Part shown: piece by piece, positions 1-64,000 of the stretch
Position numbering within the stretch: the stretch's first letter is position 1
Layout: every line of letters starts with the position of its first letter
Source: Candidatus Thalassarchaeaceae archaeon
GTDB lineage: Archaea > Thermoplasmatota > Poseidoniia > Poseidoniales > Thalassarchaeaceae
DNA: 64,000 bases
NCBI GenBank assembly: GCA_045568235.1
Contig: JBJLBJ010000026.1
Location: 2,103 to 66,102 of the forward strand
Direction of reading: 5' to 3'
Translations under genes and position numbers: made by a program
Notes under the pieces: model-generated
Databases searched by the model: none
The model's input: the letters and a program-made list of their open reading frames with translations, nothing else
What the model was told of the DNA's origin: nothing

Positions 1-588
1 AATACCTGCGAGTTCTTCTACTCCGAATATGAAAATATCATTGTCTCCGCCGAAAATAAGCGCATCTACATCCAGGGGGGCTACTTCGTTGATGGTGTCG
101 TTGAGCCCGGAGTGAGTCGTAGGCAGGTATCCGTTGAAAAGGAACGCTTTCTCGAAGGATGTATTGGAGTTGGCGATGTAAACAGTTGCCATCGGGCACC
201 CTTGTGAGTATCCAAGGATGCCGTAGAAGGGACCATGCTCCTCCACTATTCCGTCTAGATACTCTATCGATATGTCCGCCCAGGCCCTATCCTCATTAGG
301 CTCTCCCTTCCCTCCCGGAGGATCAGCGTACCAGCATTGATCGCACATGCTGTCGTGGTCAGGAGCATCTGCGAAGAAGAACTCGAACTCCGGGAGGTCG
401 GACATCAGGTCCTGCATTCCGGGCTGACCCATTAGCCCCTCTGGACTGTCTCCACCCCCATGCAAAGCAAGTATCTTGAACTCGCCAGTATAAGCTTCTG
501 CCTCCATCGAGTCTTCTTCCGAGCCAGTGCACCCTGTAAGGGTGGCAAGGAATATGAGTAAGAATAAATTTAGTGCGATGACCTTCAT
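1..588 (-). CDS. FSH1/OVCA2-like serine hydrolase (alpha/beta fold), predicted lipoprotein; 3' end runs off the window
   Basis: Not in the ORF track because no stop lies in the window. ATG at 588-586. Own translation gives MKVIALNLFLLIFLATLTGC (signal plus lipobox-like Cys), then KILALHGGGDSPEGL and GPFYGILGYSQGC (GxSxG elbow, very like the GPFDGILGFSQGA block of the FSH1 family). The frame stays open to base 1. Confidence 0.6.
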   Translation of the reverse strand, partial: MKVIALNLFLLIFLATLTGCTGSEEDSMEAEAYTGEFKILALHGGGDSPEGLMGQPGMQDLMSDLPEFEFFFADAPDHDSMCDQCWYADPPGGKGEPNEDRAWADISIEYLDGIVEEHGPFYGILGYSQGCPMATVYIANSNTSFEKAFLFNGYLPTTHSGLNDTINEVAPLDVDALIFGGDNDIFIFGVEELAGI

Positions 589-734
589 GATACTTGCACC
601 TTATTCTCCTTTATGATGAGTTTGTCAACTTGGGTAGCGAATATACCTTATTGCAGTACAACGGTTACTATATTCAAATCGATTAGTTAGTTATTTTCAG
701 AAAAGGACATATGTGAGTCGATAATACGACATTC

Positions 735-1505
735 GTGGAAGACAAAGAATTGAAGGTTTTGAAATTAGATGAAATGACCAATTTAATATGGATAATTTTT
801 ATTGCATTGGTTGTAATAATTTCAATAGTCTCCCTATCAGCAGAGAATTCGGAGTTTAGTATTTTTGGGTTTTTTACTATAATCGCAATTACAATCTTTT
901 TTTTGGTTCCTATTATTTGTATTATTTTAGGAATTTTAATTATGATATTGAGTAAATTAAATTTTGTTAAAACCGATGGAAACTGGGGTACATTAGATTT
1001 AATGAAGTCATTTTATTCTGAACTTGATGAAGATGAGGAGGATTTCAAGATAGTCAAGATTCTCCCCGTGAAAGAGAGGAGAATAGTTGGAATAATTTTG
1101 TTATCGGGAGGAATCATTCTGTTCATCATTGGATTGATGATGATGATTCTTTTCCAAAATACAAACAGTGCAGGTATCGTGCCGGTTGAAGGTTTGTTGG
1201 TTTTGATATTGCTTGGACTTGGGATTATCAGCATGGTAATCTCAATTAGTTTTTTCAGAAAATTTGAAGATAGGGGATGGTTAGAGGACGCTTTATTTTA
1301 TTGGTCTTATTGGACTGATTCTAAGTTTCTAAATCAAAAAAATCGGAAACAACAAATTGATTGCCCATCTTGTAATCAAAGGTTAAACATCCCTTTTAGT
1401 TATTCAGGAAAGATTTCTTGCCCTGCTTGTGGCATTTATATTGAACTAGAAGAAGGAGTAATACAAGCAGAGGGAAATCCATCCTATGAGGCGCCCACTG
1501 GTTAG
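735..1505 (+). CDS. 4-TM membrane protein with C-terminal MJ0042-type zinc ribbon
   Basis: 256-aa ORF (GTG start; alternative ATG at 774). It has two pairs of hydrophobic helices separated by the acidic linker SELDEDEEDF. The C-terminus reads CPSCNQRLNIPFSYSGKISCPACG (CxxC-x16-CxxC). Confidence 0.55.
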   Translation: MEDKELKVLKLDEMTNLIWIIFIALVVIISIVSLSAENSEFSIFGFFTIIAITIFFLVPIICIILGILIMILSKLNFVKTDGNWGTLDLMKSFYSELDEDEEDFKIVKILPVKERRIVGIILLSGGIILFIIGLMMMILFQNTNSAGIVPVEGLLVLILLGLGIISMVISISFFRKFEDRGWLEDALFYWSYWTDSKFLNQKNRKQQIDCPSCNQRLNIPFSYSGKISCPACGIYIELEEGVIQAEGNPSYEAPTG

Positions 1506-1790
1506 AGAGACTCCTTTGAGGAGGTGGTCTCTAATGAGTCCTCCTAAGAAAAGACATATTCTACCAAAAAGAGCGAAAAAACCACATTCTCGGTTAACGA
1601 ATGTATAATATACCAACTAACTGTAGGATTGTTTGTGCGTATCTTAGTACCAGTAATGATTCTTATTTTGATGGCTTCAGTTTTGTCCGGATGCATTGTC
1701 GGGGAATTCGTACGTACACCATGATGTATAAATTAATACGAATCTATCATTTTGGGAAACGTTCATATTTTTTGACAACTTCTAACCACT

Positions 1791-3122
1791 ATGTCAGAGC
1801 AGAACCTACTCTCAATAGGCGCTATTTTGGCAGGTTTTTTAGGTACAATTTCACTATACCTAGTGTCAAAAAATAGTCAACTGAGGTGGAATGAGAAGAT
1901 AGCGGGTTTTGTTATTTCATGGATTTTCATCGCCAAGGCAGTTTCAAATACTCACTTCTCTATTCTTCGTAATATTTTCGACAATCTTCAGGGGTCAATC
2001 ATCGATAGTGAGACTATGTGGCAATATTGGTGGGCAAATGGACATATGGCCGATTACGTCTTTACTGCGGGGCAGACGCTACTTTGCCTTGTTTTCCCGG
2101 TTGCCGTACTACGTACCAAAAGACAACTAAAAATCGCGATTTCAATAATATTACTCCTCATGATGTATTGGCCAATAATCTACTCATCACTTGGCCCTAA
2201 TTGGTTAGAATTTGCAGGATTCGTATATTTATTTCCATGTATAGTTTGGACTTCGATTTACGTAAGATTTAGGCTTACTCAGGTCAATGAAGATGATGCT
2301 AATGCAGGAAAGGTTGCCGACATATGTCTTCTACTTCTCTTAGTTCTTAATGGCCATATCTGGTTTTACTGGGTTGGAATGTTTGCACAAGATGATTACT
2401 TCTATTTCGTTGACATTGCCGGTGCATGGTCGGAAGCTGGATCTTTACATGAGTACATTTGGCAAATGTTCTATACCTTAGCCATCGCAACAGGACTATT
2501 TATTGTCGGAATGGAGATATTCATTCTGCAAAAAACGGGTTCTATCAGCACAGTTGGAATCATCGTTTTCATTTACATGGCAATCGGCATTATTGGTTTC
2601 TTTGTACTTTCGATGGGTAATGCCGACGAAGCTTTTGCTCTGGGGGCAGATACCAAATTCAAGGATATGTGGAAGATTTTCACCAACCAGACCCATTTCA
2701 CAATTGCACGACCTCTAATTGCAAGTTACCTACTCATCAGCCTCGGCTTAGTTGACCTATCCTCGGAAAGAAACAAGAGGATTTCCAAGGGTTTGGCGGT
2801 TATTCTCATTGTGGTAGCCACTGCAGCCTTATTGGAGATGGTTCAGTTCGTAATTCCAGTTAGTGAGGTTCTATCAGCCGGCCTACTAGGCATTGTGGTC
2901 GCAGTTGGAATTGGCTGGGAAGAGAGGGCATATTCGAAAATGGTCGACTCTAGGACTTCAATTAATGATATTCTAGAAGGTAGTGGTTGGGAAGCCCCAG
3001 ACATGAAAATAAGTGAAAAAATATTCAAAACAGCAAATATTTCTATGGTTGTATATTTTTTAATCCTTATGTTATTATCATATATTATTCACATTTCGAA
3101 TAATTTCATCAATACGTTGTGA
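1791..3122 (+). CDS. polytopic membrane protein, unknown function
   Basis: 443-aa ORF with an ATG start and about 12 hydrophobic segments. No motif recognised. Its stop overlaps the next ORF's start (GTGA). Confidence 0.6.
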   Translation: MSEQNLLSIGAILAGFLGTISLYLVSKNSQLRWNEKIAGFVISWIFIAKAVSNTHFSILRNIFDNLQGSIIDSETMWQYWWANGHMADYVFTAGQTLLCLVFPVAVLRTKRQLKIAISIILLLMMYWPIIYSSLGPNWLEFAGFVYLFPCIVWTSIYVRFRLTQVNEDDANAGKVADICLLLLLVLNGHIWFYWVGMFAQDDYFYFVDIAGAWSEAGSLHEYIWQMFYTLAIATGLFIVGMEIFILQKTGSISTVGIIVFIYMAIGIIGFFVLSMGNADEAFALGADTKFKDMWKIFTNQTHFTIARPLIASYLLISLGLVDLSSERNKRISKGLAVILIVVATAALLEMVQFVIPVSEVLSAGLLGIVVAVGIGWEERAYSKMVDSRTSINDILEGSGWEAPDMKISEKIFKTANISMVVYFLILMLLSYIIHISNNFINTL

Positions 3123-3817
3123 GCAATATGGAAGAAGAGACTAATTTTATCTACCTTATCACCGAGGATTCTGAGACCAACAAGTTCCTTGCAATCATGT
3201 TGGGAGTCATGTTTGTATCAATCACTTACCACGCAGCAGTATTTTTCCATTTCAAGTCCGACGATATAAAACTAAAGAACACAATTCCTGATTGGAATCT
3301 GTTGTTTAATGAATCGATAATTGAATCTGGTGAGACTCAGATTATTGCTGATTCACAACAGTCCTCATTTTTCCTAGAAGTAGACGACGATTTTGTAGCA
3401 GAGGGAAATTTTGTAGGATTCTTGGTAATAGACGTGTTATATGATGAAACATCAGGAAACATTGGAGATCCCTGTGATTTTGTAAGTGCTAATTTACGCC
3501 CTGAAGGAGTATTGGCCCAATGGGAGAATGAGAATAATACATTATCTGGAAGCAGTGATAGTTGTGAAACAATATCTCTTTTTCTACAGATTTATCCCAA
3601 TTTCGACGGAGTTAATAAAACCGAGAGTGGTAATAATGAGGGTGAAGCATTAGAAACCTGGACAAACTCAACATTTGGTTTTGGAGAGTTCAATTTGGAA
3701 GTAGAAGTAAACACACAAGAGCTCGTTTCAGGACTTCCTACACAATCTGACAGTAATGAGGAAATAACTGTGCAATGGAGCTTGGTGACCTTTGTCCCTA
3801 TGGCAACCGAATTGTAG
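3119..3817 (+). CDS. N-terminally anchored acidic extracytoplasmic protein; paralog of 57007..57681
   Basis: 232 aa with one N-terminal TM (FLAIMLGVMFVSITYHAAVFF) and an acidic body. The C-terminal blocks WTNSTFGFG and DSNEEITVQWSLVTF match WTDNGFGRG and DSDEDYEITWTVVSY of the ORF at 57007..57681 with the same spacing. Confidence 0.55.
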   Translation: MSNMEEETNFIYLITEDSETNKFLAIMLGVMFVSITYHAAVFFHFKSDDIKLKNTIPDWNLLFNESIIESGETQIIADSQQSSFFLEVDDDFVAEGNFVGFLVIDVLYDETSGNIGDPCDFVSANLRPEGVLAQWENENNTLSGSSDSCETISLFLQIYPNFDGVNKTESGNNEGEALETWTNSTFGFGEFNLEVEVNTQELVSGLPTQSDSNEEITVQWSLVTFVPMATEL

Positions 3818-3859
3818 TAAGCGTTGTAGTGCAATACAGAGTATTCGCTAGGGAATATG

Positions 3860-4135
3860 TTAGAACAAGAAAGGCCCTGCAACCAAAAATAATCCAATCA
3901 ATGATCCACCAACAATATTCATCTGGAAAATCTTGGGATACTCCTCTCTCGCCCCCCATGAAAACGTCTTACGAATCCATACTTTCTGATTGACCAAGCA
4001 ATTTGCCACATACAGGAGTATAGCCAAGCCAATCGAAATCCGAATGTAATCAAGTGTAGTTAACTCCATAGTCGTTCCAATGGGTCTCACCTTATGATAC
4101 ATGCATATAATACCAGAAGTAGATGTATATGTCAT
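3860..4135 (-). CDS. possible small 2-TM protein (likely start at ATG 4069)
   Basis: 91-aa ORF. From the internal Met it reads MELTTLDYIRISIGLAILLYVANCL...IVGGSLIGLFLVAGPFLF, giving two hydrophobic helices. No homology recognised. Confidence 0.3.
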   Translation of the reverse strand: MTYTSTSGIICMYHKVRPIGTTMELTTLDYIRISIGLAILLYVANCLVNQKVWIRKTFSWGAREEYPKIFQMNIVGGSLIGLFLVAGPFLF

Positions 4136-4420
4136 GTAGAGAATTTAATAAAGTGAGTACCTTACGCTATTATGATGAAGCCCATATCTGAAATAGAGGA
4201 AAATCTGGCAAGTAAGGCTGAGCCAATCCTGGGCTTCAAACCATCTTCTAAAATCAAAAGAGGCCCTATTGGAATACTAATCAGTATGATTTGCATAGTG
4301 ATTGTGTATAGAGAATTGAGCCGTGCTGGCGTAATCTAGGGTAGGAAAGACGAAAACCTCGCTAAAATGTGTATCCTCTGAGTTTCTAAAGATTAAATAG
4401 CCGCACCCTCATCTAATTGC

Positions 4421-4573
4421 ATGACTAGATGGCAATACAAGGTGGTAGGGACTACCAATAACAAAAAACTCGAAGCAGAATTGAACAAACTCGGGCAAGA
4501 AGGATGGGAGGTTGTTGCCGGGGGGGTCGGTAGTTGGCCAAATTCGCAATTTGTCTTGAAGAAGTCCCTGTAA
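4421..4573 (+). CDS. DUF4177-like small protein (50 aa)
   Basis: Below the ORF-track cutoff. Own translation is MTRWQYKVVGTTNNKKLEAELNKLGQEGWEVVAGGVGSWPNSQFVLKKSL. The W-x-YK ... LN-x-LG-x-EGWE-x-V pattern is the DUF4177 signature as I remember it. An AT-rich TATA-like element (gattaaatag) lies about 30 nt upstream. Confidence 0.55.
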   Translation: MTRWQYKVVGTTNNKKLEAELNKLGQEGWEVVAGGVGSWPNSQFVLKKSL

Positions 4574-4629
4574 CTAGGCCCATTGATAACTCATAATTAT
4601 CGGTTAGAGGTATGATTCAGAGATTATTC

Positions 4630-4953
4630 TCATTCCTCTGAGTTTTTTTGTTCTTTGAGAGATTCCAGATTAGTAGGTAGGTAGAACATTCCAGTCGAAG
4701 GATCGAATGCAAACTCGGTTGTGGGTGTATTATCAATTCTGTATCCAAACTTTGCAAATATTGGTAATAGGACAAAAAGTACACCAACGAAAAATGAAAT
4801 TATTCCGCAGATTTGGACAATCGGATTAATTACACCCTCGTACCAGTGAGTTACAGGCTCCCTTTGTAGAAGCCTATATCCAAATAATGAAAAGGGTATT
4901 CCAATCAACAAAAGATACCAATTGACATCTACTTGATTATTTTTATCTTCCAT
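4630..4953 (-). CDS. small 2-TM membrane protein
   Basis: 107-aa ORF with an ATG start and two hydrophobic helices (WYLLLIGIPFSLFGY; ICGIISFFVGVLFVLLPIF). Confidence 0.5.
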   Translation of the reverse strand: MEDKNNQVDVNWYLLLIGIPFSLFGYRLLQREPVTHWYEGVINPIVQICGIISFFVGVLFVLLPIFAKFGYRIDNTPTTEFAFDPSTGMFYLPTNLESLKEQKNSEE

Positions 4954-5097
4954 GAAATGCCCAAGTATAGTAAGTTCATTACCTTTTCAATTAAAGACTA
5001 CTAATTGAAAGGTTTGTGACTACAATGCTGTTGTATTCTGGACTTTATATCTTCTAAATATCGCATAAATAATAGAGTTAGTCCCTTATTAACGATT

Positions 5098-5535
5098 ATG
5101 GAAGAGGATGAAGGGTGGAAAATATACCGTCCTGCGATTGTCATTGTAACAATCTTAGTGTTAATTATCGGATCAACTTTCCTTTACGTTTTCTTGGAAA
5201 GGGGACTTGAAGGTTTCATAGATTGGTTGGCTGACCGCATCATTGGAGTAATGTTTGCAGGATTACTGGCAGGCGCATTTGTAATGTTCGATAAACTGTC
5301 TAATAAATTGAGTGTGATTCGGATGAGTATGCATGAGAAGAGAAAAGTTCAGCAAATCCCTTCTTACCTAATAATCGGGTCATCACTAATCGGCGTTATT
5401 CTTGTATCTCCGATGATATCGACTCATTTTCTTTATTTCTTACTAGGTACTTGGGTTCTTCAGACAATAGTAATCCTAACTCTATATCCGAAAAATGAGT
5501 ATTCTGCTGTAGAAAAACACATATCAGAAGAATGA
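5098..5535 (+). CDS. 4-TM membrane protein, unknown function
   Basis: 145-aa ORF with an ATG start and four hydrophobic segments. Confidence 0.5.
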   Translation: MEEDEGWKIYRPAIVIVTILVLIIGSTFLYVFLERGLEGFIDWLADRIIGVMFAGLLAGAFVMFDKLSNKLSVIRMSMHEKRKVQQIPSYLIIGSSLIGVILVSPMISTHFLYFLLGTWVLQTIVILTLYPKNEYSAVEKHISEE

Positions 5536-5562
5536 TTTATATTGATACATTGTTAAAATAAT

Positions 5563-5628
5563 TCAACAGCATCCATCACACAAACAGCTAGGACCACAAG
5601 GGTCGCAATCACAGCATTCACAAGGCAT
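5563..5628 (-). CDS. candidate 21-aa cysteine-rich micropeptide (metallothionein-like composition)
   Basis: Own translation of the minus strand is ATG..TGA = MPCECCDCDPCGPSCLCDGCC (9 Cys of 21). The segment is locally more GC-rich (32/66) than the flanking AT-rich spacer. A TATA-like box lies 21 nt upstream of the ATG. Confidence 0.35.
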   Translation of the reverse strand: MPCECCDCDPCGPSCLCDGCC

Positions 5629-5649
5629 GAATTTGGTAGGGTAGATTAT

Positions 5650-5657
5650 TATTTATA
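5650..5657 (-). promoter_or_regulatory. TATA-like box (TATAAATA on minus strand) positioned for a leaderless transcript of the Cys-rich micro-ORF
   Basis: The minus strand reads ACCTATAAATAATAATCTACCCTACCAAATTC-ATG. The box centre is about 25 nt from the ATG, the usual archaeal TATA-to-TSS distance. Confidence 0.3.
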
Positions 5658-5871
5658 GGTATCTAAATTAATAATCTACTTTGTATTGTTCATCACTATT
5701 ATCGTATAAGCCATAAAAACATAATTAATACCAGTCGAAATTATACATAGGTTCATACGTACAATTTTATAATTTTTAATAACACGTGGGGAATAACTAA
5801 TACACGATATAAATATAGTAAGGAACTATTGTAAGAGGAATGTTTGAAACCGATGTTTACTATCGAAATAT

Positions 5872-6816
5872 ATGAAAGATCTCAGCACACATCTACTTCT
5901 CCTGGTAGTAGCTGCAGTATGGGGTTCGACATGGGCTGTTGGACGATTTCTTAGTTATGGTATGGATGAAGGAAATAGGGCCAGCATGGAGCCTGCCACT
6001 TCTGCATGGTTACGATACGCTTTCGCAGTTGCTGCATTTGTTATTTGGTGCTGGATTTACAGAAATACCGACTCTCGTAGAATTCTTCCTCAAGGGAGAA
6101 AAGCATGGAAATATACGCTTTGGATGGCTACACTGGGTACTATGGGTTACCAACTTCTTTTCATGAATGGAATGAAATGGACTGCAGCCGGCGATGCTTC
6201 TCTCATTATTCCAATGAATCCTGTATTTACCGTCATTCTCGCTATTCCATTACTCGGACAGAAGCTAAGTTTGAGGATGATAATCGGCCTAATTGTGGGC
6301 CTGATTGGTGTAGCAACCGTAGTCGGCTGGAGTCCGAATACAGATATATCATTCAATCATCGATTAATCGGTGCGGTTCTAATCGCTTTTGCTGCTTTAA
6401 CATGGGCTGCAACGAGCAATTTGACCAAGATGGCTTTGCTTGATGGAACAATAGGTACCTCCTTCGAGATTGTAGTATGGTATTCCATAGTCGGTTGGGT
6501 ATTACTCACTCCATGGATGTTGGTTGAAGTCTGGAATTCTGGCATCCCTAGTCCCAACACTACTGAGTGGATTTCAGTGGCTTATCTTGGGCTAATTTCT
6601 ACAGTTCTTACCTATGCATGGTTCGCTAGAGGAATAGATAGAATTGGAGCTACTGCCGCATCTTCATATGTATTCTTAGTTCCTGTTTTTGGAGTTCTTA
6701 GTGGATGGCTATTACTCGATGAAAGTATTGGATTCTCGATGTTAGTTGGATTCTGTATGATTATTGTCGGTGTTAGAGAAGTTCAAAGAGAAAGTGATAG
6801 ATTAAGTGCTGATTAA
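5872..6816 (+). CDS. EamA/DMT-family (10-TM drug/metabolite) transporter
   Basis: 314 aa with about 10 TM helices in two similar halves. N-terminus HLLLLVVAAVWGSTWAVGRF and second half AALTWAATSNLTKM ... GLISTVLTYAWFARGIDRIGATAASSYVFLVPVFG are typical EamA repeat sequences. Confidence 0.85.
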   Translation: MKDLSTHLLLLVVAAVWGSTWAVGRFLSYGMDEGNRASMEPATSAWLRYAFAVAAFVIWCWIYRNTDSRRILPQGRKAWKYTLWMATLGTMGYQLLFMNGMKWTAAGDASLIIPMNPVFTVILAIPLLGQKLSLRMIIGLIVGLIGVATVVGWSPNTDISFNHRLIGAVLIAFAALTWAATSNLTKMALLDGTIGTSFEIVVWYSIVGWVLLTPWMLVEVWNSGIPSPNTTEWISVAYLGLISTVLTYAWFARGIDRIGATAASSYVFLVPVFGVLSGWLLLDESIGFSMLVGFCMIIVGVREVQRESDRLSAD

Positions 6817-6869
6817 TATTATGAACAATATTCATAATATTCCAATTGAACCGGAGTTTGAGAGATAGT

Positions 6870-7334
6870 ATGGTGACCATGATGGACTTAGAGAATGCGC
6901 AGCGAGCTTGGGGAGAAGGTATTGTTTCGATAGCGGCGGCATATAATACTGGTATGGACTATGTTGAAAGAGCAAGAACACATATCAAATCCTTGTATGC
7001 ATATGATATCAGCCCAGTCTTATTCAAGCCAACACTTGCTGTTGATATTCAGTTTCGCCCAACCTTCGAAGGGGCATTATCATATTTTGTTGCGGGTAAT
7101 GATGAATACTCAGAAGACAAAGGTTTTGCCATTAAAGGTTGGACAAAGGTACGATTTGAGAATGAAGGCATTATCATCAATGGAACAAGTGCCATAGCCA
7201 TGGGCAATTATTTTTTTATGACGCCCGAGGGTGATGAAGTAAAAGTAGAATTTTCTTTTGGTTACATAGTTGATTCAGACGGTTCTCTAAGAATCAATTT
7301 GCACCATTCCTCCATGCCTGCAAGTTTTGAATAA
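6870..7334 (+). CDS. NTF2-like (SnoaL/DUF4440-type) small protein
   Basis: The ORF is open from TTG 6846, with the first ATG at 6870. Pattern: W..GIV ... alternating beta-strand C-terminal half (VKVEFSFGYIVDSDGSLRINLHHSS). The fold assignment is from memory and tentative. Confidence 0.5.
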   Translation: MVTMMDLENAQRAWGEGIVSIAAAYNTGMDYVERARTHIKSLYAYDISPVLFKPTLAVDIQFRPTFEGALSYFVAGNDEYSEDKGFAIKGWTKVRFENEGIIINGTSAIAMGNYFFMTPEGDEVKVEFSFGYIVDSDGSLRINLHHSSMPASFE

Positions 7335-7483
7335 AATATCGATATCTCTTGACTGAAAATCTCGTCTATAGGAGGATTTTGAGAGATGAACCATTTTCTC
7401 AAAAAATAGTTGATTTTTTAAGACAAAAAGCTCACCATTCTATATATTATGATCCCGACAAAAATTTGTTAGAATAATTTAAA

Positions 7484-8113
7484 ATGATAACTAATTTAAT
7501 ATACAAATATTCTCTGTATATGAAAGTGGAAGTAACCAGAACTCACACATTTTCTGCTAGGATAATTCATTGGACATTTATCTTTTTGTATGCATATGGT
7601 ATATTCAAGCAACTAGATGATATATCCGAGTTAGAAAACTCGAGATTATTAGTTTTTGAGGTATTTTTTGCAAGTATTTTCTTAATAATTGTGATGATGC
7701 GTTATTTTTATATGAGACGTTTTGAGACATTTCTTGGCGCCAGAGAACCTATTCCTTCTGCTCATAGATACCTTGCAAAAACAATCCACACCAGTATGTA
7801 TCTGTGCCTAATTATTTTACCTCTTTCGGGTTTATTGATTGCCGGTTTATTTACACAAGGAATAGTTGACGGGCCGATGCAGGATTTAGTAATCGAGATA
7901 CATGGTTTTTCCGCTGATTTAAGTTATTTTCTTATAGTAATTCATATTTGTGCTGCTATCTATTCTAGGATTAAGGGCGAAGGTGTTTGGACATCTATGG
8001 TTCCAATTTGGAAGGAAAATAAATCACTAACCAATGAAACAATAATTAAGGTTAAAAATTTAGAAAACAAATTTTTTGAAAAAGTCGAAGATTTCTTTTC
8101 TACGCCAAAGTAA
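7484..8113 (+). CDS. prokaryotic cytochrome b561 / Ni-hydrogenase b-type cytochrome family membrane protein
   Basis: 209 aa with 4 TM helices. His residues sit in the expected helices (ARIIHWTF; KTIHTSMYL; IEIHGFSADL...VIHICAAIY), consistent with a bis-heme b561 family. Confidence 0.65.
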   Translation: MITNLIYKYSLYMKVEVTRTHTFSARIIHWTFIFLYAYGIFKQLDDISELENSRLLVFEVFFASIFLIIVMMRYFYMRRFETFLGAREPIPSAHRYLAKTIHTSMYLCLIILPLSGLLIAGLFTQGIVDGPMQDLVIEIHGFSADLSYFLIVIHICAAIYSRIKGEGVWTSMVPIWKENKSLTNETIIKVKNLENKFFEKVEDFFSTPK

Positions 8114-8156
8114 ATTCTACAACAACACTTGAAACATAACGCCTTTAGGATAAGGT

Positions 8157-8573
8157 ATGGTTTTCACTTCTTCTCGCAGGATTGATTTTCCAATGGTCGA
8201 TTTGGCTGGTATAGCATATTATCCAAGATTTTGGGATTTAGCGCATCGCTTCTATGAAGAATCATGGGAACATACATGTGATATGCATTATAATGTAATA
8301 TTAAATGAACATAGAATAGGATTTCCATTAATCCATAGCGAAGCAACATTTCACAACCCTCTAAAATATGGCGATACAGCACAATGTAAATTAACAATAA
8401 AAGAAATTGGCACTACCTCCATAAAATGGTATTATGAAATTTATAATCAAAATAACGTTTTGTGTTGGTCTGCGACACAAATCACAGTATGTACGGATAT
8501 GGACTCTATTACCAATAAACTCACCGTTCCAGATTGGATGAGGGAAAAATTAGAGAAAATAGTTGTAAAATAA
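8157..8573 (+). CDS. hotdog-fold acyl-CoA thioesterase (4HBT/YbgC-like)
   Basis: 138 aa. DLAGIAYYPRFWDLAHRFYEESWE ... GFPLIHSEATFHNPLKYGD is the typical 4HBT-family layout. Confidence 0.75.
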   Translation: MVFTSSRRIDFPMVDLAGIAYYPRFWDLAHRFYEESWEHTCDMHYNVILNEHRIGFPLIHSEATFHNPLKYGDTAQCKLTIKEIGTTSIKWYYEIYNQNNVLCWSATQITVCTDMDSITNKLTVPDWMREKLEKIVVK

Positions 8574-8574
8574 C

Positions 8575-8976
8575 TCATTCTTTTGGCCATTTTTTTGATA
8601 GTGCTTTACGTAATGAATCATCTAAGATGGCATCCCACCAATTTGCACCCCTCCAAATTGCATATCTACCTCTAATACCTCTCATGTCTGCACCATCTAG
8701 CCTAGCTCCTTGTAAATTTGATAATCCTAATTTTGCTTTCAGAAGCCTAGCCCCTCTGAGGTCAGCGCCATCCAAAGCGGCTTTCATCAAATTTGTACCC
8801 TGAAGGGAAGCATTTCTGAGATCAGAACCAGATAGATTAGCTCCTTCCATATCTGAGTTATCAAATACAGCTCTCTTTAAATTAGCATTTGGTAATTCCA
8901 CATTCCGCAAGTCCTTCCCAATATGAGAACTAAATGACCAATCTTCAGGCTCTTCTTCCATGTTAGTAACAACCAT
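8575..8976 (-). CDS. pentapeptide-repeat protein
   Basis: 133 aa with a continuous A(D/N)LxX periodicity: ANLKRAVFDNSDMEGANLSGSDLRNASLQGTNLMKAALDGADLRGARLLKAKLGLSNLQGARLDGADMRG. Confidence 0.85.
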   Translation of the reverse strand: MVVTNMEEEPEDWSFSSHIGKDLRNVELPNANLKRAVFDNSDMEGANLSGSDLRNASLQGTNLMKAALDGADLRGARLLKAKLGLSNLQGARLDGADMRGIRGRYAIWRGANWWDAILDDSLRKALSKKWPKE

Positions 8977-9040
8977 TAGTTGTTATTACATAAAGTTAGG
9001 TTTTTTTTAAATTAATTTAATCAAAATCCGTGAAATTAAA

Positions 9041-9823
9041 ATGAGTCCTACCCAAGGGCTCGCTATGGATGATGAGACTAGCGGCGGATATCCTTTGGTT
9101 TTACATTCAGGAGCAGATTCTTCAAAATTAGGAGGAGTTGCAATATGTGGATTTTCTACAGTAGGCTCTGTTGGAGTTATTGCTGCTTCACATCTTATCA
9201 GATCTTTAAATCTAGAACCAATGGGTACTGTAATGCATCCTAAGTTTCCAGCTATAGCCTTAATTCATGATTCTGTCCCAAAACATCCTGTAAGAGTATA
9301 TCAAGGCGATGGAATAGGAGTATTTACAGCAGAAATTCAATTCCCAAGTGAAAATGATGTTTACTTTGGCCAGACCGTTTTAGAATGGTTTACCAAAGGA
9401 GGATTTAGTAAACTAATCGTGATAGATGGAGTAGTAAGTAATGATCTAGGAATAAAAGAAGAAAGTGATTTATGGAGTGTATCTTCAACAGGAGAAGGCA
9501 GAGATAGACTTGATGATGCCAATATTCAAAGGATTCAACAAGGCGTTGTATCGGGTATTGCTGGTTATTTAATAGCAGAAGGTGAAAGACGAAATTTCGA
9601 TATTACAGCACTATTATCGGAATGTAATCCAGTATATCCGGATGCAAGAGCAGCATTAATTGCAATTGAAGGACTTAGTGAATTACTAGATATGGAAATC
9701 CCAGTTAATGATTTATTAGAAGATGCACGTAAAATAGAAGACAAAGTTCGTGAGGCATTTGAAAGAGCACAATCTATAGCACTTCCCGCGCCTGATGATG
9801 ATGATGAACTTCCAATGTACTAA
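9041..9823 (+). CDS. PAC2-family proteasome assembly chaperone-like protein (COG1938)
   Basis: 260 aa. The block AICGFSTVGSVGVIAASHLI ... FPAIALI ... VRVY and an acidic C-terminal tail are typical of archaeal PAC2/PbaA-B-like proteins. Confidence 0.7.
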   Translation: MSPTQGLAMDDETSGGYPLVLHSGADSSKLGGVAICGFSTVGSVGVIAASHLIRSLNLEPMGTVMHPKFPAIALIHDSVPKHPVRVYQGDGIGVFTAEIQFPSENDVYFGQTVLEWFTKGGFSKLIVIDGVVSNDLGIKEESDLWSVSSTGEGRDRLDDANIQRIQQGVVSGIAGYLIAEGERRNFDITALLSECNPVYPDARAALIAIEGLSELLDMEIPVNDLLEDARKIEDKVREAFERAQSIALPAPDDDDELPMY

Positions 9824-10384
9824 TTAGTAGAATGGATTTGTACCTGCAGCATGATCAGTAACATCAATGACTTCCGTTATTCCTGGAACTTTTTCCTTTA
9901 TCATGACTTCAACGCCCTGTTTTAGTGTTACATCAGCCATACCACAACCTTGACAGCCCCCTCCAAAGGAAATTATTGCCTTACTATCATCAACGCCCAC
10001 CAAATCTACATGGCCTCCATGTGATGCTACAGCTGGGTTAACTTCATTGGCAATTATTTCGGCTACTGCTTGAGATAATTCATCCATCCATAACGGATTA
10101 GGATTATCAAAACTAAAACCACCACCCATTAAAGTTTCTTTGTAATCTATAGTTGTACCTTCAAGGTATATTTTACTTTTTGAATCAACTAGAACAGCCA
10201 TTCCATCAATTTCTAGAGCAATATCGTCTTTTTTTTCTTCACTTTTATTGACTAGTTGTAAATCATATTGAAATCCTTTAGGACCTCTACCGATTATCTC
10301 TATTCTCAATAAAAGATCATTATCATCTGCATCTTCTGCAAATTTATCAAGCATTTCACGTGCCTTTGAACTAATGGACAGCAT
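9824..10384 (-). CDS. NfuA-like Fe-S cluster carrier (degenerate IscA/HesB-like N-domain plus Nfu C-domain)
   Basis: 186 aa. The C-terminal domain reads VNPAVASHGGHVDLVGVDD...FGGGCQGCGMADVTLKQGVE (CxxC Nfu signature). Confidence 0.8.
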   Translation of the reverse strand: MLSISSKAREMLDKFAEDADDNDLLLRIEIIGRGPKGFQYDLQLVNKSEEKKDDIALEIDGMAVLVDSKSKIYLEGTTIDYKETLMGGGFSFDNPNPLWMDELSQAVAEIIANEVNPAVASHGGHVDLVGVDDSKAIISFGGGCQGCGMADVTLKQGVEVMIKEKVPGITEVIDVTDHAAGTNPFY

Positions 10385-10431
10385 CTTTCTCGATATATCG
10401 TAAGAGGTCGTCTTTATTCAATCTGTCCAAT

Positions 10432-11469
10432 ATGAGTAACCCTAATCACCTGTTGCTTAACGCATATGCTATGGTATCCGACAAGTATGATCGTCAATTA
10501 CGAGATCTACGTATTTCGGTTACCGATAGGTGTAATTTTAGATGCAGATATTGTATGCCAAGAGAAAAATTTGGTTCTGATCATTCATTCATGCCCAAGA
10601 GAGCCTTTCTTTCTTTTGATGAAATAGAAAAAGTTGTAAAGTCATGTAAGGAATTGGGACTCCAAAAAGTTAGAATTACAGGTGGTGAGCCATTATTACG
10701 TCCAAACATTCCAGATTTAGTAAAAAAACTTTCAAAATTAGATTTAGATATTGCATTAACTACGAATGCTTCTTTATTACGTAAACATGCAAAAGAACTT
10801 TCCGAAGCAGGACTTAACAGAGTTACAGTTAGTTTAGATGCATTAGATCAAGAAATACATTCCAAAATGACTGATAGTAATACTTCAGTAGATACAATAT
10901 TGGATGGTATTGATGCAGCAATTGAATTCGGTCTGACTCCAGTTAAGGTAAATTGTGTAGTCCAAAAAGGAGTTAATGAATCAGAAGTAAAAAAGTTAGT
11001 AGACCATTTTCGTAATACAGAAGTTATTGTTCGTTTTATAGAATATATGGATGTTGGTAGAACAAATGGTTGGATGTTAGGGCAAGTAATCTCTTCATCA
11101 GATATAATCAATTATTTACAGAAGTATTTTGATCTAAATCCTCTAGATCCAGAATCCTCTAGTGATGTTGCGAAGCGATGGGCTCATTCAGATGGTTCTG
11201 GAGAGATAGGAGTTATTTCATCAGTTTCATCTCCTTTTTGTGGGGATTGTGTTCGCGCACGTTTATCAGCAAATGGTTATTTACATACTTGTTTATTTGC
11301 TTCGGGAGGACATGATCTACGTGCAATAATACATAATAGTGAAGAAATACAAACCCTTACAGATGCCATAAGAGCTATTTGGACAAGAAGGGATGATAGA
11401 TATAGTGAATTACGTTCTAGTGATAATTCAGCGTTACCCAGAATCGAGATGTCTTATATTGGCGGTTAA
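10432..11469 (+). CDS. moaA: GTP 3',8-cyclase MoaA (radical SAM, molybdopterin biosynthesis)
   Basis: 345 aa. LRISVTDRCNFRCRYCMP (CxxxCxxC), RITGGEPLLR and the C-terminal FCGDCVRARLSANGYLHTCLF second-cluster region are all present. Confidence 0.9.
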   Translation: MSNPNHLLLNAYAMVSDKYDRQLRDLRISVTDRCNFRCRYCMPREKFGSDHSFMPKRAFLSFDEIEKVVKSCKELGLQKVRITGGEPLLRPNIPDLVKKLSKLDLDIALTTNASLLRKHAKELSEAGLNRVTVSLDALDQEIHSKMTDSNTSVDTILDGIDAAIEFGLTPVKVNCVVQKGVNESEVKKLVDHFRNTEVIVRFIEYMDVGRTNGWMLGQVISSSDIINYLQKYFDLNPLDPESSSDVAKRWAHSDGSGEIGVISSVSSPFCGDCVRARLSANGYLHTCLFASGGHDLRAIIHNSEEIQTLTDAIRAIWTRRDDRYSELRSSDNSALPRIEMSYIGG

Positions 11470-12788
11470 GTGTCCAAGGCTAATTTAACTATCAAATCCC
11501 ACGGAGCATCAGTTCTGATTGATGGTTTTCTACCATAATTTGTCAAACTAGCACAATAACCAGAATCCATTATTCCCTTAACCAATTTCTTAGGACTTGG
11601 CGGAGACCCTATTTTCAGCCAACTTGATAGAGAATCAACAAGAATATGATGTGGAGTTTCAATCGCATTTGCTTCATTAGCTAAATTCTTAACACTTTTA
11701 ACAATCCTTCTTTTTTCATATTCAAAATCTTTTTCTGTCCATGATAATATATCATCCTTTATTGCATTAGGAGCACACATTTCCAATACTCTTTCTTCTG
11801 TCATAAATTGTAAAACTTCTTTCTTGCCCATATTTTTTATCCACATTGGCCCAGAAATTCGCTCGTCTTTCCTATTTATCGGATAAACAAATGGTAAAAA
11901 ACAATGTATTGGCATTACATCTAAACTAGTTTTTGGATGAAGGCCGGATTCTATTGATGCCAAAATTTCTTCGCGCGTCGGAGAATATACCCTCCATCCT
12001 AAAGATTCTTCAATTTTATTAGCACCTTCGATACTTCTAATTACTCTTACTGAAACTCTAAGATGATGAGAATCCCAAATTGATATTAACGGCTCTATTC
12101 TTCTTTCATGCTTCGATGCCGCCCTTCCCACGGTAGCCAGTAGAACTCTTAATGCAGAATCATGGGCCAAACCATCATTTCTTACTCTTGCACCATATCT
12201 TCTTAGAAGTGGATTTTTCGAAGATCCTGTTAATGCAGCAGTATCCGTAGCACTAACTTCTAAGATTCCTTTACGTGCTATTGATTGAACTGCCGCATCA
12301 AGAAAAGGAATCGGAGATCCATAAGGATCTATATCTACCCAATGCCATCCTTGATTTAGTATTGCAGATCTCAAATCACCATTTATGGCTTTTAATTCTC
12401 CTTTAAAATGAACTGGCGAAAACTCCTCATGTGTCTTTAATGCTAAATTAAGAGCAAATTGATTCATATCAATTATTGTAGCCCGAATTCTTTTTGCACT
12501 GTCTTGAGGTAATTCGTTCAACCACCTTCTTGCTCTTAAACCGGTAGCAGACAATCCATCAACAGCATATATTGGGCCATTTCCCAATAATTCGTTTTCA
12601 ATTGCATACTGCATTAGTAGTACACTTCTTGTCCTACTTCTACTCATTGCAGGATTGTAGAAAACAGGATTTTCACCCTTTATCGCCGGGCCTATCTTAT
12701 TCTCATCGGGGTCAGAAAATAATCTCATCAGAGTTTTACCTTCTCTATGTAGAACATCAGGCCATTCTTCCACAGACTTATCTACCAC
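11466..12788 (-). CDS. trm1: tRNA (guanine26-N2)-dimethyltransferase Trm1
   Basis: 440 aa. VFYNPAMSRSRTRSV, DGLSATGLRARRW and IDPYGSPIPFLDAA are the conserved TRM1-family blocks. Confidence 0.85.
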   Translation of the reverse strand: MVDKSVEEWPDVLHREGKTLMRLFSDPDENKIGPAIKGENPVFYNPAMSRSRTRSVLLMQYAIENELLGNGPIYAVDGLSATGLRARRWLNELPQDSAKRIRATIIDMNQFALNLALKTHEEFSPVHFKGELKAINGDLRSAILNQGWHWVDIDPYGSPIPFLDAAVQSIARKGILEVSATDTAALTGSSKNPLLRRYGARVRNDGLAHDSALRVLLATVGRAASKHERRIEPLISIWDSHHLRVSVRVIRSIEGANKIEESLGWRVYSPTREEILASIESGLHPKTSLDVMPIHCFLPFVYPINRKDERISGPMWIKNMGKKEVLQFMTEERVLEMCAPNAIKDDILSWTEKDFEYEKRRIVKSVKNLANEANAIETPHHILVDSLSSWLKIGSPPSPKKLVKGIMDSGYCASLTNYGRKPSIRTDAPWDLIVKLALDT

Positions 12789-12831
12789 ATTATCACGTAT
12801 ATATTAATGCCCATGTAAATAGTATCTAACT

Positions 12832-13959
12832 TCAATAGTGCTCAAATATAACGCTACTATCAATATGAGTTACTTTTCTGCCATTGTCATTTACTGAACC
12901 TACAATTTTTGTTCCTGGTAGTCTTTCATCTAACCAATCCACTATCTTATCAGCATTTTCTGAAGAAACTGCAAGAACCATTCCCATGCCCATATTAAAT
13001 GTTCTATGCATTTCCCGGTTATTTATTACTCCAATTTCTGCAATCCAATTGAATTCAGGATGTATTGGTAAAGGATTAGATATTTCCCATCCCAATGTAT
13101 TATGTAATCTAAGAAGATTAGACAAACCCCCTCCAGTAATATGAGCCAAAGCTTTCAATTCAGAAATTCCACATGGCCCTCTTTCTTCTCTACAGGATAT
13201 TATCAAATCAATAATGGGATCAACATATATTCTTGTCGGGTTAAGAAGAACTTCTCCAAGCACAATATCTTCGGTATGTTCGGGAAAACGTTCGATTATT
13301 CTCCCTTCATGTTTTGGATTAAATGGCACAATATCATTTAAGGATAGGCCAGACCTTTGTAAAACAGCCCTTACTAATGTGTATCCATTTGAATGAATAC
13401 CACTGCTTGGAAGGCCAATTAAGACATCTCCCGATTCTAAATTTTCACCAGTTATCGCTTCACCTTTTGGAAACCAACCCAATGCTGTACCTGACAAGTC
13501 TAATTCATTTACGATTCCTGGTAATGTGGCAGTTTCGCCACCTGCTAATGTTATTCTAGCCCTTTTGCAAGCTTCGGAAAGAGAAGAACCTAACTTTGCA
13601 TGAACATCTGGATTAGTTTCTGGAACAGCTATATAGTCAACAAATGCTATTGGTTCAGCACCTACACATAGTAAATCATTTACATTCATTGCGACACAAT
13701 CTATGCCAACACTCTCCCATCTTCCAATTTCATTAGCCAGTTGAAGTTTTGACCCTACTCCATCAGTAGCAAGTACCAATCGAGAATCTCCAAATTCTAT
13801 TATTCCACCAAAACCTCCCGGTAAATGAACAGGAGCGCCTTTTTGACCACTTTTCCTAGTCGACTCACTCAATGCATTAATTAAACTAGAAACAGCCTTT
13901 CCTTCTGCATCGATATCAACTCCACTGGAAGAATAATCCATCGGCTCTTCTGATTTCAT
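12832..13959 (-). CDS. purM: phosphoribosylformylglycinamidine cyclo-ligase (AIR synthetase) PurM
   Basis: 375 aa. YSSSGVDIDAEGKAV, LATDGVGSKLQLA, DCVAMNVNDLLCVGAEP and GGETA are classic PurM motifs. Confidence 0.9.
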   Translation of the reverse strand: MKSEEPMDYSSSGVDIDAEGKAVSSLINALSESTRKSGQKGAPVHLPGGFGGIIEFGDSRLVLATDGVGSKLQLANEIGRWESVGIDCVAMNVNDLLCVGAEPIAFVDYIAVPETNPDVHAKLGSSLSEACKRARITLAGGETATLPGIVNELDLSGTALGWFPKGEAITGENLESGDVLIGLPSSGIHSNGYTLVRAVLQRSGLSLNDIVPFNPKHEGRIIERFPEHTEDIVLGEVLLNPTRIYVDPIIDLIISCREERGPCGISELKALAHITGGGLSNLLRLHNTLGWEISNPLPIHPEFNWIAEIGVINNREMHRTFNMGMGMVLAVSSENADKIVDWLDERLPGTKIVGSVNDNGRKVTHIDSSVIFEHY

Positions 13960-14280
13960 ATTTGGCCGATATATTGGTACAATTTCATCTTCTCGGTTAA
14001 CAATATATCTAGATGTTCATAATATTATAAATCCAAGTATCAAAAAGATGAGTAATATTAATGTTGATCAAGAAAGATAAATTAGTACACTATCAAAACA
14101 GGTAATAATAATTATATCAAAATTTATTAATTTAAATAATTTATTTACATCAATTTTTTTAAAAATTCTTATTTTTATAGTATTACGGAGTCTTTTATGT
14201 TCATACTATATAAAATAAATAAACAATAGAGTCTATAAGTGTTACACTTTCTCGTAGAAACCCGGAGTGTGTGTATCACA

Positions 14281-17200
14281 ATGAATAATAGAAAAATAAT
14301 AGCAATGATGATGACTACCAGTATGCTTGCAGCAGCATTTGCAGGATGCCTTGGTGGAGATGACGATGATGAAGAATGGGCACTAACAGTAGCAAGTGAT
14401 GTTGATAGTGTTATAGTAACTACAGATTGGGATGCAATTTTGGGTTCAATAGCTACTAACAGCTTTGACACATGTGATGCCATAATTTCATCTGTAACCA
14501 TAACAGATGAGCGTAATGAAAACAGTGATTTCACTACTGCTTATTATTCTAGTACTCAAGGAGTAATTGCAGGACCTGGTGTTGCTGCAATTAGTGATGT
14601 ATCAGAACTAAACGTTGCAGGTACAAAAATAATAGTACAATCAGGAACAACTTCTGATCTTTATGCTGCTAGTGATCTTCCATTGGCGACCGTTGTCGCT
14701 TTTGCTGATTTCGACTCAGTATTTACTGGTTTAGAAAATGGGGATGGTCACTATGCTCTTGGAGATGCACCTGTTCTAGCTCTACAATCAACTCTATTGA
14801 CTACATTCTCTCCAGAAAATTTTGGAATTGTAGTTGCTGATGATTCAGATAATGAATTAGAAGATGCATTAAATGTTGCAATTGCTGCAATAATTGCATC
14901 TGGAGAATATGATGCACATCTTGAAGCATGGTTCCCAGGAACATCAGGAACATTAGAGGATACAACAACTGCTGCTACAGCAACCGCTTATCCTATGCCT
15001 ACTGAAGGAAGTGCGCTAACAACTGTTCTAGAATCAGGAAACTTAAGATTCTGTTCTGATACTACATATCCTCCATTCGAGAACTTAAATGCTGCTGGAA
15101 TTGCGGAAGGATTCTCTGTGGACATTGCTGATGCTTTGGCAGATGAGATTGCAGAACACTATGCAAATATCGCAGATACAACTGTATTGGGATGCACAGA
15201 TTCTCAATCTTCTGCTTACGACGCTAATGCTAATCTAGATGATGGTTCTTGTGGAGACAGAGTCAAAATAGGATTCCTATTAGACCAAACCTCTCCTGCC
15301 ATTTCTTCATATGCATCTAATTTCATGGCAGCTGCTCAAATTGCAATAAACGATCTAAATGATGATGGTGGATATTTCGAGTTAGTTGCTGCTGATACAG
15401 CATGTAATACTGCAACTGCTGGCCAGTCTGCTGCCGTCTTAGCAGCTTCTGGAGTAATAGGAGTAGCAGGAGCAGCATGTTCCGGTGCTTCTATTGGTGC
15501 AAACAATGTACTAGGGCCACTAGGTATTCCAATGGTATCTTATGCAAGTACCGCTCCATCACTTAGTGATAATAACATCCATCAAAATTTTTGGAGAGTA
15601 GTTCCAAGTGATGCTGGACAAGGACCTGCAATGACTGGTATGATTATAGCAGTTGCTATGCAAAACGGATTACCAGATATGGCAACAGCAATGGCAGCAA
15701 TGAACCCTGCTCTTCTTCACATGTCAAATGATTACGGTGTTGGATTAGGAGGAGCATTCAATGCTTCATGGCAAGCAGCTGGTGGAAATTTGTGTATGTC
15801 ACTTCCTTATGACCAAGAAGATGCTACTACTGATTACGCTGCACTTGTAGGACAAGTAGTCTCAGCAGGCTGTGGATCTGTTGTCATGGCATCATATGCA
15901 GCAGATGGTGCTGCTATCATGGAAGCACTAAGAACAGTATCTGCTATACCTGCGTTTGGTGGTGATGGAATAGCCTCAGAAGATTGGTCCACGCCTATAG
16001 TGGGAGACGGAGATGAACAAACAGGTAACTTCGCAGATGTAAGAAATGCTAATTTGGTATTTGCTACAAAACCAATTGCAACAGCAGGCAGCGGATCATT
16101 TGCAGATGATTGTGCTGCATCAACAGATTGTGCAGGTGGAATTTATACTTCAGAAACTTATGATGCAATCACCATCATAGGTAAAGCATACAATATGGAA
16201 TCCGGTGCTAATATGGCTACTCATATCGGTATGGTTGGAATGAACTATGCAGGTGCATCAGGTACAATTAATTTTGATGCAAATGGAGATATTCCAGCTG
16301 AAAATGGTTATGATATATGTGTCCATGCAATCGTCTCTTCTACAGATACATACCTAAATTGTCAATGGTTCTACACAACTGCTGGCGGAGTAGAAGAATA
16401 TGTATTTAGTGGAACAACAGTAAAGTTAGGTTTCTTACTTGATTTAACTTCTGGTGCTGTATCTCCATATGCTGCAGGATTCGTAGCAGCAAGAGAAATT
16501 GCACTTGCAGTAATGAATGCAGCAGGATACAGTAACGGCCTACAGTTCGAAATGGTTGTACAAGATACTGCTTGTTCAAACGCAGGTGGAGTAGCTGCTG
16601 CTACTGCACTTTCCCAAGCAGGAGTAGTAGGAGTAGTAGGAGCTGCATGTTCCGGTGCTTCAACAGGCGCTAATTCTGTATTAGGACCTCTAGGTATCCC
16701 AATGATTTCCTATGCAAGTACTAGCCCTCAATTGAATTCTGATGGTGCAAATGCTAATTTCTGGAGAGTAGTTCCAAGTGACGCTCTACAGGGTCAAGCA
16801 TTAGCATCTGCGATAACTGCAGGATCTAACCCTGCTATCTTGATGATGTCTAATGATTACGGTACGGGACTTGGTTCTGCAGTCAATGCTTCATGGCATG
16901 CAGCTGGCGAATCAAGCTGTTTCACAGCCCCTATTTCATATGATAACACAGATTTCGATGGTGCTGCAATCGCACAACAAGTTTTTGATGCAGGTTGCGA
17001 CAGTGTTGTGCTAGCATCATATGCTGCCGATGGTGCACAGTTGATCACAGATCTTCAGACTGCAGGATTTGACGGTGCATATTATGGTGGTGACGGAGTA
17101 TCTGATACAGAATTCGATGCCCCAGAAGGTATGGTTACTACTAAACCAGGTGTAGCATCTAATCCTTCAGAGAGAGCTCTGGCCTTCCAAGCACTTTGTT

Positions 17201-17508
17201 CAGCATCTCCTGAATGTTCGGGAGCTGGAAATGCAACAGCAATATACACTGCTGAGGTATTCGATGCAATGATTGTTATGGGTTACTCTATATTTGCTCA
17301 AGCAGGAAGCCCTTCAGTTCCATTGACAAGTATGATCCAAGTTGTTGGACAAGGCTTCGTTGGTGCTACAGGTGACATTACCTTCCTAGCAAATGGAGAT
17401 GTTCCTGGAAATGGCTATGAAGTATGTACTTTCGATAGTTCTAGTTTACTTACTTGTGACAGAGAATGGACTGCTACAGGCGGATTAGCTGACGTAGCAC
17501 AGTCATAA
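14281..17508 (+). CDS. giant ABC substrate-binding lipoprotein: permuted type-3 SBP module plus two tandem LivJ-like (Peripla_BP_6) modules
   Basis: The ORF is open from GTG 14239, but ATG 14281 gives MNNRKIIAMMMTTSMLAAAFAGC (signal plus lipobox Cys). Residues about 60-230 are SBP_bac_3-like (TDWDAIL..., ITDERNENSDFTTAYY). Two modules start VKIGFLLDQ and VKLGFLLDL, each with GV(V/A)GAACSGAS.GAN.VLGPLGIPM(V/I)SYAST and NFWRVVPSD. Confidence 0.85.
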   Translation: MNNRKIIAMMMTTSMLAAAFAGCLGGDDDDEEWALTVASDVDSVIVTTDWDAILGSIATNSFDTCDAIISSVTITDERNENSDFTTAYYSSTQGVIAGPGVAAISDVSELNVAGTKIIVQSGTTSDLYAASDLPLATVVAFADFDSVFTGLENGDGHYALGDAPVLALQSTLLTTFSPENFGIVVADDSDNELEDALNVAIAAIIASGEYDAHLEAWFPGTSGTLEDTTTAATATAYPMPTEGSALTTVLESGNLRFCSDTTYPPFENLNAAGIAEGFSVDIADALADEIAEHYANIADTTVLGCTDSQSSAYDANANLDDGSCGDRVKIGFLLDQTSPAISSYASNFMAAAQIAINDLNDDGGYFELVAADTACNTATAGQSAAVLAASGVIGVAGAACSGASIGANNVLGPLGIPMVSYASTAPSLSDNNIHQNFWRVVPSDAGQGPAMTGMIIAVAMQNGLPDMATAMAAMNPALLHMSNDYGVGLGGAFNASWQAAGGNLCMSLPYDQEDATTDYAALVGQVVSAGCGSVVMASYAADGAAIMEALRTVSAIPAFGGDGIASEDWSTPIVGDGDEQTGNFADVRNANLVFATKPIATAGSGSFADDCAASTDCAGGIYTSETYDAITIIGKAYNMESGANMATHIGMVGMNYAGASGTINFDANGDIPAENGYDICVHAIVSSTDTYLNCQWFYTTAGGVEEYVFSGTTVKLGFLLDLTSGAVSPYAAGFVAAREIALAVMNAAGYSNGLQFEMVVQDTACSNAGGVAAATALSQAGVVGVVGAACSGASTGANSVLGPLGIPMISYASTSPQLNSDGANANFWRVVPSDALQGQALASAITAGSNPAILMMSNDYGTGLGSAVNASWHAAGESSCFTAPISYDNTDFDGAAIAQQVFDAGCDSVVLASYAADGAQLITDLQTAGFDGAYYGGDGVSDTEFDAPEGMVTTKPGVASNPSERALAFQALCSASPECSGAGNATAIYTAEVFDAMIVMGYSIFAQAGSPSVPLTSMIQVVGQGFVGATGDITFLANGDVPGNGYEVCTFDSSSLLTCDREWTATGGLADVAQS
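15262..17490 (+). repeat. intragenic tandem duplication of a ~360-aa LivJ-like module (15262-16340 and 16420-17490)
   Basis: The best-conserved stretches (about 15461-15625 versus 16631-16795) remain visibly similar at the DNA level, e.g. gcatgttccggtgcttc...ccaatg.t.tc.tatgcaagtac and ttggagagtagttccaagtga.gct. Confidence 0.75.
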
Positions 17509-17547
17509 ATTTTTGAAAACTAGTTTACTTCAAAGATTTACATAAAG

Positions 17548-17578
17548 CACCACGGGGGGGAAAATCCCCGCCGTGGTG
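17548..17578 (+). terminator. GC-rich intercistronic stem-loop followed by a T6 tract, between the SBP gene and the permease gene
   Basis: caccacggggggg-aaaa-tccccgccgtggtg forms a stem of about 13-14 bp with one mismatch. It is the most GC-rich short element I noticed in this AT-rich window. T6 lies at 17594-17599, and a GGTGA SD plus ATG follow at 17612. Confidence 0.45.
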
Positions 17579-17611
17579 TCTTCTAACTCAATATTTTTTG
17601 GTGACTAGATA

Positions 17612-20600
17612 ATGATTGGACATTTGTTCCTCTTAATATCAGCTATAATCTTCTTAATGCTTAAAGTTAGTAAGAAATGGATGTTAATTCCAAGACTTTA
17701 TACCCGATTGATAATATCACTTGTGATATTTGTTGATGCCTATTTTGGATTATTATATAATGAAGGCTTTCTAAACATATTAAACACATTACTTGATAAT
17801 AGATTACCTAATGAAAAAGGCTTCATATGGTTACTACAGTTAATACAAGCAATATGTGCTGGTTTTGGATTTGTAAAGATAATATTCGATGATTTACCAA
17901 AAAATATCTTTAGACAAATATCTATTAGTCTAACTCCTTTATTCATAATTTTTCTTTTATGGATATGTTTTGATGCACTCATCCAAGGAAGAAACCAAAC
18001 AGCAACATCTTATTTTGATTTAGTGCAAATAACTTTCTCCACCTTTAGATGGGCTGCAATTTATCTTTCAATAGCCGTTGCATTAACTCTTACTTACAAA
18101 GTTCAAAGATATGGTAATTTTGCTCAAAGTGAATATTTTATGCTTGGTATGTATGTTTCCATAGCATTAATATGGACAGACTATTTTATACCGCTGACAA
18201 TGTCTCCAGCAGATGGAGTTTTACTTTGGTCTGTTCTATTTTATGTCTTATTGGCGGCCTTCTTTTTGACCGGTATAGCAGGATTAATGATAGATAGACT
18301 AGTATACAAAGACTTCCGAAAAAAGAAAGCATCACCACAGGTAATGATGATCGCTTCTTTAGGGGTTGCACTAATTCTTAGGGCAATAGTTTGGTTAAGA
18401 TTCAGCTCAAGAAATAGATTATTTCAACCAGATAAAGACTGGAGGATAACTACAGATTCTCCTATCGGCCAATTATGGAAAATACCTACATATAAATTAA
18501 AATTAAATTTTGGTAAAAATTCATTAGAAGACGGCGAATATTATACATCAGCTCATTGTGAAATAAATAATGGTGTTGCAAGTCAAAAACAATTAGATCA
18601 TATTCCATCTTTTGAATTTTATAAGCTCGATACAGATTGTACATCTCAATTAGAAACAGGTATAGCATTTTATAACGGTCCAACACCTGTAGTAGTCTTT
18701 ACATCTGTATTCTTATTACTATTTTTACTGAAAAAAACTAGACTTGGACGCAGGATGAGAGCAGTTGCTGATAATCCAGAATTAGCAGCAAGTAGTGGCA
18801 TAAATGTAGAAAGAATCCACAGTTACAGTGCTTTCCTATCTGCAGGATTATGTGGTGTTGGTGGAGCAGTGTTTGCAATGACTTTAAAATTCTCACCAAT
18901 AACTGCTTTTACTCTTTTATTACCTTCTTTTGCAGTAATCGTTTTAGGGACAATAGGATCTATAGAAGGTGCAATTATAGCCTCATTGATTGTTGGTTTC
19001 ATTAGAGCCATGTCTTTACCAATCCTTGCAGGTTTAGGTCAAAATTTAGGAAGGGGAACATATGCTAATTTTGAGGTAGTTACTCCTTATCTTTTCTTAA
19101 TTGCAATTTTACTTATTCTTCCTGAAGGTATAGGCAATGCCTATGAAAAATGGAAAATAGATAGATTGAGAAAACAAGCAGAAGAGAATATCAAACCTTC
19201 TAGGGACACCGGAGTAATACTTTCAATATTCTTTGGATGGGTAGGACTTCATAATCTTCAACAAAGGAAAAAATCACGCTTTTCAAATATGGCAGGTTTG
19301 ACGGTATTTGCATATTTAATTAATAAATTAACAGGTTTTATTGATAAAAATTCTTTTTCCAGAAACGCATCACCTATGAGAGAAGGGTTAGGATTTTCAT
19401 CAGATTCCAACTTTGAGATGAGAACAGGTAGGACTGATTGGACATTTTTACCCTCAGATTCTCAATTAGAAATCGAGCATGTAGTAACTAATCCTCCCTC
19501 GGATGTTGCTCCATATTTACATGAAAACTGGCGTCAAAATACTCTTGATGAGATGCGAAATTCTTGGGCAGATTTGATGAATAATGAAATATTATTTTTG
19601 GACATTATTACTTTCCTAGGGGATTTATTATGGCCAACAATACCTATTTTGGTTTGGATTTTTGCCCTTGTAGAAGGGTACTTTCTGTATACTGATAAAA
19701 GTCAAGATCCGTTAATAATTATCAAATCATATATTTCAAAAATTACTAATCCAATATCAGAAAAAATGAATAATTATAATAATTTAAAACCTTCTTTAGA
19801 AATCTTTAATATCAAACTAATTAGTAAAAAAATACCAAAAATTGATATTAAAATAAATAAAAGTGCATATTTCTTATTGATTCTATTTATTTTCACTAAT
19901 TCATTTTTATTTAAGTTTGTACTATTTTCTTCAATACTATGGATTGTTGTTTTATCTTATAAAAAAGATTCCAAGTTAACATTGGTAGATCAATTGACAA
20001 AAAAATCAACATATGGTAGGGAAGGAATCTTTTTATCGAATATGGTTTTTGTTACATTGATTATTCTATTCATTTTGATTATTTTATGGATGCCTGTTGC
20101 TGAAGATGCAGCAAACGCTAAATTAATTAGAACATTTAATATTTCAAATATTTTATTATCGATTTCAATTTTCATTCTTATGGGATTCTGTCTAAATTTA
20201 CACACTGGAGTTACGGGAATGGTTAATTTTGGTATTATTTTCTTTGTAGGTATAGGGGCTATATCTGTAGGTATATTAACAGGCCCTGTAAAGTATAATG
20301 GTTATGAATGGCCAATATTCTGGGCAGTATTTATCGGAGTGCTGATTTCAGCAGCATTTGGGTGGATACTTGCCTATCCAACTGCAAGGCTAAGAACTGA
20401 CTATTTTGCTATTGTAACAATTTCTTTAGGTGAAATACTCAGAGTTATTCTTAATTCTGAGCCATTAGTTCAGTCATACAACACAACCGCAAGTTGGTCA
20501 AGTCCAGTTCCAGGCGTTTCTTATTATCCACTTCCTTTAGAAAAATGGTGGTTTTGTGGTGATTCTGCACCTCTTGATTGGGTTACTAGTGAACCTTTGG

Positions 20601-21514
20601 AAAGTTATACAGCATTAGATTGTAGCACAGCAATTGGTGGAACTACGATACCTTCAGATCTACACCCAGATGGTATCCCTCAAAATATTGATAGCATGTC
20701 AACATACTTTATGGATATTTTAAGTCTTGAGACTGGCGCTCCGTACGTAATGCTATTATCCTTTATTGCTCTTCTTTCAGTTATTTCTATTTGGATAATT
20801 CTTAATATTTTACTCAGTTCACCATGGGGTAGAATATTAAAATCAATTAGAGAAGATGAAGAAGTTGCACAACACCATGGCCACGATGTTCTTACTTACA
20901 AAGCCTCAAGCCTTGCAGTTGGAGCAGCCATTGCAGCACTTGCAGGTGCATTCTGGGCATGGCAATTACGAAGTTTCCAACCTTCTTTCATGCTTCCTGC
21001 TACAACTACATTTTTGGTTTGGGCCGCTTTCATAATTGGTGGTTCAGGCAATAATAAAGGAGTAATCGTTGGATCATGTATTATTATACTTTCACAATAT
21101 ATTTTCAGAGTTTTAGCTACTGGGCAAGCATCCTCAGACTTACCCTTACACGACACCGCCCTTTTCATTGATGAAATTTTTAGATGGCTAGTAATTGATT
21201 ACTATGAAGTTATGATACTATTCATATTATTAATTTTATTAGGTACAATATTACAAAAACAGAATATTTCTGAAATTGGTTTTTGGGGGTGTATAACCTT
21301 CTTTATTTACAGCAACCTGACTAGTGACTATTCTCTTTCTCAATCATTCAGAGATGTTGATTTTGATGGTAATTATGATATTATTTCTGAAATGTCATAT
21401 GTTAATGTTTTATTGGTTGGTTTTGTTCTATTGTTTTCTTTAAAATATAATCCAAAAGGAATATTACCAGAAGTTCCTAATCGGCCATTAAGGCCAGAAA
21501 ATGGTGGTGATTAA
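17612..21514 (+). CDS. fused LivH-LivM branched-chain/hydrophobic amino-acid ABC permease with long inserts and a ~300-aa TM linker
   Basis: 1300 aa. LivH-type blocks are [13 protein letters not shown] and [23 protein letters not shown]...[10 protein letters not shown]. LivM-type blocks are [14 protein letters not shown] and [23 protein letters not shown]...[20 protein letters not shown]. The linker contains a TM2-like helix pair ([20 protein letters not shown]). Confidence 0.85.
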
Positions 21515-21516
21515 TA

Positions 21517-22284
21517 ATGAGTGAAGATACTGTTCTACGGGTGAACAAATTAAAAAAAGAATTTGGAGGTTTGGTAGCAGTAAAAGACGTCTCCTTTGAA
21601 ATAAAGTCAGGAGAATTTGTAGGTCTTATTGGTCCAAATGGTTGTGGTAAATCCACAACTTTCAATTGTATTAGTGGATTATTAAGTCAAACATCGGGAG
21701 AAATTGAGGCATTTGGAACTGATATTTCACAAATGAGGCCAGATCAGATTCAAAAACTTGGTTTTACCCGTACATTTCAACATACACGTTTATGGCATCA
21801 GATGACCGTAATAGAAAATTTGATGGTTCCACCACGGCGTCAATACTCTCCAAATGTACTAAAATCTTTATTTATGCCCAAAACACGTCCTAATGAAAAA
21901 ATCAGACTATCCAATGCTTATGACGCATTAGATCAACTTGAAGTCCCACATATGGCTCATAACTTAGCAAGTGAATTATCAGGAGGTCAGAGTAAATTAG
22001 TTGATATCGGCCGTTCTTTAATGGGCGATCCGCAATTACTTCTGCTTGATGAACCAGTAGCAGGAGTTGCAGGACCTCTTGCAATGAAAATATTCAATAA
22101 TCTACGTAGAATTGTGAATGAAACTGGCATATCTGTTTTAATTATAGAACATAATATGGATTTTATCCTCCGCCAAGGCGTAGATCGCATTATAGTGATG
22201 AATGAAGGAGAAATTTTGATGGTCGGCACTCCAGATGAAGTTAAGAAAAATAGAGAAGTCATTGAGGCCTATTTAGGGGAATGA
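21517..22284 (+). CDS. livG: ABC transporter ATP-binding protein, LivG type
   Basis: 255 aa. Walker A is GPNGCGKST, the signature is LSGGQSKLV, Walker B is LLLLDEP, and the LivG-type tail is EAYLG. Confidence 0.9.
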
Positions 22285-22293
22285 GGAATTAAT

Positions 22294-23013
22294 ATGTCAA
22301 AAATACTTGAAGTAACTGGGTTAGAAGGAGGATATGATACTGTCCAGATTTTGCATGGTATTGATTTGTATGTCAATGAAGGTGAATTTGTAACTATAAT
22401 AGGGCCAAATGGTTGTGGAAAATCAACCTTTATTAAAGTAATTTTTGGTATTGCTACACACTACAGTGGTGATGTATTGTATAATAATGAATCAATCACC
22501 AATTGGCGAACGGATCAGTTAGTAAATAACGGAATTTCCTATGTTCCTCAAGTTGACAATGTATTCCCTTCATTATCTATTTTTGAAAATTTACAGATGG
22601 GAGGTAATAATTTACCAACTAAGGTACTAAATGAGAGAATAGAGGAAGCATTGATCATGTTTCCAGATTTAAAAACAAGAATACATGATCTTGCTGCTTC
22701 ATTATCAGGAGGTGAAAGACAAATGTTAGCAATCTCAAGAGCATTGATTTCAAAACCAAAATTTCTTCTTTTAGATGAGCCAACAGCTGCATTATCTCCA
22801 TTGTATCAATCTCAAATTATTGAGAAAATAGATAAATTAAGGGATACAGGAATTACCATATTGATAGTTGAACAAAATGCCCGACTCTCTCTTGCTCGTT
22901 CTGATAGAGGATATATTTTTGCGAACGGTAAAGTAGTGCATACAGGAAAGGCAACAGATATTCTCAATGACCCCGAAATAGGTGAATACTTTTTAGGGAA
23001 TAAATCAGACTAA
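22294..23013 (+). CDS. livF: ABC transporter ATP-binding protein, LivF type
   Basis: 239 aa. Motifs are [25 protein letters not shown] and a YFLG tail. A GAGGA SD lies upstream. Confidence 0.9.
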   Translation: MSKILEVTGLEGGYDTVQILHGIDLYVNEGEFVTIIGPNGCGKSTFIKVIFGIATHYSGDVLYNNESITNWRTDQLVNNGISYVPQVDNVFPSLSIFENLQMGGNNLPTKVLNERIEEALIMFPDLKTRIHDLAASLSGGERQMLAISRALISKPKFLLLDEPTAALSPLYQSQIIEKIDKLRDTGITILIVEQNARLSLARSDRGYIFANGKVVHTGKATDILNDPEIGEYFLGNKSD

Positions 23014-24036
23014 CTATTCAGTCAATGATTTATACATGAATGGAAATGATATATCCATTCTGTAATCTATTGAAGAATGATTATCATCAAACTCTTCATG
23101 AATATGTTCTATTCCTAATACCTTCAGTTTGTCAGATAATTGCCTTGCTCCAAAATGAAGATTATATTGATCTTTAAATCCACAATCAATATATATGCCC
23201 TTCAAACTCTTGAGATTTTCTTGAACATCAACACGATCAATCATGACAACAGGATCATTTTTCAACCATTCTGCCCATCTAACTTGATCTACAACACATG
23301 TTCTTAGGTCAACAGGTAGTCTAATTCCCATAGGTGCGTTTGGATCAGGATCATAGAATGCACCCATTGCCACCATCATCAAAACGTGAAAATCATCATG
23401 ACTAATTTTCTTTGAAGATTTAACATGATCGAGAAAATTTTGTATCCCTCCATGTTTTTCTAATTGCGTTACCGATTTAGGAAAATCACCCATAAATAAA
23501 GACTCAAAACCCATGTCTCCCGAGTGACATGCTAATGCACCCCAATAATCAGAGTACAACATACCGTGTACTATCGCTCCATATCCTCCGCTAGATTTAC
23601 CAAATACTCCTCGGTTTTCTCTTCCCTTTTTCACTGGGAATTTTTTCTCAATTATCGGAATCATTTCTTTAGTTAAAAAATCAGCCCAATTACCAGTAGC
23701 CAAACTATTGATGTATTGATTCCCTCCTAGAGTTGTGAAACAATCAGGAAAAGCAATGATAACCTCTCCCATTTTCTCCTCACTTACCAATCTTTCAACT
23801 CTTTGAGGGACTGATTCTGCAAACGGTTTCCAATTAGTATGTGCAAATCCACTACCTGTATATCCAACCAAATCAACAAACAACGGATATTTTCCACCTT
23901 TATCCCAATCTGGAGGTAGATATATTGCTACTTGTCTAGTATTAGGATCTCCTAGCATATTTCCGTCAATAGCTTTGGAATCTATAGTTAAAATCTTTAT
24001 TTCTCCCTTGATTGTACCAAATGTATGACTAGGCAT
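23014..24036 (-). CDS. esterase-D/enterochelin-esterase-like alpha/beta hydrolase (putative esterase family)
   Basis: 340 aa. YPLFVDLVGYTGSG and the GVFGKSSGGYGA nucleophile elbow (GxSxG) are present. The gene abuts the livF stop with 0 nt between the convergent genes. Confidence 0.7.
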   Translation of the reverse strand: MPSHTFGTIKGEIKILTIDSKAIDGNMLGDPNTRQVAIYLPPDWDKGGKYPLFVDLVGYTGSGFAHTNWKPFAESVPQRVERLVSEEKMGEVIIAFPDCFTTLGGNQYINSLATGNWADFLTKEMIPIIEKKFPVKKGRENRGVFGKSSGGYGAIVHGMLYSDYWGALACHSGDMGFESLFMGDFPKSVTQLEKHGGIQNFLDHVKSSKKISHDDFHVLMMVAMGAFYDPDPNAPMGIRLPVDLRTCVVDQVRWAEWLKNDPVVMIDRVDVQENLKSLKGIYIDCGFKDQYNLHFGARQLSDKLKVLGIEHIHEEFDDNHSSIDYRMDISFPFMYKSLTE

Positions 24037-24037
24037 A

Positions 24038-24553
24038 TTATTCTCTCCTTAATTCTAGTTTGACAAAACTTCCTTCACCATGGACTCTACACATCATACT
24101 AGGTTTTACTCCATCTGACATTATTCTAAGATGAATTTCAGCAGTTATGGTTACTGTGGCACTGAACAAATGCCCTCCTAATACATTCATATCGTCATCA
24201 GACATGATGATATGTATGTGAGTGAAAGGGCCATCAGGACCGGGACAGAGATTACCCTGAGTTGATAATAATTCTACTGGACCAGAATATGTTGTTTTTT
24301 GATAAACTCCATCAGAATCAAGATAAGCAACTTCTGCATCATGTACTCTCCCGATTCCACTCGTTATTACAGCACTCTCTATTCCTTTATGTGACAAACT
24401 TTGTATTGACTCATGAATTTCTTCTCCGGGGTCTAATCTAACAAAAACATCTCTGCCTGACACTATGTGTTCCATAATTCGGGATAAACTTCTTTTCTTT
24501 AAGGTCTCGATTATAAAATTCAATATCTCGGCTAAATTAGAATTATTCTCCAC
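24038..24553 (-). CDS. PPC/DUF296-domain protein
   Basis: 171 aa from GTG, or 146 aa from ATG 24475 (a more typical size). VRLDPGEEIHESI...AVITSGIGRVHDAEVAY ... ELLSTQGNL ... HIHI...GGHL is the PPC (DUF296) pattern. Confidence 0.65.
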   Translation of the reverse strand: MENNSNLAEILNFIIETLKKRSLSRIMEHIVSGRDVFVRLDPGEEIHESIQSLSHKGIESAVITSGIGRVHDAEVAYLDSDGVYQKTTYSGPVELLSTQGNLCPGPDGPFTHIHIIMSDDDMNVLGGHLFSATVTITAEIHLRIMSDGVKPSMMCRVHGEGSFVKLELRRE

Positions 24554-24684
24554 TAGAAGTTTTTTTTACTAAATTTTATTACAAGATATCATTTATCTTT
24601 CCAGTGGAAATAAAGGGGTTACATTCGGTATCCAATTTGATTATGTACCTCCCCTCTAGTTCAGCAAAGCCCGGAGGACAATTG

Positions 24685-26847
24685 ATGACTATTCATGTAC
24701 AAGATTCTAGTGCAAGATGGAAAACTTTTCTCACAACTGCCAAAGAAGATGAGATATTGTTACTACTTACAAAACAGTCCCAAACCCCAGTTTTAAAAAT
24801 AGATTTTCATGAGTTACAATCCTTTGATTCTGAATTTGCTGATTGGATTCTAAAAGATCCTCGTGCGGTACTGGATAGTGGATCTAAGATGTTAAATGAT
24901 CTCTGCCTTGAAAGAGGGGGTTCTGTTGTTCATTGTCTAATTAGAATAGGTGAATTACCAGGCGATGCTAGAATCCATTTACGAGAAATTGGCAGTGAAT
25001 CAATTGGAAAATTCTGTAGTGTTGATGTTGTTGTGAATAAGGTCTCAGAAATCAAACCTAGGTTATATATGTCCACATTCAAGTGTGAAACATGTGGCTT
25101 TGAACAAGATGTCGAGCAAAAAGATGAAAGAGAATTGAAAGAACCTTTGAGATGTCTTGAAATAAAAGGAGGTTGCGGTTCTTTCGCTCGAAAGGGAGAG
25201 ACTACGTTTCAATTAATGATGCAAGCATCTAAGATGATCAACAATCAATTAATAGAGGTTTCAGAACTTCCTGAGAATGTTCCTAGCGGCTCACAACCAA
25301 CAAGAGGTATATTATTCCTTGAGAGAGATCTAGTTCTTACTCTAGTGCCCGGAGATAGAATTTCTGCCAATGTTATTCCACAAGTAAGACCAGAATTCAA
25401 AAGAAATAAAAAAACACCAATGTTTGAAATTGTTTATGATTTAATTAGTGCAGAGCATGAATCTACCCCATTTACTGAAATTGATATCGATGATGAAGAT
25501 ACTGAAACAATAATAGAAATTTCAAAAAGACCGGATTTACTTACATATATGTATAAATCAATTGCACCTTCAATATTTGCTGCCGACGCAAAATTAGAAT
25601 ATGTCAAAAGAACTTTAGCGTTACAATTGTTTGGCGGTGTTTCTAGACTCAATAGTGATGGTACTCGTTCACGAGGAGACATACATATTCTTTTGATGGG
25701 AGATCCTGGTGTAGCTAAATCTCAATTATTAAAATACATGTCACATATTTCTCCTAGAGGAAAATATGCTTCTGGAGGAGGAGTATCAGCTGCAGGCCTT
25801 ACTGCAGCAGCAGTAAAAGATGCATTCAACGATGGGCGTTTTGCTCTTGAAGCAGGAATTCTTCCACTTTCTGATCGAGGCCTCGCTGCAATTGATGAAT
25901 TTGATAAAATAACAAAATCAGATAGAGGCTCTATGCATGAGGCAATGGAGCAACAAAGTATACACATAGCAAAAGGAGGACTCACTGCCCGTCTCCCTAC
26001 AAGATGTGCAGTTCTAGCAGCAGCAAATCCTAAAGATGGACGATTTTCAAATAGGAATAATAGATCTTCTGTACTATATTCATTTCAAGAAACTGGATTA
26101 CCTCCACCACTAGCGTCACGTTTTGATGTTATTTGGTTGTTGAGAGATGAGATTGCTTTACAAAATGATGAAAGAATTGCTAAGCATATTTTGGCAACCC
26201 GTGCAAGAGGAACTACAGAATCTATGAGAGATAAAGGACTAATTATCGATAAACCAAGAGAAGAGGGTATTACAAACATCGGCGTTGATGGTAATGAACA
26301 TTTGACCACTTCATTTTTGAGAAAATATGTAGCTTATGCGAAATTAAACGTTTATCCACAATTAAATGAAAAAGCAAGATTATTATTGCTTGAATTTTAT
26401 AGAGATGAAAGGCAAGCATTTTACAGAGAAGATCAACCAGACGATTATGATGATAAAACTAGTAAAGTTCCAATAACAGCCAGAGCTCTCGAGGCATTAA
26501 GTAGACTGGCCGAAGCTCACGCTAGAATGCATTTGAGAGATATAGGAACTGAGAAAGATGCAGAGGTTGCAATAGCCATTTTTAAACATTGGAGGACAGA
26601 AGGCAATGTTGGAGATGAATCCGAATTCCATAGTGAAAGAGCTGCTAAACAAATTAACCCAAATAAAGTAGTTCGGCAAATAATCACAAAATTATGTGAA
26701 GAAAAAGGTGAAGCATTAATTAAAGAAATATATGAAGCTTCTAAGAAAGCTAAAATAAAACCATTTGAAGTAGATCGTATTATCGCTACCCTCAGACAAG
26801 GGGGACTATTATTTAATCCAAGAGAAGGTGTTTATTCGTTCGCTTAA
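24685..26847 (+). CDS. mcm: MCM replicative helicase
   Basis: The ORF is open from GTG 24604. ATG 24685 has GGAGGA 7 nt upstream, and ATG 24643 is also possible. Present: Zn motif CETCGFE...C...GGCG, Walker A GDPGVAKSQLL, Walker B AAIDEFDK, arginine-finger block SRFDVIW, and a C-terminal winged helix. Confidence 0.9.
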   Translation: MTIHVQDSSARWKTFLTTAKEDEILLLLTKQSQTPVLKIDFHELQSFDSEFADWILKDPRAVLDSGSKMLNDLCLERGGSVVHCLIRIGELPGDARIHLREIGSESIGKFCSVDVVVNKVSEIKPRLYMSTFKCETCGFEQDVEQKDERELKEPLRCLEIKGGCGSFARKGETTFQLMMQASKMINNQLIEVSELPENVPSGSQPTRGILFLERDLVLTLVPGDRISANVIPQVRPEFKRNKKTPMFEIVYDLISAEHESTPFTEIDIDDEDTETIIEISKRPDLLTYMYKSIAPSIFAADAKLEYVKRTLALQLFGGVSRLNSDGTRSRGDIHILLMGDPGVAKSQLLKYMSHISPRGKYASGGGVSAAGLTAAAVKDAFNDGRFALEAGILPLSDRGLAAIDEFDKITKSDRGSMHEAMEQQSIHIAKGGLTARLPTRCAVLAAANPKDGRFSNRNNRSSVLYSFQETGLPPPLASRFDVIWLLRDEIALQNDERIAKHILATRARGTTESMRDKGLIIDKPREEGITNIGVDGNEHLTTSFLRKYVAYAKLNVYPQLNEKARLLLLEFYRDERQAFYREDQPDDYDDKTSKVPITARALEALSRLAEAHARMHLRDIGTEKDAEVAIAIFKHWRTEGNVGDESEFHSERAAKQINPNKVVRQIITKLCEEKGEALIKEIYEASKKAKIKPFEVDRIIATLRQGGLLFNPREGVYSFA

Positions 26848-26870
26848 TATTACATCATTAATAGTGAAAT

Positions 26871-28955
26871 ATGAAAGGCAAAGACCTCTCGAATACTATT
26901 ATTATGGAGCCGATAGGAGATATTTCAGATCCTGAAAATCTTAATCCTGACATATTAGGATTTATGTGCGGCTTGGAAATACACCAGCAATTAGATACTG
27001 GAAAATTACATTCAAGAATGCCAAGTAAATTATTTGATTATAAATTTGATGAAATCCCTCCAACATGGAAAAAATCTGCACGAAAACTTAGAGCAGCACG
27101 CGGAGAAGGAGGAGAAATTGATGTTGCAGCAAGATTTGAACATCGTCGAAAACGCTCCTTTATTTATTTTCAATCTCCAAATGCAAGTCTAATTGAATTA
27201 GATGAAGCACCACCGGATACACACGATAATGATGCAGTGGATGTCGTATTGACAATTTCTGCAATGATGAATGCAAAACCAGTCACAGCATTACAGGTTA
27301 TGCGTAAGACTGTTGTAGATGGATCTAATACAAGTGGTTTTCAGAGAACTACTTTAATAGCCAATCAAGGTATTTTAGAAACTAAATCCGGAAACGTAGG
27401 GATAGATGTGATTTGTCTTGAAGAAGACTCTGCTAGGAAACTTATTACTGAAAAGACATCTAATGGTGATATAGTGTATTACAATTTAGATAGATTGGGA
27501 ATCCCATTAGTAGAGATAGCAACTGCACCTGACATCATTTCTCCCGAGCATGCCAAAGAAAGTGCAATTGGATTGGGAACTTTACTTCGAGACACTCGTA
27601 GAGTACGTAGGGGATTAGGCTCAATTCGTCAAGATCTAAATGTGAGTATTTCTTGTGGAGATAGAGTGGAAATAAAAGGATGCCAAGATCTAGACTGGAT
27701 TCCCAAAATAATACGTTTAGAAATGGCTCGTCAGATACATATGTATAGATTAGCAAATGAATTACGTAGTGAAGCAAATCTTCCACAATTATCTCCTAAT
27801 AGGTCTAATGATGAAGTACCAGTTGAAAATAGGGTTGCATTACATGTTAAATCAAAAATCAAACATGAAATACATGATGTTACAAAATTATTTTTGAATT
27901 GTGAATCAAGTATGCTACAAAACTCGATATCAAATAATGAAGTCGTTAAATGTATAATTTTACCGGGTTTTGCTGGTAAATTAGGCAGTAAAAAAAATGA
28001 TATCCATGGCTCCCAATTACCAAGACTAGGAAGAGAATTAGCAAGTGCAGCAAAATTAGCTGGAGTTGCAGGAATATTTCATTCCGATGAATTACCTGCA
28101 TATGGAATTACAGATTCAGAGGTAAGTTCTGTTGCCAAAAATCTTTCTTTATCAGATAAAGACGCTTTTGTATTGTGTGTCGCTCCCGATTGGCAATCAG
28201 ATTTAGCTTTAGAATCGGTATTAAATAGAGCAAGATCAGCATATCATAGGATTATAAAAGAAGTTAGAAATGTTGTAATTAGAAAAGGTCAACCAGATGA
28301 TGGAACAACTACTGCAATGCGACCACTACCAGGGGGTGCACGTATGTATCCAGAGACAGATGTGCCAATTCTCAACATAAAAAAAGAAAGATGGCAAAAA
28401 ATATTGAGTAATTTACCACTTACTCAGCAAGAACGTTATGAAAGAGTTTCAGAAATAGGAGTTTCCAATAATCAAATAGATGCTGTGATAAGGGCAGAAT
28501 TAGATGATGTATTAATACAAGGAATTGAAGGAAAAATTGATGATTCTATTCCTCCTCTTCCAGCAAAAGCATGGGCAACAGCAATTTTGGAAAATCCTGA
28601 AAAAATATCCTTCCCGGTGCTGGCCTCTTCCATACACCTCCGAGAATCTAATTTATTGACACGAGAGGGAGTTATACCAATTAGTAAATTAGCTATAAAT
28701 TCTAACATCTTAAATTCTAATCTTGTCTATTGGATGCAGAAAAAAGTTTCAGATTTAGGATATTCTCCAGCCAATACCGATGATGTTGAAGTTGCCATTG
28801 ATGAAGCAATCAATGAAATGAATGAAATGGTAAAGGATAGAGGTTTTGGAGCTATAGGGCCACTAATGGGAGTAGTTATGAAGAAACTAGGAGGTACTGC
28901 GGACGGTAAGTTAGTAAATAAATTATTAAAATCAAAAATTGAAGATTTAATATAA
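26871..28955 (+). CDS. gatE: Glu-tRNA(Gln) amidotransferase subunit E (archaeal GatE)
   Basis: 694 aa. GLEIHQQLDTGKL, the GatB/E core (LEEDSARK, GIPLVEIATAPD, LRQDLNVSI), an AspRS-like insertion and a YqeY-like tail are present. Confidence 0.9.
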   Translation: MKGKDLSNTIIMEPIGDISDPENLNPDILGFMCGLEIHQQLDTGKLHSRMPSKLFDYKFDEIPPTWKKSARKLRAARGEGGEIDVAARFEHRRKRSFIYFQSPNASLIELDEAPPDTHDNDAVDVVLTISAMMNAKPVTALQVMRKTVVDGSNTSGFQRTTLIANQGILETKSGNVGIDVICLEEDSARKLITEKTSNGDIVYYNLDRLGIPLVEIATAPDIISPEHAKESAIGLGTLLRDTRRVRRGLGSIRQDLNVSISCGDRVEIKGCQDLDWIPKIIRLEMARQIHMYRLANELRSEANLPQLSPNRSNDEVPVENRVALHVKSKIKHEIHDVTKLFLNCESSMLQNSISNNEVVKCIILPGFAGKLGSKKNDIHGSQLPRLGRELASAAKLAGVAGIFHSDELPAYGITDSEVSSVAKNLSLSDKDAFVLCVAPDWQSDLALESVLNRARSAYHRIIKEVRNVVIRKGQPDDGTTTAMRPLPGGARMYPETDVPILNIKKERWQKILSNLPLTQQERYERVSEIGVSNNQIDAVIRAELDDVLIQGIEGKIDDSIPPLPAKAWATAILENPEKISFPVLASSIHLRESNLLTREGVIPISKLAINSNILNSNLVYWMQKKVSDLGYSPANTDDVEVAIDEAINEMNEMVKDRGFGAIGPLMGVVMKKLGGTADGKLVNKLLKSKIEDLI

Positions 28956-29027
28956 TTAAATATAATAAAAAAAGCGATTTAATTTAACAGCAATATTTAT
29001 TGTGGTTATTTTATTCGTTAGAATTCC

Positions 29028-29672
29028 ATGATTACTTTAATCCCGTTTGCACTGACATTTATTATAATTTCACTTTTTATTTATCAAACTACAAAAAGTA
29101 TTGAAAGTAACTCTTTTCCTAAAATATTTGCAACATTTTCCCTTGTATTCATATTGATAACTTTCTCTTCAATTAATACAGAATGGAATAGGATGACATC
29201 CGAACTTGTTGACGAAGCAGATGATCCACACTTCGGCCTTCCAGATTTATGGGATGGTAAACAAGCTGTTTGTTTTCATTTCCCAACACCTGAAACTTCT
29301 CCTTCAGGTTTAGATGATGGAAGACACCATTTTGATTTTGATGGAACAGATTTCAAAACTGATAAAGATTGGAATCAAACCGGTGGCTGTGTAGGTGGTT
29401 TTGAAGATTTTGATAATGGATTAGATTTACTAAATGCTGCAATTGAAGCAACTGGGAATACTTTTTTGGTAACCTCAACCCAATTTTCTTTTGGTCTACA
29501 AATAGATTCAATATCAGGAATCACACCTTGTGAAGTTTATGAGTGTGCATCCGATTTTTCATCTGGCGCTTACTGGGAACTTCTCCATAATGGTGCATAC
29601 TCAATGGTTGGAATTTCTGACCTTGTCTTAGATGAAGATAGTGTAGTGACTTGGCAAATAGCATCATATTAA
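29028..29672 (+). CDS. membrane-anchored protein with C-terminal DUF4430 (transcobalamin-beta-like) domain
   Basis: 214 aa with N-terminal TM(s). The C-terminal FGLQIDSISGI....GAYWELLHNGAYSMVGISDLVLDEDSVVTWQIA fits the DUF4430 pattern (fv.sIng...W.y.vNg....g.....l.dgD.v.w). Confidence 0.55.
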   Translation: MITLIPFALTFIIISLFIYQTTKSIESNSFPKIFATFSLVFILITFSSINTEWNRMTSELVDEADDPHFGLPDLWDGKQAVCFHFPTPETSPSGLDDGRHHFDFDGTDFKTDKDWNQTGGCVGGFEDFDNGLDLLNAAIEATGNTFLVTSTQFSFGLQIDSISGITPCEVYECASDFSSGAYWELLHNGAYSMVGISDLVLDEDSVVTWQIASY

Positions 29673-29718
29673 TCGCAACTATGAATAACATGGTTGTGGA
29701 CGATAGGGTTACGAGAAC

Positions 29719-30375
29719 ATGATTGATGCACATGCAGTTAACCTTGGACCTTATGGTTTACTTTTAGTTAATTTAACACTCCTATCTATGATAGGCTGGG
29801 CATTATGGAAAACTGAGAGAAACTTATCTTCACAGAGTGATACGATAGTTCTGTTTCTCCTAGGCATTTTTGCAGTTTCAGGAAGAATATTACTTGAACC
29901 AATACCAAATGTTCAGCCTGTTACAGTAATAATTCTAATGAGTGGCATATATTTTGGATTTAGTAGATCAATCATTCTAGCAACATCTGTTGCATTAATA
30001 TCTAATCTTTTTATTGGTCATGGATTGTGGACATTATATCAAGCCATTGCATGGTCATTAGTGGGTATAATAGGAGCCACATTGTCTAACAAATTACATT
30101 TGAATAATGCTACTTCTGACACACCTCTGATGGTGGTGGCAGTATCTTGTGCATTTATTTTTGATTGGGTTGTATCTCTTAGTGTTCTACATACTTTGGG
30201 ACCAGATTTACTATTTGTTTATATCCTGTCAGGAATTCCATTTGATATACTTCATGCAGTAGGAAATATGTTTTTTGTAGCATGGCTTGCTTCACCATTG
30301 AGTGAAATAATGACACGCCATTTGTCTGTAAAAAAACCATTGGCGGTGAAAGAAATTGTCAAAAATCGGATATGA
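29719..30375 (+). CDS. 6-TM membrane protein resembling ECF-transporter S components
   Basis: 218 aa. GRILLEPIPNVQPVTVIILMSG and GIPFDILHAVGN resemble blocks I remember from ECF S-component/DUF6580-type proteins. No EcfT/EcfA genes are adjacent. Confidence 0.45.
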   Translation: MIDAHAVNLGPYGLLLVNLTLLSMIGWALWKTERNLSSQSDTIVLFLLGIFAVSGRILLEPIPNVQPVTVIILMSGIYFGFSRSIILATSVALISNLFIGHGLWTLYQAIAWSLVGIIGATLSNKLHLNNATSDTPLMVVAVSCAFIFDWVVSLSVLHTLGPDLLFVYILSGIPFDILHAVGNMFFVAWLASPLSEIMTRHLSVKKPLAVKEIVKNRI

Positions 30376-30382
30376 AACAACT

Positions 30383-30727
30383 ATGGTTTTAGTCACACGA
30401 AATGACCTTAATCTTTCAAGTGGAAAATTAGCAGCTCAGTGTAGTCATGCAACGGCGGAATGTGTCCTTAAAGCAAAGCGTCAATCTCCGCAAATTCTCG
30501 ATAAGTATCTCAAAACTGGTGCAAGAAAAATCGTTTGTACTACTACAAATGTTGATGCGTTGAAGAGGATATACGGTGAAGCTAAAGATGCAGGATTAAT
30601 TTGCTACATGGTTAGGGATGCAGGTCATACAGAAATACCTCCTGGAACTGTAACAGTAGTAGGAATAGGCCCGGGAATGAGAAATTCTATTGATAAAATA
30701 ACAAGTAGCTTACCTTTAGTTAAGTGA
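30383..30727 (+). CDS. pth2: archaeal-type peptidyl-tRNA hydrolase Pth2
   Basis: The ORF is open from TTG 30356. ATG 30383 gives 114 aa starting MVLVTRNDLNLSSGKLAAQCSHA, with ...RDAGHTEIPPGTVTVVGIGP. This is the canonical PTH2 sequence and size. Confidence 0.9.
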   Translation: MVLVTRNDLNLSSGKLAAQCSHATAECVLKAKRQSPQILDKYLKTGARKIVCTTTNVDALKRIYGEAKDAGLICYMVRDAGHTEIPPGTVTVVGIGPGMRNSIDKITSSLPLVK

Positions 30728-30737
30728 TTCTACCATA

Positions 30738-31292
30738 ATGGTCATCAATAATCACCACTCCAGCAGAGACATGGTGACGCAAGTAGTACTATCTCCAGAG
30801 ACAAGAGAAGAATTACTTTCCAATTGTCCAGAGATGACTAATTTTGTAAATTGGTTAGATTCAATAGATAGGCGACCAGGACTGGATGAATTAGCCTTTA
30901 AATTATCAAATCTGAAACCTAATTCTACTGCGTTAGAAAACTGTGTTGGTTATGCTAAAGAAGGATATCAAAGGCATGTTATTAAGAAAAATGATTTTTA
31001 CGAATTAGCAACAATTTGTTGGAAACCAGGGCAAAAAACTCCTATACACGACCATGTTGGAAGTGATTGTGCATTCCTAATAGTTTCTGGGACATCTACG
31101 GAAACAATCTATGAAACTAATGGCAATGGCCTAGTGTTTCCGACTAAGTCAATAATAAGGAAGTCAGGAGAGGTATGTGCAGCAGAAGAGCAAGATATTC
31201 ATGTTGTATCTAACGATGGAGACTCCGGTCTTGTTGAATTACATGTATATACTCCACCTTTGAGTGGATATAATGTCTATTCTAGTGTATAA
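30738..31292 (+). CDS. cysteine dioxygenase type I-like cupin
   Basis: 184 aa. WKPGQKTPIHDHVGSDCAFLIVSGTSTETIY matches the CDO-I cupin motif (W.pGq.spiHdH...c...vl.G). Confidence 0.6.
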   Translation: MVINNHHSSRDMVTQVVLSPETREELLSNCPEMTNFVNWLDSIDRRPGLDELAFKLSNLKPNSTALENCVGYAKEGYQRHVIKKNDFYELATICWKPGQKTPIHDHVGSDCAFLIVSGTSTETIYETNGNGLVFPTKSIIRKSGEVCAAEEQDIHVVSNDGDSGLVELHVYTPPLSGYNVYSSV

Positions 31293-31295
31293 TGC

Positions 31296-32915
31296 TCATA
31301 TCATTAGATCTAATGCCTTTTCTACCCATCCTTGTTTTTCAATTCTTCCAGGAGGGAATTCAATTGCATTATTTATTATTTCCATATTTTTCGCATCCAT
31401 TCTACTGATTTGTTCATATGATATAATTTCTAATGCATTTAATTTTCTTTCTACAAATTTATCAATACCATCTATTTTAGTCAAGTCATCCGATTCATCA
31501 AAATCTGCATCGCCAATTACTTTCCAATTAACTTGATGAACTCTAAGTGCTATTCTTTCGAGAACTAATTCTTCTCTAACCATTAAATTAGCTTTTAATT
31601 TCAACTCTGCTTCCGTAGCTTCTCTTTCTACTCTTTGCCTTTCTGTTTCCATGCCTACAACCTGATCAACTTCAGTGTCTGCTTCAGATTCTAATCTATC
31701 CAATTCAGCTTGAACCTTTTCGGCCTTTTTTAGTGTCTCGTTGATGGCTTCTCTTTCTGACTTTATCTGTTCTTTCATTTCTTCTTTTTCTGCTTGTGCT
31801 TTAGCAGCTTCAGCCTTTGCTAATTCTATGTCTTTTTCTAATGCAGCAATTTCTTTGACCACACTTTTTGCTGCCTTTCTTTCATGAGTCAATTGTCCTT
31901 TTGTTTTATGTAAAGCTTCTTTACTTTCAGCCATTGCTTTTTTAGCCTCTTCTTCTTTTTCTGCCCTCTTTTCTCCCTCAGTTTCTATTTTTTCTGTGGC
32001 CTTTCCTTTAATCTCACTAAGCTTAGCCAACTCTTCTTGAGCCTTTTCTTGAGCCTTTTTAGCCTCTTTAATCTGTTTTTCAGCAATCTTTCTTTCCATT
32101 GTAACTTTCTTTGCCTCGGCTTCAGCTTTGGCAGTTGCCTTCATTTCTTTTTGTAATTCTTTTGTTGCTTCTTTAGCAGCAGCCATCGCTTCCTTTGCTT
32201 CTTTCATCAATACTTTACTCTTTTCCGTTTCTTCTGCTACCTTCTCTTTAGCTTCACTTTCTCTAGCTTGTAAAGACTCTCTAGAAGCCATGGAGTCTTC
32301 TGCAGCCTTTGCCATCATCTCTTGAGCAGCAGCAGCCTTTGCTTCAGCTTCTTTTCTTTCTAACTCTGCTTTTTTAGCCTGTGCCTGGGCTTTAACGGCT
32401 TCTTTAGCATCCTTTGCTTCAGCCTTTTTAGCCTGTGCTTGTACTTTTGCAGATTCTTTGGCTGAAGCAATAGCATCCTTTTTAGCCTTAGCATCAGCTT
32501 TAGCATTGGCTTTAGCTTGTGCCTTTGCAGCTGCTATCTTTTCTTTCTTGGCTTCTGCATCAGCCTTTGCTTGCTCTTTTGCAGCCGTTTTTGCTTCACT
32601 GGCTTCAATTTCAGCAGCCAATTCAGCCTTGGCATCATCTTCTGAAACTTCTATTTTCTTTTTCTTCTTTTTCTTAGGTTTTTCTTCTGGCTCAGGAACT
32701 TCTTCTACTACCTCAACTTTCTTTTTTGGTTTAGCTTTCGCTTCCTTAGCATATTTTTGAAGTAATTTTTTAATCATTGTGTCATAATTACCATCAAATT
32801 TAGCCAATAATTTGGGGATATTTTCTAACCTAGTTGTTAATTCAGGTTCTTCAACATATTTTTTATATGTTTTCTTCAAAATCGCCGTAGCCTCTTCCTC
32901 TGATAACTTGCCCAC
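31296..32915 (-). CDS. Lys/Glu/Ala-rich coiled-coil protein with small globular N- and C-terminal domains (C-terminal helix-hairpin-helix-like)
   Basis: 539 aa with a GTG start. About 400 aa are low-complexity AKAEAK/KKAEAE sequence. The C-terminal LTKIDGIDKFVERKLNALEIISYEQISRM...FPPGRIEKQGWVEKA resembles the L..I.GIG...E.KLN..GI..F.QIA...F.GRI.R..WV domain seen at the ends of some bacterial NuoE/L21 proteins. Confidence 0.7.
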   Translation of the reverse strand: MGKLSEEEATAILKKTYKKYVEEPELTTRLENIPKLLAKFDGNYDTMIKKLLQKYAKEAKAKPKKKVEVVEEVPEPEEKPKKKKKKKIEVSEDDAKAELAAEIEASEAKTAAKEQAKADAEAKKEKIAAAKAQAKANAKADAKAKKDAIASAKESAKVQAQAKKAEAKDAKEAVKAQAQAKKAELERKEAEAKAAAAQEMMAKAAEDSMASRESLQARESEAKEKVAEETEKSKVLMKEAKEAMAAAKEATKELQKEMKATAKAEAEAKKVTMERKIAEKQIKEAKKAQEKAQEELAKLSEIKGKATEKIETEGEKRAEKEEEAKKAMAESKEALHKTKGQLTHERKAAKSVVKEIAALEKDIELAKAEAAKAQAEKEEMKEQIKSEREAINETLKKAEKVQAELDRLESEADTEVDQVVGMETERQRVEREATEAELKLKANLMVREELVLERIALRVHQVNWKVIGDADFDESDDLTKIDGIDKFVERKLNALEIISYEQISRMDAKNMEIINNAIEFPPGRIEKQGWVEKALDLMI

Positions 32916-32999
32916 GGGTTTGGGCTAGACAACTTAGGTTTAATATTTTGACCTATAATTTGTCAATATTCGCAATTATTAAAAAAATTATAATTTAAA

Positions 33000-34226
33000 T
33001 TACATCAACATTTCTTCTAATCTAGTCAATCCCAAGTCCACATTATCATAAGAAGGACCAAATGAAAATCTGACCCATTTGTTAAATTGTTGTTCCTCTC
33101 TGATTGGTTTAGGATTCACATCAAAAAATGTACCAGGTACTGTCATCACTTTCCTATCCAGCGCTTTCCAAAAGAAATCTATACCAGTATTATATCCTTC
33201 TGGCAAGTCTTCTACACATGCCCAAACATAGAATGTAGAATCACCTTCTAGACATCTAATTCCCATCTTAGTCAATCTATCAACCATCATATTCTTTTTC
33301 TTTGAGAACATTTCTCTTAATGCACTAGTTTCTTGATCTGCATATTCTGATTCTAATGCACGCAACGCTAATCTTTGACTAACTCTACTGGGGCCTCCAT
33401 CAATTGCACTTGCAGCTCTACCTAAAGTCTCAATTATTTCTGATGGACCTAGAACCCATCCCATCCTCCATCCTGGATATCTAAACGATTTGGTAAGCCC
33501 ATCAATCACTAGGATCGGATCTGTTTCTGGATCATCAACGAATTCAGCACTTGATACTGGTCCACAACCAGGATCTCTCCCCTCATAAATGAAATGAGAA
33601 TAAAATTCATCCATCAATAAAACACAGCCTGTTTCTCTTGCAGTTTCGCAGTATGATGCTAATTCGTCTCCTTGTATGACATGGCCAGTAGGATTACAAG
33701 GATTTGAAACTAAATAACTATCCAAATTTTTGGCAATATTTTTGAATTCATCAGCAGGTATTGAGAAATTATTTTCTTCTTTGGTAGGAATCAAAATTGG
33801 TTCTAAACGAGGAGTTGCATAATCCATCATATCTTGATATGCAGTGTAATCAGGTATCTGATATCCCATTTTACCTTGAACTGCACCAAAAATCCGACTA
33901 AGCATCAATCTTCCTCCCTGTGCTATTCCAACATTGGCTGCAGTATACGGCTTCTTACCTCGTCGATAATATCTATTGTAATGTTTAGCAACAGCTTCTC
34001 TCATCTCATCTGTACCATTTATTGGACCATAAGCCTGATCTTCAGGTTCAATTAATACATTTCTAAGCCTATCCGGGGCACCTTCCATTTCTCCTATCTC
34101 GGGTTGTCCTTGGCCAAGATTACACCAATCAGGATTACCGTTCCAAAAACCTCTTTTTACTGCTTCAGAAACTACCCAAATTACGCCCATGTATGGTACT
34201 TCTCGAAATGCCCCTTCTCCTTCCAT
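33000..34226 (-). CDS. class I/II PLP-dependent aminotransferase
   Basis: 408 aa. Motifs are SNPCNPTG, the PLP-lysine block DGLTKSFRYPGWRMGW, and RFSFG near the C-terminus. Confidence 0.85.
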   Translation of the reverse strand: MEGEGAFREVPYMGVIWVVSEAVKRGFWNGNPDWCNLGQGQPEIGEMEGAPDRLRNVLIEPEDQAYGPINGTDEMREAVAKHYNRYYRRGKKPYTAANVGIAQGGRLMLSRIFGAVQGKMGYQIPDYTAYQDMMDYATPRLEPILIPTKEENNFSIPADEFKNIAKNLDSYLVSNPCNPTGHVIQGDELASYCETARETGCVLLMDEFYSHFIYEGRDPGCGPVSSAEFVDDPETDPILVIDGLTKSFRYPGWRMGWVLGPSEIIETLGRAASAIDGGPSRVSQRLALRALESEYADQETSALREMFSKKKNMMVDRLTKMGIRCLEGDSTFYVWACVEDLPEGYNTGIDFFWKALDRKVMTVPGTFFDVNPKPIREEQQFNKWVRFSFGPSYDNVDLGLTRLEEMLM

Positions 34227-34349
34227 GTTCTCCGGTATTTGTACATCATATCAATATTATTAATTATATTTTTTTAAAAATATTATTTATTTCCTATTAT
34301 CTCAATTTATTTACGTATAAATAATATATTAAGTATATTACCGCCTATT

Positions 34350-37300
34350 ATGTTTAGACCTAATCTCGTTGATTCTATAATTAGTTTGACAATGTGCTTC
34401 TTGATGATTGTTGCTCCTTTAACCGCGTTATCTTCAAATTATGAAGAGACGGCCTTGGATGAAGAAACAAGGAAGTACTATACTATAGGATCATTAAATA
34501 TGCCGGGTTTCCAATCTGGATCAATTTACTCAAATGATACAATTTCTGTTGGGGACCAATATGCATGTGCTGTATCAAATGGAGATGTATTATGTTGGGG
34601 CAGAAATTACTATGGAACAATAGGATATATACATACTCCAGGACAAGGCTTACAATATGGTAGCGATACTAACAAAGCACACCCTACTAATGCCAATTCT
34701 CTATATTCCCATTATGGATACTTTGTAGAAGTAGTTGCTGGAGCACAATCGACATGCGCGTTAAACACCGAAGGTGATGTTTACTGTTGGGGTGGAAACG
34801 CATATGGTCAATTAGGAAATGGAGATAATGATGTATCCGATAATACCGCCCAAGACCGAGAGATAATTACACCAAGATCGGTTCTTCTTCCAGAAAATAC
34901 ATCTGCGATTTCTATTTCTTCTTCAGAGAGACAGCACAAATGTGCAATATTGAATAATTCAGAAACTGTATGCTGGGGTCAAAATAACTGGGGGCAATTA
35001 GGTGCTGGATGGACTTGTGATGAGGATGAAGATAGCTGTACAGAAATTAATACCGATAACAATTATTGGGAATACACGGGGACTTCATTTCCTCAAGTTG
35101 TAGACTTCCCCGAAAATAAATCTGCTATTTCTGTTGATGCTGGTGATAGTTTTACTTGTGCAATTACTGAAGACCATTCAATTTACTGTTGGGGTCAAAA
35201 TAACTGGGGGCAACTCGGACAAGGGAATTATAATTCTCTAAGCTCCCCTGAATTAGTCGAATTACCAGGAGATAGAGAAGCAGGTGCTATCGCTCTTGCC
35301 AAAGAAAGTGTCTGTGCAATTTCAATGGATCAAAATGTCTATTGTTGGGGCAGGGGTTCCATCGGACAACTTGGTAATGGTAATAATCAGACTAAAACTA
35401 CTCCAACCTTAGTTATACTGGAAGAAGGCGATAATCCAGTATCCATAACCGCAGGTGGTGCTTTTTATTGTTTAATTTTAGATACCGGGCAATCTAAATG
35501 TTGGGGAGAGAATTGGCATGGGGGATTAGGAGATGGAGGGTCTTTGGATCAATGGGGAAATGGAATGTATCAACTATATCCTTTCAATGTAACAGGCAAC
35601 CACTCATTTTCTGGAATAGAATCGGGACTTCAGAATACATGCGCAATCAAGACTAATGGTTCTGCTTATTGCTGGGGAAGGCCATATGAAGGAGCCATAG
35701 GAGATGGATCAAGACTCATGACAACACAGAAAAATTGGCCATCTAGAGTTGGCACTTCTACGAACCCACTCTTTACAGACGCTTCTGAATTAGATCATGA
35801 TGATGATGGAATAATTACTATTTTTGACTCCAACCCATACATGTGTAGTTCTGGTTTTTATCAAGTAGAAAATATATGTATTGAAGTCCCTGCGGGGTCG
35901 TATTCTGTAAATGGTATCCAATATTTATGTGATATTGGAACTTATCAACCTCAATCTGGCCAAGATTCCTGTTTAGAAGCCGATCCGGGCCATTATGTTA
36001 ATGTGATAAATTCTTCAAATCAAGACGAATGTCTTGCAGGAACACATCAACCAAATTCAGCACAAGGTGAATGTATAGGAAATTCTCCCGGATATTATTC
36101 TTTAAATGGTGCTGATCAACAAATTGGTTGCCCTACTGGTTCTTATCAACCATCTGCGAATAGTACAGATTGTATACCCACAGATCCTGGATATTTTACC
36201 AACTCTATTGGCTCTAGTTCTCAAACCGCCTGTCCGGCCGGTTCTTATCAACCATATTCAAGTCAAATTACTTGTATTCAAGCAAGTATGGGTTATTTTG
36301 TAGCTTCCTCAGGTTCAAACAGCCAAGAAATGTGTACTTTAGGAAACTATTCAGATTCTTTAGGGCAATTTGAATGTACATTAGCTTCTCCAGGATATTA
36401 CGTCTCTGTAGATGGTTCAAGCAGCCAAGAGGCATGCGAATCAGGAACTTATCAAACCCTACAAGGACAAACAGATTGTATGTATGCATCTGCAGGTTAT
36501 TATGTCCCTTCTAATGGCTCTTCACAACAAATTTCTTGCCCTGAAGGCAGTTTTCAGCCTGCAGGCGGAAGTAGTTCATGTATTCTAGCAGGCTCAGGAT
36601 TTTATGTTTCTGATTTAGGTGCAACAGAGCAATTACAATGTCAACAAGGGACTTTTTCTTCTGAAGAGGGTCAAGAAGCATGCACTCCTGCAGCGCCAGG
36701 ATTCTTTGTAGATACTGATGGTGCAACTGCGCCATCGCCTTGTCCTGCTGGTCAATACCAAGATTCCGAAGGATCTGGATCTTGTGTAGATTCTCCGCCA
36801 GGATATGTAACAAGTGCAGATGGTTCTTCTACAACATCTCCTTGTCAACCGGGGACATATGCAGTGGCTGGCCAATCTTCATGCGTGGATGCAGATCCTG
36901 GAAATTTTGTATCTGATTCAGCACAATCATCTCAACAACTTTGTGAACAAGGAACATACCAACCTGAATCAGGACAATCTTCTTGTTTATTGTCACAACC
37001 TGGAAATTTTGTCGATAAATACGGGGCAACTGAACAAACACCTTGTGATGAAGGAACATATCAAACAGGTCAAAATAAATTAGGATGCATGAATGCAGAT
37101 CCTGGAAATTTTGTTCCTTCTACAGGAAGATCATATCAGAATAGTTGTGAAAAAGGACAATATCAATCAGAAGCAGGTCAATCTGAATGTTTAATGGCAG
37201 ATCCAGGAAATTTTGTACCTTCATCAGGCGCAGACAAACAATTCCCTTGCTCGCCCGGTAGTTATCAACCAGCATCAGGTCAATCTAATTGTGAAATGGC

Positions 37301-37586
37301 CTCTGAAGATCATTTCGTAGGAGAATCAGGAGCAACCGAACAAACACCATGTTCTTCGGATGATGTACAACCTAATACAGGAGCCTTGAAATGCCTCAAA
37401 GGCCCAAGTACATTTGGTGACTATTTACCAATTCTAATAATTCCTTTACTCATTGTTGCTTCTGCTTTATTTTACAAATATAGAAAGAAGACAGATGGAG
37501 TTGCAACTAAAAAGGGTAGAAATGATAAATGGGGAGAGAAAACAATAGATTATGTTCCTAAGACCATAGGAAGAAAGAGGAAATAA
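34350..37586 (+). CDS. giant cell-surface protein: signal/TM, RCC1-repeat beta-propeller, 15x 34-aa Cys repeats (ephrin-receptor-like/GCC2-GCC3-like), C-terminal TM anchor
   Basis: 1078 aa. There are seven or so (V/I)(Y/L)CWG.N..GQLG repeats. These are followed by repeats of C..G.YQ...GQ..C..A.PG.FV...G...Q. The C-terminus has YLPILIIPLLIVASALFY followed by a basic tail. Confidence 0.85.
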   Translation: MFRPNLVDSIISLTMCFLMIVAPLTALSSNYEETALDEETRKYYTIGSLNMPGFQSGSIYSNDTISVGDQYACAVSNGDVLCWGRNYYGTIGYIHTPGQGLQYGSDTNKAHPTNANSLYSHYGYFVEVVAGAQSTCALNTEGDVYCWGGNAYGQLGNGDNDVSDNTAQDREIITPRSVLLPENTSAISISSSERQHKCAILNNSETVCWGQNNWGQLGAGWTCDEDEDSCTEINTDNNYWEYTGTSFPQVVDFPENKSAISVDAGDSFTCAITEDHSIYCWGQNNWGQLGQGNYNSLSSPELVELPGDREAGAIALAKESVCAISMDQNVYCWGRGSIGQLGNGNNQTKTTPTLVILEEGDNPVSITAGGAFYCLILDTGQSKCWGENWHGGLGDGGSLDQWGNGMYQLYPFNVTGNHSFSGIESGLQNTCAIKTNGSAYCWGRPYEGAIGDGSRLMTTQKNWPSRVGTSTNPLFTDASELDHDDDGIITIFDSNPYMCSSGFYQVENICIEVPAGSYSVNGIQYLCDIGTYQPQSGQDSCLEADPGHYVNVINSSNQDECLAGTHQPNSAQGECIGNSPGYYSLNGADQQIGCPTGSYQPSANSTDCIPTDPGYFTNSIGSSSQTACPAGSYQPYSSQITCIQASMGYFVASSGSNSQEMCTLGNYSDSLGQFECTLASPGYYVSVDGSSSQEACESGTYQTLQGQTDCMYASAGYYVPSNGSSQQISCPEGSFQPAGGSSSCILAGSGFYVSDLGATEQLQCQQGTFSSEEGQEACTPAAPGFFVDTDGATAPSPCPAGQYQDSEGSGSCVDSPPGYVTSADGSSTTSPCQPGTYAVAGQSSCVDADPGNFVSDSAQSSQQLCEQGTYQPESGQSSCLLSQPGNFVDKYGATEQTPCDEGTYQTGQNKLGCMNADPGNFVPSTGRSYQNSCEKGQYQSEAGQSECLMADPGNFVPSSGADKQFPCSPGSYQPASGQSNCEMASEDHFVGESGATEQTPCSSDDVQPNTGALKCLKGPSTFGDYLPILIIPLLIVASALFYKYRKKTDGVATKKGRNDKWGEKTIDYVPKTIGRKRK
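35844..37397 (+). repeat. ~15 tandem 102-bp (34-aa) coding repeats
   Basis: Unit example: CPAGSYQPYSSQIT-CIQASMGYFVASSGSNSQEM. The repeats are diverged at the DNA level. They generate the many spurious out-of-frame and antisense ORFs in the track (36106-37083). Confidence 0.8.
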
Positions 37587-37617
37587 CAAATTTAAATTAT
37601 TTTATTTGGTGCTAACT

Positions 37618-38658
37618 ATGCGCGACTACCCTGGAGAAAGAATAGATTTTCGTAGTGATACAGTTACTAGACCTGTTCAGGCAATGAGAGACGCCATGTC
37701 AACCGCAGAAGTAGGCGATGATGTTCTCGGTGACGATCCTACGGTTATTGAACTACAGAATCGTATTGCAAGTATGTTAGGAAAAGAAGCAGCAATATTT
37801 GTTCCTTCAGGAACTATGTCAAATGCAATTGCAATCAAAACTCATACAAATCCTGGTGATGAAATAATTGCACATGAGAAAAGTCATATTTACCGATATG
37901 AAGGAGGAGGATATGCTATGCTATCGGGTTGTTCCGTAGCCCTTGTTGGAGGCGCACATGGCATCATGTCTGCAGATTCTGTCAAAAAAGCAATTAGGAA
38001 AGTAGAAGGTAGTCAAGCACATTATCCGAATGGATCATTAGTTTGTGTAGAAAATCCTCCTATGTATGGAGGGACATTTTATTCCCAGGAAGAATTGGAC
38101 GAGATATGCGATGTTGCACATGCCAATAATTGCAAAGCTCATTTGGATGGAGCTAGAATTTTTAATGCCGCTATAGCAAGTGGAACAGATGTTGCACGAA
38201 TGGTAGAAAAATTTGATACTGTATCAGTATGCCTTTCTAAAGGCCTAGGAGCACCAATTGGCTCAGTTTTAGTTGGTGATAAAAATACAATCAATGAAGC
38301 ACATAGGTGGAGAAAAATGTTTGGCGGAGGAATGCGTCAAGTAGGAATTATAGCAGCAGCAGGATTATATGTTCTTGACAATAATATTGAAAGAATTAAA
38401 GAAGATCATTTACGCGCCAAATATTTGGCTGAAAAAATAAATTCAATGAAAAATTATTCTGTAAATTTAGAGATCACTAAGACAAATATAATTTTCATTA
38501 AATGTATTGAAGACAGTCATGAAGTAGTTAAAAAATTGTCCAATGAAGGAATAGACGTTTCATCTATTGACGACTCTACTATACGCATAGTAATTCATCT
38601 ACATATTACAGATGAAGATATAGAAAATACTATCATTGCGTTTTCTAATACACATTGA
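37618..38658 (+). CDS. ltaE: low-specificity L-threonine aldolase
   Basis: The ORF is open from TTG 37606, with ATG at 37618. IDFRSDTVTRP, VGDDVLGDDPTV..L and FVPSGTMSN are the conserved threonine aldolase N-terminal blocks. The PLP-Lys region is CLSKGLGAP. Confidence 0.85.
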   Translation: MRDYPGERIDFRSDTVTRPVQAMRDAMSTAEVGDDVLGDDPTVIELQNRIASMLGKEAAIFVPSGTMSNAIAIKTHTNPGDEIIAHEKSHIYRYEGGGYAMLSGCSVALVGGAHGIMSADSVKKAIRKVEGSQAHYPNGSLVCVENPPMYGGTFYSQEELDEICDVAHANNCKAHLDGARIFNAAIASGTDVARMVEKFDTVSVCLSKGLGAPIGSVLVGDKNTINEAHRWRKMFGGGMRQVGIIAAAGLYVLDNNIERIKEDHLRAKYLAEKINSMKNYSVNLEITKTNIIFIKCIEDSHEVVKKLSNEGIDVSSIDDSTIRIVIHLHITDEDIENTIIAFSNTH

Positions 38659-38698
38659 GACGGAAGTATTCAAAATCTATCTTCCCCTCATCATAATT

Positions 38699-39646
38699 AT
38701 GAGGGCCATTATATCGTTCTTGGCAGTTGCATTTATATTGACTCCAGTTGTATCTATTGCCACAGATTCATCGAATATAGAAACATGGGAAAATGCAAGA
38801 TATAAGCAAAATTCAGGTACACTTGGAGGAATTTCAATATCTTTATCCAATAATTCCTTAGTTCATGATTCTACGATGAATATTGAAGATTTTCCAACCA
38901 TCATCGAGACTTACACTGCAACTTGGTGTGAAAACTGTGTGATGGTTGAACAAAAAAGAAATGAAGCCATAGGCAATAACAGTGCAACAGTGATACATTA
39001 TCACAGACACTATTATGAAACCCAAGATCCATTTGGAGATAATAGTACAGAAAATAGATGGGAATTAAATTATGGTGCATCTTCAACAAATTCTCTTGGG
39101 GCTTCAAGATTAGCTCCTACAACCGTCATCGACGGTGAACGAATGCACCCCGGCCATCGTCCAAAAACCAGTACTTTGGAGAATGATTTTATCACTTCCA
39201 TCTCTGTAGGTTCTACTGCACCTCTTTATGGGAATATTAGTCTATCAGTAACTAAAAATGATTTCGCAACTCAAGATATTGAAAAATCCTCTATATTTTC
39301 CTGGTCTACATCTACTTTGATGCCTATTTGTGCTGATGATTGTCGAAATGCTGTTTCAACATCAGCATGGCTATTATTCGTTGAAGATGTGGCATATTTC
39401 CCAGAGGGATCTAATGATTTAGAGTACTATCACAATGTCCTGCATCATGTGATTTTACTTGAGGAATTAGATGGTTCAATGAATTACTCTTATCCTTCTG
39501 CATGGGATGATGATGATATGAATGTAATATTAATTGTAGATTGGGTTGAAGAAAATAATAGCAATAATTTCTTTCCAGGGCCTTCTATGATTTTAACCAT
39601 ATTTTGTCTTTTAATTTCTTCACTGGTTTACTCAAAAAAGAACTAA
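38699..39646 (+). CDS. secreted, C-terminally anchored protein with thioredoxin-like WCxxC motif
   Basis: ATG 38699 gives MRAIISFLAVAFILTPVVSIA (signal). TYTATWCENCVMVEQ is a CxxC in a Trx-like context. The C-terminal TM is MILTIFCLLISSLVY-SKKN. Confidence 0.5.
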   Translation: MRAIISFLAVAFILTPVVSIATDSSNIETWENARYKQNSGTLGGISISLSNNSLVHDSTMNIEDFPTIIETYTATWCENCVMVEQKRNEAIGNNSATVIHYHRHYYETQDPFGDNSTENRWELNYGASSTNSLGASRLAPTTVIDGERMHPGHRPKTSTLENDFITSISVGSTAPLYGNISLSVTKNDFATQDIEKSSIFSWSTSTLMPICADDCRNAVSTSAWLLFVEDVAYFPEGSNDLEYYHNVLHHVILLEELDGSMNYSYPSAWDDDDMNVILIVDWVEENNSNNFFPGPSMILTIFCLLISSLVYSKKN

Positions 39647-39705
39647 TTATGCCACTTCTAATCGAAACTATTAGTTGGGTTCAATAACCCCCTCCTTTAT
39701 GGGAT

Positions 39706-42700
39706 ATGCTCGGTGATGTGATGTTGTTAAGAGAGAATTACTCTGTTACTAACGAACTAGTCTCTGAAGGCAACCTTTCTGAGTGGTTAAAAGAGCACAT
39801 CAAATGGCAAGCAATTAGTCCAAATTCTATACCTGAAGAAAGGAAAAATAAGATAATGATAATTTATCCTTCCGAAGAATCAAGAACACAGTCTTTATCT
39901 GAATTAAGTCTTGAAGGTTTTGCATTCGATAGGAAACTTCATCATACAATAAATTCATTATTAATCTCATTATTAGCAGATTTCAGATTTCCAAGATTAT
40001 TACCTGTAAAGGAAGAGTTTAGTATTATTTTACACGAAGAATGTAGAAAAGCAGCTAAAAAATTATCATTTCCTATAATAAATCCTATTCCTGAAATGGA
40101 GTGGGGTAGAGGAAAAACAACTGCATTAGCTACATTACATGAATATCTTTCGAATGAAAATAATGTTGAATCATGGAACGGACCAGGTCTGACCTCTTTT
40201 AGAAAAATACTGAAGAACCTTGAGCAAAAAACAGGAAGGACACATCCAGATATGGCAATAAAAAGAATTATTGATAGATTATCGACCTCCGATAAACCAT
40301 TTTCTTTGATTGATGTTGAAGGAATAATAATGTTAAATCATCCTCCTGGGTTGTCTAAATCTCATCAAGAATTATTATTATCCATATCTAATCACTGCCC
40401 CATTCACCAATTAGTGTATCCTGGAAATTTTAGACTTGGACACCATGGTTTTTCATTAATCGATAAACATCCCATAAATTCCTCTAATGAGTTACCTAAA
40501 TGGATTCCTTTGCATGATATTGAGATTAAAAAACAACAGTCTAATGTTTCAAGATACATCCTTCAAAGAGAAGATCATTCTTTTGATTCTGCTATTGCTC
40601 TTACACACCAATTTCTCAAAAAAGATTCTAAGTCAACCGTCATAATTGTTGACCCTTCTTTAGATTCAAATATTTCTAGATGGAAAAGATTGGTTGAAAA
40701 TATTGGTTTATCGATGAAAGAAAATAATAAATCAATCACCAGCGATTCCTACGGGCATTGGCTTAAACAGTTAATTACATTAGGTCATGGTGCAAATAGT
40801 TTCTCTTTAGAATCCTTAAGAACTATCGCTCTCCAAGAAATCATATCTCCTTTTGAATCAAACATAACTCACCCAACAAACTCTGAAATTATGTCGATTC
40901 CAGATTTACAATTGTTGACTAATTTAGCCAGGAGTGAGCATATCTTAGGTGGCCCAGGGGCTCTCAGGAGATGGTTAGAATCCCTTTCCAGACCTTCAAA
41001 TTCTGAAATTGATGAGATTAAGAAGGAGTCAACACAGTGGTGGCTGTTGAATCTTGCTAAATCCCTCCAATCACTACTCAGAGAAGAAGATATTTTAGCC
41101 TTGAAGGAAAAAAACCTACTTACAGGATGTCATTCAAAAATTCTATTACCATTGAATGAATCAAGTATTGATGGCGATAAATGGATATTAAATCGATTCA
41201 AATCATCCAATAAGTCGCTATCCTCTGAGTATATGGACGATTCTGTAGGCAAATCTCTTGTTATCCAAACACTTCTAACATCTCATCAAGAATTAAGAAA
41301 TATGCAATTCAATTTGAAACATAACTATCCAAAGAGTGGGGCAGATTGGGTTGAAGAATATCTAACTTTGATTAATTCTGTTTCACTACCAGATAACCAA
41401 CTAAAAAGTGGTTCTAGATTAAGAATACTTACTCCCGATCAAGCAATTGGTTGTTCGGCCGATTTAATCATTTTAGCAAATTTATCTAGTTCATCATGGG
41501 ATATGAGAGTTTCTAAGTTACCATTTATGGGAGAAGAAGAAAGACATAAATTGAATTTGCTGAGGCCGGATGGACCGATTAGAAAAGCTAGACATTTCCT
41601 AAATCACTTATTATTTGCTGGAAAAGAGACTATAATTCTAGACCCAAGTTTAGATGACTCAGCCCCTCCCACAGCCCCAATCAGAGAATGGATCTTATCG
41701 AATGAAAATATAGAAGAATTAATATTAGAACTCAATCCAACTAGTCCAAGAGATATTCGCCAGTTAGATGGTGATAAATTAATAAAAGGTATTGAGACAC
41801 AAAAATCACCAATTAATCCTAGTTCGATATCCATTCCTCTTGATGTTCAATTACAACGTGAGCGAGAAAGAAGACAACCGGAAATAGTAGATGATAATCA
41901 CTACTTATCGTTTGAATCACGAGATCATATTTTTTATCTTGATTATTCCGATTTATCTAGAAAAACTCCTAATGGGAAAACAATACCTAGAGAATTTTCT
42001 TCATGGCCAGTAATCGGAGGTATTACTAAAGAGGGAAAAAGAACTCCTACTATAGACCCTAGGCCATTCACTCCGACATCGACAGGAGTTAATGTCAGTG
42101 ATTCACGACATGGCCATGGAACTGGAGTAGAACAAAAGGTAACAATCTGGTCAGCTAGTAGATTACATGATTGGCTAAAATGCCCAAGAAGTGGTTGGTT
42201 GAATAGAGGACTCAGGGCTGACCAAGAAGAACTACAATCTGAAGATTTAGATTTACGAACTCATGGCAACCTTCTTCATTTTATACACCATGATATTTTA
42301 TGCCACATATTAAGTATGAAAATAGGTGAAGAGTTTGATAGTATTAATAATAAAAGAGAAAATATCAGTGTTGGAAACTCATGTCTATCAAAAAATGAAG
42401 TTATGAAAGTAGCATTAGAATCACTAGATTCAAGAGCACCTTGGTTAGATCGTACAGATGCGGTTTCTATCCATAGACTTCAGGTTCTTACTGGAATGAA
42501 CAGAGATCAGTATAATGATTGGCTTGCAAATCCTATTCCTGTAGAACCCAAAGGAAGAATTGGAACAATAGTAGAGGCTGAATTTAGTATATCTGATGGA
42601 ATGCCAATAGGTATTGAATGGGATATTAATGATCATAATGAGAATGGGATAGAGATTCATATCCCATCAGAGATCACCAGTCCTGATATGCAAAAACTAC

Positions 42701-43290
42701 CTCCAATAAAAGTAAGAGGTCAAATAGATAGAGTCGATCAAGTACCATTTGATAAAGATGGTAAAATATGGTTAAATAAAGATGGAGATAATAGCATAGC
42801 TCCTCTAAAATTAACTGATAGTGATTGGAAACCAAAAAGATTGATAATTATAAGAGATTTGAAAACTTCCGATTCTAAATCATCAAAAGAGAGGCATAAT
42901 GTTGGACTTTTAGAAGAATTACAATTAGCCATTTATGCCAGAGCATGGGAAATTTCACACCCCGGCGATCTTGTAGTTGGTGTTGGAATATCACTTTTTA
43001 GTCATAACACATCTCATAATCTAGAAACATCTAATGTCTTTCCACATATCAATAAATTAGATATTGGTATCATTTCAAGAATAACAGAAGACTTATACAG
43101 ATTTCCAAATGAAGATAATAGCCCCAGTAGTGATCAATTTAGAGCATGGCTAACTCACCGACTGTCAGTTTCTTTGGGAGTTGCTAATAATGCTACATTA
43201 GGAAAGGTACACCCTACTCCTTCAAAGAAAGTTTGTACTTATTGTTCAGTGAAACAAATATGTGATGTTAAGATGGAGGACAATTTTTGA
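39706..43290 (+). CDS. AddB-like subunit: degenerate helicase-like N-terminal region plus C-terminal PD-(D/E)XK nuclease with 4-Cys (Fe-S) cluster motif
   Basis: 1194 aa. I see no canonical Walker A. C-terminal nuclease blocks are SASRLHDWLKCPRSGW (Cys1), GQIDRVDQ (motif II Asp), IIIRDLKTS (DxK), LQLAIYARAW (QxxxY) and CTYCSVKQIC (CxxCx5C). It is translationally coupled to the next gene. Confidence 0.65.
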   Translation: MLGDVMLLRENYSVTNELVSEGNLSEWLKEHIKWQAISPNSIPEERKNKIMIIYPSEESRTQSLSELSLEGFAFDRKLHHTINSLLISLLADFRFPRLLPVKEEFSIILHEECRKAAKKLSFPIINPIPEMEWGRGKTTALATLHEYLSNENNVESWNGPGLTSFRKILKNLEQKTGRTHPDMAIKRIIDRLSTSDKPFSLIDVEGIIMLNHPPGLSKSHQELLLSISNHCPIHQLVYPGNFRLGHHGFSLIDKHPINSSNELPKWIPLHDIEIKKQQSNVSRYILQREDHSFDSAIALTHQFLKKDSKSTVIIVDPSLDSNISRWKRLVENIGLSMKENNKSITSDSYGHWLKQLITLGHGANSFSLESLRTIALQEIISPFESNITHPTNSEIMSIPDLQLLTNLARSEHILGGPGALRRWLESLSRPSNSEIDEIKKESTQWWLLNLAKSLQSLLREEDILALKEKNLLTGCHSKILLPLNESSIDGDKWILNRFKSSNKSLSSEYMDDSVGKSLVIQTLLTSHQELRNMQFNLKHNYPKSGADWVEEYLTLINSVSLPDNQLKSGSRLRILTPDQAIGCSADLIILANLSSSSWDMRVSKLPFMGEEERHKLNLLRPDGPIRKARHFLNHLLFAGKETIILDPSLDDSAPPTAPIREWILSNENIEELILELNPTSPRDIRQLDGDKLIKGIETQKSPINPSSISIPLDVQLQRERERRQPEIVDDNHYLSFESRDHIFYLDYSDLSRKTPNGKTIPREFSSWPVIGGITKEGKRTPTIDPRPFTPTSTGVNVSDSRHGHGTGVEQKVTIWSASRLHDWLKCPRSGWLNRGLRADQEELQSEDLDLRTHGNLLHFIHHDILCHILSMKIGEEFDSINNKRENISVGNSCLSKNEVMKVALESLDSRAPWLDRTDAVSIHRLQVLTGMNRDQYNDWLANPIPVEPKGRIGTIVEAEFSISDGMPIGIEWDINDHNENGIEIHIPSEITSPDMQKLPPIKVRGQIDRVDQVPFDKDGKIWLNKDGDNSIAPLKLTDSDWKPKRLIIIRDLKTSDSKSSKERHNVGLLEELQLAIYARAWEISHPGDLVVGVGISLFSHNTSHNLETSNVFPHINKLDIGIISRITEDLYRFPNEDNSPSSDQFRAWLTHRLSVSLGVANNATLGKVHPTPSKKVCTYCSVKQICDVKMEDNF

Positions 43291-46200
43291 TGCGTCTAAA
43301 TACAGCTCAACGTTTAGCCCTGAATCTTGATTCACATATTGTGGTCGATGCGGGTGCAGGAACTGGTAAAACAAGTACTATTATTGATAGGGTAATAGAA
43401 CATTACCTCACAGAAGATCAACGTGCAACTAGAATTTTACCTATGCCAGAAAGACCATCGAAATTAGAAGGTGGTCTATTGGTTTCTCCTTCATCAGAAA
43501 CCACCGATCTTCGTAAATGGAAAGGACTTCTTCCTGGCGAGGTTGTTTTACTTACATTTACCAATAGAGCATCAGATGAAATGCGTGATAGATTAAGGAA
43601 ACGTATTTCAAAATTAAAACCAGGGCCAGTAAGTGACGATGGAATAACTAGAACAGATCCTAGAATCCGCCATCAGGGATTCAATGAACAACTTTTGACA
43701 CTCCTAGAAGATGCTCCAATTGGAACTATAGACGCATTTTTCAATCAATTAATATCTCCATATAGGGGCTATTTAGGAGATTTTAATACTAAAGATATAA
43801 TTTCTGATACTAACCGAATACTCTTAGTAGAATCTGCAATTAATACTCTTTGGAGACTTCCAAACTCAATTAATTTAATCGGAGAGTCAGTTGATGCAGG
43901 AATACCTTCAGAGATAGCTTCACAAGTGCTAGATGCTAGAGATAGTATTTCTAGACATTATTCAAGTAGAAGAAGTGCAACAAACGTCCTAAGAAGTTTA
44001 GTCTATAAATCAATATTCATCGAGGAAAGCACAAGACTGATTACTAATAAAGATGGAAAAGTCAATCCAGAATCACTTAAAGAAAGAATTATTATATCTA
44101 TAGATCAAGAAGATTTAACAAATTTTTCAAGAGAACTGTTTGCTTTGGTGACAAAATACTGTGATTTCATTAAAGAAAACATTACTGTTCTAGCACCAGA
44201 AGGAGTATTTTCTGATACAAGAATAGCATGTCTTGATTCTCTTTGTGAGTCACAACCTCCTACTGATAAGTGGAGACAATTAGTTCGACTTGGTCATTTG
44301 TTACTTTGCATTACTTCTGATGCATCAATAATGAGTAACAAACCATCTATTTTTCCAAATTCTAAGTTGCCTTCAGATACATGGGAAAGTGGAATTAGAA
44401 ATTATTCTGAAATTGAAAATAAAACAACAAAAGAAACCGTTAAAAATGGTCTGAAAGAACTATCTTCTCAGATCAAAAATCTATGGTATAAAAAGATTGG
44501 AAAACTTATTCTACACTTCACTCAAGTTACACTAATGCTTGATAATTCTAATCCTCCTATGACTTCTGCGGATTGGCAACATCCTTTACAACCACTTCCA
44601 TTTCCTCTTCCTAGCAGATTATCAAACGATTCAAAAATTAATAAATTTCATTTCACATTACAGGCAGAAGTAGATAATCTAGATAATTTAAAATTAGTAC
44701 ATGATGGCTTTTTAGGAATCTTAAAAAACCTGAAGAAAAATGAAGAAACACATGATTATGTTGATGTCCAAAGATTAACTGGAGATTTACTACTTGCAAA
44801 TTGTCCCAACGTCTGTCGAACCTTTTATCCACAATCAATACAAGATGCTTTGAATTCTCTAAATACGGAAACATGGCGTGATGATCATATAAATGAAGCA
44901 TTTTCTATATTAGAAAAATTAGAAAATAATGCAAAAAGAGCTAGTAATTATCCAGAAAAACTATCTACAATTCGTTTAGACTTAACCCAACGTTATGATC
45001 TATTGAAAAAAATTAGACGTCGCTATCGCGCTTTCATCATAGACGAAGCACAAGACAACTCTCCTTTACAATGGAGACTTCTTTCTAGACTATGGGGTGA
45101 GCGGGCTATTCAAGATGACGATCCTGAAGTACCAAATACACCATGGCAACCAACCATTTGCTATGTCGGTGATGTAAAGCAAAGTATCTACGCATTTAGA
45201 CAAGCAGAAGTTACAGGATTTCTGGAGTATTCGAGAATCTTAAGGGATATTAATGAACATGAATTTTCTAGTGTAAAGGAATTAACCCGTAAACCACCTT
45301 TACGTAAGTCAGATTCAAGCCGAGATCCAAGAAATTCTTACAATTTGAATATAGTAAAGGGCATTGAAGTAACTGAAGAAGGCGGTCGAAATTTAATACC
45401 ATGGATACCATTTGATTTATCTGACCCTCATCTTCCTATACCGACTTCACAAGAGGTAGAACATAGAAAACAAGGGCTAATTAGTTTACAGATTAATTAC
45501 AGAACTGATGGAGGTTTACTAAATGTAATGAATGAATGGTGGCAAGACATCTTCAATGAAAAACATAGACACTTACCTAATGGTAATTTCTATGCAAAAC
45601 CACAGCGTCTATTTCCAAGTAGAGACAAAATAAATGCTCAAGGGTCATTAGAATGGATATGTCCTTTAGGAATAGGGGGCGAAAAAAACCCTCCTACTGA
45701 TTTAAGAATACCACTTGATCCATTTGGGCCTGGAAAACCAGATTCTATTGAAAGACAGAGTATGATGATAGCACTACGAATAAAAAAATTAATTGAAGGT
45801 AAATCAATAAAAATTCTCTCATCTGAAGGGAATTGGATAGAATTACCGGCGGAAGAACCCGTAGAACCTAGTGAAATAATGATACTATTACCAAGTAGAA
45901 GTAAAATTAGAGATGTTATAATCCGTCATTTGCACAATTTAGGAATTCCTGCACAGGCTGATCGCGAGGGAGGATTACTTGATCGTCCAGCAGCTCATAC
46001 AATAGAAGGTTTATTGCAATTTATTGCACGACCATTTTCCAGACATCATGCTTCTTGGGTCGCAAGGTCTTCTTTGATCGGCTTCGATGATACTAAACTA
46101 CAAGAATACCTTTTTTACTCTAGAAAAGAAGAGAACTTACTAATCAGATTAAGAGATTTTGCAATCAATGAGAGGCAAAAAGAATTAGTACAAAGATGGA

Positions 46201-48221
46201 TAGATCTTTCCTCAGCAGGACGTATAGTGGATCTTTTAGAAGAAACAGTAGATAGATCGGATATTCTAATGGCATTTCCAGATATAGTCTCGCGTCAAGA
46301 CATAGAACAAATAATAGATATTATCAGAAATTTATCTAGAGAAGTTGGAGGGGATTCAATTGTTTTAGCAGATAAAATACGTGATTTAAGAGAAAGTGGC
46401 GGCAATTCTCTGGAAGCAGTGACCATCCCTCCAAGTGACGCAGTCAGAGTAATGACTATACATGGGTCAAAAGGACTACAAGCCAAAGTAGTTATTCTTG
46501 CAGATTTATTTTCTGGGCGTCAAACTAATATGACTATAGATGATAGAAATAGACTCATTGTAACGCCGGAGCTTTTCGCAGGTAATCCAAAACCTTGGTC
46601 CAATGAATTATCTCCATTATCCGCTCTATGGAAACATGTCAGGAAGATTTACCAAGCTCGTAAAAGTGCTGAATCACGCAGACTTCTTTATGTTGGAGCA
46701 ACAAGAGCACAAAACAAACTCATTATAGTAGGATCAACAAAAGGTACTAAATGGGAGGATGGAAAAGGAATAAAATTTCCTTGGACATATTCAGAATCAT
46801 TACCACAGTTAGGTGAAATGTGGATAGAATCATTACGACAAGGATCAGCTAATAGGAATGAGACAGATTCGCCATGGCTCGATCAATCAGATGTTATATC
46901 AGGTGAAATAAATATTAAAACACGCGGATATCGTGAATTTAACCCACATTCATTGTTTTCTAAGGGATTTATAGGCCATTCTAAGTCACCAAATGGATTA
47001 ACATTATTGCACCATCCTGATTGTCTGATTTCAGAAAATAAACCTTCTTCGATTTCAACCCCTTTAAGTAGAATAGAAAATTTAGATGCATTTGCTAGAA
47101 ACTCTATATCAAAACACACAACCTCTTCAATTTCTCCAAGGACAGACTATTCTGCAAGATTGAGGATTGCACCAAGTAGAATCTCAATTATAGAAAAATG
47201 TCCAAGAAGACATTGGTATGAGACAATAGGCGGCTTATCTCCTAAACCCATCATCCCATCAAAGTCTGTAAATTCACCAAATGGACTCCCAGGAGGAATT
47301 GACCCTGCTCTTTTTGGTACAATAGTACATAGGATAATCGAGATAGGTATAGGTAATCCCGGACCAAAAGAAGAATATCCAACGACTCCATTACCTGAAT
47401 CATGGATAAAAAGAGAAATTGATTTAATTGATAGTCCTGAAATACATAATACAGTTTTTGATGAGTTATTGCCCTTAGGAGTAGATCGAGAAAGCACTAT
47501 TCACTTAGTCAACTTAATGATTAATAGGATAAAATCCGGACCTCTTGGTAAACTATCCAGAGGTGAAATCTTTGATGGGCACAGAGTTGAAGGATTAAGA
47601 ACTGAAATGCCATTTAATATTACTAAAAAAATAAATTTAAACGGCCTAGTTCGTAGCCGATGGACTCCTGAGGGATATGAGCCACTATCTAAAATTGAAT
47701 TTGCTAATATTGAAATGAGTGGCCTCATTGATCTTGTACTTTGCACTGTTATTAATGGAAAATCAACTATTCGCCCCATAGATCTCAAAACAGAGGAAGC
47801 GAGTAAATTGATAGATCAAAAAACCGATGGGTTGATTGAAGCATTAGGAGAGAGCACAACTGAACCAAAATGCCAAGCGGAAATAGAAATTTTATTGGAA
47901 CATAGAATGCAACAAGCCCTTTACTATATAGCACTTAAAAATCTTGAAAATGAAAGATCAAAATACGGTTATCCTTCAAGAAAAGTCCTTCCTCCAGCAA
48001 TTTTGATTGGCGTTACAGGAAGATTAGTAGTGTATCCGGATGATATGTTGCAAAATGCATTAGATGATTTAGAAGAAAATTTGATATTAGCAGCCAAAAT
48101 GTCTCTTGGCTCTAATGTATTACTTTCTAACTTCCCTCCTTTAGAATCAAGTAAATCTGAGACATGTCATAAATGTCCCTTTAATCAAGGAGAATTACCT
48201 ATTTGTGGCCCGTTAAATTAA
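43290..48221 (+). CDS. AddA/RecB-like SF1 UvrD-family helicase fused to a Cas4/AddB-type 4-Cys PD-(D/E)XK nuclease
   Basis: ATG 43290 overlaps the upstream TGA (TGATG), with a GGAGGA SD 11 nt upstream. Helicase motifs are DAGAGTGKT (I), LLTFTNRAS (Ia), FIIDEAQDNSP (II), VGDVKQSIYAFRQA (III), VMTIHGSKGLQ (V) and LLYVGATRAQNKL (VI). Nuclease blocks are IIEKCPRRHWYE, GLIDLV, PIDLKT, QQALYY and CHKCPFNQGELPIC. Confidence 0.8.
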   Translation: MRLNTAQRLALNLDSHIVVDAGAGTGKTSTIIDRVIEHYLTEDQRATRILPMPERPSKLEGGLLVSPSSETTDLRKWKGLLPGEVVLLTFTNRASDEMRDRLRKRISKLKPGPVSDDGITRTDPRIRHQGFNEQLLTLLEDAPIGTIDAFFNQLISPYRGYLGDFNTKDIISDTNRILLVESAINTLWRLPNSINLIGESVDAGIPSEIASQVLDARDSISRHYSSRRSATNVLRSLVYKSIFIEESTRLITNKDGKVNPESLKERIIISIDQEDLTNFSRELFALVTKYCDFIKENITVLAPEGVFSDTRIACLDSLCESQPPTDKWRQLVRLGHLLLCITSDASIMSNKPSIFPNSKLPSDTWESGIRNYSEIENKTTKETVKNGLKELSSQIKNLWYKKIGKLILHFTQVTLMLDNSNPPMTSADWQHPLQPLPFPLPSRLSNDSKINKFHFTLQAEVDNLDNLKLVHDGFLGILKNLKKNEETHDYVDVQRLTGDLLLANCPNVCRTFYPQSIQDALNSLNTETWRDDHINEAFSILEKLENNAKRASNYPEKLSTIRLDLTQRYDLLKKIRRRYRAFIIDEAQDNSPLQWRLLSRLWGERAIQDDDPEVPNTPWQPTICYVGDVKQSIYAFRQAEVTGFLEYSRILRDINEHEFSSVKELTRKPPLRKSDSSRDPRNSYNLNIVKGIEVTEEGGRNLIPWIPFDLSDPHLPIPTSQEVEHRKQGLISLQINYRTDGGLLNVMNEWWQDIFNEKHRHLPNGNFYAKPQRLFPSRDKINAQGSLEWICPLGIGGEKNPPTDLRIPLDPFGPGKPDSIERQSMMIALRIKKLIEGKSIKILSSEGNWIELPAEEPVEPSEIMILLPSRSKIRDVIIRHLHNLGIPAQADREGGLLDRPAAHTIEGLLQFIARPFSRHHASWVARSSLIGFDDTKLQEYLFYSRKEENLLIRLRDFAINERQKELVQRWIDLSSAGRIVDLLEETVDRSDILMAFPDIVSRQDIEQIIDIIRNLSREVGGDSIVLADKIRDLRESGGNSLEAVTIPPSDAVRVMTIHGSKGLQAKVVILADLFSGRQTNMTIDDRNRLIVTPELFAGNPKPWSNELSPLSALWKHVRKIYQARKSAESRRLLYVGATRAQNKLIIVGSTKGTKWEDGKGIKFPWTYSESLPQLGEMWIESLRQGSANRNETDSPWLDQSDVISGEINIKTRGYREFNPHSLFSKGFIGHSKSPNGLTLLHHPDCLISENKPSSISTPLSRIENLDAFARNSISKHTTSSISPRTDYSARLRIAPSRISIIEKCPRRHWYETIGGLSPKPIIPSKSVNSPNGLPGGIDPALFGTIVHRIIEIGIGNPGPKEEYPTTPLPESWIKREIDLIDSPEIHNTVFDELLPLGVDRESTIHLVNLMINRIKSGPLGKLSRGEIFDGHRVEGLRTEMPFNITKKINLNGLVRSRWTPEGYEPLSKIEFANIEMSGLIDLVLCTVINGKSTIRPIDLKTEEASKLIDQKTDGLIEALGESTTEPKCQAEIEILLEHRMQQALYYIALKNLENERSKYGYPSRKVLPPAILIGVTGRLVVYPDDMLQNALDDLEENLILAAKMSLGSNVLLSNFPPLESSKSETCHKCPFNQGELPICGPLN

Positions 48222-48266
48222 CTAATTAAACGAAGAATACATTTGCAAGGTAGTAGACAGGACATC

Positions 48267-49679
48267 ATGCCTCTCGACCTCGATGCACTGATGGAACGTA
48301 GTGATGAATTATGGGAAGAATCAATCTTACCTAGTTTGAAGAAATTTATTGAAATTGAGGCACTTTCTCCTGCATTTGAGCCAAATTGGGCTGATAAAGG
48401 AGAATTAGATGCAACAATTGATTTATTTTGTTCTTGGCTAGATAATCAGCAACTTTCTGGAATGTCATACGAAGTACATAAAATAGAGGACTCCACTCCT
48501 GTTCTTCTAATTGATGTAGAAGGAACAGGATCAGGGGAAGTAATATTTTATTCCCATTTAGACAAGCAACCCTCTAAACCAGAACTATGGTCTGAAGGCT
48601 TACATCCTTTGAAAGGAGTTAGAAGAGATCCGTGGTTATTTGGCCGAGGAGCATTAGATGACGGTTATGGCGGTTATCTTTGCGTTACAGCATTAAGAAT
48701 GCTACAAGAACTCAGAATTCCTCATCCAACCTGCAAATTCTTGATTGAAACATGTGAAGAATCTGGCTCCTTTGATTTACCTCCTTATCTTGAAAAATTA
48801 ACTGATCAACTTGGAAATCCTAATTTAGTTGTAGTACTAGATAGTGGAGGGCCTGATTATGATCATATTTGGACAACTGAAGCCTTGAGAGGATTAGTAT
48901 CAGGGACGCTTTCTGTCAAAGTCTCCCATGAAGGAGTACATTCAGGAATGTCAGGCGGAACTATACCTTCTTCATTTAGAATACAGAGAATTCTTTTAGA
49001 TAGGGTCGAAGATTCACTTACTGGCGAAATTCTAATCCCTGAGATGCATACTACAATAACAGATACAATTCGCGAGCAAGCAAAGGCTCTTGCAGAAGTT
49101 GTGGGAAACTCAATATGGGAAACTTTACCTGTAATCGATACATTAGTTTCACAATCACACTCTGTTGAAGAAAGCTTACTTGATGTGAATTGGAGGCCGG
49201 CATTGACTGTGATAGGTGCAGATGGCATGCCCTCGGTACAAAATGCGGGTAATGTACTACGTACGAATACGGATTTGAAATTAAGTTTCAGAATCCCTCC
49301 AGGTATAAAGGCAAATTTTGTTGAGAAAATAATCAAACAAAAATTAGAGACTAATCCTCCATTTGGCTCACAAGTCAACTTCGCTCTCGATCCTTCAGCA
49401 GATGGTTTTCATGCACCTCCTTTGGAAGGAGAACTACTCCAATCATTACATGATGCTTCTATGCATATAACTGGATTACCTCCATTAGCCACATGGGTTG
49501 GTGGCACAATTCCTTTTATGGCTATGATGCAGGATAAATATCCAGATGCCAAATTCCTTTGTACAGGTACTGGAGGGCCTGGTAATAATGCTCATGGGCC
49601 AGATGAAAAACTCCATATACCCTCTTCAAAAAGATTAACGGCTGTTCTTTCTGCAACGATCGCCGCAGTATCAAGTTAA
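48267..49679 (+). CDS. M20-family metallopeptidase (dipeptidase/ArgE-DapE-CPG2 superfamily)
   Basis: The ORF is open from TTG 48243, with ATG at 48267. FYSHLDKQP and GRGALDDGYG are the metal-ligand blocks, and ETCEESGS is the Glu-Glu block. Confidence 0.8.
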   Translation: MPLDLDALMERSDELWEESILPSLKKFIEIEALSPAFEPNWADKGELDATIDLFCSWLDNQQLSGMSYEVHKIEDSTPVLLIDVEGTGSGEVIFYSHLDKQPSKPELWSEGLHPLKGVRRDPWLFGRGALDDGYGGYLCVTALRMLQELRIPHPTCKFLIETCEESGSFDLPPYLEKLTDQLGNPNLVVVLDSGGPDYDHIWTTEALRGLVSGTLSVKVSHEGVHSGMSGGTIPSSFRIQRILLDRVEDSLTGEILIPEMHTTITDTIREQAKALAEVVGNSIWETLPVIDTLVSQSHSVEESLLDVNWRPALTVIGADGMPSVQNAGNVLRTNTDLKLSFRIPPGIKANFVEKIIKQKLETNPPFGSQVNFALDPSADGFHAPPLEGELLQSLHDASMHITGLPPLATWVGGTIPFMAMMQDKYPDAKFLCTGTGGPGNNAHGPDEKLHIPSSKRLTAVLSATIAAVSS

Positions 49680-49739
49680 AATTGTATTTTTTGACGCAAG
49701 AAGGATATTAATTCCGCCGATGTTAAATCAGATGCGGCC

Positions 49740-50390
49740 GTGGAACATATCGAGACAGACATGAACGAAGGCGAAAATGGAATCAATTTTCCTGAACCAA
49801 ACGCTCCATCCTCAGTAAATTTAGAAGAGGATTTGAGAATAGCAAATGATAGATTAGAAAAATTATATATTGCATATAATGAATCATCAAAGCTAAATGA
49901 AGAATTACAAGCCATCATTGAAGTTTTAGAAAAAGAGGCTGTAAACAGTGAAATTGAGAAAGAAGGAATTCAAGCACTCCTAGATGAGAAAGATGAGCGT
50001 TTGAGGGCAATGGAATTAGAGCGTGCCAAGGCAAACAAAACTATAGAACATCTTGAACCAAAATTAGAAAAAACAGAAGAAATGTATTCCAGAGAAAAGG
50101 CAAGGCTAGGACGTGTTTTTGAAGTAGCTGAAGAACTTGATGAAGCTTTACAAACAGCAACTACTGAAATGTCTGCGAGAGATGACTGGTATGTACAGCA
50201 TATGCAATTATTTGAAAATCTCAATGAAGCCATTCAAACCAGATATGAGATGATAGACAGTGCAGTACAAGCAATGGCTGAATTCCGTCAAAAGCAAGAT
50301 ACATTCAAAGATCGTATGGACGAAGCTCTTGATGCTGTTAAAGAACAAGCTTCGGAAGAAAAATCATCAAACGCTGACGAAACAGAATAA
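49740..50390 (+). CDS. acidic coiled-coil protein, unknown function
   Basis: 216 aa from GTG 49740, or 209 aa from ATG 49761. It has heptad-like E/K/L-rich sequence throughout and no TM. Confidence 0.5.
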   Translation: MEHIETDMNEGENGINFPEPNAPSSVNLEEDLRIANDRLEKLYIAYNESSKLNEELQAIIEVLEKEAVNSEIEKEGIQALLDEKDERLRAMELERAKANKTIEHLEPKLEKTEEMYSREKARLGRVFEVAEELDEALQTATTEMSARDDWYVQHMQLFENLNEAIQTRYEMIDSAVQAMAEFRQKQDTFKDRMDEALDAVKEQASEEKSSNADETE

Positions 50391-50394
50391 GCAA

Positions 50395-51120
50395 TTATTC
50401 TGGTTTCGATCCATCTACTAAACGGATACATTTTGCTGGTAATCCGCCCCAAACTTCTCCTGCAGGTACATTGGTCCATTTAGGAACAACCGCTCTTGAT
50501 GCTATAACCGCACCTTCTCCAATCGTACATCCTGGTTGAATAATTGATTCAGTACCTATAAGTGCATCATTTTCGATAACTACTGGTGCCATAACCAATT
50601 CTCCTTTTTCAGTAAGATGAGCATTAATCACAGCCTTTCCACCAATTACTACTCTTTCTCCAATTGTAACTGAACCACAATCATTAACGTTTGGAGTATT
50701 TATTTGTGCCCCTCTACCAATTTTTGCTCCAGAAAGTCTGTAGTAAGTATTTCCAATGAAAGAAGGTACTAGATGAGGTAAGAAAAATAAAGCAGCCTTA
50801 TGAAAAATCATTGACCAAGCCCATTGAATTGTAACAAATGATTGTAATGGGTATCTTCCAGGTTCTAGTCTCGGCCTCAAAAGACCTGCCATTAAACCAC
50901 TAAATATCACTAAACTAATGCCCCAAGTCATAATGAATAATCCAAGAGAAACTCCAATCCCCATCAGCTCTAAGAAGTAACTTTCAGCATTTGATGTAGA
51001 AATTTCATGCCCATAATTAAATAATGCTAAAGCAGGAATTGCTGTAATTCCAATTATAGCGGCGAAGATTGGTATTACTAGTGCTGTTAAAAAATTTTGA
51101 ATAATAATGAATGACTTCAT
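50395..51120 (-). CDS. membrane-anchored hexapeptide-repeat (left-handed beta-helix) transferase-like protein
   Basis: 241 aa with 3-4 N-terminal TM helices. These are followed by GAKIGRGAQIN...VTIGERVVIGGKAVINAHL...VVIENDALIGTESIIQPGCTIGEGAVIASRAVV. Confidence 0.7.
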   Translation of the reverse strand: MKSFIIIQNFLTALVIPIFAAIIGITAIPALALFNYGHEISTSNAESYFLELMGIGVSLGLFIMTWGISLVIFSGLMAGLLRPRLEPGRYPLQSFVTIQWAWSMIFHKAALFFLPHLVPSFIGNTYYRLSGAKIGRGAQINTPNVNDCGSVTIGERVVIGGKAVINAHLTEKGELVMAPVVIENDALIGTESIIQPGCTIGEGAVIASRAVVPKWTNVPAGEVWGGLPAKCIRLVDGSKPE

Positions 51121-51241
51121 TGGTACACCCGTAATGGTGCGTGAGAGTGTTCAAAGAAGATGTTTCGGGATAAAATAACAGACTTTCATAGTATATTTTG
51201 ATTAATATATAATTTAGCGCTTACGGCAGTATCAAGGCGGA

Positions 51242-52393
51242 ATGTCCCACGCATCAATTATGGCTACAGCATCTGGCTTACTGGGAGATGGTAAAAAAGC
51301 CATTAAAATACATCATCTAGTTAAAGCCCCAGAAAATACTCCACATTCAATTTCAAGAAGAGAATCATGGGATGCAGACAAGCCAGCTATAGTTTACAAA
51401 ACTCCAGAAAATCTTCCCGATGGAACGCCCTGTACTGCCGCTACAGTTATTCTTAGGACCAAGGGTTGTGTCTGGTGGTGGAAATCTGGATGTACATTTT
51501 GTGGTTATTTTAATGATGTAAGGGATGATGTTACTTCTGCAAATCTTTTTGCTCAGTGGGAGGAAGCTAAGCGGCAAACAAATGATTTTGATGGTTGTAA
51601 GATGATTAAAGTATATACTTCAGGAACTTTTTTTGAAGATCAAGAAATTCCTGTAGATTTCCAGGAATCAGTTTTAATTGAAACGTTTGAAAGAAAAATA
51701 CACTTAGTTATAGAAGCTCAAGCACAATTATGTTATCCAGAAAAAATTGCATGGCTGGCCAAAAAACATCCAGGCTGTACAATTGCTTTAGGACTTGAAG
51801 CATATGATGACATTGTATTAAGATTTCATGTAAATAAAGGATTTTCTACTAAACAATGGCATAAAGCAGTTGATTTACTTAGAGAAAACAGTCTTAGAGT
51901 TAAGACATACTTGATTTTTAAACCGCCATTCATGTCAGAAGGTGATGCATTAAGACATACAATAAAATGGGTCAAGCAAGTAGCACCTCTCTCAGATGAA
52001 GTTTCAATAAATCCCATGAATATTCAAAGAAGTACAATTGTAGACCGTTTATTTAGAAATAGAGAGTTTAGGCCGCCATGGCTATGGTCTTTGGTAGATA
52101 TGATTGAAAAAACTCATTCAGAAATTTCACAACTAGATTGTCGTACTATTGTACATCCAACCGCCGGGGGTAGGATAAGAGGAGCGCATAATTGTGGTTC
52201 TTGTGATGAGGATGTCGTTGCAGCAATAGAAAGATATTCAGTATCTGGCAGCTTAGAAGAATTTTCAGGTATCGATTGTTCTTGTAAAAAAGTCTGGAGT
52301 ACCGAAATTTTCAATGATAATAATCTTCCAATTCCTCTCGGTTCAGGATTAGATCGTAGATCTTTCAGAACTGATACAGTTCGTGCCCCATGA
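51242..52393 (+). CDS. radical-SAM/Fe-S protein of the TIGR01210 (COG1244) family, RaSEA-like (archaeosine formation partner of ArcS)
   Basis: 383 aa. ILRTKGCVWWWKSGCTFCGY is a Cys cluster in the family-typical context, followed by a TIM-barrel-like KVYTSGTFF...LGLEAYDD. The family assignment is from memory. Confidence 0.55.
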   Translation: MSHASIMATASGLLGDGKKAIKIHHLVKAPENTPHSISRRESWDADKPAIVYKTPENLPDGTPCTAATVILRTKGCVWWWKSGCTFCGYFNDVRDDVTSANLFAQWEEAKRQTNDFDGCKMIKVYTSGTFFEDQEIPVDFQESVLIETFERKIHLVIEAQAQLCYPEKIAWLAKKHPGCTIALGLEAYDDIVLRFHVNKGFSTKQWHKAVDLLRENSLRVKTYLIFKPPFMSEGDALRHTIKWVKQVAPLSDEVSINPMNIQRSTIVDRLFRNREFRPPWLWSLVDMIEKTHSEISQLDCRTIVHPTAGGRIRGAHNCGSCDEDVVAAIERYSVSGSLEEFSGIDCSCKKVWSTEIFNDNNLPIPLGSGLDRRSFRTDTVRAP

Positions 52394-52484
52394 GCCAAAG
52401 CGACCTCATCTTTCTCCTAATGCTTAAGGGGCAATCTTCAGTGGTTAAGCATGTCCTACACGGTGGGATGTATGTGGTGTCGAA

Positions 52485-52763
52485 ATGTCTAATGACGGTT
52501 CAGGTAAAATAGGTCAGTTTCTACAAGGTGAGAAGGAACCTCCTTCTTCATGGGTAATTTTGGTAATTGGGTTTGTAGCAGCACTAATTTTCTTAGTAAT
52601 ATATAATATATTATATCCTGGGCAAGATTTACCTGTCCTTTCTTCTCTTTTACCTATGTTCGAGGGTGTATTTGATTCAGGAATTTGGTTCTTCATACTG
52701 GGTGCTATGATTGGTGCATTCGCCATTCTAGGCACTATTCTTACAGAGGCAACTATTGAGTGA
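52485..52763 (+). CDS. small 2-TM membrane protein
   Basis: 92 aa with two hydrophobic helices. It lies 10 nt upstream of the next membrane-protein gene, so the two are probably co-transcribed. Confidence 0.5.
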   Translation: MSNDGSGKIGQFLQGEKEPPSSWVILVIGFVAALIFLVIYNILYPGQDLPVLSSLLPMFEGVFDSGIWFFILGAMIGAFAILGTILTEATIE

Positions 52764-52772
52764 GGTTTTAAA

Positions 52773-54455
52773 ATGGATATAATATTATCAACTTTAGTTA
52801 TTTTTTGGGCACTCATTATTATTTCTTATATCTTAATTCAAAGAGGTCTTGGTGTATTAGGAGAAGTTGTACGTGGTTTGACTATGTTCATGCTTGAAAA
52901 AGCATTAGGACCAGGTGCAGATCTTGTAGAAGGAAGAAAAGGTGCTGGGTCAAAAATTTGGATTGTACAAGGAATGATTTGGTTATTTGTTTCTGCAACT
53001 CTTACTTTCATAGGACTTTGGCTTGGACATGATCCCATCGCTCTGCATAGTTTGGAAGCTTGGGGATACAATGCTCTTTCATCAGAACTGTTTTATGCAG
53101 GCAAATTTGCTGCATTATTTGGAGCAGTCGGAATGTTCATTATTGGCTCAGGATTACATATACTCCCTTCATTATTAGAGGTCGATCTAGCAAGTGAGAA
53201 AAACGCTGTCTTAACCTCTTTTGTATGGACAATATCAGTAATAATCCTAATCATTGGCTCTCAAAGTAGTGAAATTTTTGGCTTGGATATTATTTTAATT
53301 GGAACAGGAATAAATTTACTTGTTGCTACTGCTATTACCGCTAATCAATTGCTGACTAAAGCAAACTCAGATGTTACGTTGGCAACACCAGGTTGGCTGA
53401 TTATCTTTGGATTAATCGGTACACCAATTGCTATCATCTCTATATTAGTTAGTGGTGCATACGATGAAGGAATAGGCCAATGGTTGACATATCATCTATT
53501 TGGCGCTACATTCTGGTTTTCATCAATAGCTGGGATATCACTCTACTCAGCTAGTTATGGATCTGGGAATGCATTATGGTCAAGAACTGTTGCAGGTGTA
53601 GTTATATTTGGAACATTATTTACAATAAATCCACTGGGAGATGTTCATCCAGTAATGGCTGTAGATATGCTTGGATTATCAACAGCAGAATTAGTTATTA
53701 CAAATCAAGATAATGTAATTGGATCATTTTTGATGGCATTAGCCATAATTCCAATAATAGCATTATCTTCAAACATATTAATCACACTCCGTGGTACTGA
53801 TACCTTTGTAGAAAATCCAGATTCAGCAGGTATTCCAGAAATAAATTTTGGTGCTTGGATGCTACTTCCATTAGGCATTGGGTCTTTATTCGTACAAACT
53901 GACTATCTAAGTGGAGTAAATGAACTTACTGGGATTTCTAATATAATTCAATTAATGACTATTTGGACTGTTTTTATTCCACTAACTTTGGGTGCAGCAT
54001 TACAAGTATTGCCTCCGGCTAGTGGAAGATACCCGCTTTCACAGAATAGGGCAAGAATGGCATTTTGGATGTTATCTGGTGGAGCTGTACTGGGACTAGT
54101 TCTTACTCTAATATCAGATATCACTGACCTTGCATTGGCAGAAGCACTTGTTGAAGATCCTAGTACACTTTCTCACACTATGAGGAAAGCTGGATCAGTA
54201 GTTTTCTATGGTACTGTTTTGGGAGCAATATTCCATGCTACTAATATCGTAAGTGGATTATATAGGGGGGAGAAGGTTAAATCTCAAGTAAGTTTGTCTG
54301 AGACAACATTTGTTCCTACTTCATATCCGTTGACTGCAACTACTTCTATTCGTAAGATTTTAGCAAGTGGAGCGGTATTAGATACTGAAGTAGTACCTAC
54401 ATTCGAAAGTAGTGATTCCGGAAAACCTACTCTACTTCATATTGAAGAAGAATGA
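52773..54455 (+). CDS. polytopic (~14 TM) membrane protein, unknown function
   Basis: 560 aa and hydrophobic throughout, with a hydrophilic C-terminal tail. No transporter or oxidase signature recognised. Confidence 0.6.
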   Translation: MDIILSTLVIFWALIIISYILIQRGLGVLGEVVRGLTMFMLEKALGPGADLVEGRKGAGSKIWIVQGMIWLFVSATLTFIGLWLGHDPIALHSLEAWGYNALSSELFYAGKFAALFGAVGMFIIGSGLHILPSLLEVDLASEKNAVLTSFVWTISVIILIIGSQSSEIFGLDIILIGTGINLLVATAITANQLLTKANSDVTLATPGWLIIFGLIGTPIAIISILVSGAYDEGIGQWLTYHLFGATFWFSSIAGISLYSASYGSGNALWSRTVAGVVIFGTLFTINPLGDVHPVMAVDMLGLSTAELVITNQDNVIGSFLMALAIIPIIALSSNILITLRGTDTFVENPDSAGIPEINFGAWMLLPLGIGSLFVQTDYLSGVNELTGISNIIQLMTIWTVFIPLTLGAALQVLPPASGRYPLSQNRARMAFWMLSGGAVLGLVLTLISDITDLALAEALVEDPSTLSHTMRKAGSVVFYGTVLGAIFHATNIVSGLYRGEKVKSQVSLSETTFVPTSYPLTATTSIRKILASGAVLDTEVVPTFESSDSGKPTLLHIEEE

Positions 54456-54476
54456 GTTCTATTTAACGGTCATATT

Positions 54477-55760
54477 ATGCGTATTGGATTAGTTGGAAAA
54501 CCGAATGTTGGTAAATCTACATCCTTTTCTGCGTTGACTGAAAAACCTGTAGAAATAGCAAACTATCCTTTTACTACTATCGATCCAAATGTCGGAATAG
54601 CTTGGTTACCCTTACTTGATAGTTGTGCATGTTCTCAATTGAGGATAAAAAAGGAAAAGGAAGGAAAACTAGATGTTGAAATTAACGACGAAAGAAAGGG
54701 AAGTATTTGTTCTCCTAATTCCGGATCATGCGTTGGCTTCACCAGATTAGTACCAATCACATTGATTGATGTTGCCGGACTTGTACCTGGTGCACATGAA
54801 GGAAGAGGCAGAGGAAACCAATTCCTTTCAGACTTGGCTAGGTGTGATGCATTGATACAAATTGTAGATACATCAGGTTCAACAGATATTGAAGGTAATC
54901 CGATTGGTGTAGGAGGATCAACACCTTTGGAAGAATATCATTTCCTGCTCAAAGAATTAGATGCTTGGATAACCGGAATAATTAGTTCAGGCTGGCAACG
55001 CGGTGCAAGGAGAGTCCAATCTGAAGGAGAAAAGGCAATTTCTCTATATCTTTTAGATCAATTATCGGGATTAGGAGCTAAAGAAGTACATATTTCATTA
55101 GGTCTGGCAGCTGTCCATGAAAAATTCCCAGATGCCGGGGTTCCTTGGGAATGGGGAACAGGGGAATTGACTACTATCGCTTCAGCAATTAGGTCTGAAC
55201 TTTTTCCTATTTCCATTGCAGCAAATAAAGCAGATTCAGCATCTCAAGAATCTTGGTTAGAATTAGAAGAAGTTGTAAAAATAAATGGAGGTATCGTTGT
55301 CCCGACTAGTGCAGAGGCTGAATTGGCATTAAGAAGAGCTTCTCGTTCAGGTTTGATAAGCCATATTCCCGGTGAGTCAAATTTTGAAATAACCAAAACT
55401 GGAGAAGAAAAATTATCTGAACCACAAAGAAAAGGACTATTATCAATTAGCAAGACTCTAAATTCTTGGAGAGGAAGAGGATTAGTTGGATTATTATCAG
55501 AGGTAGTTTTTGGAATTCTTAATCGTAAAGTTGCATATCCTGTTCAAGATGAATCACACTGGGTTGATGGAGAAGGTAATATCCTTCCAGATGCAATACT
55601 AGTTCCTGAGGGAACTACTGCAAAAGGCCTAGCATATGCAGTTCATTCTGATCTTGGAGACGGATTCATCCGAGCAGTTGATGCTCGTTCTTCAAGAGTA
55701 ATAGGAGCTGATTATGAAATAAAAAATGGAGATGTAATCCGAATACATGCAAAAAATTAA
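54477..55760 (+). CDS. Obg-like GTPase/ATPase of the YchF/Ygr210 type with C-terminal TGS domain
   Basis: 427 aa. G1 is GKPNVGKST, followed by YPFTTIDPNVG. G3 is DVAGLV. The TGS-like end is GDVIRIHAK. Confidence 0.85.
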   Translation: MRIGLVGKPNVGKSTSFSALTEKPVEIANYPFTTIDPNVGIAWLPLLDSCACSQLRIKKEKEGKLDVEINDERKGSICSPNSGSCVGFTRLVPITLIDVAGLVPGAHEGRGRGNQFLSDLARCDALIQIVDTSGSTDIEGNPIGVGGSTPLEEYHFLLKELDAWITGIISSGWQRGARRVQSEGEKAISLYLLDQLSGLGAKEVHISLGLAAVHEKFPDAGVPWEWGTGELTTIASAIRSELFPISIAANKADSASQESWLELEEVVKINGGIVVPTSAEAELALRRASRSGLISHIPGESNFEITKTGEEKLSEPQRKGLLSISKTLNSWRGRGLVGLLSEVVFGILNRKVAYPVQDESHWVDGEGNILPDAILVPEGTTAKGLAYAVHSDLGDGFIRAVDARSSRVIGADYEIKNGDVIRIHAKN

Positions 55761-55765
55761 CTTCT

Positions 55766-56407
55766 CTATTTTATAAATTTACCAGAATCTGACCTATTAA
55801 GTGAAGTTAATGCCCCCCCTCCTAAAAATATTAATCCACAAATTGCTTCTACACCAAGTTGACTGATCATAAGTAGAAATTTATCTTCATCTCCAGTTAA
55901 TAAAATTAATATTACGACAATAACAAGTGATACTATTCCTAATATCTGTAATATCCCTCGATTTTTTTCCAAATCTTCTCCATCATCCCACCATTTTGTA
56001 TGTCCTGTGAAATCACCCAATAACTTAGATTCTAAAATTTCAAATGCATCTTCCATCTTCATTTTTTTACTCTCAATCTTTTTACTATCATCCCAATGTT
56101 CCAATTCTCCCTTATCAACTGCATATTGTACGAATTCATCTTCATCTATGCCTAAATCCACAACCCAATACTGTTTTGCAGCCTTGAGTAGAATCAATAA
56201 TTCATCTATGTTTTTCGAACTTATTCTCTTCTTATTTCCGTCAATATCGTATCTAATATCTGATTCATCTGAAGGTTTATCAATCGGATTTTTTTTAGGA
56301 ATTATTACTTCTAATGGAGGATAATGATTTTTGTGTCTATTACAGTATCCAACACTCCTAAATTCTAGTGCATTACAATTAAATGCAGCACACTTCCTCT
56401 TTCCCAC
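55766..56407 (-). CDS. hypothetical protein: N-terminal Cys/His cluster, acidic middle, two C-terminal TM helices
   Basis: 213 aa with a GTG start. The N-terminus reads KCAAFNCNALEFRSVGYCNRHKNH (C-x4-C-x10-C-x2-H). The C-terminal helices are ILGIVSLVIVVILILL and AICGLIFLGGGAL. Confidence 0.45.
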   Translation of the reverse strand: MGKRKCAAFNCNALEFRSVGYCNRHKNHYPPLEVIIPKKNPIDKPSDESDIRYDIDGNKKRISSKNIDELLILLKAAKQYWVVDLGIDEDEFVQYAVDKGELEHWDDSKKIESKKMKMEDAFEILESKLLGDFTGHTKWWDDGEDLEKNRGILQILGIVSLVIVVILILLTGDEDKFLLMISQLGVEAICGLIFLGGGALTSLNRSDSGKFIK

Positions 56408-56481
56408 AGTTTTTCAGATATTGACTCAACTTTCAAATTATTGCCGGATATTATTTAATCTATGATATTTCTACTATTTTT

Positions 56482-56997
56482 GTGAGTAGAGATTTGGAGG
56501 ATGCTGAAATCTTGTCTGTTGTCAATGAAGAAGATTTAGTAATTGGACAAAGGAGACGTGATGAGATACATTCTCTAAATCTATTTCATCGTTCAATTCA
56601 TGTGCTGATTTTTAATACAAATGGGGAAATATTTCTTCAACAAAGAGGTCTACTAAAGCAAGAGAGCCCTGGTCTTTGGGCTTCTTCAGTATCTGGGCAT
56701 GTCGATGCAGGAGAGTCTTATGATGTTGCATGTATTCGGGAAATTGAAGAAGAAGTTGGAATAAAAATAAATTATATACCGGAAAAATTATTCAAATTAA
56801 AACCTTCAAAATTAACTGCAAATGAATTCAGTTGGGTTTATTATTTAGAAACTGACCAATTATTAAATCCTAATTTATCAGAGATAGAAATGGGAAAATG
56901 GTTTTCAAAAGAAAATCTAGATTATTTTATCCTCCATAATCAAAATAAAGTTGCAGATTTATTTATCCATATTTGGAGAAAATATTGTGATTTATAA
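56482..56997 (+). CDS. NUDIX hydrolase (IDI-like subfamily, lacks IDI catalytic Cys)
   Basis: 171 aa. The Nudix box is GHVDAGESYDVACIREIEEEVGI (Gx5Ex7REUxEExGU), preceded by LFHRSIHVLIFN..GEIFLQQR. Confidence 0.8.
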   Translation: MSRDLEDAEILSVVNEEDLVIGQRRRDEIHSLNLFHRSIHVLIFNTNGEIFLQQRGLLKQESPGLWASSVSGHVDAGESYDVACIREIEEEVGIKINYIPEKLFKLKPSKLTANEFSWVYYLETDQLLNPNLSEIEMGKWFSKENLDYFILHNQNKVADLFIHIWRKYCDL

Positions 56998-57006
56998 TCT
57001 TCTAAT

Positions 57007-57681
57007 TTATATCTCAATTACCGGCTCTATTGTTACTATGTATGATACTACTGTCCATGTAATCTCATAATCTTCATCAGAGTCTACAATATCTCCAACT
57101 ATTGGTGCTGGAGGTGAACTAATGTCAGCAGTTATTGTTGCAGACCAAGTTCCTCTGCCAAATCCATTGTCTGTCCATTGATTGAGTATTTCTTGTTCAG
57201 TAGTTTCACTTTGTGTAATATTGTCTCCTGTGTAATTTGCTGTCACATCCCATCTGATGTTTACTCCTGAATTGCCGCCCCCATTACATGATCCTTGCTC
57301 ATTCTGTTCTTCAAACTCTCCTTCAACTCCACTTAGATCAGTAACCACATCCATTCCATCAGTAAATCCTGGTCCTGGATCATCATTATCCATACAAGTA
57401 ATTGTTAACTCCACATAACCAATATTAATTTCACTTACAATATCGAAGAATGTATCATATGCTTCATCATCTGCTAAATTAATTGTTTCAGACAACGTCT
57501 CTGTCGTCTCTTCAAATGATATCATCCATTCTCCCTTTATTCCATTTGTTCCTCCAACCATCTCACTATCAATTAATGATGGCATTACAGCAAAGTAGGA
57601 TGGAAAGGCAATCATGAAAATGACACTCCACATCAGCATCGTTCTCTTACGAGAAGTATTTACTAGGTCTTCAAAGTCCAT
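57007..57681 (-). CDS. N-terminally anchored acidic extracytoplasmic protein; paralog of 3119..3817
   Basis: 224 aa with the TM MLMWSVIFMIAFPSYFAV. Its blocks are shared with 3119..3817 (see that entry). Confidence 0.55.
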   Translation of the reverse strand: MDFEDLVNTSRKRTMLMWSVIFMIAFPSYFAVMPSLIDSEMVGGTNGIKGEWMISFEETTETLSETINLADDEAYDTFFDIVSEINIGYVELTITCMDNDDPGPGFTDGMDVVTDLSGVEGEFEEQNEQGSCNGGGNSGVNIRWDVTANYTGDNITQSETTEQEILNQWTDNGFGRGTWSATITADISSPPAPIVGDIVDSDEDYEITWTVVSYIVTIEPVIEI

Positions 57682-57744
57682 TGTATTACATCAACCGGTT
57701 AGGTCATCCGCATTTCAATTCCTCTATTGCTAGTGCAAAAATTA

Positions 57745-58263
57745 TTAAAAAACAGACTTCTTAGTCCATTTTGTAATATCTACTCCCTCTTTCTTCAATT
57801 GAGATTTAGATTTATAAAATTCTGGCTGGAAATATCCAATCATAGATCTTTCTCCAAAACTCCATTTCCAAGGACAACGACTAAATTTTGAAACCCATTG
57901 ATTGAGTATATTAATCCATATTTCGCCATCAATTTCAATTGGCACTTCAAAAGAAACTTTTGTTATTTTCCCAGCCGAACCAGGAGTATGCGACCATACT
58001 CTCATAGCAAGACCTTTTACTTCACCCTCTTCGATAACTATCCCTAATACTCTTGCCATTTTACTTATGGGCATGACTATTGCCCATCTGCTAACTATCT
58101 TTGATTCCTCAATCCTACGCATTTTCCAATTATTATGTTCGCCAATTTCTCTAATCGCCCTTATTGCATCAGTAGGCGTTACACTGACGGGTATTTCGAC
58201 TAATCGGCTCGACATCATAAAGAATCCCTCTAGGCCCTCGCCCATAGCGTCTTCGCGTATCAT
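57745..58263 (-). CDS. hypothetical soluble protein encoded 16 nt downstream of the ribosomal stalk genes
   Basis: 172 aa with balanced composition. The competing plus-strand ORF 57902..58471 is Ser/Ile-rich and overlaps rpl12, so the minus-strand ORF is preferred. Confidence 0.55.
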   Translation of the reverse strand: MIREDAMGEGLEGFFMMSSRLVEIPVSVTPTDAIRAIREIGEHNNWKMRRIEESKIVSRWAIVMPISKMARVLGIVIEEGEVKGLAMRVWSHTPGSAGKITKVSFEVPIEIDGEIWINILNQWVSKFSRCPWKWSFGERSMIGYFQPEFYKSKSQLKKEGVDITKWTKKSVF

Positions 58264-58279
58264 TAATTATCGCTTTTAC

Positions 58280-58591
58280 TTATCCGAAGAGAGAACCGAG
58301 ACCTTCGAAACCACCGGCTTCTTCCTCAGGTTCTTCTTCTGCAGCTGCGGCAGGAGCTTCAGCAGCATTTCCGCCACCAGAGGCAGCAGGTGCAGCAGCA
58401 GAAGCAGTAGGTGTAGCTATAGCAGTAGCCATAGCTTCACCGATATCAACAGATCCAAGAGATGCAACTAGAGCCTTTACGCGACCCTTGTCAGCATCCA
58501 CGCCAGCAGCAGTTAATACTCCGCTAACACTTTTTTCGTCAATTTCCTTTTCAGCAGAGTGCAGTAACATTGCAGCATATACATATTCCAT
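58280..58591 (-). CDS. rpl12: 50S ribosomal stalk protein P1 (L12e)
   Basis: ATG 58591 gives [17 protein letters not shown]... The hinge is Ala-rich and the conserved C-terminus is [15 protein letters not shown]. Confidence 0.9.
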
Positions 58592-58607
58592 TTTTTTCAC
58601 CTTTTAT

Positions 58608-59621
58608 TTAACCGAAGAGGTCACCAAGTCCATCGAACCCAGTTTCCTCCTCTTCCTCTCCTTCCTCTTCAGTAGCAGGAGTTCCTGCATCTGATTCAGT
58701 CGTTTCAGAGGCCACGACAACAGCACTTGAAACAGCACCTAGTGCTACTGTTAATTCTTCATCAAGTGCTGAGGAATCTAATTGGCTCGCAAGAGCCATC
58801 ATACGCGCATTGGCACGCGTTACAAATAATTCTGCAGTTTTATCATTCACAATACCAGCTTTAACTGCTACCGCTAATGATTCACTGCTAGCTTTCGCTA
58901 GTAGGACCGGAGTAGTTGTTGTAGAGAACCAATGTGCATTGCAAGCCAAGTTGAATGCACGTGAAGTTGCAATCGAAATATCATCTTTCAGGCCGTCTAA
59001 GTCGAGATCCAAATCATCTGCAGGTAATAATAATCCTTCTTCAATAGCTCCAATTAAAATTAAACCAATTTCTATAGGATTTATTCCAAGCTTTGCTAAC
59101 ATCATACCTAAATCAGCAGACATAGGCTCTCCAGCAGATACAACTTTTGTTTCTTTTTGTATTGCTATCTTACCTTTGTCAATTTTTGCTGGAATTCCTA
59201 CAGCATTAAATTCTCCCACTAAAGGCCCTGGTGCGAATTCTGTCGGTCCGGCTGGAACAATAATATCCGAAGGTGCTAATTCACCTTCTTTTGCAGCACG
59301 TCCTTGGCGTGTTTTCTTTAATTCATCAAATAACTGATATGCATTTAGTGAATCACTGTGTACTATACAAGGTTGAGCAGCACCTTCAAACAAAACTTCC
59401 AACTCTTCAGTAGAGCGACCAGATTCTTTCCAAGCAATTCTCATCAATGTCTTTTTCGCCATTGTCATGCTAACTATGCCTTTTAACGAACTTCTCATAT
59501 CTAGCATATTCTTTGCAGGAACTCCTCCAATATCTATAATTCCGACTACACCCGGACTACTAATAATTTCTTTAAGTTCGTTAACACGCCCTTCTTTCCA
59601 AGATGCTACTTTAGGAATCAT
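58608..59621 (-). CDS. rpl10: 50S ribosomal protein uL10 (P0)
   Basis: 337 aa. It has a P0-type N-terminal domain and the C-terminus EEEGEEEEETGFDGLGDLFG. Its start overlaps the uL1 stop (ATGA). Confidence 0.92.
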   Translation of the reverse strand: MIPKVASWKEGRVNELKEIISSPGVVGIIDIGGVPAKNMLDMRSSLKGIVSMTMAKKTLMRIAWKESGRSTEELEVLFEGAAQPCIVHSDSLNAYQLFDELKKTRQGRAAKEGELAPSDIIVPAGPTEFAPGPLVGEFNAVGIPAKIDKGKIAIQKETKVVSAGEPMSADLGMMLAKLGINPIEIGLILIGAIEEGLLLPADDLDLDLDGLKDDISIATSRAFNLACNAHWFSTTTTPVLLAKASSESLAVAVKAGIVNDKTAELFVTRANARMMALASQLDSSALDEELTVALGAVSSAVVVASETTESDAGTPATEEEGEEEEETGFDGLGDLFG

Positions 59622-60265
59622 GAATTAGCAACCTCCACTTTTATTGAAGGTCCCATAGAAGTTTTAACGTAACAAGATCTAATGTTTTTGTCTCCACGAT
59701 CTAATCTCCCAATCACTCTCTTCCATATTGCTAGAGCATTAGCAGTCAACTCTTCATTTGATTGAGTTCGAGTACCTATGGCAGTGTGAAATGTTATTTT
59801 ATCTCTAGAACGAACTATTGCAGTATCTTTCAAACCTCCTGCTATCATAGCAGGATCTACTGGTGGAGGTACAGGTCGGGGCATCTTTCCACGAGGCCCT
59901 AGGACTACACCTAGGAATCTACCTACAGACCCCATATGTGGTATTTCTGACAAGAAAAAATCATATCTGTTAGCCATTTTTCTAGCTGCTTGACGTTTTG
60001 TACCCAAATCTTCGATTGTTGATGGATCAATAATTTCTAATCCGGCTGCTCTAGCCTTAGCTGCCATTTCTCCACCAGCAAACATTGCAATCTTCGGTTC
60101 TTTACCTCTCCCTGAAGGAAGTCTGACTTCTTCTTGTATTCTGTTAGAAGGATTCTTCAAATCAATATCTTTCAAAGTAAATGACATTTCTAGTGATTCT
60201 ACGAAATTTCGCTCTGGAGCACCTTCAAGTGCTTTTTGAATTGCTGTTTGTAAATTATTTTCCAT
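59618..60265 (-). CDS. rpl1: 50S ribosomal protein uL1
   Basis: The ORF is open from TTG 60322. ATG 60265 gives 215 aa (the canonical size) starting MENNLQTAIQKALEGAPERNFVESLE, with ...GPRGKMP. A GAGGTGAG SD lies upstream. Confidence 0.9.
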   Translation of the reverse strand: MENNLQTAIQKALEGAPERNFVESLEMSFTLKDIDLKNPSNRIQEEVRLPSGRGKEPKIAMFAGGEMAAKARAAGLEIIDPSTIEDLGTKRQAARKMANRYDFFLSEIPHMGSVGRFLGVVLGPRGKMPRPVPPPVDPAMIAGGLKDTAIVRSRDKITFHTAIGTRTQSNEELTANALAIWKRVIGRLDRGDKNIRSCYVKTSMGPSIKVEVANS

Positions 60266-60277
60266 TATCTCACCTCT

Positions 60278-60304
60278 GCGGTCAACGAGGTTTCCCTCTA
60301 CCGC
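60278..60304 (-). promoter_or_regulatory. stem - asymmetric internal loop - stem - GAAA tetraloop hairpin in the uL1 5' leader (candidate L1 autoregulatory operator)
   Basis: The minus strand reads GCGGU-A-GAGG-GAAA-CCUC-GUUG-ACCGC. It ends 4 nt before the GAGGTGAG SD of rpl1. Confidence 0.3.
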
Positions 60305-60318
60305 AATTCGTGTTCGTT

Positions 60319-60597
60319 TCAACTAAAATGTTCGCTAAATCTCCCTTCACTCATTGCATTTAATGCTTCTTTTGGTTGCATTCCTTCTACACTAACTCTC
60401 ATAGATACACATGTACCCATTACTTCACGACATCTTGCGTAAAGAGTAGAGCCGGTCAAACGTTCTTTTTGCTTCTCTGCTATCTGTTTAATTTGATCCA
60501 TTGTCAAGTTCTCAGTAGCATCCTCCCAAGACCCATTACACTTCTTTACACCAAGTGTTTGATTCACCATATGTGGTGTTTCATTCCTAGCTGACAT
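60319..60597 (-). CDS. rpl11: 50S ribosomal protein uL11, C-terminal (rRNA-binding) domain only
   Basis: 92 aa with a GGAGGT SD 7 nt upstream of the ATG. LGVKK...ENLTMDQIKQIAEKQKERL...REVMGTCVSMRVSVEGMQPKE aligns to the C-terminal half of archaeal L11 (..LGIE...GNLTLEQVIKIAKMK...KEVLGTCGSMGVTVEGKDPKE). The PPLGPALG N-terminal domain is not encoded here. Confidence 0.8.
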   Translation of the reverse strand: MSARNETPHMVNQTLGVKKCNGSWEDATENLTMDQIKQIAEKQKERLTGSTLYARCREVMGTCVSMRVSVEGMQPKEALNAMSEGRFSEHFS

Positions 60598-60682
60598 CTG
60601 TGTAACCTCCTGTGTTTGTGTCTCGCCGACCTACTTGCCCTATTTGAGATTGATGTAAAAATCAATTTAGCCGATTCCTCGC

Positions 60683-61549
60683 TTATTCAACTCTTTGTGT
60701 TACTCTGACTTGATCTGCTCGTACTGTTAGTGCAACAGGTACAGCAGCTTCGAATAATTCAACTGTAACCTCTTCTTTTGATTCAGTAACACGAATTACA
60801 CGTGCATTTTGACCTCTAAATGCTCCTCCAACAATTTCACAGAGACTACCTTCTTCTATTCCAGATGTAGCAGCCTTAGGCTCTAAGTAGGGCAATACAT
60901 CTTCAAGTGGAGATTCTCCTGGTAAAACCTTTCTACAGTTCTTTAGAGGTGTGACTCCTATCCCTACTCTGCCAATTAATTTCTCTACATGGTGTAAAGC
61001 AGATGCTTCAACGAAAATATAACCTCTCATGAAATGTGGATTTAGTACACCAAATATCTCATCTTGAATATCTTGTAGAGAACCAGTTCCTGAAAGTCTT
61101 GCTCTGATTTCTTTAGCAACATTTTGCTCTTGCCCTATTGAAGTTTTCAAGATGTAAAGATATGATGCCACATCTCCATACATTTCGGTTAATTTCGGAG
61201 TTGAATATTCTTTTTCTTTAATTCTTCCAGGATCTACCCATTCACTATTTTTGTACAATGTACTTGGAACAACTTCTTTGACTTTACATACACAAAGTAT
61301 CGGAGTAACATCTACCAGTCTATTTCCATATTCCAATCCACGTGCTTCGCCAGTGCGCACAAATTCAAAGTTCTCTCGTGAAATACCAGTACACTCCTCA
61401 ACTCTTTTTGCTACTGCATCAAGATCATCAGGATTTCCTAATCCATAGATTCCATCCCATGCGCCAGCGAAATCAGAAATTCCATCAGCTCTTTGCATTA
61501 AGAGTACTTTTTCTTCATTTCTTAGATAAACTGTAAATGATTCAGACAT
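60683..61549 (-). CDS. spt5: transcription elongation factor Spt5 (NGN+KOW) with ~130-aa N-terminal degenerate Nudix-like domain
   Basis: 288 aa. The C-terminal ~155 aa are a standard archaeal Spt5 (YILKTSIGQEQNVAKEI...RGYIFVEA...; KOW GSLCEIVGGAFRGQNARVIRV). The N-terminal part, KVLLMQRADGISDFAGAWDGIYGLGNPDDLDAVAKRVEECTGI, follows the Nudix-fold pattern with a non-canonical box. Confidence 0.85.
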   Translation of the reverse strand: MSESFTVYLRNEEKVLLMQRADGISDFAGAWDGIYGLGNPDDLDAVAKRVEECTGISRENFEFVRTGEARGLEYGNRLVDVTPILCVCKVKEVVPSTLYKNSEWVDPGRIKEKEYSTPKLTEMYGDVASYLYILKTSIGQEQNVAKEIRARLSGTGSLQDIQDEIFGVLNPHFMRGYIFVEASALHHVEKLIGRVGIGVTPLKNCRKVLPGESPLEDVLPYLEPKAATSGIEEGSLCEIVGGAFRGQNARVIRVTESKEEVTVELFEAAVPVALTVRADQVRVTQRVE

Positions 61550-61559
61550 ACTTTACACC

Positions 61560-61826
61560 TCATGCTCCTGTTAACCAATCAAAAAATGCTGGGAAAACAT
61601 TATTCATCATAGCTTGTACAACGAAACCAAATAATCCCAATATGAACATACCTATGCCACAAACTATCATAGTTTGTCTAAATTGAGCCTTTGTTGGTTT
61701 ACGTGCCATCTTTAAAATTCTTGCATATGAACCTGTTTGTAAACTTCTAACTCGGCTTTCAATATCGTCCTGAACGTCCTGAACTTTCTCTTCGAATTTA
61801 CTAACTTTGGAATTTTCGACACTCAT
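61560..61826 (-). CDS. secE: preprotein translocase subunit SecE / Sec61-gamma
   Basis: 88 aa. RILKMARKPTKAQFRQTMIVCGIGMFILGLFGFVV is the canonical archaeal SecE sequence. The gene sits between ftsZ and spt5 as in other archaea. Confidence 0.8.
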   Translation of the reverse strand: MSVENSKVSKFEEKVQDVQDDIESRVRSLQTGSYARILKMARKPTKAQFRQTMIVCGIGMFILGLFGFVVQAMMNNVFPAFFDWLTGA

Positions 61827-61916
61827 CGTTCTCCCTCAAATCGGCCAAGCGTCCAACCAATTCCATTTAAGGGCGACGGGAAGGTACGTCCATAGGAAAA
61901 TATAAAATTATTAAAA

Positions 61917-63026
61917 TTAAGAGATAAATTCTACAGTCCTACTTCTTAAATTTCTCATCTGAGTATGCATCGAAGCACCATGTATTTGTTCACTTTTTAC
62001 TCCAGTTAATACTAACAAAACTCTAATGTTATTGCCCAACGATTCATCAGTCGTAACTCCCCAAATAATTTTTGCATATGTATTAATTTTCTTTCGAATT
62101 ATATCAGCACATTTTTCTGCTTCTCCAAGAGTTAAACCGGGCCCTCCAACAACATTGATCAGAGCACCCCTTGCATCTGAAATATCCATGTCTAGTAGTG
62201 GATTCTCAATTGCTTCATTTGTAGCAATCTCTGCAGTCTCGCCTTCTCCAAGTCCAATGACTCCAATTCCTCCTCCATTACTGAGGACTGATTTTAAATC
62301 TTGAAAATCAAGATTGACTATCCCTTCTCTAGATATCATCTCAGAAACGCCTGAAATACTTCGAACTAATAATTCATCAGCCACACGAAAAGCAGCATCT
62401 AACGGTAATTGCTTAACAGTATCAATTTCCAATAATCTTTCATTTGGCAATACAATAACAGTGTCGGCAGTTTCCTTGAGTCTCTCTAATCCCCAATCTG
62501 CATTTTGTTTTCTTAGAGATCCTTCTGATAAGAATGGATAGCTAACTACTGCAATTGTTAATGCCCCAGCCTGTTTAGCTAATCGGGATATTACAGGGGC
62601 AGATCCCGTACCAGATCCACCCCCCAAACCTGCGGTAATAAACGCAAGATCGCAGCCTTCAACTTCAGTCTTCAATATTCTCTCAGACTCATATGCTGCT
62701 TGTTCTCCCTTTTCTGGATCGCCACCTGCCCCCCTGCCACGGGCTGTGCGACCAATTAGAATTTTATTTTCAACAGCAACTTTCAACAGATGTTGAGCAT
62801 CTGTATTAATTGCCATTCCTTTTACATATTCATCATCAAACAATGACTCTGCCTCAAGCCTTGCTACTGCATTACTTCCAGCACCTCCACATCCAAAGAC
62901 CCTTATCTTTGGTTGTAAAGATTTTAGTAAATCTTGAAGATTCAAATCTTCAACTGGCTCGGGAGTATTCTGAGCAGTAATTTCGTCCTCCTGAAGCTCG
63001 AGGACTCTATCGATAATATGCTTCAC
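61917..63026 (-). CDS. ftsZ: cell division GTPase FtsZ
   Basis: 369 aa with a GTG start. Motifs are GCGGAGSNAV, the tubulin signature GLGGGSGTGSAPV, and NTDAQ. Confidence 0.92.
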   Translation of the reverse strand: MKHIIDRVLELQEDEITAQNTPEPVEDLNLQDLLKSLQPKIRVFGCGGAGSNAVARLEAESLFDDEYVKGMAINTDAQHLLKVAVENKILIGRTARGRGAGGDPEKGEQAAYESERILKTEVEGCDLAFITAGLGGGSGTGSAPVISRLAKQAGALTIAVVSYPFLSEGSLRKQNADWGLERLKETADTVIVLPNERLLEIDTVKQLPLDAAFRVADELLVRSISGVSEMISREGIVNLDFQDLKSVLSNGGGIGVIGLGEGETAEIATNEAIENPLLDMDISDARGALINVVGGPGLTLGEAEKCADIIRKKINTYAKIIWGVTTDESLGNNIRVLLVLTGVKSEQIHGASMHTQMRNLRSRTVEFIS

Positions 63027-63115
63027 GAAGTGAGAGGGACATTAGGCAGAGGATAACTATTGCCCTACAAACATAGGGTAACATATAGTTTTTCACAGGT
63101 ATCAGAATTTGCCAA

Positions 63116-63793
63116 TTAGCCTAATAATCCTTTACGAGTTTTCAAAAATCTAATGATAAAAGTATACACTCCTCCCCATGCAGAGAATGCTATTGCAAAT
63201 GTTATTCCATTAAGTTCAGAATTTCCTAAAATAATCCAATCAAAATATTCATGAATTGAATTACTAGAAATACCGTTAGTATCAGTAATAGCTTGAACTG
63301 CTGCTGCTAATAGACCAATCATTGTTATCACTAATCTATCTGCTCTAGAGAAACCTCCGTATATTCTTCCTAGGCCCACAGATTGTGCTTGTGTCCCCAT
63401 GTAAGAACCCATCAAAGTCAATAGTGCGGCCATTGATCCAGAACTCATATCATCTACAAATGCAGCATTCATTCCAAGAGCCACTAATAATCCTATATCT
63501 ACAACACGATCTATAGTATGGTCCAGAAAATCTCCATATGGGCCATCAGTTCCTTGATGTCTAGCCAAAGCACCATCTAACGCATCAAATATTCCTGCAA
63601 CAATAATTAGCACAATTCCTCCAATTATCATCAAACCTCCTGTTTCATCAAATTTTGCCTCTGCAAGAAGTACAAATGCTACAATTGCTATTACAAGACT
63701 TGTCCAAGTAAGTATACTGGGATCAAGATTGCCCATTTTCACTACTATTGGCTCAGTTGCTTTAGTCCATGTTTCTCTAAACTTTTCGAACAT
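63116..63793 (-). CDS. CDP-alcohol phosphatidyltransferase (archaeal polar-lipid head-group synthase)
   Basis: 225 aa and multi-TM. DALDGALARHQGTDGPYGDFLDHTIDRVVD matches D-x2-DG-x2-AR-x8-G-x3-D-x3-D. Confidence 0.88.
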   Translation of the reverse strand: MFEKFRETWTKATEPIVVKMGNLDPSILTWTSLVIAIVAFVLLAEAKFDETGGLMIIGGIVLIIVAGIFDALDGALARHQGTDGPYGDFLDHTIDRVVDIGLLVALGMNAAFVDDMSSGSMAALLTLMGSYMGTQAQSVGLGRIYGGFSRADRLVITMIGLLAAAVQAITDTNGISSNSIHEYFDWIILGNSELNGITFAIAFSAWGGVYTFIIRFLKTRKGLLG

Positions 63794-63796
63794 TGT

Positions 63797-64000
63797 TAAT
63801 CCTCCATTTTGGATACCCAGTCAATTACCGAGGGAGGGTCATTGGGCTTGAATCCATCTGATATCCAAAGTGATAAGGACATGAGTATTGAGTGTACATC
63901 ATTTTCCGTGGTATCAAACTCATTCCAAGGGATATCTCCTTGTCTATCATTCCATGAACTCCCTAAAATCTCCCAATCACAGTTAGATCTTATCTTTGAT
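63797..64000 (-). CDS. C-terminal 67 codons of an unidentified gene (5' end outside window)
   Basis: Own translation is ...SKIRSNCDWEILGSSWNDRQGDIPWNEFDTTENDVHSILMSLSLWISDGFKPNDPPSVIDWVSKMED*. The frame is open to the window edge, and its stop lies 3 nt from the next gene's start. Confidence 0.35.

Follow-up and report, generated by a model that had tools for sequence, protein, structure and literature searches.

Organization of the locus

The window analysed here, a 64-kb stretch of DNA from a Candidatus Thalassarchaeaceae archaeon, carries two large, adjoining and co-oriented genes, hereafter named B and A. Translation of the ORFs assigns to gene B (39706..43290, + strand) a predicted AddB/AdnA-like partner subunit of 1194 aa and to gene A (43290..48221, + strand) a predicted AddA/AdnB/RecB-like motor-nuclease subunit of 1643 aa counted from its ATG. 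The stop codon of B (TGA) and the start codon of A (ATG) have base 43290 in common (TGATG, 43288-43292), and a GGAGGA element (43275-43280) is separated from this ATG by 9 nt, which together make up a putative translational coupling signal (43275..43292, + strand). When 84 related loci were examined, both ORFs were recovered in 76, with A directly following B in each of them, and the most frequent stop-to-stop frame offset between B and A was compatible with a short overlap. An addB-like gene adjoining a co-oriented addA-like gene is the operon arrangement of AddAB, and the gene pair, its translational coupling and the addB-then-addA order, all proposed in an initial annotation of this DNA, are borne out by the ORFs, the TGATG overlap and the related loci. 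The description of the pair as oversized holds for A but not for B, whose length is near that of Bacillus subtilis AddB (PDB chains of ~1150 residues).

The surroundings are those of a genuine archaeal chromosome, as had been assumed: MCM, GatE, archaeal L10P and FtsZ genes lie within the window, archaeal flanks are found on both sides, and GC content is uniform throughout, with no anomaly at the B-A pair. Neighborhood annotation found no restriction-modification (RM), CRISPR or toxin genes near the pair. A RecD-like SF1B gene was found neither in the locus nor in the rest of the 64-kb window, and the window also contains no Mre11-Rad50 or HerA-NurA genes.

Gene A encodes a predicted SF1A motor fused to a nuclease

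Protein A is composed of an active-looking SF1A helicase (residue 1 to ~1155) with lineage-specific insertions, a linker, and a PD-(D/E)XK nuclease domain (~1293-1632). Its translation contains GAGTGKT, DEAQD, VGDVKQSIYAFRQA, TIHGSKGLQ, VGATRA, GLIDLV, IDLKT and QQALYY, and every motif that had been quoted for A or B was recovered in the respective protein. The Walker A motif GAGTGKT (43353..43373, + strand; residues 22-28) was detected in 72 of 75 species by a narrow regular expression and motif II, DEAQD (45042..45056, + strand; residues 585-589), in all 75, so that helicase motifs I, II and III are retained in 72-75 of the 75 species. The nuclease catalytic motifs (47730..47924, + strand), namely GLIDLV (D1481), IDLKT (D1498 and K1500) and QQALYY (Q1541 and Y1545), fall in invariant columns; retention of nuclease motifs II and III is evident from both the alignment and motif counts in the 75 species. 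Protein A thus combines, as AddA does, a complete set of SF1A motifs with a C-terminal RecB-family PD-(D/E)XK nuclease.

Profile searches point to the same class. Pfam detected UvrD-helicase (2e-32), UvrD_C (6e-15) and PDDEXK_1 (2.8e-8) domains, whereas the best NCBIfam matches, addA_Gpos (6.5e-41), addA_alphas (9e-40) and recB (2.6e-36), are all far under their cut-offs: A scores 140.2 bits against the 707.65 required by TIGR02785 and 136.9 bits against the 860.75 required by TIGR02784. AddA and RecB models nevertheless score A about twice as high as PcrA and UvrD models do, and the best sequence match in the PDB is an AddA chain (3u44_A, 3.4e-12), with AdnB matched weakly (E 4e-4). Our set of A homologues comprises 313 sequences.

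The spacing between Walker A and DEAQD is 558 residues, in agreement with the ~560 reported in the initial annotation. The comparison made there with UvrD/PcrA does not stand, because the fair comparator is AddA/RecB, in which this spacer is already long. Relative to AddA, protein A is longer by about 400-410 residues in three insertions; by alignment offsets against 3u44_A, the first, of ~190 residues, precedes motif III, the second (~90) falls in the 2A/2B region and the third (~145) follows the helicase core. Pfam detected no domain in any of the three.

A phmmer search of the A nuclease domain against PDB sequences returned nothing meaningful. By Foldseek, the C-terminal model of A matches the nuclease folds of Dna2 (best match, 5ean_A, 6.9e-5), RecE, RecB, ACE1 (Cas4 family) and AddB. 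The Dna2 match could be taken to mean that the A-B pair acts on replication forks or processes the lagging strand or flaps, as a Dna2-like enzyme or a RecBCD-like fork-resetting machine, instead of resecting two-ended double-strand breaks (DSBs), and its conserved position ~13 kb downstream of MCM would fit such a role. However, Dna2 is only marginally ahead of the other four nucleases, with which the PD-(D/E)XK fold is all that is shared, the motor of A belongs to SF1A (UvrD-like) while that of Dna2 belongs to SF1B, and unrelated metabolic genes fill the interval between MCM and the pair. We consider a fork-specific role highly improbable.

Gene B encodes a putative helicase-like partner with its own nuclease

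Protein B begins with an inactivated SF1-helicase-like region (~11-690), which is followed by a low-confidence linker (~700-815); a PD-(D/E)XK nuclease containing four Cys residues forms its C-terminus. The motifs KCPRSGW, IDRVD, RDLKT, QLAIY and CTYCSVKQIC are present in its translation. Full-length homologues of B number 122 in our set. The catalytic motifs of the nuclease (42727..42936, + strand), GQIDRVD (D1008), IIRDLKT (D1051 and K1053) and QLAIY (Q1073 and Y1077), occupy columns that are invariant or nearly so, and motif counts in 78 species indicate that nuclease motifs II and III are retained. Neither a conserved Walker A motif (GxxxxGK[ST]; 78 species) nor motif II is present in B. 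In the AF2 model, IIYPSEESR stands where a P-loop would be expected, in a strand-loop-helix element. We also considered GRGKTT (residues 134-139) as a vestigial Walker A motif and rejected it, since only 36 of the 78 species have it and the model shows no beta-strand ahead of it.

Sequence searches with B gave little beyond its nuclease domain, which Pfam recognizes as PDDEXK_1 (1.9e-13). The remainder of the protein had no sequence match, and a Pfam scan of the N-terminal 700 residues detected no domain. Among the NCBIfam AddB models, addB_alphas gave the sole match, which is non-significant (E 0.078) and scores 11 bits where the cut-off is 486.5. Nothing meaningful was found in PDB sequences by phmmer with the whole protein or with its nuclease domain, nor by hmmsearch with a 25-sequence B profile; no AddB chain was retrieved with the whole protein or the profile. 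Considering that A reaches 140 bits against cut-offs of 708-861 and that B has no significant addB match, sequence models do not establish orthology to bacterial AddAB.

Structural comparison was more informative. The AF2 model of B (pLDDT 74) is matched best by AddB (4cei_B, 2e-21), then by AdnA (9np6_A, 1.6e-14) and then by RecC (8b1t_C, 2.8e-12). The top five Foldseek matches are all AddB chains, with E-values from 2e-21 to 6e-20 over ~1200-1360 aligned columns; global TM-scores between B and AddB are low (0.37-0.40). The low-confidence stretches of the model (701-851 and 1166-1194) are where the Cys residues sit. In AddB, a nuclease domain follows an inactivated SF1 helicase-like fold, and the predicted fold of B, rather than sequence profiles, supports the assignment of B as an AddB/AdnA-class partner subunit. 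The earlier reading of this ORF as an AddB-like PD-(D/E)XK protein was checked by the profile searches above: its nuclease part is upheld by Pfam and its AddB part by the Foldseek fold, but not by sequence profiles.

It might be argued that A and B are independent enzymes sharing an operon, A being a stand-alone UvrD-Cas4-type protein and B a separate Cas4-like nuclease, with no AddAB-like complex between them. Stand-alone UvrD-Cas4 fusions are widespread, including in mesophilic archaea (PMC5704561), the first-Cys motif of the A nuclease is Cas4-like, and the A-B complex is itself a prediction. On the other hand, B and A co-occur, adjoin and overlap at stop and start (76 of 84 loci); they have diverged together and still adjoin in the 71%-GC relative L085, where identities are 25% and 27%; and the proteins matched by the fold of B, namely AddB, AdnA and RecC, never occur except as obligate partners of an SF1A motor. 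We consider two independent enzymes in one operon very unlikely.

Conserved Cys sites in both nuclease domains

Both nuclease domains contain candidate metal-binding Cys residues, whose coordinates had been given correctly for A and B in the initial annotation. In B, the putative Fe-S site has as its first Cys residue Cys826 in KCPRSGW (42181..42183, + strand), which is invariant in 25 of 25 sequences, and CPRxGW is found in 76 of 78 species. The downstream triad Cys1177-x2-Cys1180-x5-Cys1186 (43234..43263, + strand) is of the canonical AddB/Cas4 type; CxxCx5C is present in 78 of 78 species, as counted in complete B genes from GTDB loci, and is also kept in the 71%-GC relative. One Cys (C826) upstream and three (C1177, C1180 and C1186) downstream of the nuclease motifs constitute the iron-staple signature of AddB, and metal binding by B is predicted.

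The site in A is different. Its first Cys, Cys1304 in KCPRRHW (47199..47201, + strand), occurs in 75 of 76 sequences and was aligned by hhalign with the Cys of CPRxGW in B. The C-terminal triad, Cys1626-x2-Cys1629-x9-Cys1639 (48165..48206, + strand), is non-canonical, with a CxxCx9C spacing in place of the CxxCx5C of AddB and Cas4. While C1626 and C1629 are found in 75 of 76 sequences, the fourth Cys appears in one of three places, namely C1639 (39 sequences), C1624 (21) or C1307 (14). That four candidate ligands are nevertheless retained in 74 of 76 species, with an alternative fourth ligand, points to a selected but non-canonical metal site. Comparison of the two nuclease domains by hhalign (probability 95.6%, E 1e-8, with the first-Cys motif included in the alignment) indicates that they are homologous to each other.

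By analogy with the bacterial enzymes, we infer an Fe-S identity for the metal sites of A and B, and the Cys4 module of B is probably an Fe-S cluster. The proposal that four-Cys nucleases are present on both subunits is therefore supported by conservation (78 of 78 for B and 74 of 76 for A), but the site of A is not of the AddB/Cas4 style that had been suggested, given its CxxCx9C spacing and relocating fourth ligand. The accompanying statement that Fe-S clusters are limited to AddB-type subunits agrees with the literature, in which the motor-dead AdnA also has one (PMC13000450).

Distribution and origin of the pair

Relatives of B occur in at least 228 GTDB species genomes, and the 80 listed are without exception Marine Group II/Poseidoniales-type MAGs. 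Searching 1.84 billion representative proteins yielded only 269 matches to the B family, and all examined clusters that had a source name are named Euryarchaeota/Poseidoniales. Relatives of A and B are annotated at their sources as hypothetical proteins, PD-(D/E)XK nuclease family proteins or UvrD-helicase-domain proteins. The order MCM-GatE...B-A-M20 peptidase is conserved among relatives down to 25% identity, with housekeeping neighbors that also include PTH2 and an aminotransferase. A word-indexed search with the 71%-GC relative P0274 retrieved only itself. The B-A pair thus belongs to the ancient core of the whole order and keeps its synteny, and it is not a recent or acquired island; horizontal acquisition of the pair, which had been suggested and for which no donor is identifiable, would be an inference from parsimony.

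Proteins of both families are usually found in bacteria and the best HMM matches are bacterial models, so that an archaeal contig could have received bacterial DNA by faulty assembly or binning. Such an artefact, a chimeric contig included, is refuted by the uniform GC content, by the archaeal flanks, by the presence of the same arrangement in single-cell genomes (AG-4xx isolates), many independent MAGs and a 1.6 Mb single-contig MAG, and by the B family being essentially confined to the Poseidoniales-type lineage.

These data also bear on whether the pair serves primarily in anti-viral or anti-plasmid defence, destroying linear invading DNA (cf. RecBCD immunity and Gabija/Hachiman-type systems) rather than repairing the chromosome. 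RecBCD/AddAB-type enzymes inherently degrade Chi-less linear DNA, which speaks for such a role, as do weak cross-matches of A to GajB models and the association of UvrD-Cas4-like fusions with defence contexts in bacteria and mesophilic archaea (PMC5704561). However, the GajB matches are generic to the UvrD core (at most 60 bits, compared with 125-140 bits for AddA/RecB) and are the only PADLOC matches of A, B matches no PADLOC model, and no relatives of B were found on IMG/VR viral contigs. In addition, the locus is a fixed part of the core in the surveyed genomes and lies among housekeeping genes, not in a variable island. Defence as the primary function appears unlikely, and the earlier suggestion of a front-line degrader of viral DNA is left with no PADLOC system match, defence neighborhood or viral homologues behind it.

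A proposed DNA-end resection motor and its implications

Taken together, A and B probably constitute an AddAB/AdnAB-class heterodimeric helicase-nuclease that Marine Group II archaea (Poseidoniales and close relatives) have inherited vertically as part of their core gene set, and the pair is best read as an end-resection motor with one active motor (A) and two nucleases. Heterodimer formation, strand assignment, Chi-like regulation and the in vivo role are suggested by analogy with bacterial enzymes, with strand assignments taken from PMC13000450, in which AdnA, the trailing subunit, cleaves the 5' strand with a nuclease whose Fe-S cluster lies at the fork; an Fe-S cluster has also been described for AddB (PMC2887965). 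By this analogy, the A-B complex would bind a dsDNA end, and the single active SF1A motor of A would translocate 3'->5' on the 3'-ended strand and unwind the duplex. The 3'-ended strand may be threaded through the inactivated helicase-like domain of B, which corresponds to the Chi-scanning site in AddB and RecC, and then be cleaved by the A nuclease, whereas the displaced 5' strand would enter the B nuclease and be cleaved there. As in AddB and AdnA, the Cys4 (probably Fe-S) module of B would sit at the fork; the second tetra-Cys metal site, in the A nuclease domain, probably has a structural role. The reaction would leave a resected 3' tail as a substrate for recombination by RadA, with degradation of linear foreign DNA as a by-product, as with RecBCD.

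Archaeal resection has been ascribed to Mre11-Rad50 and HerA-NurA (PMC7690668), and RecBCD/AddAB-type machines were stated to be 'not present in archaea' in a 2026 preprint (10.64898/2026.05.08.723854). The A-B pair would run counter to the treatment of such end processing as bacterial in reviews and recent papers. A passage of PMC2887965 cites Cromie 2009 (J Bacteriol) as suggesting that addAB was transferred 'even into the archaea'. We found no paper linking MGII/Poseidoniales with AddAB, RecBCD, RecB, Mre11 or Rad50, MGII genomics papers included, and the pair appears to be undescribed. The most abundant order among planktonic archaea has a very divergent AddAB/AdnAB-class pair as a conserved core locus, with a divergence so great that sequence models miss one subunit (B). 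If the pair is active, it raises the questions of how a bacterial-type resection motor would hand over to RadA, whether there are archaeal Chi-like sequences, and what a second metal-cluster nuclease would contribute, and it would bear on how uncultured marine archaea interact with their viruses and acquire CRISPR spacers. A bolder idea is that Marine Group II replaced or never had HerA-NurA and uses instead this deeply divergent AddAB-like motor, in which both subunits have metal-cluster nucleases and the dead-helicase subunit reads a Chi-like regulatory sequence. We put this forward tentatively and think it somewhat unlikely; if true, it would be the first Chi-type recombination control in Archaea and an order-wide case of bacterial-style DSB processing serving the eukaryote-like recombinase RadA.

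Comparison with known systems

HerA-NurA and Mre11-Rad50 share with the A-B pair a presumed task, in which DNA ends are resected at the expense of ATP so that RadA can recombine them. The proteins are unrelated to A and B: the ATPase HerA is hexameric and FtsK-like, and the nuclease NurA is RNase-H-like. UvrD-Cas4-like fusions (Hudaiberdiev et al. 2017, PMC5704561), a family that occurs in bacteria and mesophilic archaea, resemble A in fusing a UvrD-like SF1 helicase with a Cas4-like nuclease (PF12705) that has Cys ligands. However, they are described as standing alone or as linked to Type III R-M or Dcm/Vsr genes, whereas A is always paired with the AddB-like B in a housekeeping context.

With respect to RecBCD, A resembles RecB, as reflected in its recB HMM match, and B resembles RecC, its third-best fold match, in having a dead-helicase architecture with no P-loop. 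The two systems differ in that the A-B locus and window have no RecD-like SF1B gene, and in that RecC has a nuclease-like domain that lacks both catalytic activity and a Cys cluster, while B keeps all its nuclease motifs and the Cys4 signature. Mycobacterial AdnAB (PDB 6PPJ and 9NP6) is a heterodimer of a lead motor, AdnB (cf. A), and a trailing motor-like subunit, AdnA (cf. B), an organization predicted for A-B as well. AdnA is the second-best fold match of B, which carries a Cys4 signature, but AdnA keeps its ATPase motifs and binds nucleotide, whereas B has neither a conserved Walker A nor motif II, and the resemblance of A to AdnB in sequence is weak.

AddAB (B. subtilis/Bacteroides type; PDB 3U44 and 4CEI) provides the best matches, both for the structure of B (AddB) and for the sequence of A (AddA models and the AddA chain). 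The addB-then-addA order of two genes is common to both, A shares the SF1A motor and C-terminal RecB-family nuclease, and B shares the inactive helicase-like N-terminus and the PD-(D/E)XK nuclease within C...CxxCx5C. B. subtilis AddB keeps a Walker A nucleotide-binding motif, which B lacks. Sequence similarity is far under equivalog cut-offs and for B not detectable, and A is ~410 residues longer than AddA. The nuclease of A also has a conserved tetra-Cys site, whereas the published Fe-S cluster is that of AddB (PMC2887965), and, unlike AddAB, the A-B pair is hosted by an archaeon.

A two-gene locus in an archaeal chromosome

Gene B (39706-43290, + strand; 1194 aa from an ATG), encoding an AddB/AdnA-like partner subunit, and gene A (43290-48221, + strand; 1643 aa from an ATG, with an in-frame TTG one codon upstream), encoding an AddA/AdnB/RecB-like motor-nuclease, were defined from the ORF listing and translation, in which all motifs and coordinates quoted in the initial annotation were found. 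The stop codon of B (TGA) and the start codon of A (ATG) overlap by base 43290, and GGAGGA at 43275-43280 precedes the A start. Considering the ORF lengths and the hundreds of full-length homologues, both are real genes and not chance ORFs. The pair had been called oversized, which holds for A but not for B, which is AddB-sized.

The window is archaeal, with genes for MCM (24604-26847), GatE (26871-28955), an archaeal L10P carrying its insertion domain, FtsZ, Trm1, PAC2, and PTH2, and its GC content is uniform (0.34-0.40), showing no shift at the pair. The closest genomes are metagenome-assembled genomes (MAGs) titled Marine Group II (MGII), Candidatus Thalassarchaeaceae or Poseidoniales, with B identity of up to 88% among the matches listed. 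Mre11, Rad50, HerA, NurA, and RadA were not found in the window by a scan covering all but a few short ORFs.

A word-indexed search with B returned 122 cluster matches, all full-length at 39-97% identity, and when 1.84 billion representative proteins were searched exhaustively with a profile, only 269 matched; all examined clusters with a source name were named Euryarchaeota, Methanobacteriota or Candidatus Poseidoniales archaeon. Scanning one genome per GTDB species revealed at least 228 B-encoding stretches, the best 80 of which all come from MAGs or single-cell genomes of MGII/Poseidoniales type, one of them a 1.6 Mb single-contig MAG. B is directly followed by A in 76 of 84 loci; at the other eight only one ORF of the pair was recovered, likely because of contig ends or a narrow motif filter. 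A conserved gene order, MCM-GatE-...-PTH2-aminotransferase-beta-eliminating lyase-(secreted protein)-B-A-M20 peptidase-...-radical SAM, extends to relatives sharing 39-47% identity and to lineages further removed. Even an archaeal relative of 71% GC (locus L085; ena:ERZ26167216 ctg495766, 3,002,195 bp; genes at 10001-18168) retains the MCM-GatE...B-A-M20 synteny and both Cys signatures, at only 25% (B) and 27% (A) identity to the window proteins, against 47% for GatE; the word-indexed search leaves its B protein as a singleton. This distribution, synteny, and divergence indicate that the pair is an ancient, vertically inherited, fast-evolving core locus. A genomic island is rejected by the conserved synteny and lineage-wide spread, and an assembly chimera by the same arrangement across many genomes. 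As the component families occur mainly in Bacteria, it is plausible that the pair reached the base of this lineage by horizontal transfer from that domain.

Several other genes in the window were also noted. Directly upstream of B, a 336-aa protein (38636-39646, +) has an N-terminal signal/TM segment, a C-terminal TM segment, a thioredoxin-like WCENC, and no Pfam match; a hypothetical gene of similar length, also without a Pfam match, occupies this position in four related loci (L001-L004). It is probably functionally unrelated to the pair. An acidic coiled-coil protein (216 aa; 49740-50390, +) shows a weak Spc7-like match, and in related loci the M20 peptidase is followed by a hypothetical gene of comparable length (204-218 aa). 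Unusually large, fused Liv-type ABC transporter components were observed at 14239-17508 (+; 1089 aa, SBP_bac_3 and two Peripla_BP_6/ANF_receptor domains) and 17612-21514 (+; 1300 aa, permease with two BPD_transp_2 domains), followed by two ATPase genes (21517-23013). A 1078-aa protein (34350-37586, +) combines RCC1 repeats (WD40_RLD, 1.6e-57) with five ephrin-receptor-like repeats; these domains are eukaryote-typical, and the protein carrying them is of archaeal surface type. Sizeable ORFs without any Pfam match (145-560 aa; 735-3817, 5098-5535, 31296-32915 on the - strand, and 52773-54455) are of the kind commonly seen in MGII genomes, which have a large lineage-specific core without annotation.

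Motor and nuclease of subunit A

A matches UvrD-helicase (2e-32), UvrD_C (6e-15), AAA_19, and PDDEXK_1 (2.8e-8, residues 1293-1632), and motifs I, II, and III are retained in 72-75 of 75 species; judged from sequence, it appears to consist of an intact SF1A motor joined to a nuclease of the RecB family. The best curated models were addA_Gpos (140 bits), addA_alphas (137), and recB (125), ahead of PcrA (77 bits) and UvrD (46-53 bits), all scores being far under the equivalog cut-offs. The best PDB sequence match was AddA (3.4e-12). AddA/RecB is the proper comparator for the spacer between Walker A and motif II, which had been measured against UvrD. Offsets in the alignment with AddA place extra residues before motif III (~190), in the 2A/2B region (~90), and past the helicase core (~145); the Pfam scan matched no domain in these three insertions.

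The model of residues 1150-1643 (pLDDT 80) matches the nuclease domains of Dna2, RecE, RecB, ACE1 (Cas4 family), and AddB (7e-5 to 7e-4), consistent with a generic RecB/Cas4-type PD-(D/E)XK fold. Profile-profile comparison showed the two nuclease domains, that of A and that of B, to be homologous (hhalign 95.6%, E 1e-8), the alignment spanning the first-Cys motif (PSRL..C.RRHW in A, SxSRL..CPRxGW in B).

Predicted fold of subunit B

Profile searches supported only part of the proposed assignment of B: the PD-(D/E)XK domain is the sole Pfam match (PDDEXK_1, 1.9e-13, C-terminal), whereas beyond it sequence methods found nothing (NCBIfam addB model, E 0.078; zero matches to PDB sequences, even with a 25-sequence profile), and AddB-likeness emerged from the predicted fold. 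In an AlphaFold2 model built on the 25-sequence B alignment (mean pLDDT 74; residues 11-690 mostly >80), Foldseek against PDB ranked five Bacillus subtilis AddB chains first, aligned over the whole length (2e-21 to 6e-20), then AdnA (1.6e-14) and RecC (2.8e-12), with AddA, UvrD, AdnB, and RecB after them. The top matches of the predicted fold are exactly the non-motor partner subunits of three bacterial end-resection machines. Global TM-scores are low (0.37-0.40), as is to be expected when a model has several domains, so the ranking carries more weight than the superposition.

No conserved Walker A was found in B, the P-loop position (strand-loop-helix) reading IIYPSEESR. A GRGKTT at residues 134-139 (40105-40122), in a region with a weak AAA_22 match under the cut-off (E 0.0015-0.007), was rejected as a helicase Walker A, since it lies off the expected position and is kept in only 36 of 78 species; it is probably not a nucleotide site. 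The nuclease motifs GxIDRVD, RDLKT, and QLAxY are invariant or nearly so.

Cysteine sites on both subunits

Cys4 nuclease domains on both subunits are supported, but the description "AddB/Cas4-style" strictly applies to B and not to A. In B, both C826 and the C-terminal triad CxxCx5C (C1177/1180/1186) are invariant, and all 78 complete genes taken from GTDB species genomes carry the triad; the spacing is the canonical AddB/Cas4 one, and Bacteroides fragilis AddB has the same pattern (PMC2887965). In A (47199-47210 and 48159-48206), C1304, C1626, and C1629 occur in 75 of 76 sequences, and the fourth ligand shifts between lineages (L005-L085) among C1639 (CxxCx9C, n=39), C1624 (CxCxxC, n=21), and C1307 (giving CPRCHW, n=14). 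All but two of the 76 sequences have at least four Cys; in L001 the A gene has lost every one and gives no PF12705 match either. Relocation of this compensatory kind provides good evolutionary evidence for selection on a putative tetra-Cys metal site in A. Its spacing is non-canonical, and both Fe-S and Zn are candidate metals.

Proposed function

The evidence best supports reading the pair as an AddAB/AdnAB-class heterodimer, in which A would be the single active motor, B a dead helicase scaffold, and each would contribute an active nuclease, one per strand. By analogy with the cluster of AddB and AdnA (PMC13000450), the Cys4 module of B may sit at the fork. We infer complex formation and strand routing; a Chi-like signal may exist, and the pair may substitute for HerA-NurA. 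The initial annotation had also suggested that the pair could act as a front-line degrader of linear viral DNA; among PADLOC models, A gave only weak generic GajB cross-matches and B matched none, the genomic context is housekeeping, and no homologues were found in the viral contigs searched, which argue against a dedicated defence role. Degradation of linear foreign DNA would be expected as a side activity of the heterodimer.

Comparison with known systems

The pair is a real, well-supported finding, and no paper mentioning these genes in MGII was found in the searchable literature. A 2026 preprint (10.64898/2026.05.08.723854) describes RecBCD/AddAB as absent from archaea; an older passage in PMC2887965, citing Cromie 2009, considers addAB transfer "even into the archaea" possible. 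UvrD-Cas4 fusions, which have the same domain architecture as A, have been noted in bacteria and mesophilic archaea, but as stand-alone or R-M-linked proteins and not as half of an AddAB-like pair (PMC5704561). By analogy, the pair probably works like AddAB/AdnAB, although in curated sequence tests A is not recognized as AddA, nor B as AddB. It differs from these systems in its archaeal host, its extreme divergence, an A subunit ~410 residues longer with a second tetra-Cys site on the nuclease of the motor subunit, and a B subunit that lacks a P-loop, in which it is closer to RecC than to AddB/AdnA, yet keeps a predicted active Fe-S-type nuclease.

Follow-up and report, generated by a model that had tools for sequence, protein, structure and literature searches.

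Why does the gene at the uL11 position of a Candidatus Thalassarchaeaceae archaeon encode a protein of only 92 aa? Ribosomal protein uL11 is universally conserved; with each GTPase of initiation, elongation or termination its N-terminal domain shifts position, and this domain also supplies half of the thiostrepton/micrococcin site. Within L11, RNA binding is the task of the C-terminal domain, which also stabilises a 58-nt RNA in its tertiary fold; the mobile N-terminal domain makes contact with release factors and translational GTPases and, together with RNA, builds the thiostrepton site (PMC1802607). An initial annotation, made from the letters of a 64,000-nt stretch of DNA (hereafter, the window), had put archaeal uL11 at ~155–165 aa, in agreement with the solved archaeal chains (161–164 aa) and the protein of the sister order (156 aa), and had proposed that rpl11 here encodes the C-terminal domain only, its N-terminal counterpart being lost or relocated.

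The uL11 locus and its spacer

The minus strand of the window carries the usual archaeal cluster in the order FtsZ (61917–63026), SecE (61560–61826), Spt5 (60683–61549), 92-aa ORF (60319–60597), L1 (59618–60265), P0 (58608–59621) and P1 (58280–58600), with the 92-aa ORF, counted from its ATG through the stop codon, in the conserved uL11 position between Spt5 and L1-P0-P1. The ORF list and the Pfam assignments of the neighbouring genes agree on this placement, as the initial annotation had it. Upstream, the 288-aa Spt5 contains the Pfam domains NGN and KOW, is matched by TIGR00405 over residues 132–286 (116 bits), and appears to carry an N-terminal Nudix-like domain (NUDIX at 20.5 bits against a cut-off of 21.1). 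Downstream, rpl1 (uL1; PF00687, 141 bits) was listed with a TTG start at 60322 that yields 234 aa; the ATG at 60265 (215 aa) is the likely start, favoured by the conservation of MENNLQ across the genus. The stalk base protein P0 (uL10; PF00466 at 53 bits, PF17777 at 68 bits) is 337 aa long, a usual length with the usual domains and an intact archaeal insertion domain, and P1 was named from its position and sequence rather than from a domain scan.

Direct reading of the sequence places a Shine-Dalgarno motif, GGAGGT (60605–60610, minus strand), 7 nt 5′ of the rpl11 ATG. The spacer that separates this ATG from the Spt5 stop codon (60683–60685) measures 85 nt (60598–60682, minus strand), which leaves no room for the coding sequence of an N-terminal domain; nor does any ORF of at least 60 aa overlap the Spt5 3′ end, where the only ORFs are of 30 and 33 aa. 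On all three points the earlier reading of the locus stands.

Within the spacer, a non-coding block, CATCAnnnTCAAATAGGGnnAGnAGGTCGGCGnG (60622–60655, minus strand), is conserved in 72 Thalassarchaeaceae spacers, namely those that could be anchored on ATAGGG, and includes the TATA-like heptamer TCAAATA (60641–60647). Spacers of Poseidoniaceae contain ATTAAATAGGGG or ATTATATAGGGG (the former also given as gcgcgATTAAATAGGGG) ~55 nt 5′ of the ATG, and sister-order genomes have no spacer here, as the ATG of L11 overlaps the stop codon of Spt5. As RNAalifold returned no consensus structure for 70 unique spacers and Rfam yielded no match in the spacer, the block is better read as a DNA element; judged by its sequence, it is probably the BRE/TATA promoter of an rpl11-rpl1-P0-P1 unit, giving the short gene a transcription start of its own. 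A structured RNA, or a mimic of the L1-binding strand of 23S rRNA helix 77 (H77), was also considered, given the resemblance of GUAGGUCGGCGAGA to GUAGACGGGAGA, but was rejected for want of covariation, structure or an Rfam match.

Domain content and predicted fold

A Pfam scan of the 92-aa protein recovered the L11 RNA-binding C-terminal domain (PF00298; 36 bits against a cut-off of 21.4, profile positions 8–67 of 69) and no match to the N-terminal domain (PF03946). Likewise, the full-length archaeal family model NF002232 of NCBIfam is covered solely at positions 74–158 of 164 and scores 61.9 bits, far below its cut-off of 162, compared with 180.6 bits for L11 of the sister order. This sub-threshold score explains why the product carries the NCBI name ‘hypothetical protein’. 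At the residue level, positions 7–91 align to 73–158 of P. furiosus L11P (4v6u_BH, 164 aa; E = 1.7e-12) and positions 9–91 to 75–158 of M. jannaschii L11 (5col_A, 161 aa), bearing out the suggestion that homology starts at the inter-domain linker. The protein begins with the peptide (M)SARNETPHMVNQTLGVK, to be compared with ...SVGTPPAASLVKQVLGL... around the hinge of the 156-aa sister-order L11. Alignment with the latter revealed that proteins of Poseidoniaceae (starting MPKPWTSELIKK) and of the source genus (starting MSARNETPHMVNQTLGV) both begin at this inter-domain hinge.

An AlphaFold2 model computed from a 24-sequence alignment (pLDDT 82.6, pTM 0.75) has the predicted fold of an L11 C-terminal domain, a helical bundle with a short sheet. 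Its best Foldseek match was M. jannaschii L11 from the P-stalk base/thiostrepton complex (5d8h_C; TM 0.82, rmsd 1.7 Å over 87 columns), followed by L11 C-terminal domains of bacterial, archaeal and eukaryotic origin, including 1hc8 and 1mms at TMt ~0.8 (the matched chain 1mms_B comprising 70 residues). Together with the PF00298 hit, the partial NF002232 match and the alignments, this model agrees with the proposal that rpl11 here encodes the C-terminal domain only.

Set against canonical archaeal uL11 (PF03946 plus PF00298; NF002232), as represented by P. furiosus 4V6U chain BH, M. jannaschii 5COL/5D8H and H. marismortui 1S72 chain I, the protein shares the Spt5-L11-L1-P0-P1 position, the single gene copy, the sequence and predicted fold of the C-terminal domain, and a conserved 58-nt rRNA target. 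Unlike those proteins, it is devoid of residues 1 to ~72, which make up the entire N-terminal domain, PPLGPALG motif included. It is an orthologue of uL11 that fails two curated family features, PF03946 and the NF002232 score, and is best described as a natural, C-terminal-only variant. The remaining domain is itself altered, as PF00298 scores are 36–41 bits in Poseidoniales vs. 64 bits in the sister order, and a KCNGS loop and an SMRV stretch are invariant throughout the order. Going by these sequences, the C-terminal domain has drifted, with some functional drift possible.

Conservation of the short gene and the search for its missing half

The source is a metagenome-assembled genome (MAG) of 33 contigs and its product is named ‘hypothetical protein’ by NCBI pipelines, so that a deletion in the assembly, a miscalled start or a pseudogene remnant might have produced a short ORF. 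Comparison with relatives leaves these explanations with hardly any probability. In a collection of 5.8 billion proteins, 166 clusters matched, nearly all of them exactly 92 aa in length, bearing the names Thalassarchaeaceae, Poseidoniales or Marine Group II and located on contigs of up to 794 kb. A relative is encoded in 435 genomes of a species-genome collection, and each of the best 80 of these 435 loci specifies exactly 92 aa from an ATG start (80/80), although related genomes are not independent samples. Those 80 include single-cell genomes (AG-457-A01, AG-422-I22, AG-447-I14 and AH-287-M04) as well as MAGs whose names suggest long-read assembly, and a full-length rpl11 at this locus, for which we looked in particular, was found in none of them. 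Of the same 80 loci, 62 have an SD-like motif no more than 20 nt from the ATG; the gap from the preceding long ORF to the ATG ranges from 57 to 86 nt (12 commonest values), and an in-frame stop codon precedes the ATG at variable distance, at odds with a truncated or misread start.

Decay is equally hard to reconcile with the substitution pattern. Within the genus, rpl11 shows a dN/dS of 0.06–0.12 (~0.09) at dS values of up to ~1, resembling the adjacent L1 gene (median 0.074). On these sequence comparisons the gene is real, complete and under purifying selection, with its own ATG and SD. As for the ‘hypothetical’ name, it is accounted for by the sub-cut-off NF002232 score. An artefact or decaying gene is therefore effectively refuted, on the basis of agreement among hundreds of independent assemblies; the 92-aa ORF also recurs on hundreds of metagenome contigs.

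If the gene is genuinely short, the N-terminal domain might still be encoded elsewhere, too diverged for profile searches, and join the ribosome as a separate polypeptide. Split genes are known in some archaea, the reach of a profile is limited for a domain of 60–70 aa, and the source genome (1.41 Mb, 33 contigs) is 80% complete. A six-frame search of that genome, the check that the initial annotation had called for, returned no PF03946 match at E ≤ 10, under settings that detected the domain in 14/14 control genomes. PF00298 matched a single time, at the 92-aa ORF, leaving no second, full-length uL11 of which this copy could be a decaying paralogue. Because the genome is incomplete and its assembly contains no 23S gene, the argument for absence leans on the relatives.

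The 40 relatives examined span three families and 18 genera of the order; none harbored PF03946 above the cut-off, while the C-terminal domain was found in 34 (35/41 with the source genome included), in open frames of mostly 92–121 aa and one of 143 aa. Extending the search to the class gave 0/25 and 0/50 genomes for the Poseidoniales families f1 and f3, to which the search among relatives adds 0/2 for f2, compared with 38/43 and 2/2 for the sister families f4 and f5, where the domain scores ~85 bits. At the level of the phylum, with genomes at least 85% complete, the counts were 0/24 (f1) and 0/50 (f3), against 219/226 for all other Thermoplasmatota families together; in nearly all of the latter that were sampled, PF03946 reached ~80–90 bits. 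For incomplete genomes, such zeros mean only that the domain was not found in those searched.

A further profile was based on eight N-terminal domains taken from the sister order. No closer relatives were available, and genomes of that order encode the 156-aa L11 directly after Spt5. Run over 151 Poseidoniales genomes, two of them single-contig (G026 and G084), it gave nothing credible (best E = 0.04). Weak matches proved to be noise, falling into a shadow frame of a membrane-protein gene, an unrelated 339-aa protein and the inside of L1, in other words into unrelated genes. PF03946 recognises the domain in nearly all other Thermoplasmatota sampled and in every control, yet never exceeds its cut-off in the Poseidoniales genomes searched, which makes a split or relocated gene very improbable. 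Given the two single-contig genomes and the uniformity of the pattern, absence is a reasonable conclusion. Of the two fates proposed at the outset, loss is the one favoured throughout the sampled order, while relocation finds no support in the profile searches. We consider it very likely that one event in the ancestor of the order Poseidoniales (Marine Group II) removed the uL11 N-terminal domain; a single loss after the split from the sister order is the simplest reading of the sequence distribution.

A GTPase-associated centre that probably holds half of uL11

With no 23S gene in the source assembly, the 58-nt GTPase-centre RNA (E. coli positions 1051–1108) was taken from relatives, comprising 30 Poseidoniales 23S genes from both large families, 11 sister-order genomes and two other Thermoplasmatota. 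The element is conserved in 30/30 Poseidoniales genes, and A1067 and A1095, the two nucleotides that face thiostrepton and the N-terminal domain, are present in each of the 43 archaeal sequences and also in E. coli. Two substitutions, U1061G and U1083G, occur in 30/30 Poseidoniales and 0/11 sister sequences. As G1061 is also present in one unrelated Thermoplasmatota genome, U1061G is not unique to Poseidoniales. A third candidate, the U1091:A1100 pair, was discarded as an order-specific change since it is common to the sister order. Position 1061 is a tuning point of the tertiary fold, with U1061A being stabilising (PMC1802607). U1061G and U1083G could represent compensation for the loss of the domain.

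What the C-terminal domain can do by itself is illustrated by the laboratory L11-C76 fragments (1HC8, 1Y39, 1FOW), which consist of 70–76 residues of the C-terminal domain alone and fold. Those of 1HC8 and 1Y39, both among the fold matches, bind the 58-nt GTPase-centre RNA (PMC1802607), with which they were crystallised. The Marine Group II protein corresponds to such a fragment, extended by the hinge and by a C-terminal tail of archaeal type. Whereas the fragments are engineered from bacterial proteins, however, it is the sole uL11 of a free-living lineage and under purifying selection. By analogy with the isolated L11 C-terminal domains in solved complexes, the 92-aa protein would bind helices 43/44 (nucleotides 1051–1108) of 23S rRNA and stabilise the fold of the GTPase-associated centre. 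The ribosome would then work without the mobile N-terminal domain, leaving it to the P0-P1 stalk, the sarcin-ricin loop and the bare rRNA loops at 1067 and 1095 to recruit factors and activate their GTPases. Likewise, the composite thiopeptide pocket of N-terminal domain, A1067 and A1095 should be unable to form, precluding high-affinity thiopeptide binding. Marine Group II archaea thus probably translate without the half of uL11 that normally contacts factors and thiopeptides.

That such a ribosome can work is plausible because L11-deficient bacteria, and yeast without both uL11 genes, are viable, if impaired. In thiostrepton-resistant bacteria that are L11-deficient or mutated in the N-terminal domain, too, the ribosomes work, and such mutants show this domain to be the thiopeptide determinant. 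Those mutants, however, are laboratory strains and usually have growth defects, whereas the Poseidoniales state is fixed order-wide and retains the C-terminal domain.

Loss of the domain does not preclude that something else has taken its place, whether an unrelated protein or an extended version of a neighbouring one, for instance P0 or aP1. The order-specific invariants of the C-terminal domain (the KCNGS loop and SMRV) and the fixed U1061G and U1083G exchanges in the rRNA could be the marks of a remodelled interface. On the other hand, P0 and L1 are ordinary proteins, no candidate was found, and the viability of L11-deficient bacteria and yeast means that a replacement is not strictly needed. 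We therefore regard a non-homologous replacement as unlikely, somewhat less so than a split gene. By a modest margin over even odds, we favour that nothing replaces the N-terminal domain in Marine Group II, that U1061G, U1083G and the altered C-terminal domain are compensations, and that the truncation is a recurrent simplification among archaea, seen also in Nanoarchaeia-like and Micrarchaeota lineages.

As to recurrence, a search of 1.84 billion representative proteins uncovered more short uL11 proteins whose first residues lie at the hinge. One cluster of 89-aa proteins (P0223) is represented on 141 contigs of up to 448 kb, including some from Tara Oceans samples. On the marine contig L172, FtsZ, SecE and an ordinary, 149-aa Spt5 are followed by an 89-aa uL11 and then by a convergent alanyl-tRNA synthetase gene; the uL11 ATG overlaps the Spt5 stop codon, and L1 is not downstream. 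Relatives of the Spt5 on this contig carry the names Candidatus Nanoarchaeia, Woesearchaeota or DPANN. A placement of the P0223 lineage within Thermoplasmatota was rejected, the best match there being a full-length L11 at 48% identity. A Micrarchaeota MAG encodes a 93-aa, C-terminal-only uL11 (P0185), and in several further proteins the uL11 C-terminal domain is followed by a Lys/Glu-rich tail. The L172 and P0185 proteins and the Marine Group II protein all start at the hinge, but since the former two are only 24–29% identical to the latter, these are probably independent events.

In the literature searched, no archaeon, Marine Group II included, was described as having a uL11 reduced to its C-terminal domain, and to our knowledge Marine Group II has neither a cultured strain nor a solved ribosome. 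One consequence concerns annotation, as the product falls below the NCBI family cut-off and is named ‘hypothetical protein’. If PF03946 belongs to the marker sets behind completeness estimates, its absence will lower those of Poseidoniales genomes. For the biology of the order, the finding predicts that Marine Group II archaea are intrinsically insensitive to thiopeptides. A whole, abundant order of the ocean that keeps only the RNA-anchoring half of uL11 would mean that the N-terminal domain is dispensable in nature, and not just in sick laboratory mutants, and would offer a natural system for asking what this domain contributes to GTPase activation. If indeed no substitute for it exists, Marine Group II would possess a natural and abundant GTPase-associated centre that relies on the P stalk, the sarcin-ricin loop and bare rRNA.

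GTPase-centre RNA and completeness estimates in lineages with a shortened uL11

Alignment of the 23S rRNA GTPase-centre revealed two substitutions, U1061G and U1083G (E. coli numbering), in 30/30 Poseidoniales sequences (L045–L074, one set of 30 genomes) vs. 0/11 sequences of the sister order. The positions A1067 and A1095 were unaltered throughout the same Poseidoniales set. Two Poseidoniales MAGs each contain a contig, L086 (G149:C25) and L087 (G430:C6), whose GTPase-centre sequence does not conform to the Poseidoniales type: the former is near-identical to E. coli and the latter closer to E. coli than to Poseidoniales. Both contigs probably represent binning contamination.

Completeness estimates for the genus to which the present genome belongs (g1 among the relatives) ranged from 62 to 88% in all 13 of its 13 genomes, including assemblies of merely 6–10 contigs. 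If the L11 N-terminal domain (PF03946) is a marker gene in completeness estimation, the lineage-wide lack of such markers may lower these figures.

Other uL11 proteins that begin with the C-terminal domain or its hinge

A uL11 consisting of the C-terminal domain alone was also found in a second marine lineage, unrelated to Poseidoniales. On the metagenome contig Ga0181575_10003189 (L172), a protein of 89 aa is encoded at 6001–6270 on the forward strand; its ATG overlaps the stop codon of Spt5, and no L1 gene follows downstream. The relatives of this Spt5 carry the names Nanoarchaeia, Woesearchaeota or DPANN, and the protein cluster of the 89-aa uL11 spans 141 contigs, the longest of 448 kb. 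Yet other uL11 proteins that begin at the hinge were returned by the protein-collection search (P0185, P0180, P0165, P0216 and P0197). Hinge-start proteins include one of 93 aa from a Micrarchaeota MAG and several of 138–165 aa, in which the C-terminal domain is followed by a low-complexity tail rich in Lys, Glu and Ala.

The operon around rpl11

Downstream of rpl11, mechanical ORF calling placed the L1 start at a TTG (60322, reverse strand), resulting in a 4-nt overlap with rpl11. The genus shares a conserved start, an ATG at 60265 (reverse strand; MENNLQ..., 215 aa), which leaves a gap of 53 nt between the two genes.

The spacer between the Spt5 gene and rpl11 contains a non-coding block (60622–60655, reverse strand) with a TATA-like box, strongly conserved across Thalassarchaeaceae and with a counterpart in Poseidoniaceae. 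Its invariant part, AGGTCGGCG, lies downstream of the TATA-like box and ahead of the site where transcription is expected to begin. As a search for conserved RNA structure in this block found none, it is probably a promoter.

Spt5 itself (60683–61549, reverse strand; 288 aa) comprises an N-terminal Nudix-like domain of ~130 aa, followed by NGN-KOW. The Nudix box is degenerate, and the match to Pfam NUDIX (20.5 bits) falls slightly below the cut-off. The extension has a dN/dS of 0.093 vs. 0.008 for NGN-KOW. It was present in 3/3 Poseidoniales families, and the sister order encodes an Spt5 of ~180 aa without it. Since both this extension and the change in uL11 are order-specific, two such changes adjoin in one operon.
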